64,000 bases of DNA, from the NCBI GenBank assembly GCA_012295275.1, contig CM022679.1, positions 19,964,001-20,028,000 on the forward strand, written 5' to 3'. Source of the stretch: Chrysomallon squamiferum. Taxonomy: Eukaryota; Animalia; Mollusca. Under the pieces are notes generated by a model that had not been told where the DNA came from, did no database searches, and worked only from the letters and a program-made list of their open reading frames with translations. The position numbers were made by a program, and so were the translations under genes. Positions 1 through 64,000 of this stretch are shown in pieces (positions within the stretch are counted from its first letter, which is position 1; each line of letters opens with the position of its first letter).

Positions 1-644
1 AACAACAGTTATAAAGAAAAGAAGAAACAGTTCACTAACAGGAATAATAATTAATAGAAGAAAAAACTTCCAAATATATTTTCTTTTGTGTGAATTTTTT
101 TTTACAGAATTATATTTTTGTATTATGTATGTAAAAAAAAGCAAAAAATAAGAAAATGGTATTATTTTTTTTTTTTAAATGGCTTGTGGTACTGGTAAAT
201 AAATTTTAGAAAACAAAATTTATATATAAATATGTACATGTGTGTGTTTGTATGCATGTGTGTGTATGTGTGATGGTCTGTGTGTGTGTATATATATACA
301 GATTTAAATGCATGTACACCTATACACACACACAAGTTATAAATATACACAGAAACACTACTACACCCACACATATGCACACATATATACATAAATCCAT
401 TCTTGTTACCAATTAAAAATACATATTTATATAAATGGTATGTTTCAGTATATTATCTACATATTGAATGTGTGTAGTACATTGGATCAACGTGATAATT
501 TTATACTGAGATCAAACACGGCTGCAGATATTTAATCATAACAGCAATCAATCACAGTGGTTGTTTCATCTTCATTTAACTGATTTTTCTGTTCAGCTGT
601 CATGACAAAAGTAAATCAAGGAAATAAAAAGCCTGGTTACATTT

Positions 645-1195
645 AAATATGGTTCATTACATTTTGCTAGTATTTTATTTTTTTTCTAAATTAATGAATG
701 GTCATTAGGTTTCTAATAAAAAAAAATATGGTGTTTTTTTGTTGTAAGTTTGTTGGTTTTTTCTTATGGTTCATTATATTTTATTAGTATTTATTTATTT
801 TTTTTTTTTTTTTACTGGGTTTCTAATAAACATTATCGTGATTTTTAGTTGTAAATTTGTTATTTTTTAAATATGGTTCATTGCATTTTGTCAATAGTTT
901 TTTTCAGAATTAAAGAATAATCATTTTATTTCTAATATATGTTACTGCTATGGTTTTACTTGTTTGGTTGTGGTTTTTTTTTTTTTTTTTTTTTTTCTTA
1001 TGGTTAATTACAGTTTTCTAATTTTTCCATTTTTTCTAAATTATTAATAGTCATTTAATTTCTAATATAAATTACAGGTTTTGTAATTGTCTTTTCTTAT
1101 GGTCCATTACATTAAGCTAGTATTTTTTTCTAATTAATGAATGGGCTTCTATTACAAATTAAGGGTTTTTGAATTGTCAGTTTGGTTTTTGTTAA
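645..1195. repeat. Degenerate ~100-125 bp tandem repeat, about 5 copies
   Basis: The anchor TATGGT(T/C)(C/A)ATT recurs near 648, 765, 872, 999 and 1098, each followed by similar TTTCTAAT and TTGT-rich segments. Confidence 0.7.
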
Positions 1196-2477
1196 ATGAT
1201 ACATGAATAAGAACACCCACTACCATCACAACTAGAACACATCTATATCAAAAATAATGCTTACTTGTTCAAAGGAAAGTGCCATTAAAGATATTTAACC
1301 ACTGAAGTTAATTCATTTCTAACAACTACATAAAGACTCAAATTTGTTATTAAAGAAATCAGTCTGCTTGCAATTGCACTGGGAAATAATATTTAATCAT
1401 GTTTATGACTGATCAGCATGAAGTAAAAATATAGAAAAAAAATTGTGAAGGATTTTCTGTTAGAATGGAGAAATGAAAAAGAAAATTAATTTTGTGTATA
1501 AATAAGAAGGTGAAAAGACTGAATTTTGGATAAGCTGTTAATTAAAACATTAATCACTGTTCTGCTATCTAGAAATTAATTACATTTGCATTTTTGCTTG
1601 ATGAGTTATTGATCTAGTAGCGATGTCAGTTCAGTGTCAGAGCTGCATTTCTTCATCTTTCTTTGATTCATACATGTTTTTGATGTTCAAAATAGTTTCA
1701 AACTGCACTTAGAAAAATAAGAATTTTGAGGGTTTCGTTTGCTCTTAAAGAAAAAACTATTTTTAGTTACAGGAAAAAGTGTTTTTATAAAGTGTAAATA
1801 AAATAAAAAATAAAAAAAAATAATAATCATTGAAATTTAAATAAATAAATACCAAAGATTTTAAAATAAAAAAAGAAAAAGAAAGAAAGAAAACAGAACT
1901 TTTTTTTTTGTTTTTGTAAATTCTTAAATTTTTGGACAGATTTTAATAAACAGTTATTTATTGAATTTTCAGTTGTTTTGTAATGTGTTAAAATTTTAAT
2001 GCAGAAAATTAATAATTAAAAAATCCTTTAACAAACAAATAAAGAAAAGGATCAAGAAAAATGTATATTAGATGAAATTTATAATGTGAAGCTCACTGTA
2101 CAAAATCTTCATATTTTAAATTTAACAGTTATTTATAATTCAGTTTTATAACATTTATTAAAACAGAGTCAGAAAGCTGTTTAACCCAGTAAAAGAGAAA
2201 CAAGAAGAATTTCACTCTGTTAGAAGGATTCTTCAAGATGATTGCTTCTAAGAATCTCATCTGGTTTGTCTGGTTACGATTGACAACACTGATAAATCCT
2301 AGCCTTGACCAAATTTTCAGTCTTAATTTTTGCTGGTGCTCTCACTTCGTTCAGTTTTAGGATTCCCTGTGTTTCCTCTTAACATTGATTACCAGCTCCA
2401 TTCCCTCACACCACAAATCATCATCAGATCTTTTCAACTTAATGACTTTTCATAATGACATGAATTCACATTTTTTA

Positions 2478-2780
2478 AAGACTTGTTTTTCAGGTTAACA
2501 AGATTTAAGGGATATTTCTCAGTGTTTTTTGTTTCTTTTCAAATTGCATTTTCAATAAAAGTAAATACCAGACTAATACAAAATTGATTTTTATTTTTAT
2601 TATGTATTAATGTCCTGACTTCTCGTTATTTAAGACCTGTTTTTCAGGGTAACATGATTTAAAGATTTTGTTAGTGTGTGTTTTTCAACTTTCTTTTGGG
2701 TTTCTTCTGAAATAGCATTTTCAACAAAAGTAAATAACACATTAACTTAAAACTGACTTTTTATTTAGTATGCATCAATG
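2478..2780. repeat. Imperfect tandem duplication, 2 x ~140-150 bp
   Basis: AAGAC(T/C)TGTTTTTCAGG(T/G)TAACA...GCATTTTCAA(T/C)AAAAGTAAATA occurs at ~2478 and ~2632. Confidence 0.75.
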
Positions 2781-4094
2781 TAATTAAGGTATGTAACATT
2801 TTTGCTTTTTTAATTTAAGACAAATATATATAAAAAAAGAAAAGAAAAGAAAAAAAAAAAATAATAATAATTCTTTTTCACTATGTGTTTAATGTCTGTT
2901 TTTTTGTTTTTTTAGGAATTGGAGAAATTGTAAACTATTTTCTTCTTTGATAGTATGTTAGTGAATACTGTCCCAAGTTATTAACAAAAAAAAAATAATA
3001 ATAATAAAAATAAAAATAATAATAATACTACAATACAATAAAAAAAATAATAATTATATGCTCAAAAAAAAATAATTAAAGAAAACAAAATAAAACAAAA
3101 CAAAACGTTTTTATACTCCTGAATAAAAACATTTTTTAAAAATTAAAAATAAAATAAAATAACACACATACAAGTATGTTAATTAATCATAAAATACTAA
3201 AATAATCTATAAAATGAACTGAAATAATAAAATAAAAAGATTTTTTTTTTTATTAAGAACTGAATAAAAGAAATAGAAATTTGTAAAATAATAAAAATAA
3301 AAGAGAAAATGTATCTGGATCAAACTCGGGATTTGCTTTTATTAAAATAAAAAGCAAAAACAGAACAATTCATAATTATATAAACTATTTACTTAAATTA
3401 AAAAACAACAATTACAACACACTTCAGTAAACAGTTAAAACATCTGTTGTAAAGGCAACCTGCGTGGACAAAATTTAAAGTTTAAAAATAAGAACAACAA
3501 ATGTGTCATTTTCACGTATGAACCACAGGGGAGATAATTCAGATCACTTCATGCTCATAACTCATACCTGATCAAGCAGGGTTTGTTTATTGCTTTTTTT
3601 TAGTTAAATTGTTTGCTTGGTTTTTGTTTTTTTAAATTTCAGAAGCTAACCACAATAAGGACAAAACAACAATCAATAACTTTCAGTAAATAATTTATTT
3701 TATTATATGGTATGCAATGTGAGATAATCACATACATTTGTTAACTGTCTTCAGTTGATTAATTCACTCCTGTTCAACTGTCATTGTAAATGTTCTGATC
3801 TCTCAGTTTATCACTGTATTATTATCAGTTTATTCAAATGTAAATCAATAGCTGTTTACCGCTGACTAGAAAACTTTGAATTACTAATTCTTCAGTTTTA
3901 AGTTCACAGCTATTCAACTCACACTTTACAGTTACGAAACAATCCATTCATAACTATTTAGTTATCAGTTTATAACTTCTGTTTCACACCTATCCTGTAT
4001 TTTGAAAAACTCATGGCCATATAAATTCCACACTGTCCTTTTCCTTCCTTGTTTACATTGGTAATTACGATTTATTTATCTCAGTATGTGTAAC

Positions 4095-7000
4095 TTAAGA
4101 CACAGAAACAAGAGATGTTGTAAACTGGTTCAGTGTTCCACTTTCATCAACAGGCAGAATATTCTGAGAAGTGAGTTTTTCTAGAATCCTTATTATCTGT
4201 AACATTGAAATAATGAATAAACATTTTTTAAAGTAATTATCATCCGAATTAATTAAAACTGAAATTATTTTCTGAAGTAATGGATTTATATTATCAATAT
4301 CTTAATAAAACTTTGAATTATTACTACAAGTGATGTAGAATTTTTTTTTATTATCTTTAATAACTAAATTTTAAAAATTGCTATAATATGTTAATTATTT
4401 ATAATTATGGCACTGAAATTTTAAATGATTATTATCTGTAAATAATTATTATATACAATAACAAAATTTGTAATAATTTGTAATAAATTCTATCATGTAG
4501 AATACATGTGAGAACCATAAAACATGATTCTAATTTTCATTTATTTTTGCTTCTTCTTTTTTTTTTTTTTTTTTAAATAAATTTCCTTGTGTTCTTTTAA
4601 CACCTATATTATGAATTGCTAGTTACCTTTCTGGACTTAGCTCTGCATGGACCTTCCCACTTCGTGTATATATTGACTAGAGATTGTTTACAAACTGATG
4701 CCAGAAAATCAAATCCAACCAAATCACAACGTAGAAAGTTTTCTAAGAGTAACAAACTCTTCTGTAAGAAAATTCAATAATACTGAAACATCACAACGTA
4801 AAATTTTCTATGAATGATGAATTTTATGAAAAAAATTAATATAATTTAAAATTAAATAGAATGTAACAAGTAAAGCAAATATTTTTTTAAATATATATAT
4901 CTGACTATCTGTACTAACACATATTGTTCAAACTACCTCAAAATTTTAGTATACACCAATATACATGGAGCATTAATATATTTATAAATATAACAATGAA
5001 CATTTCAAAATATAACACCAATAACATTCTTAAAAATTAAAGAACAATAATATATTTAGAAATATAAAAATATTAGTATATTTAGAATTACAAAAAGGAT
5101 AGTATATTTACAAATATAAAAATAGCATATCAAAACAACAATAGTATACATAGAAATAAAAAAAGAATGGTTTATTTGGAAATATATGAACAAAAGTATA
5201 TTTATAAATATTAAAAACAATAGTATATTAATTAATATAAAAACAATAGTATGTTTATAAATAAATGAATAATAGTATATTAAGAAATATAACACCAATA
5301 GTAAATTTAGAAACATAAGAACAATATGTTTATAAATAAATGAATAATAGTATATTAAGAAATATAACACCAATAGTAAATTTAGAAACATAAGAACAAT
5401 CTTATTTAGAAATGTAAGAACAATATACAATTATAAATATCCTTACAAAAATAGTTAATTCCTGATTAGAAGAAAGTTTTTCATTGAGAAATTCTACAAC
5501 TTTGTCACAGTTGAGTAAACTACATTGACTTTGAAATGTCGCAATCTCTGCTCTGGTTAGAAGTTGTTTTGAGGTATCATCAATAGCTGAGTTAACTAAT
5601 TCTTCTTCTGACTTCCATTCACCTGTTTGCATGTTTGTGCTCTCCAGCCTGTTAATAAATCATTAAGAAACTCATGCAATATTTTGTGTCATTTTCATTT
5701 TAAAACAGTAATAATATCAAATTCTGCTGGTCATGCTATCTCTCAGATGCATGCTATATACTCTTAAAATAAAAATTGCATAACAACAACATAATAAAAT
5801 GTGTTTATCTACATGTGTTTGGTAGGTTGTGTGTGTGTGTGCGTGCATGTGCATTCAATTTTAATTTCTACATATGTATGTATATATGTATGCATGCATG
5901 TATGTATGTGTGTATAACATGACTAATTTTAGTTTATCCTCATTAACCTTTCAGCTGACTCAGAACTACAAGAATTCTGGCTAGTAGCCAGATCCTGATT
6001 TGAAGATGAATCATCAACTGACTCCACATCATCCCAGCCTCCACCAGCACGACCAGGAACATGTTTTCTGGTTTCTGACAAATATATTAGAACAAAAGTT
6101 TGACAACATGAAAAGAGGATATTATAATTATTTTTAAACATGATTTAATAATATAAAATACAAATCTCACTTTATTGACAAAGCATCAAAACATTACAGG
6201 TGATCTCAAGTGTGAATTCTCATATCTAAGGAAAAATTATGCCACTTATCTAAGAAAATATAAAAAATGATAACAAATATTTTCTGTATTACAAAGAAAA
6301 TATATAAAAAACCTAATATGAATAATATGAATAATAACAAACCTTTTCTAACTGGTATTTGTACATCATCTGTCATGACAGGATCTGGATGTAAAATAAC
6401 TGGAGGACAGTACTGGCTATGCTGTTTGTCTAGAGCATCTAACACAACTTTCTGTCTGTCTGATGGACTTTCTGTAAGTCTGTCTGTGAATTTTCCAATA
6501 CTCTCTATTATAGAATCTGTCAGGGATTCTGGAAATATGCAGTTAGTAATGTATTGATCATGGCTGTTCACTCTCTGTTATTGTTTTGAAAATAAATACT
6601 TTTATCAACATATTATATTCACTGAAGGAAGACTTATGGGTTTTTGTCAATCGTTGAATCTGAGATCAATAAGTTTTACAGACAAACTCTAAAGATTACA
6701 AAATTGGACTAATAAGTGTTCTTAATGTATAAATTAGTTTTGACACCACTTCCTTTTCAAAGTAATGTTAAAACTGTCATAAAAAGTTTAGTCAATCAGT
6801 ACTTACTTTGGCTACTGGAAGGACAGTTTCCAAATCCTTCTATTTTTCCAGCACTGCTCTTCACAGTCAATGGACCCATACCAGCTGCAAAAAACATACA
6901 CAATTTACAAATATATAACAATTTGCAATTCAAAACATAGAAACCCAATATCTGTGCTCTTTCACAACTAGATATAAAAATCTAAGTTGCATTTTAGTTA

Positions 7001-10000
7001 TAAATAAATTTGTTCTATGTTTGGCCTTTTCTGTGTCTTTTGGGGACTATTTTCTGTTCTAGCCATTAAACCCCAATTTGCTAAGATATTGTTAAGTATT
7101 ATGGTATGGAAAAGACAGAGGATAGATTAATCATTATCAGAATGCCATAATGCCATAACTTCAAATGATAACACTTCTTCTAGAGGAATTTGTTTTACCT
7201 ATACTGTATGTGTTACTGTTCCTGTCAGTTTCTCCTACAGACTCTTCGGAAGATGTTCCTTCGACACTAAAGAGCTTCTCACATATTTGCTAAAATATTT
7301 TTTTTAAATATATTGTTAATTAATCATGTCACAAACTTTTTTTTTTTAATGAATGCAATTTCATTTTTCAGAACATATTTTATTTTATTGAAATAAATTT
7401 ATAATTAAGCCCTCTACTTTCACATTTTAAATTAGTCCACCACTGTGTATATGTGGCTTTATTTAAAAGTAATAAGTGCTACTAATATTTATACACTGCT
7501 GAAAACATAAATATTTAATTAAATTTAATGAATTTTTTGAAAAATCATCAAATTAAAATTATGTCAGCAGAAAATCACAGACAATTAAATTAATTCTGCA
7601 CCAACCTGAGCTTCTTTTCTAACCATCAAATAAGGAACATTTCCATGTAATGGATCAGGTGGTCCTCCGAATTCTTTTAACAGAAATAATTCAAAACATT
7701 TCATGTTACATATTTTATGCTGACTAATGGAATACAAAACAGTAAAATATTTAGGTTTCTATTAATAATACAAATTTTAATTTTCTAATTATATAAAATT
7801 ATTGGAAATGTTTTCTTTGAATATATAATACTTTTAATGAAAGGAAAAAATTTGAAAATAGAAAAATAAATTTACAAAGACTAATGTAAAAAATCTGAAA
7901 TTTCAACATTTTTTATTTTATTTTTTAAGAACAATAATTTTACAATTTAGATATTAATTATTTATATTTTCATTCTTTTTATATAACCTCAGCATAATAT
8001 AAGAAAAAGCTAAATGTTTGAAGTTAAAATGTTTATTTTATTTTACAATGTGACTTGAAAATATTATTAATTTATTAAATTTGAAATATAAAGATGTCAA
8101 ATTAAACATTTTATTTATAATATATACATACTTGTGGCAGCATGAATGCCATGTGACATTTTACGCAACCCATTCCTAAAGTTGGTATGTCCATTTTCAA
8201 TTACATATTTCATGAGTTTAAGAACCTGTTTGAAAACAAGCAATAAATAAATATATTTATAAAAACATGACAAAAAAATAAATAAAAATTAAAAAGGAAT
8301 TTTTTTTTTAAATTTCCTATATCTGAATTAATTTTAAGATTTTAACTCATTAAATACAGAGAAAGGTTAAAAAAAGAAAAACTAAGAGTACAGTGTAAAT
8401 TATATATTAATTTTTATTATAGGCAATTGCTCTTTTTCGTATAAAACATTCGTAACTGCACATAATTGTTTCGTTCATTTATGTATCTAGTCTAAATTAT
8501 TTTAAGTACATCTTGGACACTGAAAACAATTGTTTTGAACATAATTCCTGAAAAGAATTTGTTGATTATGACTTATTTTCAAAGTTAAGTTCTGATATGA
8601 CATTAGGTCGAAGCTTATTTAATATATTTTTAAATAATATAGAAATCAAATAAAAATGATACCTTAAATTTGACATGGTATGATTTTTTATCCAGACGTT
8701 CAACAAGAAATTCAAGAAGACTCTCACAGTAACCAGGTGACTCATAGCTAATGTCTGAAAACAAAACAAAAATAAACATTTATTATAAAATGTAAACAAA
8801 TATTACACAAAAAATGTAAACAAAGATCTAAAATCACTGATTTGTTTAATAAATGAAATACAAACTAACGTCAAATACAGAAATTTAAAATAATAAGAAA
8901 CAGTTCTAAATTAAAATGATTATATTATAACATTTGTAATTATATGGTTTTAAGAATTAAAAAAGCAACTTTTATTTAACAAATTGTTATTTAATTTCAA
9001 ATATCTCTGATATTATAAACTCAGAGTTTGGTGATTTGAATATAATTAGTGATGAAAACAATAATAATTTAAAAATAAAAAATGCATATTTATTTTTTTA
9101 AATTCATTTTTATTTATATAGATGTATTTATATAATTAACAAATTTACTATTAAATAAGAAGAATTACTATTTTCATCAGATCATAAAATGCTTCAAAAA
9201 TATTTATTTCCTGTTTGAACTGGATGTTATATAAATTAGTTATATTGTTATGTAAAACACTTACCATTGATTTGTTTGTACATATATCCAGGCACTGGGG
9301 AATCGTCATCTGAAGTAGCTTTCAGTAAAATACTAATCTAGAAATCAAAACAGTTAACAAATTAAACTGTCATTTACACATGATAAAATATTAGGCAACA
9401 TAAAAACTACATAGTAAAAAAAGATTTTTTTTTTGTGTTTTTTTTTCACAAATTCCCTTGATACACTATTATATTATATATTATATAAAAAAAATTGTTT
9501 CAACAAAAAAAAAAAAACAACAACAACAAACAAAGTATAAAACTGTCAGAAAAACATTTTCCAGCTTATTAAAGTGACAATCACTGATGAACTTCATCTT
9601 GAAGACAGTATTGCTATCAATGGAATTCTTAATTTTCAGTAAAACTTTGAGCTAAACTGTTTGTTGATTGTGGCAAAATGGAAATATTAGTAATCATATT
9701 AACATTATTTTTTAAAATAATATCCTAATCTTATTTCATTTAAATTTTATATGCAATCTAATATCGATCCAATGGTGAAGGATCCAATCAAGTCAACAAA
9801 ACAAAATACTAATATATATATTATATATATATAATAAAATAAACAAAGCATATCAAAGAATCATTTTAATTATTTGCATCTTGAATGATTATATTTATAG
9901 GAAATGGGAGCATAATTATTATTATACATCTATTATACATCTATTAAATGAATGAAGTCAAATATTTTTCATTTCAAATTTTAAAATGTAGTGTTAGATA

Positions 10001-10211
10001 TTTCAGCTCTATGTTGTCATGCCACAGTAATCTTTTAAGTTTTATAAAATACATAAATAGCACTTGTGAAACTGTATTAGTCAACCAACAATTATAATTT
10101 AACTATAGCGTATACGAGTAAATTTTATTATATAATAAAAAATAAACCACCCACCTTGTTCACAAATGTTATTCTTTGCGACATAAGATCTATAGTCTGG
10201 GATTCACTCAT
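4095..10211 (-). CDS. TEPSIN: AP-4 complex accessory subunit tepsin (ENTH + VHS-like), 12 exons, 434 aa
   Basis: Exons in transcript order: 10155-10211, 9265-9337, 8663-8754, 8132-8225, 7606-7673, 7199-7289, 6807-6884, 6343-6528, 5948-6074, 5447-5648, 4627-4761, 4095-4196. All introns are GT-AG with matching phases (1305 nt). The translation MSESQTIDLMSQRITFVNKISILLKATSDDDSPVPGYMYKQINDISYESPGYCESLLEFLVERL...KFKVLKLMKY...FGGPPDPLHGN...GFGN...HVPGRAGGGWDD matches tepsin hallmarks as I recall them (KGTSDDDxPxPGY, GPPDPLHGN, PGxAGGGW). A TACTAAC branch point precedes the exon-8 acceptor. Confidence 0.93.
5249..5400. repeat. Intronic tandem repeat (2 near-exact ~72 bp copies inside a degenerate AT-rich array) in tepsin intron 10
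   Basis: ATAAATAAATGAATAATAGTATATTAAGAAATATAACACCAATAGTAAATTTAGAAACATAAGAACAAT is repeated. It explains the spurious ORF 5056-5430. Confidence 0.8.
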
Positions 10212-11431
10212 TTAAAACATAGAACACCTTGTACAACCCTTTGCGTTTCGACTGTATACACCATACACAATGTACGGATTGGTCAATTTTGGTCAGACTG
10301 GTTTTGTCTAGATGCACTTCCTTTTAAATTTACATCCGATGTAAACATTAGGATGCATGTTTTATTAAAAGTTGGATCGGAATCGTAACTAAAACGAAAC
10401 AACATTTATAGATTAAATATTTCAAAGTTATCTAATAATAATGATAATAATAAACTATTTTTTGAGGTGATGTGTGATATTGATAACAATAAATTACTGC
10501 AGATATATTATGAAATGCTTTTATTTAATTTTAAACAAAGCACTGTTGCAGTAAAACTTAGATTCTATTTTATGATAAATTAAAACTGAATATTCTTCTC
10601 AGATATATTTATTATCTGAAATTGTTTTTTGTTGTTTATAATATATATATGTGTGTGTGTGTGTATTTACTGTTTACAAAATGGTCACAGAAAATAATTG
10701 TTGAATAACAGCTAAAGCAAATTCTAATAGAAAATGTGGCATGTTTCTTATATTTGTTATGTTAAACAAAACGACACTAAATAAACAAGTTTACTAAAAA
10801 CAAATTTAAAAAAAAATTAAATAATTAAAATAATAATAATAAATAAGTAATACTAATAATAATAAATAAACAAAAATTAAAGTAAAAAATATAATATTTT
10901 AAATAATTAAAATGATAAAATAATAATAATAATCAGATTAAAAATCTTTTTATTCCCAAAATTCAGCTTTAGCATTTGTTTTTTACCAGTAATGTGTGTT
11001 CTTCTGAAGAATGTTATTTATTTTTTAAATTTATCTTATATTTATTTTTTATTTTTAATATACGTTATCTAAATACCACCATAATTATAATAAAAATAAT
11101 AAAAACTGTATTTTACATGAATTAATTATAATATTAATTAAAGTCACGTTTTATTTTCTAACCGAACATTTGATAAATAAAAGCTTTCAACAGTTTCATA
11201 TTCTGTAAAAATCATAAAAATTAACGCAACAGCAGTTTAGGAAAACAATTACAGAAGTAACAAGTTTTAAAATCAGCCGTGATCATTTTTATCATTGGCT
11301 TTCAGTTTGACAAAACTTCCGCTCAAAAATGCATTTATTGTTTCCGGGTTACGAGGTTACTTCGATTGGTGACAAGGGTATAATGTACTTGCATTGAAGA
11401 AAATGAATGAAGTATTAAAAATAAATTAACA
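10212..11431. promoter_or_regulatory. Head-to-head (bidirectional) promoter region between tepsin and the TMEM72-like gene
   Basis: The divergent start codons are 1.2 kb apart. Two CpG-enriched patches lie at ~10230-10400 and ~11270-11400. Inverted CCAAT boxes (ATTGG) occur near 10278, 11294 and 11366, and ETS-like CTTCCG/TTCCGG sites near 11316 and 11342. Confidence 0.6.
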
Positions 11432-13134
11432 ATGCCAGTGGGACTTAAAACTGACGACTGTTGCTGTGAAGTCTATCTGTGGACGTGCAGAGTATCCGGT
11501 TTTTTAGCGGTACTAGGTGAGTGCTTTTTGTTCACCTCGTGGTATGAGTATGAGGTACCATTGAATGCCTTTGGGAAGACATCCCCTTTGTCAACAAGTT
11601 GAATATCATTATTAAAATTGTTTTTCGAATTTCGTTTATAATTAAATTATATGGGATGTTACTTGAATGAAAATGTCTTAAAATATTGTTAAATATTTTG
11701 TACAGAATAATGTAATAAACTTAGGAAGACAACAGAACCGAAATGAATAATATAAACATTAGTTGTTGAAGATCACGCCACGCTTTGGCATCTTGCCATA
11801 ATTCAGTTACCTAGGCTGTCCATAATTAGAGCTGTAATTGTATATCTGCATCAAATAGTTATCAGTGTTATATAATTATAATAAAATTATAAATTAGACT
11901 GTATATACATAATTATTTAACTCTTGATATCTGTTGTTTCTGTTAATAGTTTGTGTGAACAGTTAATCGACAGTGCACGTGCTTAACATTTAACAGTTTT
12001 AATTGCCAGAAGAATATATTCAAAAATAAGAATTAAAAATGTAAATAAATTATTATAACTGGAGTAAATAAAAAACAATAATGAAAAAAATAGGAAACAA
12101 ATAATAAATATTGATAAAACAGGCATCTTATGTTACAAAATGAAATAAAATCGGCAGTAATTTTTTGTCATCATAACCATCACTAATATTTATTTCTCTA
12201 TAGTAATTTATTATAAATGCAACAAATTTTATCTCCACATATTTCTCAGACAGTTATTTATGTAGTATTACTCCACTGAGAAAACACACACATACAAACA
12301 AACAAACAACAACAAAAAATAAAAAACATCTTGTTATCTCAGATTTATTTTAAATACATTTCTGCCTGGAACACATTCAGTGAACTGTGTGCATCTTACA
12401 ACAATATAAATAACTTTACTAACATCACCCTAGTCAGCTCTTGGTTGGAATAAATTCTGAAAAAAATCATTTACAAAAATCTTTTCTTTTTTAAGAAAAC
12501 AAGCTTTAAGACAACAACAAAAAATTCAACCCAGGCACTGCTTTGTGCTATGTATCTGTATTGTTCTGTAAATGTGATTTTTTCTTTTTTAATTTGTTTG
12601 GTCTTTCATTAATTTTGCTGGAGGGTTGGGCTAATTAAAGGTGAAGAATATTGATTTGATATTCACTGTTGAAATAATCTATGAATTGCCACCACAGATT
12701 CTTGAGGCTATAATTAAGTAACCACATATAGGTATTCTGTTGGAAATAGCTCTACTTGGTATTTTAAATGTTAAAAACTATGAAAAATAGGAATAATTTT
12801 GAAAAGATAGGCCTTTTAATGTGTTAAATAATATGACACAGATTTAGAAACATCCCTGCCACATACACACACATGCACATACAAATCTAAATATTAGTCA
12901 TTCTTTGTTCACATTAGAAATCTGTGTATGTGTGTTTTTTCTGTTGATAAATTTTTAAAAAAATTTCAGTCCTCAGTGGAGCTGGAGTGGAAGCAACCTA
13001 TTATGGACACATGCTTGGAATTTATTTACTGTAAGTATGTAAACAATTAAAGTGCTGAATTATAAACAAAATAAACAAAATTATTTTTGTATAAATTAAA
13101 ATAGCTTTCACAGGTACAAGTAACTGTTCTTTTA

Positions 13135-13170
<36 letters not shown>

Positions 13171-13643
13171 TTATTTTTTATTTTTATTTTTTTAAATTAT
13201 TTTTAAATAATAAAATGCAGATATAAAAAAAGTGTTTAATTTAAAACGAAAATAAACGTTGATGTATAGCCCAAATGGTCACTCAGATACATATTAGTAG
13301 TCTAGATGTTTACAATTTGAATGAACTGTTATGTGGGAGAAAAATATAATAATTATATATCTTATTTAATTTGTTAAAAACAAATAACATTTAGTCTAAT
13401 CATTGTAACTAGAACTTTTGAGGTAAACTCTTAAAGATTATTATTCTATCTATACTTTTCTCTCTATGGCTTTCACATTGTCTTTCTTATGATTGACTTT
13501 ACTGTTGCTTTCTGTCTTTAACTTTCTGTACCGCTTGCTTTGTTCTTTGTCATCCTTCTTTTCTGTAGTTCTTTTTCACATTCTCTGATTGATACCTAAT
13601 AGCAAATGTAATTTAATGCTGGAATATTGTTAAATGTTTATTC

Positions 13644-13727
<84 letters not shown>

Positions 13728-14883
13728 ACAATTATGTTATATATTTTAATATATTTTACTAATTTTCTCTTTTTCTGATTGCATTATGTACGTTACTAAT
13801 TTTTCTCTTTATTATTGCATTATATACATTACTAATATTTTCTCTATTATTGCATTATATACTTTACTAATATTTTCTCTATGATTTCATTATATACTTT
13901 ACTAATATTTTCTCTCTATTATTGCATTATATACTTTACTAATATTTTCTTTCTTTCTCTATTATTGCATTATATGCTTTAGTTATAATCTCTCACTCTC
14001 TCTCACCCTGTGATTGCATTATATATTTTACTGATGTTCTCTCTTTCTTTTTTCTCTCTCTCTCTGACAGTTAAAGAGCTGAATTATAAACAAAATATAC
14101 AAAATTATTTTTGTAAAGTAAAATTGTTTTTATATAAAGTAAAATAATTTTCACAGGCACAAGTAACTGTTCTTTTAATTATTATTATTATTATTATTTT
14201 TATTATTTATTTATTTATTTATTTATTTATTATAAATTACTAATATTTTGATTATTTCAGTGTTCTGGCATTTTTTATGGCTGCTCTTGAGGTAGTGTTT
14301 GCTGTTAAATCATTTATAGCACTTGGTGCTGGGTAAGCAGTTCTGAATATATTAGTAAAGTATCAAAACATTAAAAACAAATGCAATCCAGTTACTCATA
14401 TTAATTAATAATAATTATTTGTTAATTTTACAAATGAACAAATTCTTTTCATAGATATACAAATTCTACACATACTGATCCAGTGACATGCTTATAGAAT
14501 CAAATTTTACACATTCCAATATAATGATATATTGTAAACATGGATGTATAATTAAATATATACATCACAGTTGACTGCATATATGTCATATTTTAATAGA
14601 TAACACAATCTGAAAATGAAAATGGTTAATACTGATATTCATATTATATGTAAAATATGTGGTTTTTTTTTTTTTTGTTGTTGTTTATTTTGTTTTTTTT
14701 CATGATTTGGCATTCTCTTATTATTTTTATTGTACTGTAATATAAAATGAATTCTTTCTTCTCTTTTTTTTTGATATTATTTCAGGATGCTGTCATGACA
14801 TAATTAATATTGTGATTATAAAAGTATGATTATAATAATTAGTATTATTATAATTATTTTTATATATTATTATTTTATTTTAA

Positions 14884-14917
<34 letters not shown>

Positions 14918-16839
14918 TTCCTACAGCTGTGACTGGATGACATGTCTGAAGCTATGGGATGTAGTTCTGTGGGTGGATGACTGGAAGAAAGGCTTGTTGT
15001 ACACACTATTAGCTATTCCTTGTTTTCTACAACCTCACAAAGTCTTACTTGCTCTTGTGTCAGGTAAACTGTTATCTTGTGTGTAGAGTAGGAGTTAGCT
15101 TAGCACATGTATATGTTCATAAATTATATCACAAGCTGTGCACTTTTGTTCTTTATTTCAGTAAAATTTAGTAAAATAATATTATTTATACAACAAAAAT
15201 TATTTGTTCATTTTTTCGTGGTTTTTTAGAATGTATCTAATTTAGTTTGATTTTGTTTTCAATAAAAATGTTTCAGAATAAGATAAGAAAAGAACATTTT
15301 TTTATTTTCATATGCATTTTTCTTTGTTAGCTTGAACTCTGTTTTTTATTGTTCATACTAATAAGAATTTCAAAAATTACAGAATTAATTTCTCACAGTT
15401 CTGTATAATTATATAACTTTGTTATTCAATTACACCTTTTTGAAATACAAATTTATTCCTTTTTCATTTTAATTTATTAACATGAAAGTTGTGTATGTAA
15501 ATTTGATCAGCACTTGAACAGTTAATGTAGAGATACAAATAAACTCTAATTTCTTCAATAATAATATCTGAGTTATAACAATAGTAACAAATCACCATTT
15601 ATAAATTGTGTTCTTCAGCATCAGTAATTTAAAATAAAAATTTTTCATTTTGCAGTTAATTATAATATTGACATGTATATAAAAATAATTTTTATATAGT
15701 TTAACATTATAATACGTATTTAAGCATAAGAATGAAATATTAATTTTAAATGATTTTAAATGTACTTAAGATATTGGTATATAAAGCTGATATTTTCATG
15801 GGTTTGGATTCTGTCAGTTTAATTCCACAAATTATGTAGTTTTTAGTAGTTTCTTTTATTTATTTTGATTAATAAATTATTTCTGTAGATTTTTATAATT
15901 TGTTTCCACCTAGTGTTTTGTATTTTATATTATTTGTTTTTAGGTTGCTTAGTTTTAATTAGTGGAATGTTTTATATGCTAAAAACATTCAAGACAAGAA
16001 GAGATAAACAACTAGAAATGGTGTCACAAAAACATACTTATGATAGGTCAGTGTACTGATAGCACTTGATAAAGAAAAATGATTATTTGGGTGTGAAATA
16101 AGGACTCATCATCTGTTCCAGTAGAAAAATGTCAGGACAAAAAGAAAGAAAGAAAAAAAAAAAAAAAGAAATAAAAAGAAAACAAAAAGAAAGCTGCAAC
16201 AGATCATGCAGATGTTTATATGATTCAAGGTAAAATTGCTTGCAATAGATTTTGAACTTATTTCACACCTTGTGATGATGATTTGTAATAATTTTATCTG
16301 GTAACTTGTTAACAAATGTATTTTGAATTTTAGTATTTGTTATAAGAAAAAAGAATGTTTATTACAGTTTTAAGCAACTTAAGTCGTTCCAAATGTTTAA
16401 TTTAACAAAACTGATAAAATTAGGCAATATCTGTTTAATATAATATATGAAAGTTCCTTCTTTTTAAATTTTAGTTAATTTTCTCAGAATTTTGCAGTCC
16501 TTAATTAAAATAGGAGATAATCTCCTTTAACCTCTGGTTTTGCATTCTAAACGTAATACACTTTGTTCATTTCCTTTGATAAGGAGCATGTTTTTTATTT
16601 GTTATAACAAAAAGCTACCTGCTAAGCTTTTTCCTGTTAAAGATACACATATTTAAAATTTAATCAGAAAGCATTTTATGGGTATTTGAAGAATATAAGT
16701 TGATTTAAATATTATTTTTATTGTGCTTTTACATAGATTTGACAATATTCAGGATGACATGATAGAGGAGGATATAATCAATCCAAACACTGAACAGCCA
16801 ATGAGTGTTGCAGATCAGTCAGAAATATTAGAAGTATGA
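11432..16839 (+). CDS. TMEM72-like / Flower-superfamily multi-pass membrane protein, 6 exons, 186 aa
   Basis: Exons 11432-11516, 12970-13030, 14261-14332, 14927-15063, 15944-16046, 16737-16839; GT-AG with consistent phases (561 nt). Protein: MPVGLKTDDCCCEVYLWTCRVSGFLAVLVLSGAGVEATYYGHMLGIYLLVLAFFMAALEVVFAVKSFIALGAGCDWMTCLKLWDVVLWVDDWKKGLLYTLLAIPCFLQPHKVLLALVSGCLVLISGMFYMLKTFKTRRDKQLEMVSQKHTYDRFDNIQDDMIEEDIINPNTEQPMSVADQSEILEV. It has about four hydrophobic segments. The TCRxxG, VLxGxGxE, KxLxYxLL and CFLxP motifs resemble TMEM72 (recalled, not searched). Confidence 0.85.
13646..14030. repeat. (CT)n microsatellite followed by a ~35 bp minisatellite in intron 2 of the TMEM72-like gene
   Basis: Pure CT run at 13646-13724, then units like ATTGCATTATATACTTTACTAATATTTTCTCT. 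Confidence 0.9.
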
Positions 16840-17665
16840 CACAACACTTTCAACATCACCGTGTTTTTAATATCTCATATTTGTACAGCTCAGTGTTTTA
16901 CAGTTTCCTGATATACTGCTTTTTTATTGTTTATTATTGTTGTTGTTGCAGGTATTATTATTACTATTATTACTATTATTATTTTTATAGTTATTATTAT
17001 TTTGTTAATATTAATATTATTCACATCCTTATTCTTATTTCCCCTTTTTTCATTCTTTTTTTGTTTTTTGTTTTTGACTAATGTAGTTTTTAGGATATCT
17101 ATCAAAATAATGTACTCCATAGATGATAATAATGATTATTAATTATTGCTATTCTTCTTATATCTTTTATGTTTTATATATATACATTATTTCAAGTGCA
17201 TTTCAAAAACATTATAATTCCAGTTGAAATTTGATTTACACTATTTCAAAAGTGTATATTTTGGTTGCAAGACATTGTTTACTGATGTTTGAAACATTTT
17301 ATTTTATATAGAAAACAAATGTGTTTTTAACTAGAGTTCATTTTGTTACCTAGATTAACACTTCTCAGATTTACAACATCAGTTCTTGATGTAAGAGAAA
17401 ATTCAGATAAAGATGTGATTCTATTGAAATTATTGTTGACACTCAATTTCATGGACCTTGATTTTCAGGATTTTACTGCCATTTCTCACTTGAAACCTTA
17501 CTTAAAGGTACAACTAAGTTATTTTAGGTCCTGCTGTACAATCATGGCAATCCCCTCTCTTGTAAACTTTTACAGCTGTAGCCATAACCATCCTAAACAA
17601 ACAAATTTCACCCAGCATAGCCTACCTTTTCTGCTGTACATTTTTCATCACATATACTGTACACG

Positions 17666-17942
17666 ACATTTGTTTACATTGTTTTATTTCTTCTGTTGTC
17701 TTGCATTTCTATATCTCTGTATTGTATATGTGTTATGTGGACTACAATTTAATGTTTCAGTGAATTTTGGGGTTAATGTTTACATTTGTGAATTCCCATG
17801 ACATTTGTTTACATTGTGTGTTTTTTTATGTCTTTCTGTTGTTCTTGCATTTCTATATCACTGTACTGTATATGTGTTATGTGTACTAAAATTTAATGTT
17901 TCAATAAATTTTAGGGTTAATGTTTACATTTATGATTTCCCA
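17666..17942. repeat. Tandem duplication, 2 x ~135-140 bp, in the presumed 3' UTR
   Basis: GACATTTGTTTACATTGT...CTTGCATTTCTATATC...TATGTGTTATGTG...GGGTTAATGTTTACATTT occurs at 17666 and 17800. Confidence 0.85.
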
Positions 17943-18249
17943 GACTTTTAGCATTGTCCAAACCAGTGCTTCTCTCCACCATTAGCATGTTAAAATAAGA
18001 ATCAGCAGTATTGTCTGGAATGACGTTTTCTTAATATCTGAAATGTTTCTGTACATCTCCGATTTTCTTTAAAATATTTCTTTATACTTCATTTTGTTAT
18101 TTATTATTCATCTTTTTTGTTTTCTTCTTCCTGATCTGTCTTTTAACATTAGTAATGTTTTTGTTTTGTATTATTTTTTTTTTGATAATCTTAAATATAT
18201 ATATTATTTTTTATATTGAAATCATTTATCTACATTATGTACATATCTG

Positions 18250-18520
18250 AAATGTCTCATTAGTTATCTGAACTGTTTGTTATCAGTAAAACTTCATTAA
18301 ATATATGAAATATTTGTTACCTGTAAAACTTCATTAAATATGTGAAATATTTGTTCCCTGTAAAACTTCATTAAATATATGAAATATTTCTTTAGTTACC
18401 TGAAATGTTTTTATCAGTAAAACTTTATTAAACATATGAAATGTTTCTTTGTTTACCTGTAATGTTTGTTACCAGTAAACCTTCATTAAACATATTATTA
18501 AATGTTTCTTGACATCTGAA
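18250..18520. repeat. ~38-60 bp minisatellite
   Basis: GTAAAACTTCATTAAATAT(A/G)TGAAATATTT recurs. Confidence 0.8.
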
Positions 18521-20730
18521 TGTTTCTTTAGTATGTTAATTGTTTCATGAAATGTTTCTAGAAAAACATTTTTGTTTGTTATATTTATGAGGAAAAATTA
18601 ACCTCTAATGTTTTGAGTCTCTTTCCAGTCATTTGTTTGTTACTTGTTGACAATATGAAATTCATTTATCTATGAAATTATTCATGGAATATGTTTGAAC
18701 AATATGTGTGTGCATGATACACTGTGTTAAAATAGCCTTGTGTATATTGTAATGTTTTCTTATTAGTGTTCTTCCAGTTATAACTTGTTTTGTGATAATA
18801 ATGAACTATATAAGTGGTGTTTGTATCTACGAGTGTGTGTGTGTGTGTGTGTGTGTGTTTGTGTGTGTGTGTTTGGCTGCCCCCCAAAAACCAAATTATC
18901 CAAAGTTTCTTTTCTTATGTACGTATAATTTTTTTTAATATTCAGTACAATAATAAGTCTTTTTCAAAATCAAATATAAAGAGGAAATTAATTTACTTTA
19001 GCCTGAAATAATAATAATAATAAATGCTATTTTCTTCATGTAACCAGTATATATTTTTTTAGGCTATAATCATATAACTGTGAATCTAACCAAATGCTCT
19101 TGGTTTCACAAACTTGTATATTTTTTTTGGCTGATATATTTTTTACATTATAAATGAATATTTTCACCTTGAAAGCTGGATCAGTGGCAATGATGAAGGA
19201 AATTTGTTGATGGTATATTATTGGAATGTGTGTCGCAGTATTTCCTCCAATACCTATCATCTCATTTCAGATGTTTCTCTCAATTACTTTATAAATCAGA
19301 TTATATACTAATATTATATTAATAGAAAATTTAAATTCTGTATTAATTTGACAGACCAGATATTAAATAAATAAAAACTGTTTAACTTAATTATTGTAAT
19401 CAATAGAAAATTTGTGTCAGATATCAGAGCCATAGATAATTTTCATAGTCTACAGTCCTGTTTAATAATTATTTTTACAAAACAACAATAACATTCAGTG
19501 ATGTGCTTGATGTGAAATCCATTATAAAATGTTTTTATTGTATGAATTATATCATTCAACATTTTTAAATTTGTCTTTTAAACCTTAAACAGAAGTTGTA
19601 TTATTTTGATTTTGAACTTCATTCATATCATATCATATATTATTTTTGTCTTTTTTGTGTCATATTTTTTCTTTTTTGAAGTTATTTTTTATTTGTATGC
19701 AATATGTTTCTCATGTGTAACAATGGATGTATATTTTACAGAATATTATTTATTACAAAAATGAAAACTGAAAAATTAACATTGTTCTTTACTTTATATT
19801 AACAACTACTGAGGTAAGTTACTGTGAAAAATATAAAAAAAATTCTTTTTATAGTATAAAAATGTAATAGAGTAATAGTAAATAACTAAAAATGTATGAT
19901 AGTTTATTTAAGTGTCACTGAAATAAATAGCTGATGAAAAAAAAAGAAATGATGATGATGAAAATGCTTAACATAGCTGATAAATGTTTTATTTTTATAA
20001 TTATTTTTTTATTGATGAAATTGCTTATCATTGTTTTTGAAGTAAATAATTAAAGATGTATGAAAAATTAATGAAATCATAATATAGGTATGGTTGCACA
20101 CATTTGGGATTCCATGACTTTGTAAAATGTGCTGTATTTGTAAGACTGTTCTGATGTATTCAACTGTAAAAATGACTTGTGTTGTTTATTGTATGAAAAT
20201 ATTGGTAATTTCACACTGAGATGGTATTAGAATTTTGGATAGTGATGTAAATACTGTGAAATATTCTTTACATCTTTGAAGAGACAGATGTCAAGGGTAA
20301 GCAACTGTAAGAAACTTCTTAACATATTCAGTTGATGTTTGTGATAATGTTTATTTGTATTGCTCGTTACAGTGCTATTTTGGTAAACTTAATTTGACTG
20401 CTTTTTATTTTCCCATATAATTTAATGCATATTTTCTGTTACACTTTTAGCATAAGTTTTTGTTTATGTTATATTTGAAAGATCTGCAAGATTTACTTTA
20501 ATTTTACTCAAGATCTTTTTAAACTATTTCTAAAACTTTTTTATTTTCATAAATGTTTCTAGTCACTTATTAGCAGAATTGTTTTCTGTTTACTGAATCT
20601 GAGTGCTATTGTTTTATCTTTTAGTGTATATATCATAAAGATCTGAAGTGAGAATATGTTTATTTATCATTTTTTAAATATCATTTCCTTTGACATATGA
20701 TCCTAATGAACTGTTTACAAGTTAAACAAA

Positions 20731-20950
20731 CAGAATGGCCAACTTTTAATCCTTCTCTCTTGGTAGATCAGCAAAATTTAAGGGTATCTGTGTCATCTGG
20801 GGAAATGAAATCTTCAGGCTGGGGTACAAGATATGCTCCCTTTTTAAACTAAATATGTTATTTTTGGAGTAATTATTTTACTGGGTTTTTTTTTGTTTTA
20901 TATATTTATTTATTTGTTGATTTAAATATAAATATTATTTTTTTATCATT

Positions 20951-20990
<40 letters not shown>

Positions 20991-21073
20991 TACAAGATGT
21001 GTGTGTATGTATAGATGTGTTGAGAAAATATAAAAAATTTGGGGGTACAAGAATTCAAGGTTAAGAACTACTG
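20731..21073. mobile_element. Possible decayed hAT-type MITE
   Basis: The right end AAGGTTAAGAACTACTG resembles hAT MITE termini (AAGGTTGxGAACCACTG), and GGGGTACAAG occurs twice internally. The left end is poorly conserved and I see no TSD. Confidence 0.3.
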
Positions 21074-22361
21074 TTCAGTAGATTATGTTCAGGTGACAGG
21101 TACAGAATGGTTTATTAAGTTCTATAACAGGCTTATTTTAAGTGAACAAATTCTCTGTGTGATAACATCTTGGTCTGAAAGATAAATCTAATATTTACAC
21201 GATTCATTTTGTAAGAAATTGGTATTTGAATTGTACTAATAATTTGCTTTGTACTTATAGCATAAAATAGTCATGTTAGGAGTTCTATAATCTTTCTTTT
21301 TCCACTTAACTCTGTTAAATGTTTTAATGTTATTTATGTAAGCAGGGTGTACATTGATATAGATATATTTTGAAGACATGAAAAATTGTTGGTTTTTGTT
21401 GTTGTTTTTTTCAATTACACAATAGTATGTAAACAAATTTAGAACAGTTACTTTTCCAGCTTTGAATTATTGCTTAGGAATCAAAATTTGTTTTTAAAGA
21501 TTTAAAGTTATTTGCAGACTTGCTGTCTAGTTACTTATCAAGAAAATAGAAACTGATTAAAATTTACCAAATTTAAATAAATTCTATAATTCAAATAATA
21601 ATGATTAACTTTTAAAAAATAATAATAATTAAAAAAAAAAAAAAAATTGTTTTGATCATTTTTGGAGTACATAATTTTTAGTGATTATTTATTGAACTGA
21701 TCTGTAAAAATGTCTCTGCAAAAGACTTGTAAAATGAGGATTTCCATACATGTGCTGCTTGCTTCATTTCATTAAAAATCTTTTTCATTGTAATTAACTG
21801 TCACATTCTAAAATGTCAGTTTTTAAGTAAAAAATATTTTTCCAGTTACCTGTACTCTCTGTTTATAAAATTTCATTGTTTAAAAAAAAAAAATAATAAT
21901 AAATAAAAATTATTCTTTATTGAATCTTTATTGTTTTCTTTTTTTTTTAATAATAAAATAAAAATAAACTTTTTTCAACATCAAAGATTATGGTGCACAG
22001 CTGAAAGTTTAATTTTTAAAATAAAAAAAAAAAAAAAAGAATATACCTTCTCTTCCTTTTAGTACAAAATTAGTAATACAAATTTACAAATTTTTTTTCT
22101 TTCAGTAATCTCTATTTCAAATTATTTATTTATTTATTATTATTACTATTTAATTTTTAATTTTTTAATTAACATTTTTTTTTTGTAATGGTCTTTAGCT
22201 ATCTTATCTGATGCATTATATTTCCTTATTTTCTATTACTGTATTAATATTTTTTTTTATAAAAATCAAAGTATTTACAAAAAATAATAATAATAATAAA
22301 ATGTCTTATGTAACTTAGTTTAGAGACTTGATCATTATCCCATCACACATTCTGATTACTA

Positions 22362-23895
22362 TTTATTTAGTTTTGAAATATATTTTATCTTTGGCTATGA
22401 CATGTTTTTGTTTTTGCATTTGTAGAAATTGTTTGCTGTGACATATTTGCTTTTTTCCACTTTTGTGCATTCGATGTATTTAATGCATTAAAATATATTT
22501 TTACATTTTTGGTTTATTTTTTATTTTTCATACTGCTGTTTGAATGAATAAATAAATAAATAAAATTTAAGAAAATATATATAATAATTAAAAAATAAAA
22601 TAAAAGTCCCTTGGATGTCATTGAATATTAGTTAACCCATTTTATCTTTTTTATCTTGAGCATGATTTGATTGTATATATATTACAATCAATCTTTGAAA
22701 TCAGTCATTATGCAAATGCTCAAACAAATGAGTCAGACACAACCATGAAATAAACAAAATAGTTGAAAATTCCAGCTACTTAACAAAATAACTGAAAATC
22801 ATGACCAGGCATTATATAAAATGACTAAAGTGCTCTCTGTAATACCACACCACTTGAATCTTAATGTAACACTTTATGTAAACTCAAATCATGGATGATA
22901 ACCAGCCTGGGTCACACAATTTTAGTTCTGCTGTGAATTCATTTCCATTGTCACTGGGTAATAGATGGGCACCAGTGAGAAGGAATTTATCAGGCAGGTG
23001 ATCAGCGACCTCTACAGCATGATTTGAACTTAGGGCTGGAAGAAGACAACGTTATTCAGGTTTTGATAGATAAAAATCAACTTAAATAAATTTTGGACCA
23101 TGGACATAAATGTGATCAAAATGTCAGCTGTGGAAAAGGATGGGTACACTGAGTAGGGCAGTCATTTAACTAATAGGCACACATTAACTGGCAAAAAGAA
23201 TCTTCAAACAGAATTCAGGATATTCTGGTGTATTGATATGTATGTATGTACATGTGTACACACACACACTCACTCATATTCATACACACACACACACACA
23301 TAATTTCTATGCTGTGTATACTGTACTTTTAAATGTGATAATAATGTAATAATTGTAATATTAAACTGATATAATACTGTACTTTGTTAAGCAAAACCAA
23401 GTGGCTGAGTATATTAATATACATGTATGTAGCAATACTGCATTAATAAACTGAATTTTTGAAAGTACTTTTAAATTTATTTAAGCAACTATACTGAAAA
23501 AATAAATAACGTGCCAACTTTTCCAAATTTGTATAGTGCCATTTCTTCCAGGTGCCATTATTTCCTACACCCACTTTGAACACCATCTGAGAGTAAAATG
23601 CATTCTCAGGTTTGATAGCACATTCTGATATGGCATGTTGTACATTTCAGCATCTTGCTCATCATTTTCACTTAAAATATCAAGAGAAGCTTCTTTCTCA
23701 GAATATATTTGTATTTGAATGAGCAGACTCTCTTTCTTTCATTAACAGCAATTTCATAAGGAAAAGAAACAGTCGAGTTTCCAGTGATACTGGTTGCTGT
23801 TTCTCAGGCGTTATACATGATGAGGGCACTAGAAGATTCATAAATGTGGCCATCAGTTGTTGTTTTTTTTTTTTTTTTTAGCCAGGTATGGACGA
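22362..23895 (+). repeat. Long direct repeat, copy A (~1.5 kb)
   Basis: Collinear with 30436-31805. The core 22603-23652 is near-identical to 30633-31682. Copy A has an extra 119 bp (23651-23769). Confidence 0.97.
22891..23048 (-). pseudogene. Decayed rve-type integrase/transposase fragment (KRBA2/SCAND3/Ginger-like), copy A
   Basis: The minus strand reads CLLPALSSNHAVEVADHLPDKFLLTGAHLLPSDNGNEFTAELKL, then frameshifts into LVIIH. This fits the pattern typical of these integrases (CxLRPLxSKxAxEVAxxLxDIFxxxGAPxILQSDNGxEFT...ELKxLWPxLxIxHG). Confidence 0.7.
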
Positions 23896-24539
23896 CTGTG
23901 CAACTAGGAAGCCCCCCCCCGTCAAGTAACCCTCTCCTAACACATTCTGTTTACAGATGATCACATTTATATCAAAATTGAAAGAACACAGAAATATGGT
24001 GCCGAAAACGACCGACAAAAACCAACATATAAAATAAACGTTTTGATGCAATTAGTCGCTATTACTGTTTTCCAGTTTGTTAATAGTATCTTTTTATTTG
24101 TTGAAGATAACTGTGAATGTGTTTGTACTAATCAATTTGTTTTCGGCCATTATGAATTTATCTTAATCAGAAATTATAATATATGTTTATGAATATTAGA
24201 AATTCAGTTTAATCCATACTAAAGAATTGAATTTGTTAAAAGAAAAAGTACATGTAATAGGGTGAAGCGTGAAAGAAGCTGAGATAACGCCGAACCCAGC
24301 TAAGTCTTGCAGTTAACAAGACATCAGTAATATTCATTTATTGAACAGTGTGTTAAGATGACACTCTTGTTTATGATAAAATACGAATCTGTGAATTTAT
24401 ATTTCTTATTAATTGGAAATGGTTATATTTCATTACATTCATATTTTATTATTCTGATCATTAAAATTTTATTTTTGTTCACCCGTATTTACATCTTACT
24501 CAAATGGCGATAACTTGTCTTTTAAAATCGCTTTACGCT

Positions 24540-24665
24540 GAAAGATGTGTTTTACGTAGTTTGACGACAATGCGCGATGTGGTTCATGTCGACGTCATTA
24601 GTTTAAACCAATCGAAACGCTGTTGTCATGGTTAGACAATTGATCAATTGTTTTAACAATCAGAT
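24540..24665 (+). promoter_or_regulatory. Putative CpG-rich proximal promoter of the AT-hook gene
   Basis: Local CpG cluster; CRE-like GACGTCA at 24591-24597, CCAAT at 24608-24612 and X-box-like GTTGTCATGGTTAG at 24622-24635, just upstream of ATG 24666. Confidence 0.45.
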
Positions 24666-27600
24666 ATGGCTCCAACGGGTAAGCGTTTAGTTGTAATATA
24701 TAATTTGATCAGAAAAGAAAATGGAAACAAAAACACTAAAGAAATAAGACTGGGAAGTAAATAATTTATCCAAATAAAAGGAATTAATTTAAAAAAAAGA
24801 GTAATTTAATTTAGAACTTAAAATCATCATGCCGTAATCATACCTATTGATATTTAAGTGTATGCCCTAATAATTCACAAACTATTTAGTTTTTAACGAT
24901 ATCAATAAATTTTACATTTCATTTTATATTTCCTTAATACTAGAAAGTTGTGAAAAATGTATTCAAATGTTAGGTTAAATGTTCTATAAAGTTATATTTA
25001 TTTATTTATTTAAATATTTATGTATCTAAAATATCACTTATTATAACTTATTTTATTTTTAAAGTAGGGAAAATATTTAGATATTTCATAAAAAAAAAAA
25101 AAATAAATAAATAAATAAATAAATAAAAAATTAGGTCAGGATAATATTCTAAGGGTATCGCAATCTGACAAAAGACTGGTGACCGACGTGTGTGTGTGTC
25201 TGTGTGTGTAAAAGATGTTACGTTTTGAAAGCTTCTTGCGTTCTCATCTGTACAGAGTTCGTTCTTGTTGTCAGCATCTAATATTTTACCGATTTTTCTC
25301 GCACATAATCACTGTCATTAGATAGTCGAAAAATAAAATGGCAAGAAAATGCATGCTTACGAACCATTCGGATCCACGTTTTCTTTTTTGCAACGATTTC
25401 ATTTTGTAAGTTTTTTATTTCAAACATCTGAATGTTTATTACCCATTTCGGAAAGAAAATTAACATTACGGAAAACATCGTATTAATGGTTACTGAAGGA
25501 TTTCAGTAATAATTTTATATTCAAAAGCGTTAAAAGCTTTCACTTAATCTGTGGATGATTTCGGGAACTTGCGATGGTCAAAACTCAAATGAATTTTCAC
25601 TTTAATAATATACTATGTTATATAAAATACTACACTATATAGGTATCACAATCTGTCAATCCCACAGAGATATAGATGACAGAAACAGGAGGTATGTAAA
25701 TACAAACCACGGGTACCGAAATCGAAATCGATGTTGAATAGATGCTGATAGTGACAAAAGTGCTATTTTTATTTTGTTGGGAAACCAGTGTCATTTCTAC
25801 AAACGTCGAACTTAACAGAAAACTCTTGAAACAGTGAAACCCAGTTAAACTGCAGCATAAGACAATCCCCAGTAAATATGGTAATTAGCAGACCATCTCA
25901 GATTGTATATTTAATATTAACATCACTCATTTACTGATTTTCAGAAAATCGCAGTGGCAGAAAAAGGGGAAGGCCAAGAAAGGGTGAGTAAATATTTTTG
26001 ATTATTATACTTCATTAAAGGTTTTTAAAGAAGACTGACTTTTTTATTTTTTATCATTTCTTTCTCTGTCACTCCTCTACTTTTTCTTTTTTTAAATAAA
26101 TGATAAAAAGAAAGAAAGAATGGATAATTTATATATTGTTTTCAAAAAAAATTTAAATATCTTAAAATGTCAGTTGATTTCTTATAAAGAAGTATCGGTT
26201 CGGGTAGTTTTTAGACTGTTACAAAGTTGAGGATTAGGGCCAATCTTCTCAGATAGTCCATTGCTTAAGTGACAACACTGAAACTCCATAACTGCAGAAT
26301 AAAAAAATAAGAGTTTGTTGTAGGTAAACTGTTAAATAAAAACTGGATGTAAATGGCCTTGTGGCATTTAACCAGATTTGAAGGCTTTATTTGAAGTTAA
26401 ATTTCAAGGCCAGTGGTCATATTTTTTCTTCTGACCATTTGTCATTCAGTAACAACATGTTTAAGTGTGCCAGATGACTCCCTTGCTGTTTTCAGTTTGG
26501 TAATAAACCTTCACAGCCAGTTTTATCATGTACTGATTGCATGTGAACAGCCTGCTATATTCTCAAAAAATATACTTTGCCAATCTACCTTAGCAAATAT
26601 TTTGTTTTTCAGTTGGCAATTTATATTGCTGTGTTATTACGTTTGGTTCATGTTCTTTTTTAATTCATAATTGTGCATTTTACTATGTAAATTATTTTTA
26701 GTGCTTGTTACATCTACACATGTAATAAAAATGACTTTTTTCTTACTGTAACTCTAATTCCATTAGAAAACTACAACATTTTTATATATATATATATATA
26801 TATAAAACCAAGTATGATTGAACAAAATAACAGGAAGTGTTTGTCTGTTCAACTTAGATTTCAGTGAGATTAAAGTTCAAACTTCTATATAAATAAATGT
26901 TTTAGAGACTTTTAATATTTGATCTTCATTTTATTTATATATTCCGAATTGACAAGTGTGAATGATTTATTATTATTATTGTTATTATTATTATTACTAT
27001 TATTATACTTATTATGTTTATGTTTATTCCTATTCCTATTAGTATTAGCCTTGACCAGACATCTTAGTGTAAGAAATTTCTCAGTGATATGATAATTAGC
27101 ATGAAAATTAATAATAATATATTTCATTTATATTAATTTTAACATTACTGATTTTCAGAACAACCTAAAAGAGGTCGTCCCAAAAAAAGTAAATATATAT
27201 TTTTAATTCTATTTTATGAATTTTTTTTAAAGAGTTGATTTCTTTTTTTTTTCTGAAATTTTGTTCTGGTACTACAAAGTCTAGTTTTTATAAAGAAATG
27301 TCAGTTGATATCATATATTTGTTTGGTACTACAAAGTCTAGTTTTTATAAAGAAATGTCAGTGTAGGGTCAGTTACAGAGTATTACCAACGGCAGGATTA
27401 AGTCAAACTAAGTCACCAAGCACAGTGCAATAGCTTTGTGACCATCATCCCCCACCATTGCTGAAGTAACAACACACTGGACTCCATAACTGCAGATTAT
27501 TAATATGAGTATAAGAATTTACAAACCTTCTTCTGGCCAAACAAAATAATTTAACTGAATAAAAAGTGGAGTTCAGTAACTTTAATACTAAACCAAAGGA

Positions 27601-28944
27601 AATGTGACTCCCTGAAAATGGACTTAAGCTTACTGAAGTAAATACTTCGTCTCTGCACTACTCATTTGTCTAGCCTAAGGGAGCAACTGGCTTCCATCCT
27701 TTAAAGTATAAAGTTTGATGATTTGGTTAACTTCAGTATACACAGTATAAATCACTTTAAAAGTCAACAACAACAATAACAAAAATAATGATGATGACGG
27801 TAATGATGATGCTAGGTTTAATACAGGCACCAGCCTTTATCAGACTGTATTACCTCTAAAATAATTTCCTTGTGAATTATCTTAAAAGACAAATCAATAT
27901 CATATTTTTAAAAACTCATTCAAGTAATTCTTTGCATGGTCATCTTGCTAAATAAGATCTGTGATACTTTATACGACAGTTTTTGGTTTCTTCTAGGACA
28001 AAAATGACAAATAATTGAAAAACTGAAAGAAAAACTCCTTAATTGAATTTACCTTTCCAAATAACAATAACAGTTTTAATATAAATTTTTCTTTGAATCT
28101 AACTTTACAGTATTAATCATAAACATTAAATATAACATTCTGTATTTTCAGAAGACACACTAAAGGGCACAAAAAAAAGCAGTGAAAGTAAATATTATTT
28201 TGGTATTATTACATATTTTATTTTATGAAGGACTAATGGTTTAGAATAGTTTGAAAAATGAGAATTATTGTCAGATGATGTAAATCTAAAACAAGAAAAG
28301 AAATGAAAGAAAGAAAATCCAGTTTTCAGAATAGATAGACTCTGGTTTTGTTAGGTTTCATTATGTGGTTTACTCAGGTGAAAATGTGTAGAAACCAAAC
28401 ATTGCTTGTTTTGTTAGACTGCCTTTTATTGTAGATCTGTGTTAGATAAGGTAGACTGCACTGTTAGCAGGAACTCATTAAAGAAATGTTTTGTAATTTA
28501 TTTTCTTTCCAGAGAGAACCCAAAGAAAAAGAAAGGTACAGCTATAATTTTTTTAATTTATTATATTGTCACAAAGGGAGTATGTCATTTCATTAATAGT
28601 AAATTTATGTTAAATTTATGTGTAATCATCCTAAAAATAAAATAAATGTTTTGTCAACTTTCATTTTATGTAATTAAATATGCAAATAGTTCAGTGAGAA
28701 TAAGACAGTATGCAAATAGGTTTGTTGTTTTTTCTCTCATGTTAATGCTATATTACCACTGTAAAGAAATGCTGTAACAGCAAACATTAGTAAAATAATC
28801 AATTGTTAAACATTTTAGAAAAAACGATTGCACACACCAACACCACCGCCTCCCGAAACACTCAATGACACTTACAAGTATCGTCGGTCGAGAAGAACCA
28901 AAACGCTGTCAAGTAGGGGTTTCATGAGAAACCCTTACGTTTAG
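24666..28944 (+). CDS. Small basic AT-hook protein (HMGA-like DNA-binding motifs, no acidic tail), 6 exons, 88 aa
   Basis: Exons 24666-24678 (13 nt), 25945-25983 (39), 27159-27188 (30), 28152-28187 (36), 28513-28535 (23), 28819-28944 (126). All introns are GT-AG with phases 1,1,1,1,0, giving a 267-nt open frame: MAPTENRSGRKRGRPRKEQPKRGRPKKKDTLKGTKKSSEKRTQRKRKKKRLHTPTPPPPETLNDTYKYRRSRRTKTLSSRGFMRNPYV*. It has two AT-hooks (RKRGRPRK, PKRGRPKK) and 33/88 residues are K or R. Confidence 0.72.
25150..25660. mobile_element. Possible non-autonomous element in intron 1 of the AT-hook gene
   Basis: CpG-rich block with a (GT)n tract near one end and CTTTAATAATATACTA near the other (Helitron/Helentron-like end). 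It is bounded by GGTATC(G/A)CAATCTG(A/T)CAA direct copies at 25154 and 25642. Confidence 0.3.
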
Positions 28945-29655
28945 TTCAGGTGAAATTGTTTACTGTACATTTTATTTAAAGTCAAGTTCATTTTTGAGGT
29001 AGCACTCTAGTTAAAGTGAAATTATTTCTATTATAAAGCCTGTATTTGTTTTAAACAGTATTGTCAAACCTCTTTAAAACACAAACATTGGTGTTAATAT
29101 TGTTTTGGCATTAAAGTGACTTTGGGTAACAATAAATTTTCTCAGGTTATGAATTATTTCAATACTGACCCAAAAATGTACAGTGCTTTGTCCACTTCTC
29201 TTAGAAAATAACATAAAAAAAGGCTGAGATATAAACTGCTTTATTTAGATAAGCTGGCAAGTCAGAAAAAACAAATCATTGAACCCAGATTGTCATTTGC
29301 ATGCATGTTTTACAAAATACTCTAATGAATAATGTGTAATATGTAATACTTGCTTGTATTTAAAAAATCTGAAACAATTAAATAGCAAAATAATGTTTTT
29401 TATCATGAAACAGTTTGCAAATTGATGGTGGTTTATCAGGTAATTATCTATGTGTTTACATCAGTAAATTTATGTATTCAGAAAACTGGTGGTCAAGCAT
29501 TGTCAGGACAGAAAACAGGGATAGCATCAAACCAGGGGACATTATAAAGAGGTTTGACCAGAATTCATTTTATGTAATGAAATTTAGAAAAACAAACAAA
29601 GTGGTATTTTAAAAATTGCAAACTGTAACACAAATACATAATTGAATTTTTGTAG

Positions 29656-29835
29656 AAACAAAGAAACAATCTGACTTGTTCTCAACAAAGAAAGCAGAAC
29701 TTTTCCATCTGGCAGACAACACCTAGAAAAGGGCGACTCATCCTCTTCCATCCTACAGGAACTGGGCTGACATCACCTGCACATGGAGACCCATCTTCAT
29801 CTGTCGCTATTCACCATCAGCATGATGTCAATTAG
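29656..29835 (+). CDS. Candidate alternative terminal exon of the AT-hook gene (59 aa C-terminus), or 3' UTR exon
   Basis: Acceptor TTTTTGTAG|AAA at 29655/29656. The phase-0 open frame KQRNNLTCSQQRKQNFSIWQTTPRKGRLILFHPTGTGLTSPAHGDPSSSVAIHHQHDVN* is compatible with the phase-0 donor at 28535. Confidence 0.4.
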   Translation, partial: KQRNNLTCSQQRKQNFSIWQTTPRKGRLILFHPTGTGLTSPAHGDPSSSVAIHHQHDVN

Positions 29836-30285
29836 CTATGAAGTCAATTCTTCATCCGTTGCTATTCCCCACTAGCAACAGTGATGTTCTCAACCATCAG
29901 CATGATGTCAATTCTTCATCCGTTGCTATTCCCCACTAGCAAAAGTGATGTTCTCAACCATCAGCATGATGTCAATTAGCTATGAAGTCAATTCTTCATC
30001 CGTTGCTATTCCCCACTAGCAACAGTGATGTTCTCAACCATCAGCATGATGTCAATTCTTCATCAATTCTTCATCCAGTTGTTCTCAACCATCAGCATGA
30101 TGTCAATTCTTCATCCGTTGCTATTCCCCACTAGCAACAGTGATGTTCTCAACCATCAGCATGATGTCAATTCTTCATCCATTGCTATTCCTCACTAGCA
30201 ACAGTGATGTTCTCAACCATCAGCATGATGTCAATTAGCTATGGAGTCAATTCTTCATCTGCCGATATTTCCCTGCCAGTGACAG
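29794..30285 (+). repeat. 64/80-bp unit minisatellite with an internal inverted repeat
   Basis: Unit CATCAGCATGATGTCAATT[AGCTATGAAGTCAATT]CTTCATCCGTTGCTATTCCCCACTAGCAACAGTGATGTTCTCAAC. GTGATG anchors lie at 29881, 29945, 30025, 30140 and 30204. Confidence 0.95.
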
Positions 30286-30435
30286 CAGAGTTCCTTGTGA
30301 TGTGCTGTTGGATCTCGCCCTCTTTCACTGACATTTCCCCGCTTTGCCAGGAATACAAACATTCTGCAAAATATCATAAATATTAACTTTTTTGGAAAGG
30401 AGTTGAGAACTATTTTTCTTTGGCCAATTTTATTC

Positions 30436-31805
30436 TTTATTTAGTTTTGAAATATATTTTATCTTTGGCTATGACAGGTTTATGCCTTTTGCCACTTTTG
30501 AGAATTAAAATATATTTTTTGCATTTTTGGTTTCTTTTTAATTTTAGATACTGTTGTTTGAATAAACAAAAAAAAAAAAAAAAAAAAATAATAATAATAA
30601 TAATAATAATAATAATTAAAAATTAAAAAATAAAAGTCCCTTGGGTGTCATTGAATATTAGTTACCCCATTTTATTTTTTTATCTTGAGCATGGTTTGAT
30701 TGTATATATATTACAATCAATCTTTGAAATCAGTCATTATGCAAATGCTCAAACAAATGAGTCAGACACAACCATGAAATAAACAAAATAGTTGAAAATT
30801 CCAGCTACTTAACAAAATAACTGAAAATCATGACCAGGCATTACATAAAATGACTAAAGTGCTCTCTCTAATACTACACCACTTGAATCTTAATGTAACA
30901 CTTTATGTAAACTCAAATCATGGATGATAACCAGCCTGAGTCACACAATTTTAGTTCTGCTGTGAATTCATTTCCATTGTCACTGGGGAATAGATGGGCA
31001 CCAGTGAGAAGGAATTTATCAGGCAGGTGATCAGCGACCTCTACAGCATGATTTGAACTTAGGGCTGGAAGAAGACACCGTTATTCAGGTTTTGATAGAT
31101 AAAAATCAACTTAAATAAATTTTGGACCATGGACATAAATGTGATCAAAATGTCAGCTGTGGAAAAGGATGGGTACACTGAGTAGGGCAGTCAGTTAACT
31201 AATAGGCACACATTAACTGGAAAAAAGAATCCTCAAACAGAATTCAGGATATTCTGGTGTATTGATATGTATGTATGTACATGTGTACACACACACACTC
31301 ACTCATATATTCATACACACACACACACACATAATTTCTATGCTGTGTATACTGTACTTTTAAATGTGATAATAATGTAATAATTGTAATATTAAACTGA
31401 TATAATACTGTACTTTGTTAAGCAAAACCAAGTGGCTGAGTATATTAATATACATGTATGTAGCAATACTGCATTAATAAACTGAATTTTTGAAAGTACT
31501 TTTAAATTTATTTAAGCAACTATACTGAAAAAATAAATGACGTGCCAACTTTTCCAAATTTGTATAGTGCCATTTCTTCCAGGTGCCATTATTTCCTACA
31601 CCCACTTTGAACACCATCTGAGAGTAAATGCATTCTCAGGTTTGATAGCACATTCTGATATGGCATGTTGTACATTTCAGCAGTTGAGTTTCCAATGATA
31701 TTGGTTGCTGTTATACATGAATGAGGGCACTAGAAGATTCATAAATGCGGCCATCAGTTGTTTCTGTTTTGTTTTGTTCTGGGTTTTTTAGCTGGGTATG
31801 GATGT
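30436..31805 (+). repeat. Long direct repeat, copy B (~1.4 kb)
   Basis: Collinear with 22362-23895, offset about 8.0-8.1 kb. Confidence 0.97.
30920..31077 (-). pseudogene. Decayed rve-type integrase fragment, copy B
   Basis: Same SDNGNEFTAELKL-containing fragment as in copy A. Confidence 0.7.
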
Positions 31806-33859
31806 CTGCTAAATTCTGGAATTACTCATTTTACCAGGAAATTTATCCTTTGTCATCATTAGCACCAGTTAGATAATGTTCATAGCAAAAGCCTGAAAAC
31901 ACAGTGAATATATGACAAAGATAAAATATTTAAATAAAATATATAATTATATATACAGACTTATTTCTGTAGTTAAATGATATTTGTACCTCTTTGCACA
32001 CACTCACTGATAGATAGAAACTCTATTTCTCTAACTTATTTTTATTTTTACACTAATTAGAAAAATAAATGTATTATTCCACTGTTACTAATTGGTTAAT
32101 TCTAAGTGCATCTCTGATTAATAAAAAAATAAAATAATAAATAAAACAAAATCTGTCAAAACAACAAGGATCAAGACTGAGTATCTTTGATGGAAATGGG
32201 AGGGATATGTAGAGGGATGGCATTTATGAACAATTTCTATTTTGCTGTGGAGTCGGACACAAACTATTTTATCAGAAATCAAGAACTAGATGTTCAGGAA
32301 GACTCAAGTATAAGTCCTAGTACTGAGAAATATTATGAGAAAAGAAGATATTTTGAATATGTAAACAAAAATGAAACATAAAATAAAAACTTTATTCGAT
32401 TTAAATATAAATCAACCGAATTTATTAAGTTCTTTTCTCTGATTGGATGCCTGGGGCCACCACCCCTTTGGCTCCTGCCTCTGTACACCACTGCCTGAAT
32501 ATGCACTGAAAAATACAGATCTCTATTTTTGTTGAAAAGGAATTGTAACTCAGTTTTAACAGAAAAATATTGTCACCCCAGAGTGGCTTCCCTTGTAAAT
32601 CTACTCATTAATTTAGATGTATGTTGTCGATATCCAAGTAATCTGGTAGTTTGTCCTGCACCTCCAACAAACAGCGACTCATTCTCCTCCACTAAGAGTG
32701 CAGCTTCTCCCTACCCAGCTGACCATTGATTCTCTCCAAATAAATAAATGTTCAGTGTTTGATAGCTGGTTTGTTTTATGAAAAGAAAAAGAAAATGGTT
32801 TATTTTACTGACTTATTATTGTTAACATTAAGAATAGTTTTTGAAAATTGTAGAAATTAATCAGGTTAAAAAATAATATAGATAGATATATCCTGCTTAT
32901 TTAATACTAGATAAGGACATCTATTAAAAACCATATTATATTATCCTACATCATTTCAACATTATTTTTTTTCCTTGAAAACTTAATGAAGCTGCTGTAG
33001 ATTTATTATAATGAAATTATAATATATAAAACAAAAACAAAAACCCAAAATCATAAATTGAAAAATATTTTCAGAAAGCATATTAAGGAAAAAAAAATAA
33101 AAAAAATTCATGTAATACACACATAATATTTAAAACATACTAGAAATAACAGTAACCGTACAAGGATCAGATTTAGTGAAACATGCTTCTTGAGCAGATT
33201 ATGAAATTTGAAACTCATCTCCATTTTTGAAACACAGGGACTGGGATACATCTGGGAGAAATACCTATATAATAATAAATATAATGAACAAAAAACAAAA
33301 CCACACACACACAACAAAAACCAACAAGAAAACCATCATTAAAAATCCCCAAATTAAAATTATTTCTGCCTCTCTGGAAACATCATGGAAAAAGTCAATA
33401 AAATTATTCATTATTTATGATGATAATTTGAAACATAGGAAGCACTGGTGTACTGACTGCAACAGAAGAACATGTTTAGTTTCTTATGGTGCTGTAATCA
33501 CAGATTTATACTAAGGGATTAGAAGAAACCATAGAAAGTAGCTATGTCTTCTTAATCCATTTGCTTATGTAATCACAAAGCAAGCTGGAATAAACCAAAA
33601 CTAATTACCAGAACCTTTTGTTCATAATATTCAAATATGCAAATTTTCTATAAGAATGTTTACTCTGAAACTACAGCAAAAGTTGAATATAAAATTATTG
33701 TATAATAATAAATAATTAACATTAAGAAATTATTTAAATCATTATAATCCTTGTTTGTTCTTAAAATGTAATTTTATCATTAATTAAGATCCAGATCATA
33801 TATACAAATGTCAACAATAAAAACTGAACCATTTCAGTCAATCTGTGAAATGGCTGTGC

Positions 33860-34311
33860 TTCAAAGGTCACATGTATGTGCACAAGAAAGACTGGATTCA
33901 CTGAGTCCGCCACAGTAAACATTCCAGTGAATGTAAAGGTGCTCTCAGATGCAGCTTTACCTTCTGAGAAGTCAGGATCTTTTGTTGATCACAACCAGCT
34001 TCAGCTACGACAATACAGTTTCAAAAAGATGAATGAACATCTTGAAAAAATTGGATTGAGGGATTCCACAAAAACGTGGAGTACTGCAGCATCAGAGGTA
34101 CCTCCAAACTTTCTGCAGTCAAATTCCTCAGGAAGAAATTCAGATTGATTGTAAACCAGTGTTGTAAGTGTTGTTGTTAATATATATGCTTTTGTTAAAT
34201 GAGCAAATAAACTTCCTTATTTGATGTAATTTTCACTTGACTGGTGCTGGGCAATTGTTCATTTTTTTACTTTTGGTTGAGCAAATGTCCAGTGAGCAAT
34301 GACCTAGCACC
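33860..34311 (+). mobile_element. Probable Mutator (MULE) transposon remnant
   Basis: Broken frames give KGHMYVHKKDWIH*...SECKGAL...DHNQ (FLYWCH-like) and IEGFHKN (like the NNxxEGWH motif of MULE transposases). GG-terminated inverted repeats GGTGCTGGGCAATTGTTCA / TGAGCAATGACCTAGCACC lie at 34243-34311. Confidence 0.4.
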
Positions 34312-35824
34312 ACTGCAGACTCTTTGTGAAATAACTGATTTAGACATTATGCAAAATGACCTGTTCACAGATAGACTGTAGCAGTCATGGATATTTAATT
34401 TCAACATATAACCAGTTAGTGCACTGTAATTTACTTCTCTGTAAAATACATGAAATATTAAATATCCAAGTTCATATTTAAGACCAAGATTTGGTTTGTG
34501 TACATTAAAAAGAATTCTATGAAATGTAGAGCTTAAATATCCTTCTTAAATTTTGATACAGAAGAATTACATTGTATTTTATGTGTAGAAGATAAAAAGG
34601 AATATTAAATATTCGTATGCAGCACATTTAAATAATATGTATAAAAACTAAATATAGAGGTAAAGTAATAAATAAGGAAAATGATATTTTTAAATTTTTT
34701 TAATTCTGTTAAACAACAAAGTGCATCATTTTTGGTCTGTGGAATATAAAATGGAATATAAAATATCATAAATCTGAGAGCATAATTATAATAAATATCA
34801 AATAGTCATAAAAAATAAATGAGCAGGTAAAAATATTAAAAAATAATGAATGTATTTTTTTTATAGATTTTAATGGATGCATCCACATCTTTATGGGCTA
34901 TAAAATATCAGACATTTCAGAGATGAAAGTGCATATTCAAATAACATATTAGTTATATTAAAAAGCAGTTTATTAAAAATGCAGCCAGTGAGAAAAAAAG
35001 TGTAGGAAGTGCAGAGAAATGATGCAGTGTTTGTATGATAAACTTAGATTCACGTATGATCACATTGCTGTTTTCTGGGTTACATATTTTATTCTTTTCA
35101 GTTGTTGATTTAGTTTATGGTGTGAGGTAGAACTAAGGTGGTTTATGGGTTGTTGTTTTTTTTAACACATTTCACATATCTTTATACAATATTGCAATAA
35201 TAATAGATTGGAGTTTTATGTGTATATCACTGAACTGTAGGCTCAAGAAAACAGTCAACAATTTAATCTTAAAAATAGAACTGAATAAATGTGTGTTTAT
35301 ACACATCAAAACATTACATAATGTTGAGAGTAAAATCATTACATAAACTGCAAGTACCATGCAGTGTTTTATAGAAGTAATAAAGAATCTATTCATTAAT
35401 AAAGAATTTTGTCTTGTTATTGTCAAAGATCTGTGATATCAGCATTTGACAAAGAGGCTTGTAAAGAAAAATCTGTCTCTGGTTTTTCCGGTTATACTGA
35501 TGGGAAGTAAAAAGTACAGAATGTTTATTGTGTAAATTTCTTTAAATTTGAATAACAGATCAAATTTTAAACGACAAACAAAAAACACTTCCACATTTTA
35601 TCAAGTTTTTAAATTTCTTATTTAAATTTTATTTTTATTTTTTTATTAGAAGCATAGGATATTTTAAATGCATCATCCTATTAACAGGAAAGCAAATGCC
35701 AGTGATGTGAAGAAGGGTGCATTCTGTCAAAGACTAATCTTGTCATCATTGTGCCTCAACACATACTTCTTCATACTATTCATTATTAAAATAAATAATA
35801 ATAAACAAAATAATACTTTCATAA

Positions 35825-38470
35825 TTTATTTGAGTTTTTAAGAAATGACACAAAATATACAAATAAGTCTAAATGCCAAAAGGAGATTTTGGATACATGA
35901 GGGAATGTGAAATGACTTCACAGGTGATGAATATTAAACATGATTCCAGTCCTACATGTTCTAGGTTCATATTTAAAAAAAAAAAAAAATTGTTAAATAC
36001 AAAATGTCTAAATAACTTGTACTCTTAACAGTGAAACAAGACTGGCCTGCATTTACTTGCAGTAATTCCTGAGTCACAACATTCTGCCACATCAACAAAA
36101 CATTTATTTTCGTTGTTTATTCACCTACAATATTAATAACACAATTGTTTTATTTCTTTCTAAATCAAATACAAAATAAAAGACACTGCAATTTTCAGTT
36201 TTTTCACTAGAGTAACAAAACTACAACTGTGACCCAGTTATATAATGGCTTTTTAAATCATTACTGAAATTCCAACCATGAGAGAAAAAAGTCTTAAAAA
36301 GAATATTGTATAGTTTAAGTGCACTTAAATTTGTTTTAAATTTGTTTGTTCTAATTTAAAACCTGACTAAAAATACAACAATCACAGAAATAACAAATAC
36401 CAGTTCTTTTCCAGTAATGCTTTTGAACTCTTTCTGAAATTAATAAATATATATTTGATTTTACTAGTAGTAGTAGTATTTTATACATACCTACTTCTAA
36501 AATTCTGCAGCCAAAAATTTAAATACATTTTAGATATTATTAGTTGTAGCCAAATATTCTTTATTAAATCAAATTAACAAAAGATGAAATTTATTCTGAG
36601 TCACAGTGTCAGTTGAGAAAAGGAAATTAAATCGGTCCACTATACAAAATGAATGTCCTATCAATATATATCTAAATAATGCAAATGCGTTTTGTTTTTT
36701 ATCTGTTTTTTCAAAACATGAATTTAAAATTGTTCTTCCTAATATGATGATTATAAATTTTTCTGTCATCATGCTTATCAGAAATCAGTAAAAATGAAAA
36801 AAAAAAAAGAAGAAAAAATTCTTTTATAAACTGTACTGTTACAAATGAATTATTTATATTTTCAAAAATCAAACAAGCAGGTGATAAGAGAAAACTGAAA
36901 AAAAAAAGTCTGATATTGAAATTTTAATGCTATTATCAAAGCTACAAAAATAAATGCTTTGCTCTTTGCTGTATTATTCACAACTGTTTAATAAAATATA
37001 CTACAGTAATGATGACAGTACAACACCAAGGAAACAGGTAAAAATTATCATCATCTCCAGAATTTATTATAATCATTTTGCATTGATTAAAAACTTGGCC
37101 ATATTTTATCAATCACATTTTAATACCCTGATCAATTTGGCTGCCAAAATGAATGAGAAAAATGACTGAAATGGATGACAAAATTTATAAAATTAAAAAA
37201 AAGAAGAAAATCATTTCTCTTGTATCCTATAGCTGATCCAAATATATTTCATAAATAAATATTATTGCAAATAAAAATACTGGTATTTTGTATCACTTTA
37301 TTTATATTAACTGCCTTATGAACCATACAAGTTTGAATTATTAACACAATAAAGATATTATAATTAAAAGATGTTAAAATTTCATTATTTAAATGTTCCA
37401 AAAATAAAAATAATACAGCTTGTTGGAATTTATTTCATAAACAATTTAAAAATGAAGAAAACATTTTAAAAATTTATTATATTTATGAAATTACCCTTGA
37501 TAGCAAACATTTAATAAAACTATGGTAATGTGACTTAAGCTATATTTTTTTTGTGAATGGTGCTGCTGCCAAATTTCCAACTGCCACAAAAATGTGACCA
37601 ACTCCTGTTGTTTTAACAGTTAATAAATAACTTTAATAAACCAAAGAGAAGATATGTAATCAGTCTGCACAGTACAGTCAAGAATTAAAATATTTCATTT
37701 CTATTCATACTGATGATGTCATGATTTTTTTTGGGGGGATGGTGTCTTTTTTTAATAAAAAAATAAAAACCAGTTTGAAAGAATTATGAAGTACTGGATT
37801 ATTTATTTAATAATCTGTCTGTCATTTTTAGAACAGAAACAAAAATGGCCATTTAGACAAGATCATATTTCCTCATCAAATAATCTCACATACATTTTAT
37901 TCTAGCAATACTAATACTTATTAACCTTTCCCACATTAAAAACACAAACACAAACACATGCACATTGGTAAAAATTCAAATTTCTTGGCAACAAATTCTT
38001 TTCCATGCCAGACATTTGTCACATTCAATGAAAATTTGGGGTTCATGATGTTTTCCACTCATAAATATTTCTTTCATAAGATAATCAATTTTTTCAAATA
38101 AAAATATTCTTGACTAGTATGATGATGATTACAATGACACAGCAAACTAATTCAAACATTTGGTAGCAATAATTTAGTAAATGAAGCCATTAACATTGTT
38201 CAAGCAATTTAATTAAAGTACATAATTATTTAGTAGAATTATTCCTTCACTGATTTGTTTTTAAATATTCAGAATGATTACAAATGTAAAATAAAATTTA
38301 GCTTATTGTAGACAGGTTAGCAATCTTCACAAACAAAAACAACAACAAAAAATTAAAATTGGTTACTATGAAAACTGCTGGAGAAAGGGTATATAACACA
38401 ACACACAAAATGAAATTATCACAACTAATAATGAAAGCTGGTACCTTGCAAGCAAATGTTATTTTAAAAA

Positions 38471-38505
<35 letters not shown>

Positions 38506-41490
38506 AAAGGAGTAGGAAGTGTACTAGAGCACCCTAACAAACCATAACTGGTCTGAAATACAATACAAAATTATTTAAAACAAATGTCAAAATACAATTA
38601 TACTGGAAATAAATCCAATCTTGAATGGATCTCGTTTCAGTGCAGTAAGAAAATGCTAAAAGCAATGCAGACCTGTTCATAACAAAAGATGTTAATGTTC
38701 TTTGTTTCTTTCTTTTTCCTTTTTTTCTTTCTTCATATCAAGCTTAAACATATAATACACAAAAAGTACTCTTACAATTTGCAAGAAAATCAAACAAAGA
38801 GTTGCTAACTAACATAAAACCAATTACATCAGAAGCATGTTCACATGAAATGAATAGTTAAATACAATTTAATTTATTTGGAGTTGTGATGAATGTAAGC
38901 TTAAAACAGACCATGTTCCGCTTACACTTATGAGAAACTTCTTTCTTTTTTTTCTTTTTTTCAAATTTCATTATCTACACAAAAAGAATATAATGTGAAT
39001 TTAATACTATGGATATAAAGCTTTATGTTCTTTTAGGTCTAAGGTTGTGTTTCATTTAATGAGTTTACAAGCTTTATTAACTGTTATATTAACTGATCAA
39101 CATATATCTATATATTATTTTGAGAAAAAAAAAAAAAAAAAATGTATTATACAGGGATAGATGTAAATACATATAATAACCATAATCCTTTTGAAAAGTA
39201 CAAACACAAGCAATACTGTAGTAACTGAATGACCAATATCTAGGCACTATTTTCACAAGCTATTAAAACCAACCATCTATGTTAATTTTACTTTACTTCA
39301 ACAACAAATTTGTTGTGCTTTCTGAATGAAAGCTAGTCAGATAAATATTTGTTAATCTATATATATATATATAAGAATAATTAAGAATATATAACAAAAA
39401 AATATATAAAAACAAAAATAAAACAAATTCAAAAAACGTTTTTGATCCCATATTAAAATTACATCAGAGATTGTGTCCCTTTGCTTAGTCTTAGTAACTG
39501 TATAAACAAATGGAAACATAATTGAATTGAAGCAACCGTGAAAACGCCATTTATATCAGCTTTATAATTACCCCTGAAAAATAGTATTAATACTACTGCA
39601 CACGCAGTTTCTGTGCTTTGGGAGTATTATGTATAAAATGATTTGAGATCATTAGCAAGACTGTGTGCATGGTGCATCTGCATGCCTAACTTCTGTAAAT
39701 ATTAAACAGAAAGTGAAAAAAAAAAAAAAAACGAAAAGAAAAATGAAATTATTCTTTTTTAATGTTTAGTAGTTTTATTTTAAATAATACTTTAATCTGG
39801 ATATTTAAATTGATACATTATTTACAACCAAAATTCGGTACTGCAAAATTACTGAAATCTTAAACAGTTGAGAGATATTCAACACTGTATGATGTCAAAT
39901 GTTTAAAAATGCATTTAACATTTTTTTTGTTATTGAAGTAGGTAAATAATTTATGAAGAAGAATATTTTTTTTCTTTTTTACAAACAATCGAGTCATTTG
40001 TCTAAATAAAAGTATCAATAATCTCATGATAAAACTGATTTCAATTAATGGTAGTTCTTAATAAATAAATAAATTCTTCTCAACAACTGACAGAGATTAT
40101 CATAGCATTTAATAAATTAGCTGTTGATCATAAAACAATTTTAACATTTCAATTTCATCTAACTGTAAAATCCTTGTGAAAATGTTTGTTTCTTGATTTC
40201 TAAACATCTGCATTTTTTTAAAATGTGGAGGTTTTTAAATTTGGAGAAGGATTACTAACAGAAAAGAAAACAAATTTCATCTGTTTTTACTTTTGTTTTT
40301 TTTCTTTTTTAATACAGGCTGAGGATCCCTTATCTGAAAATCCGAAATCCGAAAAGCTCTGAAATAAGAATTTTTTTCCAAGCAACAGAAATAGTGATGT
40401 CTTACAGTTTTTGGACTATTGTTCATAAACAAGCTTATTTATTAAAATTATAGATAAAAAAGAAGAAGAAGATGAATTTTATATAAGCTTTATATGAAAT
40501 ATAAATGGAATTTGTATTTAGATTTAGATCCTATTCTCAAGCTGTCTCCTTATATTCCACAATCAAAAAAATTTCGAAATGCGAAACACTTCAGATAAAA
40601 GATTCTCAACCTGTAACAGTTTAAAGATTTATTTCATTTTTTTAATATTAAGACTACTTCTCTTTAAGATATTTTCCTGGGATTTAAAATTTAATCAAAG
40701 GTTCCTTCATGTTTCCATTAAGCTTTATTTTTTATATTATTTTTCCCCCCCAGATATTCTTAAACTGTGCCAGACAAAAAATATACAAAACATTTTACAG
40801 TAGTTGTAAGACAGAACTAACAAAAATCTACATAAAAAGTGAAGAAGAAAGTTGAGCCTACTGGTAACAACTCTTATAGTAGATATTTTCAGTATACAGA
40901 TTTTTAAATTTTATCCTGGAGCTATGAATCATGGCAAGAAGAAGTATGTAACAGAAGTGTTTTCTCTGATGAAACAATTTCTTCTTCCAAAACAGTAATC
41001 ACTACATTCACACACAAACATGACATGGTTAAATTACAGTGTGCACAGAGAAATTAGCCACATACTGTTCTACCATGTGTCAGCACCACTGACATTCAAT
41101 GTACAAGAAAAACCTAAATGTGATTCCTCAAAAATGGGTGAAATGTTTAAAAATAATATTTTTTTTTATTTATTTATATATTTTTTTGTATTTTTTTTTT
41201 TTTTTTTTACATGATGGCAGTGTTTTGTATAGAAATATAATCTTTCTCTTTTTAAAAACATTTTATCTCCACTTTTTAAAATAATTCCAAATATCTCCCA
41301 TTTATACAAAAATGGGATGGAAAATAAAAAAGTTTTGAAAGGAATCCTTACATATATACATAATACAGATGAATTTTAAATGGTCTGTGTTGAATTTCTC
41401 TGTACACCTGACAAGAGGACACATCTGATATGTTCTAATCTACACAGTTGTATAACAGTGAGACAAATAGTCAATACAGAGAGCTAACCA
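35825..41490 (-). other. Probable long 3' UTR of CNOT6
   Basis: No coding exons follow the stop at 41491, and the minus strand is U-rich. A candidate AATAAA (forward TTTATT) lies near 35825. The true end cannot be determined from sequence. Confidence 0.35.
40315..40613. mobile_element. pogo/Tigger-type MITE (Tc1-mariner superfamily), 299 bp
   Basis: TA target duplication on both sides. 24-bp TIRs CAGGCTGAGGATCCCTTATCTGAA / reverse complement CAGGTTGAGAATCTTTTATCTGAA (20/24 match). The internal AAATCCGAAATCCGAAA is characteristic of Tigger4/MER46-like elements. Confidence 0.85.
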
Positions 41491-42575
41491 CTATCTCTGC
41501 TTGCCGCATGTCACTGTAGTTGTGATTGCAGCAGTAGTTGAAGAGTTGGGTGGCTGATACAACATCTCCAGCTCGATGAACAATGAAAAATGGTCAGATG
41601 GCATGTGGGGATGAGGACAGCCAATCACCTTGTTCTGGCGAAACCATTCCTCGTCATGTGGACCCAGCATCCCCAAAATCTTTATGTAGTCACGAGAGTA
41701 GAAGATGTAGTCAATAATTCCCTTGAAGTCATATCTGAAACAAAACATAGTACAAGATGTTTTCAAAAAAAGGGGTGTGTACTTAATATTCCAGTGTTGA
41801 AATAATTATTTTACACCACTCTTCAAATACTAAGAATTTTTATTTAGTTACAAATCAATATATGTATTTTTTAGTTGTAGTAAACTGTGGTAATTATAAA
41901 CTGAAAATAAGGTATTACTGTTATAAGATAAAATGTAAATAAATAAAGAAAAAGCAAACAAAACAAAATACCATGTTTCTTTAATAAACTATTAGTCTGT
42001 TAACGGTTTGTTTTCTGTTAAGAAAAATTAAAATTTCACATACACAAAAAAACATATTAAGAAGTTTTTGAACATACGTGTAATTTGTGTATGGCATCAC
42101 ATCATTATAGGCACGTGCAAGTTTAAAGTTGTGGTTGAAAAATTCCTTTTCATTGGCATGGTTGATCTTCTTAAGACAGGACTCATAACACATCTCCTTG
42201 AAGTCACCATGGTTAGCTGCCACCTTTCCTGAGGTCAGGTACTCCACAACACCTGTAATGTAACATATATAACAAAATTAAAATTTTATCACCTGCAGAG
42301 GTTGATGATCAATTACCTTAGTTTCAAAAAGTTTCAAATATGAACTCACTTATATGAATAATTTCACTTAACTCGTGTATTTTATATATTTTATTGCATG
42401 TTTTCCCTATGAATATTGAGGATGAAATGTGGAATATTAAAAGCTGTGCTAGAAACGATCAATTGTGAAAATCCAATGTCTGAATATTCAAAGATGCATC
42501 CTCTAGTTAATTTTCATATATCAGTAATTCTTTAAAAGTATTTCATGTATTCTTTTAATAAAGTATTTTGTGAAA

Positions 42576-42628
<53 letters not shown>

Positions 42629-43737
42629 TAAAGTTACTGTATAATTTAAGAAAACCTTTCCCCTTTTAATAGCATCCAAATAGAACCCAATGTACATTTT
42701 AAAAAATTATCTCCTTACTAGAAGCTTCAAAGCATTTGAATCTTTAGACATAATTTACTGAGATATCAAGTAACATCTTGCAATAAAAAATATGAATATT
42801 ATCATAACAATAAAGCAGAAAATAACTATAAACCCAGACTTCAGCTAAATGGATTTTCATTTTTATCATTTTGGCTTTGGTGTCCTGTGAAATCATGACT
42901 TGAATATTAATGTTATGCTTTGGAAGTAAGCAAAAGAAAAAAAGAAAGAAAAACAAAAAAGAAAAAATAAACAAAGTAGTCTGAGAAAACAAAATACATT
43001 ATACATTTTGACAACATATATAAGGCTTAGAAAACAACCATCATGTATACATCAATTTGTGTGTTTTTGAACTGGTGCCACTGTACCTGAATCTGGTAGA
43101 GAGTTTAAATCTCCACAGAGCAGAACAGGCATGTTTGGACTCTCTCCTGGACGAAGCTTCTGGCCAGAGAACTCCTCAATAAACTGGCGGAGTTCCCACA
43201 TCAACATCATCGTCTGAATGAGTTTGACATCACTGAACTCTGGATCCCAGTGGATGTGAGCTGTTGCCACAAGAAGTTTTTGTGTTCCCTTGTCAGGTGG
43301 AGGTGGTCCTGTAGAAGCAACAAATGTAATATAATTTGTTTTACCAATGGTACTCAGATGCAACATATACATGTTTTTTCCAGTAGCACCCATTAGCAGT
43401 AACGTTTTACACACTTTCCTCAAAACAGCAAAGCATATACCACAGACTTTGACTTTAAACTTAAATATCTGCATTAAGAACAAAAACAATAAATAAAAAA
43501 ATAAATAAATAAAGAAGAAAAATAAAATTATATCCCCAAAATACATTAAACACCCAAAACCTGAGACAAGTCGACAGAAAAGCAGAAGCACAGATATGTA
43601 ATCTAATGAAAACAAATAAAAAATTCCATTACAGCATTTCATTTATTGTTATTAATGTGTTTTTAAACAAGATTTTTTTTTAATTTAAAAAAAATAAAAT
43701 GAACACACATACACACACCCTGACATCAGCCATCATT

Positions 43738-43768
<31 letters not shown>

Positions 43769-46700
43769 ATTATTATTATTTTAAAATATTTCAAAAATAC
43801 AGACAGAAAATGTTTTTGATATATACAGCTGTGATACTGCTAGTTGTATAACAATTGTCCTCAACAGCTGACCTTTCCTTAGCCCAAAGCAAAGACCGTG
43901 CCAATCATTAGAGTGTAAATCAGTTTGTACATTCGTTTAGCCTGCCAGAGCCGTCATCACATGATCAGCATGACCGGTCGTGTAACCACTTCAGTTAGGA
44001 CATTACTGTCAGCCCACCAAACATTTGTCATCATCTTCATGCCTGCCCAACTTAGTGGGCTTATACACAAATATGGCATACCACAATTAATGTCAAAATA
44101 AAATTCATATTTATTTACTTACATTTTTTATATTTTTCAAAAAAATAATAATAATAATAATAATAATAACAACAACAAAAGCAATGAAAAAAAGACAGCG
44201 ATATCCCAGTTTGAAGCAGAGAGGAAATAAATTAGTCTTTTCAAGAAGAACCGATTTTATTAATGTCAAATGTAAAAATACTTGTCAGTGCTGATAAAAA
44301 TAACTGCTGACTGGCCTAGACAAAGACATTCAAGTGGAAAACAACAGTTTGATTACATTTTTTTTTTAAGATAATAACATCTCTGTACAGACACTCTTCA
44401 GGCATTCTTTCCTTTTAAAATTTTACTTTCTCTAATATTATCAGCATGGTTTGTGATGCCTAGAGGACCAGTGAATAATGTTAAGTATACAGATTTGAAA
44501 AATGTCAGGATAACATGTTATTAATTCCTTTTATTTATCTACATCTCTACTGCTACCTCTGTCCCTTGTCTGACTTTTAATTTTTCTTATCAATAGTTAC
44601 CAACAGTTATGCTGTAGTCATAGAATATTTTTCAAAATGTTTTATTCACTGTAATTTATATTTTTAAGAAAGAATGCTTGAGCTGTGTGCATCTCAAGTA
44701 ATATCCATGGAACAGAAAACTCCATTAATTGTGGAGATTAAGGTACTCAAAAGTCTTAGGATTCTACATTCTTACTACAAACTAATGGCAATGCAACTTA
44801 GCATATTTTGAGAGAAAACAAATCAAAAGTTATTGACATTGTTGTACCATTTTCATAGACTGCTTCTTTGGTCTCCAAGATGGCTGCCAGACCAATATTG
44901 TCTTTGGTCATCACCCGGTTCAACATGTCATCAGAACCTTCAGCATTTGCCATGGCAATCTGATTGAACTCTATCAAGTGTTCTTTCACAAGAGTGAACC
45001 TGCAAAATCAAATGAGGAAACACTAAGCAATTTTGTTACCTCTTGTTTATCAATAATAAATATTCACTGTGGCAAGTAACTTGAATAACAAAATGGGATG
45101 TACAGTAATTTGTACTTAACAGTAATTATTCACTGGAAATAAAACAAAACTAATAAATATGAGTAATAATGAAATATAACTTTTTAAAATTACTATAAAA
45201 TCTAATATGCTAGATTATTTTTCATATGTTAGTGTTTATTTATTATGTACATGAATAGTAGCTGCCAGTTTTTGTGAATTAATGTGAAAATGTAATATAT
45301 TTCTTAGTAAATAAATAACGCAAGACAGCATAAAACAGCATCAAGAGAAAAAAAAAAATGGGTATAAGGAAGATATGGTTACTTTGTCACTTTGAAAAAG
45401 ATAGCACATCCATCCACATGTTTCCGTTCTTGTTCTGACATGGTCCTGGCACGAGATTTTGGGGAAAATATTCCATCATAACCATCAGCTTTCAGTTCTG
45501 GGAGAAACAGGTTGTAGAACTGGTCTGTTTCCACCTCCTGAAAAAAAAAAATAATAATAAAGAAACTGCATATAATATTTTTGGGGATTCAAATTTCAAA
45601 TCAAAAAGAACCTGAATTACAATCTACAAACTTTTATCATACTGTAATAAAATAAATTCTAATTACCATGAAAAACAACAACAACAACAACAACAACAAA
45701 ATGATGATAATAAAAGAAAAGAAAAGCTAAAACAAAAATAACACACACCTTCGTTGTTGTTTATTACTAATTTTGCTACAAAACAAAACAGATGTTTTGA
45801 TGCAACAGCAATAAATCAAGCTGTGAATAATGCAGTTGATGTTGTTTTTGTACAATGCTTATTAATCAGATAAGATCCATCTGACAAAAAATCGCACAAT
45901 TTACATAATATAAACAAATCAAAGTGTTTCCACAGCTGTGGAAATCAATGAAATCAAAACAAAAGGTCATACATATCCTGTGAAGTAAGAGACACAAAAC
46001 ACAAAGAAAAAGGAAGCAGAGAGATATAAAGGTATCAGGTATTCAGAGGGAAAATCAAGTCAGATACATGAATGAGTAAGTGAATTAAACATTTCATAAT
46101 ATGTCTTAATGGTAATATGTGAAAGAAGAAACCAGCTCGTATCACTCCATGGCTACTGTCAATTAGCAGGATATTAACATTGATATACATATTTTCAGAT
46201 AGGAAAGCACATACTGTAAACAAAATCGTGTACTCCAGAGACAGATCTTGTAATCCTTAATATCCCAAAACACAACATGTTTTTTTCTAATTACAGATTC
46301 TTTTATTTATATATATCTATCTATATATAACTGATAACTTTGCAATCACCTTGATACATGTTACACAATAACTGGTGAAAATATGCAGATATTGCTACAT
46401 GTTCTGCTCACAACTTTATCAACTTTAACCTTCATACAACAGGTTCCAAACATGCTCCATAGAAAACAGATAATAAAAGTAATTTCAAGTCTTTCATAAA
46501 CAAGACATTTTCCCCATTTCTTTTCCAAGGTTTAGGGGTTTATTAATTTATTACATTAGCAAAATCACAATTACATTTTTATCTTTTCATAAGCACAAAT
46601 ATTTTGCTTTAGCTTCTAGAAATATTTTTTGTTTATTTTGTAATACAAAGAGGATGGTATGGTCATTTTCTTTAGTTTCAGTTACCTTATTATTAAAAAT

Positions 46701-49700
46701 CTACACTAGAAGCCTTTACAAAATAAAATTAAGCAATGTGTATTTTATATCCATTTCATTCTTTTGACTGTTTTGATCCAGCTGACCTGATGGGTCACTA
46801 CAGTTCAAGGCAGCTGGAGTTCTATTTTTTTCTTCTTTTTGCTTTGTTATTTTCACCACTTAAACAAGGTGAAGGGAATTCACTGAATATATCAATGTCA
46901 AAAATAATAGATATCAGTCAAAAGGTGTAAAGTGCGATTTATTTAAACATTTCCATCCACAGAATTTGAAAATGTGAATTTGGTCATGGATAAACAATGT
47001 GAACTTGAGTTCAGCTGGCATTTGTGATAGTGTCGTATCTTTTTTTTAATTTTTATTTTTTCAATAAAACATGTTCAAATCAAAGTTGTTCGGAGTAGAT
47101 ACTTGAAATGCATCAAATAAAACTGATTCTGTTAACATCTTTCAAGTTGGGAAGTGTTAAATTTATTATTTTCTGAATTGCCAGTGCTCCCCTTTAAGAA
47201 ATACTTGAACTTTTTGAATGGAAGTTAAATGGATAATATTGACTGTCTGAGTTAATGCCTGTTCTTGCCTAAAGCCAAATAAGAAGACAAGCAATGAGAA
47301 TATCTTCAATTTTTAAGAATTATTTCATTCTGATAGATACCAAATCTGAATTTTACTGTAAAAGATATCAAAAAATAAAACCGTTATATTATGATGATCA
47401 TGGATATGTCTTTATTCCAGAGAAAGGATGCCACCAATTGCTGTCATTATAGTTTTTTGACAGATTTCATTATTTAGAAAAATGAGGGTTTTTTTTTTTT
47501 TTTTTATGTTTATTAGACAACAATATTAGAGAATGAAACATGCAAATGTAAGTATATAAATATGTTTCATTTTCTGATATTGTTGTGAAATAACATAAAA
47601 GAAAAAATATATATATTTATCTTATTTTTATTGGTCAAAAAATGGATCCTTCTAACAACATATACATGTTTATCCACAGTGAAACTGGAAACTAAATCCG
47701 TATAGCACCTTGGCGTTTGTAGTTACAATATTGATTTCATAGAGCTAACTTAATTACCACAATTACAATACAAACTTTTGCTTGATGTCTGCTGTCTTGG
47801 AGGCAAAAACTGGAACAGGGCATAAATAAAATGTGGCAGTACAAAAACACTGTCTTTAAAGCAAACTTAAAACACACATACAGAATTATTTTCTTAAACT
47901 AATATTAGCATGTCAAATATTCCATATTTTTATCATGAAAGGTGACATCATGCCTTAGGAAATTAGCCTCAAACAAAAGTTCATCAGGTAATAAATCTTG
48001 TTTGAAGTGACAGCTGTTTGATTAGATCTGTTTCTGCAGTGGTCTTGGTGAACTCACTTCAACCCAGTGGTCATCGTCATGCACAAGCTGGACAACTGGG
48101 TTAAACAGATGACCCTATCTGATTTATGGGCAGTGTTGAAGCTTGGTGGTTACAGAACTATGCTCAGCTGTGTTAGGTCAGAGGATCACTTCTTGACAGC
48201 ACACTTTTTTTTATATTCTAGTTACTGTTGACTTGTTTATCAAAGGTTACAATATCTCTCTACTGGAAGATACATATATACAATACTTTGTTGTAAAAAG
48301 GTAAACAGAGACTTATAAATTCATTTCACATTATCTTGACAGAAATTAAAAACTGTTAATTTCTAGCAAATTTCAAAAATAACTGAAGTGTTGAGTTTTA
48401 AATTATGTACATTCAAATGTTTTCACTCAGTTTTGGATAACTTTTAATCAATACATAAAAGATAAACATTTAATGTTTGGCTTATGTGACCAAGAAATTA
48501 TCATTATTGTTTTTGTCTCAGTTTTTGGTTTTAATATTTTTGATATTTCTTTCCAGGTTATTTTTTTCATTTTTCTTTCTTAAATGTAAATAAAAAAAAA
48601 TTAAATTAAAATGTTTTCATTACTGATTAAATAATAAAAAAATAATAATAATAAAATAAAAAATAAATTATAAAAAATAAGATAAATGAAAGAAAAATTT
48701 TCTCTCTCTCTCAACAATTCACCTGAAATTCAAGATGTCCATTCATCTGACTGCAATTTCACATAAACATTTCAGAACATTCCATTAATTAACTGAACAA
48801 ATTAATTTAAAAAATTTTGTAAGGATCTGTTTCACAACAACCGTGACTTTGAAACATTTGATTAATGAATTTAAGTAGACTGTAACAGACCATAAAAATC
48901 TATTATATCAGAATTATTTTTCTTTTATTCTGACATGGTAAGCTTGGGCAGATTAATTCACACCTGTAAGCTGATAATGTCAGCATTGTAGTTTCGGATT
49001 TCTTCCATAATTCCCTTCTTACGGTATTCCCAGTTGAGGGCCCATGAGGGACAATACCCGTATTGCTGTTTGGTGCAGTACTTGTCACAGAGAACATTGT
49101 AGCACATTACTGTGAATATTGCTGAAAAATATAAAATAAAATAAAAAAATATATATATACTGTATGTGTGTGTGTATATATATTTAAGTATATATATGTA
49201 TGTGTGAATGAGTGTATGTGCAAATGAGTGTATGTGTGTGTCTTCACATATGGTTGCATATATAATTAAACGAATACAAATTAAAATGTAAAAATAACAA
49301 AAAGTTAAAAGAAAGAATTTGAGTTAAAAAACAAAATAAAAACATTAAAAAATTAAATCATCATTACAAAAAAAAAAGTGTTTTGTTTTCTATAGGTTTA
49401 CCGGATGCTAATTAATTAACCAGCAAAGCAAAATTACCATTTCCAAATGGTAAACAATAATTTAATTATTGATCTTGCAATGTTTTGTTTATTTATTTTT
49501 TTATTTTTTTAAATAATAATAAGAAAAAATTTCATTAGAAAAATATAATAACATTTGTTAATTAACTCTGGGAAAAACAAATGGATCTCATGTAACAAAA
49601 GCATATATTTAGATCAATATACAATGGACAACTCAAAGATGGTACAAGCTTCATCATTTTATAAAAGGGTGTTGCCCTCACTGCTTCAGGTAGATATGTC

Positions 49701-52700
49701 CAGTTTATTGGATTTTCTAATTTCCATTAGCCTGTCAATATGAATGAAGGTTATTGGCTTCACGAGTAAGCAGCAGTCTCTTTGGATACAAGATTTCTCT
49801 CAGAGTGAGTGGGTGTACAACCTGTCTCTATCTAATTTTGCCCAAAACTATTTGATTCCTGTGAAAGGCAGCATTCTTCCAAGCTGAGCATTATTGCAAT
49901 TCATTATTGTAAACAGAGTAGCAAGAATTATTTAATAAGCTGACATATTTCTGAAATGTCTTTTAGAATTTAGATAATAGTGACGTAAAGGAAAATCAGA
50001 TATTTTATCACTTTTCATTAATAAATATGTTTTCAAAGAATAAAATTTTAAAAAGAGACCATTTTATTGTTACTCAAAAAAAAAAAAATAATAATAATAA
50101 AATAAAATAAAAACAAACTAAGGAAAAATAAATAACCATAATAAATCTCTGAATTATTAAATATTTCTGATGAAACAACCTTAACATGAAAACTGCTAAG
50201 GCAACATTAGGATTACGCTAACAACTAACAACTGGATTTAAAAAAAAAAAAAAAATCTTTTTAGGTGCACTTTCAATATAAAGAGGAAGTAATTACAGAA
50301 GACTTTCATACACATCCAGCGAGACTGTTCAAGTGGTTTTAATGAATGAACTCAAAGCAATTTATGCATCAGTAAGCACTTTTACCACAAAAGTGCAGTT
50401 TCTTTATGCAAGTTTAACCGATTTATTCAAAGGATTTATAACACACATTATTTCCAAACTTTATTCAAGATGATTCTTATTTTCATTACATAATAAAGTA
50501 CTCAAAAAAATAAGAATTTTCTATCATCTATATATATTTTACTTATTACATCTTTGAATGGGTTAAATAAAGAAACATTTCTTGTTTATTCATTTAATAC
50601 ACCAAAAACGACACTATCAACAAATTAATAAAATGAATCATTAAAAATTTTGAATTGTAACTCAAAACTTGGAGCACCTGTTTATAGACCAATCCTCAAA
50701 ACTGCACCTATTAGCCATTTCCCTCCACTCACTGTCCTCCTACTGGTTTGCCAAAAAAGGCAACTGTGTGTATTTTAAAATGTTTGAGAAGATGCTGTTA
50801 CTTTTATAAATTTGATTTTACTTCAAAAAAAAAAATTATTATTACCATTATATTTTCTTTTCCTTTTGTTAAAGAATAAAAACCTACAAATCAAGAAAAT
50901 GTTTTTAGTGAAACAAATTCCAAAGGAATTATTTATATTAACCAGAAAGGATAGCTAGTGACATATTTCCACTGGATACATCATCTGTCTTATTCACACA
51001 TAGCTAACATTCTCCAGCATGATCTGAATCATCTGTCATTAAAGAAAGTGCATCTAGAGTTTGTTTTGTTTATCTATTAACAAATATTATTTTGACCCTA
51101 TGGTATCCTGTGAAACTGAAATAATATTTATTTAACCACACTGTAACAAATGTGATTTTTATATTTTTTAATTCTTTATTTGTTTTTTATTTTATTTTTG
51201 CAATGATTACATACAAAAGAAGAAACCTGTTCCTGTCTTTCCATTAACAGAAGCAAAGATCTTTGATATTTATATGTGTACATTTCAAAATTATCACTTG
51301 CTATTCTATTAATATTTCTACTATTATTAAATTTAACTTTGTTATTTTAAAGCATAACTGTTGATTTCAGTAATTTGGAAGTAAGTTAATTTACTATTAT
51401 ATTAATATTTCTACTACTAATAAAATGTGACATCATGTATTGTTGTAGCATAACTGTTGATTTCAGTAATTTGGAAGTAAGTTAATTTACTATTATATTA
51501 ATATTTCTACTACTAATAAAATGTGACATCATGTATTGTTGTAGCATAACTGTTGATTTCAGTAATTTGGAAGTAAGTTAATTTACTATTATATTAATAT
51601 TTCTACTACTAATAAAATGTGACATCATGTATTGTTGTAGCATAACTGTTGATTTTAGTCATGCGAATATGAGTTAGTCAGTGAATGATTTATTTCATTT
51701 AAGTATCATAAGATGAACTTTACTGCTGGTTTCATTTTCAATGAAGCAGTCTCAGTGTATCATATTTCAATTTAATATCTTAGTGATTCCATTATAATGA
51801 AGTCAGACTATCACGGTCAATGTATCTCACTGATTTCAGTATCTCAAACAGTCTGCTTATGGTCTGTGACTTTGTTTACTAATATCTGCATTCTGAAAAC
51901 ACCTATATTGTCACACCTAAGACATGATTGCTATGTATATACAAAGACAGATCTGTAGTCCATACATTAGTTATTATATATAACAAATGTCAATCAATCA
52001 ATATGCATGCTCACTATATGAATTTACTTTAATGTTATCTGACACAGACTGTCAACACATTAAACTGGGACTGGTAGAACAGGATTACACCAACTCTATT
52101 ATGGTGATGAAAATGTTTAGTTAGACCATCTATTAATATTATTAAATTACTCAGGTATAAACTGCTTCCTCATTACATCTGACACCAAAGACATATCTCT
52201 GACATAAACAAGTATATTAAATACATTTTTAATAATTTATGAATAGAAATGATTTTGCCTGTAAATATTTTAAATATTTTCCTTCAGGTTTTCAAGTTAC
52301 AGATACAATTTTTGTTTTGTTTTTGGTCCTTTACCAACAAATTAAATTACTTTAATGTCTTTAAAATACTGTTTTCAACAAATGCAGATTTTTTGGGGGG
52401 ATATGCAGTTTTCCATAAACATTATTGCATAATCATAAATATCTATAACAAAAAAAGGGCTTTAAAAAGTTTCATTTTAACCAGTATAAGCTATTTACTC
52501 TAAGGGAATAACATACATAACATGTTAAGATCAAGAAGTAACATGTAAAAGGAATGACACAGGGACTAGCTGAGCAAAGATATGACAAGTATGAATGCTA
52601 GACACAGACAGGGGCAAACAAAGCTTTCTATCCAGTGACAACAGTCTGCCTAAAGATGCCACAAGTCCAAAGGGCAAGCTTTAAATGTTTGAACAGATTT

Positions 52701-53227
52701 AAAAGAATAAACAATTGCAAAAACCATAAGACAGTGCAAATACATGTCATGAAGAATGTCACATAAAAATCATCATCAAATAGTTGCTGTTATTTCTCAC
52801 AGTCATTTTTTTACTCCACATCCAAATACTGCAACTGTATTATATCAGTTCTATTTATTATTTGTTTTACTTTAATGAAATGATATTCTCAAATGTGAAA
52901 TATGTGTCGTTAATAAATGAGGGTAGAAATTTTCCCAATGGGTAGTTAATAGTACTAATATTTAATAATGTATCAAACTTTATACCTATATAAAACATGC
53001 ATACTCACTATATATATTTCTTTTTTCTTTTTTTGTTAAGTTTAATAAAAAATAATAAAAATAAAAAATAAAACAGGGCAGGTGGTTTTGTCATTTGTGA
53101 TTTAGGTTACGGAAAGACTGTTACAAAAGTGACTTTATTAAAAATTGCTCAAGCTTACCAGCTGGCCTAGTTCTGTCAGGTTGCTTTGTTGATATCCACT
53201 GTCTCTGAGGTGGCTGTGAAGCATTGA
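41491..53227 (-). CDS. CNOT6: CCR4-NOT subunit 6 (CCR4/twin deadenylase), EEP nuclease-domain exons; canonical LRR exons not in the window
   Basis: Exons 53159-53227, 48964-49121, 45383-45537, 44848-44999, 43087-43308, 42078-42252, 41491-41734; GT-AG with consistent phases. Motifs: QPPQRQW...PDRTRP, FTVMCYNVLCDKY, YGYCPSWALNWEYRKK, LQEVETDQF, FSPKSRARTMSEQERKHVDGCAIFF, LNRVMTKDNIG, HIHWDPEFSDVKLIQT, CGDLNSLPDSGVVEYL, YTNYTYDFKGIIDYIFY, PHPHMPSDH. Confidence 0.98.
42577..42627. repeat. (AC)n microsatellite
   Basis: Pure AC run. Similar runs lie at ~18833-18871 (GT), ~20955-20987, 53785-53834 and ~59864-59896. Confidence 0.95.
51351..51655. repeat. 96-bp tandem repeat, 3 apparently identical copies plus a partial copy
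   Basis: AGCATAACTGTTGATTT starts at 51351, 51447, 51543 and 51639 (period 96). An older degenerate partial unit lies at ~51300-51350. Confidence 0.95.
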
Positions 53228-53781
53228 CTGTAAACAAACAAACAAAAATCATTGTTAGGTTTTTAATTAAATTTAATAAATTAGCATGCTATAATATGTA
53301 AAACTTTAAAATTAGTGAATAAATATTCTTATTTGAATGTATTTACATACATAACTTAAAAGATATAATAAAACTATGAAAAGCCCTTCCTCCAAAATAT
53401 AAAACAACAACAGTGAACGGACATTTATTTAACAAATATAAATTTATTGATCAAATATTTTGTAGGGGTTTTATGGATATTAACACTATGAAAAAAGGGC
53501 TATCGATACTGATTATTTATATGTAACAGATTAGCAAACATTATGGGTTTTAATAATAAAAAAAATTAAAAATGATAAATAATAATAATAATAATAAAAA
53601 GCAAACAAACAATAAAATAGCCTTAAGGAGCTAAACTTATATTTCAGTTGTGATAAAAAAATATTTATGGTTCATCATAGCATTTAAATATTAGTGCTGT
53701 ATATTATTCCTATATGAACTGCTCTTTTTAAAAAAAATTCTGCATTTTTGCTTTTGACTATAATACTACAGTAAAGTACTA

Positions 53782-53840
<59 letters not shown>

Positions 53841-56800
53841 ACATGCACAACTTTTCTTCACATTAATTAACTAAATAAATAAATATCCAATTCAAATTAC
53901 TGAGTAAAATAGGATTAACAGAACTGAGGAAATGAGAAAATTGAAATATAGGCCTATATAATGAATTTTATTTTATATTTAGTATGCCTCTGGCAAACTT
54001 TTATCATTCAGTTGAACACATTAAGATGTAACAGTCCTTGAGATAGAATCTGAATAAATTAATATCACTCAACATCTAAATAAATTAATACAGCTCAAAT
54101 GAAAACAATCTACTGCCTATCTAAAATCTTCATTTGAAAATTAGGAGTTCATGTACTCCAAAGCATGTCCCAGTTCAGTATGTATATCTTTATTTTGAAA
54201 AAAAATGTATGCATTTTATATATACTTAAAATGTGTCAGTTTAGAATACAGATATATATATATATAATATATATTTTTTCTTTACATTTACTGTAATATT
54301 TACAGAATTTTTTTTATAATTTTCAAATATACTGTATGTGTCAGGTTGAGCCAGTCCAGTATATTTTATACGTGCTATTTATAACTGAATTTAACCAGAC
54401 TAGAGAACTTAAAATGTGACAGACCAGTTTATAAAAAAAAATTTCACACAGTTTAAAATTACATTTTCCCAGGGAACAATGCATTATTTGACTAGCTTAA
54501 TTTGCATGTTTAAACTGCAGGCTGAAACAATAAAAGGTCACTATAAAGACCCACAACAAAGCATCGTTGTGTCCGATCTGGTAAAGCAGACACGCCAGGC
54601 AATTTTAAAACCTTCTGCTGTAACCTGTAGTAAATATCTGACAACACATGCAGGGGCACAGAGACAGAGATGTTTAAAGCAATTATCACTGCCCACACCT
54701 TCTCAGACTCAGTTTCTGGCCAAGTAACAAATTACTTTTTCAATCATGCATTCCCTGGATCTGAATAGTTGAGGTCCTCAAAAACAAACATCAACAAGAC
54801 CTGATATCGAAATTAAAATAGCTCATTGATGAAATTTATTACTAGTGCTAATTCACAAAAACCATCATGTAAGGACATTTTTAGATCACACAAAAATAAA
54901 TAAATAAATGAAAAAATATATATATATTTTTAATTTAATATTTTATAGACTGAAAAAAAAAAAAAAAATTAATAAATTAGTGATAATTTTCCATAAACAA
55001 ATTATATGACACAGTATTTTTATTTACAGAACTGTTAAAAATTTAGCATTATTTTCATATTTAAAAAACTTTTTACAGCTTTTACTTAATATAAAAAAAA
55101 ATTGTATTGAATTCCTTACAAAAGAAATAGATGTTTTAATTATTAAAATGTAATATTCTTTCTCTTTTATATTAATTACTTTATTATGGTCACAAAAAAA
55201 CAAAAATATCAGTGTTTTCTTTAACATAACAATGTCTTCATTGTGATTCAAATTATAATCAAAAGTCAAAACTAAAAATATCTTAAATTAATCTTCAGTT
55301 TATTTGTAATTTCATCTTAAAAACTATATTTTAAAAATGGGTTAAAAATATATATTAACATTATATTTGTTTAGGAAACATCTGCAGTTTTTGTAACTAA
55401 AAAATGAAATTAAATAAATAAAATTAAAAATTAAACCATAAATGAAACAAAATGAAAATAAGAACAGCAGCAGGAGCAACAACAACAACAGCAATAAAAG
55501 ATTTAAGAGAAGTCCCGCTGAACTTGTAATATTATAAAATATTTAAAAATAATTATCAGCTTTTACTTTCATTTTTAAAAGTAAATGTTGATAACTTGTA
55601 AGTGTATTGATTTTTTTCTTTATGTAAATAGGAAATTCATTCAATAACAGAAACATTGGTTGATCTGTGGTTTAATAAAGCATTTTAAACATATTTAAAT
55701 ACAAGAGGTAGAACCCTAAGTGGAAAACTCTTTTACAAATAAATACAGTCACAGAGTGGTTTATGATTATCCTGTTTTTATTTCATGTGTTACTGCAATG
55801 CTAAAACATGTTATCCTTTTTTTCCTTAAATCTGCAGTTTAGCTGTCTGTTTCAGTTATCAAATTAAGATTTTTTTTAGAACTGTTATATTGTAGAATGT
55901 AGTAAATCAAAGTTGTCCAACAGAAATCTGTGTACTGTCTGCATTTAGGAATTAAAAACAATACAACTCTTACCACAAAACCAATTAATGTTTGAAAAGG
56001 TAAGAAAAAAAAGTCTGAAAAATTTACTTAACTTATTTGAAACAATAACATACAGCTTTCAAATTAAACTGGTGAGCAGAACAAAAACAAAAATAAATAA
56101 AATAAAAGATAAAAAAATAATAACTATATACATGTTACCATGCCATCAATCCTATATATATATATATATTACAAAGTATTTACATTATGATAAAAATTAA
56201 ACTTATATTCCCTCCTACTTATACCTGCCCCTACTCAAATGTGATTTGAAAGCCCTGATTAATTATTATAATTATTTTGTTATTTATTTATTTTATTTTT
56301 AATAAAATATCCATTAGTACAGGATATGAAGAAAAGTAAATTATGATTTATATATTTTATTATACAGCTCCTGTGATCTGGTTCAGGAACAATGAAGTTG
56401 CCTAATTTGCCCACTGTAATTTTACAACAATACACAATAATTTTACCAAAAAAAAAAAAAAAAAAAAATTAACACATAACATGTTTTGTCTATTTAATTT
56501 TTAATTAATTTATTATTATTTATTTAAAAAGAAACTTTTGTTTTTGAGATCAGTGGAAAAACATTTGTATGTTTTGTTTATGACAACTGATTGCAAAGAA
56601 ACAAAATAGAAAACAAAACAAAGCCAACATTTGTGGGTGGGAGAAATAATAAACAGAAGAAAGCTAATTAAAATACTAATTTGATTCTGTATTAATTTCC
56701 TGTAAAAATACTGGTGTCCTATTACTGCTAACCAGAAATGTCATGAACATAAAACCAATAATTAATTTTTCTCATTAGCAGTGAGAAAATGTAAATCAAT

Positions 56801-59800
56801 CCAAAGTTAAAACAAAAACAATTGTTTTATTTTTTTACTTAAAAGCAACAACCAAACTAACTTTGTGACTGTTTACACAAATTATATAAAAAAATATATT
56901 AAAATCTGTTCATGTAATAACAACATTTTTTTTTTTTTTTTTTTCTTAAATTAACTTATTAACTATTATTTTTATAAACAATATCATATATGTAGTGGTA
57001 CAGCATGAAGCTTTTTCAATTAGCTAGTAATATTCTCACATGTAAGTACAACAACAATCCTGTGGCTTTTGAGCTGTAACTCAGTTGTAACTTTACTATC
57101 AAATCGTCATTTTATTTCAGACGGCAAAGACGGATGACATTTACACAGTTTTAAAAACACTTTATGAACATCTAGCAACAAGGATTTCACTGCATCTTCT
57201 GTGTTCAGTCTAGCATGATGTGGAATGGAGACAATTCACCCTACTGTGAATAACATTTAATGGTGCATGTATCAGAATAAGTACATGCCAGACAGTAAAG
57301 GAGCATCTTTAAGTGAATCTAGCATAAAGAAGTATCGTTTTTATCATCATTATTATTTGCTTCAAATGCAACCTGAGTTGCAATAAATATCAAAGCAACT
57401 GTTTTTGACCTGATGACCTTCACCTGTCAGATGACCTTGCCTCATGACAGCAGTAACAAAGGAATTGTCAGATATACACAATGGTGAATTTATGACATAC
57501 TGTTTCTTTCAAATCTATTAAAATATGAATATTTCATTTTCTTGAATTAAATTAATAATGACAAAATTATAAAAATAAGACAACAGGAAAAAAAAAAGAA
57601 GAGAACATTCAATGTTTCATTATTATTATTTTTTTATTTATTTAATTGAAAAAAAAAAAAAAAAAAGAATTTGGTATGTAGATCTTACATGGAAAAAAAA
57701 AAATCTAATAAATATTATCAGAATACTGTAGTTTAATATTCTGAAGATTTTATATCTTTTCACATGATCATATCAACACTATTTCTTTTCATATAATTGT
57801 ATCAAATGATTTGACTGATAAGATATCCCCTTGAGGCTCAATTTTACTTTTGTCAAAAATGGTATGTAAAGAAACATCATTTTATGATTTTATGAACTGA
57901 ACTGAAAGATCTCTTTTATTAGAGATTTGATTTCTTTTTTCCCACCTCTTTTTTCTTTTTTTTTTTTTTTTTTTAAATCTTGTAATAGCAGCAGCAATAG
58001 TAGAAGAAGATGGGTTAATAATAAAAGTAATATAATGAGGTTAATGATAGGGACAAATCAGTTAAAAATAACTACCAGGAAATGTGACAGTTGACCTAAG
58101 TTTCCTGGTGTTGATTACAAGTGTGACTTTAAAAGACACTGTTGGATTAGCTAACTAGTTAATTCTTTATACGGTTTATGTATTAATTAACAAAATTTAT
58201 TTTTCAAATGATCATCTTGTAGTGATGTGCGTATTTTAGACTAAAAATTCAGTCACTGTTTTATCTTAATGACCAGTATGTGCTGATAATAAAACATGAC
58301 AATAACAAGCTTGTGAGAAAAATAATAAATGTGAAAATGTCCAACTCCATGCATGCTCAATAGATTTGGTGTTTTTAATTGTTGTATTTTATTATATCAT
58401 TAACAAAATAAAGCAATAAATATACAAAACAAAATTTTCACAAGAACTTAAAATAAAATATAAATAATAAAAATAAATTTAAAAAAACAAGAAAAAAAAT
58501 CAAGAAAACTTCTTCCATAAACAAATCCTAAATAACCATTAATATGCAGTTGAGAAAGCCTGTATAAATCAAACTAAATAGATTTTCAAAAATACATTTA
58601 ATATATATTTCTTTTTAATCTACAAGAATTTTAATAAATAGTATGTCACATTTTATTTAGTATTTGAATGTGCACAGCTGGTTGTTTGGTGTGAGACAGA
58701 TTAACATACAAGTTCACTATTGATATAAAGACAGACACACACTGAAAAATGTATTGTGCAGTTATTTAAAAAACAAGAGACAAAACATACAGACACAGCC
58801 ACACTCAAAATTAAATAAAATAAATAATCATTAAGTTTTCAATACATGTTAAAACATGAACATTCAACTGAAGTACAATGAAGATATACTGTAATAAAAT
58901 GAGCTCTATTCAAGTAACATGGACATAAACTAGTTGGAACACATTCCTACACAGGTAAACATGGACTCTCCAGATAGCTTCACTTACAGAGCAGAGAGAA
59001 TGTAACTGTCCTTATTTGCCTGGGAAACTATATTTTCAGTGGGCAGGTCATACCAGATGATGATAGAGTTAGCTAAACTCCTGCTTGAGGCAAATAACTT
59101 CACTCAGGTGACCACTATTCATCTCTTACATACATTCACTTGTGAACAAATTTAAAAGTAAAGAAAATAAATTTTCTGAATTAATAAGAATAACAATAAC
59201 TATAATTAGCCAAATTTAAACAAGAACAACAACAAAAAGTCCATAAATTCATCTGTTAATAGAAGTTGTAAATTAAGAACAAAAAAAAAAAAAAAAAAAA
59301 ATATAATAATAAAATAGTGAATACAGATATAAAGGAGAAAAAAAACACCTAAGAAATAAAGGAAAACATTTTTTATATATCAGTAGATCAGATTTTATTT
59401 TATAAACTAAATGTGTCAGCAGATGTTTGTTAATTTATCTATTTATTATCTGACATGAAATCCATGACATCTTCCCTATTATTTTATATCAATATTGAAT
59501 TTAATTACATGTATTTTGAAATGTTTCTGTGTTATGTATGTATGTATGTATCTGTGTGTATGTATGCACGTCAGCACATATATGCTGTTTTAGAATGGAT
59601 GTTATTATGTGGATTTGGGTGTGTCAGTGAATAAACGAATAAATATTTATTATCATACAAACAAGTATTTTATAAAATGCCACCCCAGAAAACAAAATAA
59701 CATCCTAATCTTGTCAAGGGTAAAAGGTAATGCATAATAACTTAGTTTCTTCAGTTCATTATATATTAATAATGAAAGGAAGATGGTTGAGGGTATTTAT

Positions 59801-59862
59801 TGATTTTTTTTTTTTTTTTTTTTTTTTTTTACTAAATATTACTCTTTTTCTACATTTATCAC

Positions 59863-59897
<35 letters not shown>

Positions 59898-60429
59898 AGA
59901 GAAAACAACAACAATGGGGGATACACATTTTAAAAATTGGTATTTCTTGTTTTTTTTCTCTTTTTTTTTTAATTCTGAACTAAAATAAAATAAAATAAAA
60001 TTTAATAAAGACAAACTATCCTGCATCTTTTATGACAGACATGTGGATGCATTTGATATCAGATTTATGTGCAAGTATTAGATAACCTATTTTTTCCCTT
60101 TTTTAAAAACTTAATGATAATTTACCATGGTAACAATCTCATTGGCCATATGTGTTAAGAATTTGATTAACAGCTGAGGATGTAGCCATGTTGTTTTACA
60201 TTTAAATTTAAGTTCAGCTACACTTCTATTAAGTATAAGATATAATGCATAATTAATTAAACATAAATAATATAAATAACAAAACCTAATGAATGGAAAA
60301 TCTAATAGTTTTTACATTAAAAAAGAATGTATCTGACTTTAACAGTAAAACTATACACATGCACACAAAGACAAAGACACAAGCACTCAAATATTTAAAT
60401 CGAAATTTACGCTTGTTTTACTTATTAAA

Positions 60430-61130
60430 AAGAATTAAAAAGAAATTTCTTCCAATACAAAGGAAATACAGACATGATACATTTTACAGTAATAATACTT
60501 TCAAAGCTAAAGCAAGACATGTGCTCTTGCAAGAAAGAAAAAGAGGTTCACACAAAATAACATTTAACCTAACCACAGCTTAGCAACTGCCATTCATTCA
60601 GCTGAATATAAATACATTTGTTCTACCTGAAATACTGTAACAGTTTGTAGATCACTACAAACATGCTATGACCTGTATCTATTATAGCCTAGTATTTAAC
60701 ACAAAAAACACAGGGACAAAAGCTAGAATTATACTGATTTGTATTATTTAGACCGACATCTTCTCTTATAAAGTTATAGTATTGTGTAAGAGAATTAAAA
60801 CGAATTTCTTCAAACACAAAGGAATGACAGACACATTATACATTTTACAGTAATAATGAAATACAAATCTAAAATCAAAAGCAAGACAAATCTGCTGTTA
60901 CAAGAAAGAAAAAAAGGTTCACACAAAATAATTCTTAAACCAGCCACAGAACTTAGCAACTGCCATTCACTACTGTATTCAGATGAATACAAATATATTT
61001 TTCTACCTGAAATACTTTGTAACAGTTTGTAGATCATTACTTACTACAAACATGTATTACCTGTATCTATTATAATACAAAACTGACAAATACAAAAGAC
61101 AGTTATATTGATTTGTATGACTCTTCTCCT
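60430..61130. repeat. Imperfect tandem duplication, 2 x ~350 bp
   Basis: AGAATTAAAA...ACATTTTACAGTAATAAT...GGTTCACACAAAATAA...TTAGCAACTGCCATTCA...CTACCTGAAATAC...ACAGTTTGTAGATCA occurs at ~60430 and ~60790. Confidence 0.85.
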
Positions 61131-62197
61131 TTTTGAGACATTATACTCAACTTCAAAAAATAAAAACATTATTGGCACAAATTGTAAACCAATAAATTAA
61201 TTTGTGCCTTGATGTATAAACATATACCCTCTTACTGATTTGATTAATTAAAATGTTCGACTATAAAAACGCATCTGTAGGCTGAAAACATTTTGTAAAA
61301 TTGAAAGAGATCTTTGTTAATAATAGAATAAAGCCTGTAGGATGCATGAAAACACATTTATTACATTTTATACACAGAAAAGTAAAAAAGAAAAAATATG
61401 ATAGAATAAAGATTATTTCAAGAATAAAAAAATATAAAATCAAAGATTATATAATGAAAAACAAACCAACATTCTTCTTAAACAAGAAAAAATAGCATTT
61501 TCAAGAAACCCCCAATAATAGTCATTATAATATGCCCTGCTGTGAAAAAAGAGGATGAACTCCTACCCTTACCGTCTGAATTAAAATAAAAAATGGGTTC
61601 AAAGCTGTACACTTTAAATATTTTTTATACATCTACAATGTCATTACTATGTATTTAAGGATTAATTAAAATGCTCCAACAGAAACCACATGAAGAGAAT
61701 AAATTTAGAACAAAAACGATCTTTAAAATTTAATATGTTTTTGTTGTTGCCTGTATTAAATACAGAATTAACATGTTCAGGTGATGTCATTTACAAATAT
61801 ATCAATAATTTATTTTTAATTTTCTTCATACAAAGAAAATTCTTTTCAGCAGCTTTGAATAAATATTAAAAGAAACAACTACAAAGAGTAATCAAACTGA
61901 CATGTTAGGATTATTAAAAAAAATTATTAAAAATTTAAAGCTGTCATGTCACTGACTTAAGGCTAATGATGTGTAGCTTCTTAATGTGCAAAACTAATGA
62001 AGTAAAACGTGAAATATTTACTACAGTTAAATACTAACAGTCTGGCAACTTGAAGTGATTATGTAACATCTGAAATCCATAATCTTAAAACAAAACTTTG
62101 AGAACAAATACCTTTCTGAATGACCAAAATGACCTAAATGTCCTCAAAACAAAAACAAAAATAACCATAAATACCAAATGAACACAAAAATACTTAC

Positions 62198-63665
62198 ATT
62201 TCTTGAGTTCTCTAGGTGGCACCATGGCAGTTTTTGGCAGTGACATGTCCACGCTTAAAGGGAATGATGGCGAATGGTGATGGGTGTACAAAGGAGAATG
62301 ATGGTAGTATGATGGGCAGTAATAATAGGGTGAGTACGATGATGCCATCGAGTACCACGAAGATGAGTTTGCATAGCTTTCTTTATGAAATGTGGATGCA
62401 TCATGATAGTAAAAGACACTCAAAGAAATGTCTGTTCCAGTCAGATTAATGTAGACACTGTCTGGAAAAGACTGGTCATTTCCACTCTTGTTTTTTCTCT
62501 GTGATATGTCAATATCCCACAACTGACGATGTGGTTTGGCATATCTATTCCTTGAATTGTTGGTTTCAATTTCTATTTCTTCATCACTACCACAGTCAAT
62601 TTCTGTCAGAGTCTTATCTGAATCTGTCAGTCCCATGGCACCAGTGACTTCAGATGTTGTACTGACACTGTCAGTGTCATCATCGGAATCACCATATGAA
62701 GCTGATGTTTCAGTAGGCACTCCATTGTGTGAATGACTTGTGGATTTCTTCTCAGTGATGATACTATAGTCCTGGAATGGGTAATACTGGTATGAATACC
62801 ATGCAGCGTTAATGCATTCAGGGCACTCTGATGGGGGACAGTCATAGCGAATGAAGGGAATACCTGTTGTATAATCAGCCAGTTTGCTGAGTTCTTCGGC
62901 AGTGAGTTCAAATGGTGGAGAATCATCTGCTGGTATTCCATCAGAATCAGACACGGACAAGCTCTCAGAGCTTGATGTCACAGATGACTTGTCACTTTCA
63001 GTATCATCAGGTTGTTTTACACTGTTATACAAGTCATTACAAATGAGATCAACATTGTCACACTCAACAATACTGCGTCGTTTAGCACCATCAATCTCGA
63101 CTGATCGAGTTGCATTATTGAGCATTTTGGTTCCTAACTGACAATTGTAGCCAGCAAGGTTGTATTCTAAATGTCTCGAATCTTTCAAATGAGCTTTTTC
63201 AATTACAGATATCAAAGCATTTAGATTCTTTTGGTCTTTTTTCTTTGATTTGTTTTGGCGACGTCTGATGTCATGGTATCCACGACAAGACTCTCTGTGA
63301 TACTGTGTATATTTTGGCAGAGGTGCCACCTGTTCATCATGAGATACCTCACTGTCAGCAGATCGGACTGAAGTCTCGGAATCATCTTCCAGACTTCTTT
63401 GACGGTTCTGTAAGGCAGCTTTAAGAGTATCTTTCAGATGAATAACAATAGGAGAATTTGTCTTTACTTGCTTGTGTTTTCCTTTTTGGTTCTGTCGTCG
63501 ATGACTTTGACCTTTCGTCCTTTCCTTCTGACAGTTAACACACGAACTGCTACCCAAACCTTCAAGACGTTTAGCAAATTTTTCTTCACTGACTACTTCA
63601 AGATTTGCACTAGCACTCACAGTCTCCCTCTTGACTGGAGCTTTTCCATCGCTCAGTTTTCCCAT
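62198..63665 (-). CDS. CNOT6: Large alternative first coding exon of CNOT6 (489 codons + 1 nt, mostly low-complexity/disordered)
   Basis: ATG at 63665 has an in-frame TGA two codons upstream, and the long ORF has coding-like GC content. A strong donor AAT|GTAAGT at 62198/62197 is phase 1, matching the phase-1 acceptor at 53227 (...PPRELKK-F-NASQPPQRQW...). The ORF tail beyond the donor (CKYFCVHLVFMVIFVF...) looks like intron read-through. Confidence 0.75.
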
Positions 63666-64000
63666 ATTTCAGTGAATTAAAGTTGTAATTATTAAATCAC
63701 AAGCATTGGACTTTAATCTGAACACCATGGAATCTCAAAACAAACTGGTGTTGTGAATGAGATACAAAGAGCAAGCCATTTTTACCTGAGCCAATTAAAG
63801 GTTTTCTTTCCTGGGGCAGTAACAAAGAGCATGAACTGTTAAATGACCCCAAAGCTTGATTGATTTTTCTGGATAAGCAAACAAAAACATCAGAGCATGG
63901 CTAAAACAAAATGGATACTTGCACAGATTGCTATCTATCCACAAACAAAAACAACTCAGTTATAAGAAGATTTGTATCCAGCAGTCAAGTTGAGTCTTAC

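What the first reader, a model, noticed from the sequence alone, without database searches (positions are those of the whole stretch)
24666..28944. Hidden micro-exon gene for an 88-aa, highly basic double AT-hook protein
Seen: five exons of 13-39 nt plus one of 126 nt join with canonical splice sites and matching phases into one ORF. It encodes two textbook AT-hooks, each in its own symmetric phase-1 exon (HMGA genes also have one hook per exon). The protein is 37% K+R, with a TPTPPPP linker and an RRSRR tail. It lacks the acidic C-tail of HMGA and is invisible to ORF-based annotation. Inference: a lineage-specific AT-rich-DNA or satellite-binding protein, or a sperm nuclear basic/transition-like protein, in a very AT-rich genome. 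With its repeat-flanked context, this is the best candidate for an undescribed system here.
Basis: partly seen in the sequence, partly recalled or inferred. Interest (0 to 1): 0.8.

Follow-up and report, generated by a model that had tools for sequence, protein, structure and literature searches.

The report
Vent snail's tail-less AT-hook gene
In what is likely a deep-sea vent snail, a gene built from tiny exons, four of whose five coding joins appear in RNA, is predicted to make an 88-amino-acid, strongly basic protein with two AT-hook motifs and no acidic tail, likely one member of a small, fast-changing family of DNA-packing proteins, although this copy's start exon was not seen in use.

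Summary
The gene is real. Six exons give an 88-aa ORF (33 K+R, two RGRP hooks), and RNA contigs from one study join exons 2-3-4-5-6 at GT-AG sites. RNA also corrects the model. Exon 6 splices on, 5 nt after its stop, to a seventh, untranslated exon. The ATG exon was never seen joined. Instead exon 2 was joined to two donors in the upstream repeat arm, which gives no start codon. The ATG exon is still likely a true first exon, because it sits in the window's strongest CpG peak. One RNA run carries a divergent, high-depth paralog. The host is close to Gigantopelta aegis (Peltospiridae). It is not an HMGA: two hooks, no acidic tail, no further coding exon seen. Exon 6 found no homologue in three sequence searches; the hook exons were too short to search. 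Tail-less AT-hook proteins built by exon duplication are known in Xenopus. Sperm or satellite roles are untested. The 'repeat-flanked system' is a local 1.5-kb duplication. This scan had not noted the gene elsewhere. Verdict: new variant of a known kind, interest 0.35.

The parts
22356..23895 (+). Left arm of a direct duplication; holds two cryptic donors (after 23059 and after 23239) that are spliced to exon 2
   Evidence: blastn and arm alignment; loose ends before exon 2 in X1 and X3 match these places, read by eye (table 7); junction frames
24451..24665 (+). Likely promoter and 5' leader: strongest CpG peak of the window, with CCAAT at 24608 and a CRE-like CGTCA at 24593
   Evidence: CpG o/e 1.86 against 0.26 window-wide; motifs; promoter activity inferred
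24666..24678 (+). Predicted coding part of exon 1 (ATG, 13 nt, phase-1 donor)
   Evidence: sequence; donor matches 7 of 9 consensus positions and is the only such in-phase candidate in the CpG peak; junction NOT seen in RNA
25945..25983 (+). Exon 2, AT-hook 1, symmetric phase 1
   Evidence: joined to exon 3 in X1 and X3
27159..27188 (+). Exon 3, AT-hook 2, symmetric phase 1; a tandem duplicate of exon 2 with its flanking intron
   Evidence: joined in X1 and X3; module alignment score 174 against a null maximum of 88 in 200 random pairs
28152..28187 (+). Exon 4, Lys-rich, symmetric phase 1
   Evidence: joined on both sides in X1, loose end supports the 3' join in X3
28513..28535 (+). Exon 5, polybasic (NLS-like, inferred), phase 1 to 0
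   Evidence: joined in X1 and X3
28819..28949 (+). Exon 6: Pro-rich linker, RRSRR, stop at 28942-28944, donor 5 nt after the stop
   Evidence: joints 28535/28819 and 28949/29656 in X1 and X3
29656..29780 (+).
   Evidence: tables 5 and 8; tandem array
30430..31805 (+). Right arm of the direct duplication (core 98.8% identical to the left arm, outer ends 87.6% and 92.2%)

Best explanation
This is a spliced seven-exon gene, likely a young copy of a small fast-evolving family in peltospirid-like vent snails, whose predicted 88-aa product would work like a tail-less HMGA: two AT-hooks would grip the DNA minor groove and the basic C-terminal half would hold the backbone, likely in a restricted tissue or stage. 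Shown: exon structure, splicing of exons 2-7, origin of hook 2 by duplication of the hook-1 exon with its introns, and a divergent transcript with the same exon 4-5 join and exon 6 donor. Inferred: the gene has its own CpG-rich promoter and ATG exon, which is quiet in the libraries examined; there, transcripts arriving from upstream (likely run-on from the TMEM72 gene through the left arm) splice into exon 2, skip the first exon because it has no acceptor, and carry no start codon for the hook frame. Inferred: the segment came from an unmethylated locus and now lies between duplicated local DNA. Inferred: without an acidic tail the protein (net charge about +27) would bind and compact DNA more strongly than HMGA, with Thr-Pro sites at residues 53 and 55 as possible phospho-switches.
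For: Joints at five GT-AG introns in X1 at contig depth 15.3-19.2 against 2.8-7.4 for its listed unspliced pieces; three joints in X3. Hook codons of exons 2 and 3: pS 1.07, pN 0.12 over 7 codons. In X5 the one listed change in exon 2 is synonymous; 2 of 3 visible exon 6 changes in the X2 paralog are synonymous. The paralog has 7 letters in place of 17 at the start of exon 7, as expected of UTR (table 5c). CpG o/e: 1.86 at the predicted promoter, 0.87 in the coding exons, 0.59 across 23900-29655, against 0.26 in CNOT6 core exons, 0.08 in tepsin exons, 0.11-0.18 in arms and flanks; in oyster low methylation goes with tissue-variable expression (PMC3840415, passages). Read-through transcripts typically skip the downstream gene's first exon (PMC6862657, passages). 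pI 11.9, no acidic residue in the last 20.
Against: The exon 1-2 junction was seen in 0 of 3 RNA runs, and unspliced contigs cross the exon 1 donor in all three. Both 5' junctions seen give no protein: one makes a stop at the join, the other has no Met. All RNA is from one study and is contigs, not reads; X3's spliced depth (2.7-4.3) equals its background. Over all 9 comparable hook-exon codons pN is 0.31 and the excess of synonymous change is only P about 0.055, with the motif chosen after the fact. Pfam did not call the single hook tested. Xenopus XHMG-AT-hook1, with 8 hooks and no tail, failed to bind AT-rich probes (PMC3723657, section 16). The link to TMEM72 was not seen directly.
Confidence: 0.5

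Rival explanations
1. This copy is a silent or decaying duplicate. The protein is made only from a paralog elsewhere; the window's copy is read only by run-on transcripts that lack a start codon.
For: Only ATG-less 5' junctions seen, in 2 of 3 RNA runs. The highest-depth transcript (93.6, X2) is the paralog. The segment differs in CpG content from its flanks and lies between recently matched arms.
Against: All coding exons, phases and splice sites are intact, donors match 6-8 of 9 consensus positions, and the ATG and CpG-rich promoter-like region are present.
Confidence: 0.25
2. It is a spermatid transition-type or sperm nuclear basic protein: made in the gonad, it would replace histones and condense sperm chromatin.
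For: 88 aa, 37.5% K+R, pI 11.9, within the 30-106 aa range of protamines (PMC12216123, passage). Fast divergence: 8 of 12 residues differ at the start of exon 6 in an X5 copy (table 7, compared by hand). High CpG o/e; the paralog was seen in only 1 of 3 RNA runs.
Against: Lys equals Arg (16 and 17), no long Arg or Arg-Ser runs. Spliced RNA is found in libraries labelled metatranscriptomic, tissue not given. No paper holding AT-hook, mollusc, sperm and protamine-like together.
Confidence: 0.15
3. It is a basic, disordered RNA-binding or nucleolar protein in which the hooks act on RNA or as localisation signals rather than on AT-rich DNA.
For: HMGA1 hooks also bind RNA (PMC7013770, passage); XHMG-AT-hook1 bound partners such as NPM, PTB and hnRNPK but not AT-rich probes (PMC3723657, section 16). 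The hooks miss the strict HMGA 9-mer.
Against: Both hooks keep RGRP with basic flanks under apparent constraint; no RNA-binding domain was found in the pieces scanned.
Confidence: 0.07
4. The exons are the front of an ordinary HMGA or of a longer known AT-hook gene with further coding exons.
For: One hook per exon, as in HMGA (PMC7353061, passage); a further exon does exist downstream.
Against: RNA runs through the stop in exon 6 before splicing on; exon 7 is closed in the hook frame after 7 codons and carries a frame-breaking difference in the paralog. No acidic stretch. No hit for exon 6.
Confidence: 0.03

Closest known systems
HMGA1/HMGA2 (PMC7013770 and PMC7353061, passages; PMC3723657, passages)
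   Same: About 100 aa, basic, RGRP hooks in separate exons, composition of a disordered protein.
   Different: Two hooks instead of three or four, neither fitting BBXRGRPBB; no acidic tail, a basic one instead; hook exons are phase 1 here (HMGA2's are phase 0 by my recall, not checked); stop in the penultimate exon.
Xenopus Hmg-at-hook1-3 (PMC3723657, passages and section 16)
   Same: Lineage-restricted, no acidic tail, hooks multiplied by internal exon duplication.
   Different: 6-8 hooks and up to 327 aa there, 2 hooks and 88 aa here; orthology untested and not implied. XHMG-AT-hook1 did not bind AT-rich probes.
Sperm nuclear basic proteins: protamines, protamine-like proteins (PMC12216123, PMC13251019, passages) and mammalian transition protein 1 (search listing only)
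   Same: Small, very basic, fast-evolving.
   Different: Lys as frequent as Arg, no long Arg clusters, two AT-hooks, seven exons; gonad expression untested.
Satellite-packing AT-hook proteins: mouse HMGA2 on major satellite (PMC13192832, abstract); Drosophila D1 (recalled)
   Same: AT-hooks in an AT-rich genome (window GC 27%).
   Different: No target satellite identified here; D1 has many more hooks (recalled).
Read-through (conjoined) transcripts (PMC6862657, passages)
   Same: [quoted passage not shown]
   Different: Here the donors lie in a duplicated arm rather than at a penultimate exon, and the upstream source was not mapped.

Membership tests
HMGA | Small protein of about 100 aa | tested here: met
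   88 aa, on the predicted exon 1
HMGA | Three or four AT-hooks | tested here: not met
   Two RGRP in the ORF and in the whole window
HMGA | Hook consensus BBXRGRPBB (PMC7013770) | tested here: not met
   0 of 2 fit the strict 9-mer; 2 of 2 fit basic-RGRP-basic-basic
HMGA | Acidic C-terminal tail | tested here: not met
   0 acidic residues in the last 20, at most 2 in any 15; RNA shows the stop followed by a UTR exon
HMGA | Hooks in separate exons | tested here: met
   Exons 2 and 3, joined in RNA
HMGA | Orthology to metazoan HMGA (sequence, synteny, intron phase) | not testable with these tools
   Hook exons too short to search; no host genome held; HMGA phase 0 is recalled only
AT-hook motif (Pfam PF02178, accession recalled) | Profile match | tested here: inconclusive
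   No hit for one hook in a 28-aa stretch with intron-derived flanks; the spliced protein was not scanned
AT-hook proteins | Minor-groove binding of AT-rich DNA | not testable with these tools
   Needs EMSA or ChIP; a Xenopus tail-less relative in kind was negative (PMC3723657)
Protamine (P-type SNBP) | Arg-rich with Arg clusters, pI 12 or more | tested here: not met
   17 Arg and 16 Lys of 88, pI 11.87; criteria from PMC12216123 passage
SNBP or transition protein | Spermatid-specific expression and presence in sperm chromatin | not testable with these tools
   Tissue of runs X1-X4 is not given
Xenopus Hmg-at-hook type | No acidic tail; hooks multiplied by exon duplication | tested here: met
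Xenopus Hmg-at-hook type | Six to eight hooks, about 300 aa | tested here: not met
   Two hooks, 88 aa
snoRNA host gene | Intronic snoRNA | tested here: not met
   0 Rfam matches at E up to 1 in 23900-30430; undescribed RNAs would be missed

The most novel reading that the evidence does not exclude
Peltospirid vent snails have evolved their own family of sperm or spermatid chromatin proteins from AT-hook micro-exons rather than from histone H1: a fast-diverging, copy-number-variable set of tail-less two-hook proteins that condenses an AT-rich genome and has been missed by all annotation.
Probability: 0.15. Interest if true: 0.7.

Novelty: new variant of a known kind. Interest (0 to 1): 0.35.

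Why it matters
If the protein is made, it is an unannotated chromatin protein family in a mollusc, with a visible history: a hook exon duplicated with its introns, the gene duplicated, and the linker turned over while the hooks held. It gives a direct test of what a naturally tail-less two-hook protein does, and, should it prove gonadal, of an origin for sperm proteins other than H1. It is also a clean case of run-on splicing hiding a gene's real first exon. The parts (AT-hooks, tail-less variants, exon duplication, read-through) are all known, so the surprise is moderate until function or tissue is shown.

Tried and rejected
No host genome is held, so paralogs could not be mapped. Exon 6 (41 aa) found no relative: 2 candidates and none at E up to 10 among 73-2000 aa proteins, none among 22-72 aa, 0 at E up to 0.001 among 1.84 billion representatives, no usable Atlas hit, none in Pfam, NCBIfam or PDB. 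These are weak negatives: one short exon, and micro-exon genes are poorly annotated. A 31-nt exon 6 pattern had 0 matches in JGI metagenomes. Rfam 0: snoRNA-host idea dropped. A second in-phase first-exon candidate at 25676-25691 (donor 7 of 9) was set aside because its ATG is altered in X5 and X2 contigs (table 3). A high exon 4/5 module score was an overlap artefact and was dropped; non-overlapping tests of exons 3/4 and 4/5 were not convincing. An intron 6 polyA isoform (AATAAA 29131) has only background cover. The arms carry, on the minus strand, a broken reading that resembles a KRBA2/SCAND3/Ginger-type integrase core by my recall, but Pfam, PHROGs, NCBIfam, PDB, plasmid tblastn and a metagenome scan all gave no supporting hit: unconfirmed. 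The arms show no LTR-like behaviour I could test. The sigma-70 scan is irrelevant to an animal. Reads were laid only on 23900-29780, so the 5' extent of the arm-derived transcripts, the paralog's first exons and the end of exon 7 stay open. X5's 3-4% divergence from the window could not be calibrated on a control locus, so allele versus paralog is open for it; its summed depths are not copy numbers. No structure was predicted (short, basic, likely disordered). Paper searches: AT-hook + Chrysomallon 0; HMGA + AT-hook + evolution + mollusc + exon 1 irrelevant; AT-hook + mollusc + sperm + protamine-like 0; searches gave no precedent. The library lacks most subscription papers, and no supplements were read; gene lists in snail genome supplements could hold this gene.
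Full report
Observation. The six exons are at the stated place. 24666-24678, 25945-25983, 27159-27188, 28152-28187, 28513-28535 and 28819-28944 join through GT-AG introns into an 88-codon ORF with 33 Lys+Arg, pI 11.9 and net charge about +27. RGRP appears twice in the six frames of the window, both times in AG/GT-bounded exons of this gene; 0 of 100 local shuffles gave two. Both hooks read basic-RGRP-basic-basic, but neither fits the strict HMGA 9-mer (PMC7013770, passage).

Setting. The neighbours are tepsin (minus strand, Pfam PF25827), TMEM72 (plus strand, PF16054; last coding exon read to a stop near 16840) and CNOT6 (minus strand, eight exons mapped). The large CNOT6 exon is 88% identical to Gigantopelta aegis LOC121379569 and 64% to Haliotis. 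The host is therefore likely a peltospirid or related neomphaline vent snail (lineage) other than G. aegis; the species was not determined. No whole genome was available.

RNA. Five runs hold part of exon 6 and the DNA behind it: four RNA runs of one study and one run of unrecorded kind from another. I laid X1, X2, X3 and X5 on 23900-29780; all are contigs. X1 shows GT-AG joints 25983/27159, 27188/28152, 28187/28513, 28535/28819 and 28949/29656 at depth 15.3-19.2, against 2.8-7.4 for its listed unspliced pieces. X3 shows three of these joints and a loose end that fits a fourth, at background depth. So 4 of 5 coding junctions are seen, and a seventh exon begins at 29656, spliced 5 nt after the stop. 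That spacing should escape NMD if exon 7 is last (50-nt rule, recalled).

The first exon. The 24678/25945 joint is absent in 0 of 3 RNA runs showing it, and unspliced contigs cross that donor in all three. Instead the letters before exon 2 match the left repeat arm: up to 23239 in X1 (255 or more letters; that stretch is the same in both arms) and up to 23059 in X3 (one base favours the left arm). The first join creates a stop and the second has no Met in the hook frame, so these RNAs cannot make the protein. The predicted exon 1 is still well supported by DNA. It lies in the strongest CpG peak of the window (14 CpG in 250 nt, o/e 1.86 against 0.26), behind a CCAAT and a CRE-like motif, with a donor matching 7 of 9 consensus positions. 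Skipping of a downstream gene's first exon is the usual form of read-through transcripts (PMC6862657, passages). I infer run-on from the TMEM72 side, but did not see the link; a back-splice from the right arm or a second tandem copy is not excluded for X1.

Paralogs and constraint. X2's listed unspliced pieces differ from the window by 0-2 letters, yet it also holds a divergent spliced transcript at depth 93.6 with the same exon 4-5 join and exon 6 donor. In the last 30 nt of its exon 4, read by hand, 4 bases differ (one synonymous, two residues changed, no indel). In exon 6 three differences are visible, two synonymous; 127 table rows were not shown, so more may exist near the ends. Its first 47 nt of exon 6 do not align, and it has 7 letters in place of 17 at the start of exon 7, which fits UTR. 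The contig extends 171 nt before exon 5; exons 2-4 would take 105, leaving 66, which fits a short first exon but was not aligned. X5 has a DNA-like copy whose exon 6 starts in frame with 4 of 12 residues kept and the Pro run lost, and a 22-nt exon-5-like variant that would break the frame. In X5's contig over exon 2, 17 of 18 differences are listed; one lies in the exon and is synonymous. Exon 3 with its flanks is a duplicate of exon 2 with its flanks (score 174, null maximum 88 of 200 pairs; aligned introns 69-77% identical). Over the 7 hook codons pS is 1.07 and pN 0.12; over 9 codons pN is 0.31 (P about 0.055, motif chosen after the fact).

The flanking repeats. They are one direct duplication, 22356-23895 and 30430-31805, with a 98.8% core and 87.6% and 92.2% ends. 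That pattern suggests an older duplication with later homogenisation (inference). The arms and flanks are CpG-poor (o/e 0.11-0.18), the gene segment is not (0.59; coding exons 0.87 against 0.26 for CNOT6 core exons). In oyster CpG o/e tracks methylation and low methylation goes with tissue-variable expression (PMC3840415, passages). I infer a tissue-restricted gene copied into a methylated neighbourhood. The arms contain a broken reading that recalls an integrase core, but six searches did not confirm it.

Mechanism. Most likely (0.5) the family makes small tail-less AT-hook chromatin proteins that bind the minor groove through two hooks and the backbone through basic runs, in a restricted tissue, and this copy is a young but intact member. 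Against this: no translatable transcript of this copy was seen, all RNA comes from one study, and the Xenopus tail-less multi-hook protein did not bind AT-rich probes (PMC3723657, section 16). Rivals: silent duplicate (0.25), sperm or transition protein (0.15), RNA-binding or nucleolar protein (0.07), ordinary HMGA or longer gene (0.03).

Comparison. It would work like HMGA but is not filed as one: hook number, strict consensus and acidic tail were tested and not met. It shares its design with Xenopus Hmg-at-hook, without evidence of kinship. It fails the Arg-cluster test for protamines (PMC12216123, passage). Exon 6 has no relative in three sequence searches, the Atlas, Pfam, NCBIfam or PDB; the hook exons could not be searched. 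Paper searches found no description, within the library's limits.

Papers seen: PMC7013770 (passages, outline), PMC3723657 (passages, section 16 whole), PMC6862657, PMC12216123, PMC13251019, PMC3840415, PMC7353061 (passages), PMC13192832 (abstract). No supplements. Recalled without a call: HMGA2 intron phases, the NMD rule, D1, the integrase consensus, the Pfam accession of the AT-hook.

Verdict. A real, previously unnoted micro-exon gene of a small fast-evolving family; a new variant of a known kind. Interest 0.35, rising to about 0.7 if it proves to be a sperm chromatin protein (probability 0.15).

Noticed in passing
window 62199-63665 (-), joined to 53228-41494 (-): CNOT6/CCR4 form in which a single exon of about 490 codons with no convincing Pfam match precedes the nuclease domain; relatives of about 880-910 aa with only PF03372 occur across snails, chitons and bivalves. 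It seems to stand where the LRR domain would be (recalled).
   Followed up: partly
window 30913-31190 (-) and the matching part of the left arm: Broken reading with SDNGNEF and upstream blocks that resemble a KRBA2/SCAND3/Ginger-type integrase core by recall; six searches gave no confirmation.
   Followed up: partly
window 29794-30273: Tandem array of 64/80-nt units, about six copies, just inside the predicted 3' UTR exon; the X2 paralog diverges from the window before it, at 29698.
   Followed up: no
window 25676-25691 (+): Second in-phase ATG micro-exon candidate with a good donor; its ATG is altered in X5 and X2 contigs.
   Followed up: partly
window 24290-24518: X5 holds a form lacking these 229 nt just upstream of and into the CpG peak (depth 195.5; table 5).
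   Followed up: no
window 25151-25400: Second CpG-rich patch (13 CpG, o/e 1.39) in intron 1 around a GT microsatellite; possibly a short repeat element or enhancer.
   Followed up: no
window 10000-12000: CpG-rich region between tepsin (-) and TMEM72 (+), likely a shared promoter.
   Followed up: no
window 33849-34145 (+): 99-codon open frame in a GC-richer island between the right arm and CNOT6; no Pfam hit, Atlas hits only under 0.8.
   Followed up: partly
window 51301-51659: 96-nt tandem repeat, 3.8 copies, 94% matches, in a CNOT6 intron.
   Followed up: no
window 29613-29780: X5 has no cover here although it covers 29 of 30 bins, and differs from the window by about 3-4% across the locus; allele, paralog or filter is unresolved.
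   Followed up: no
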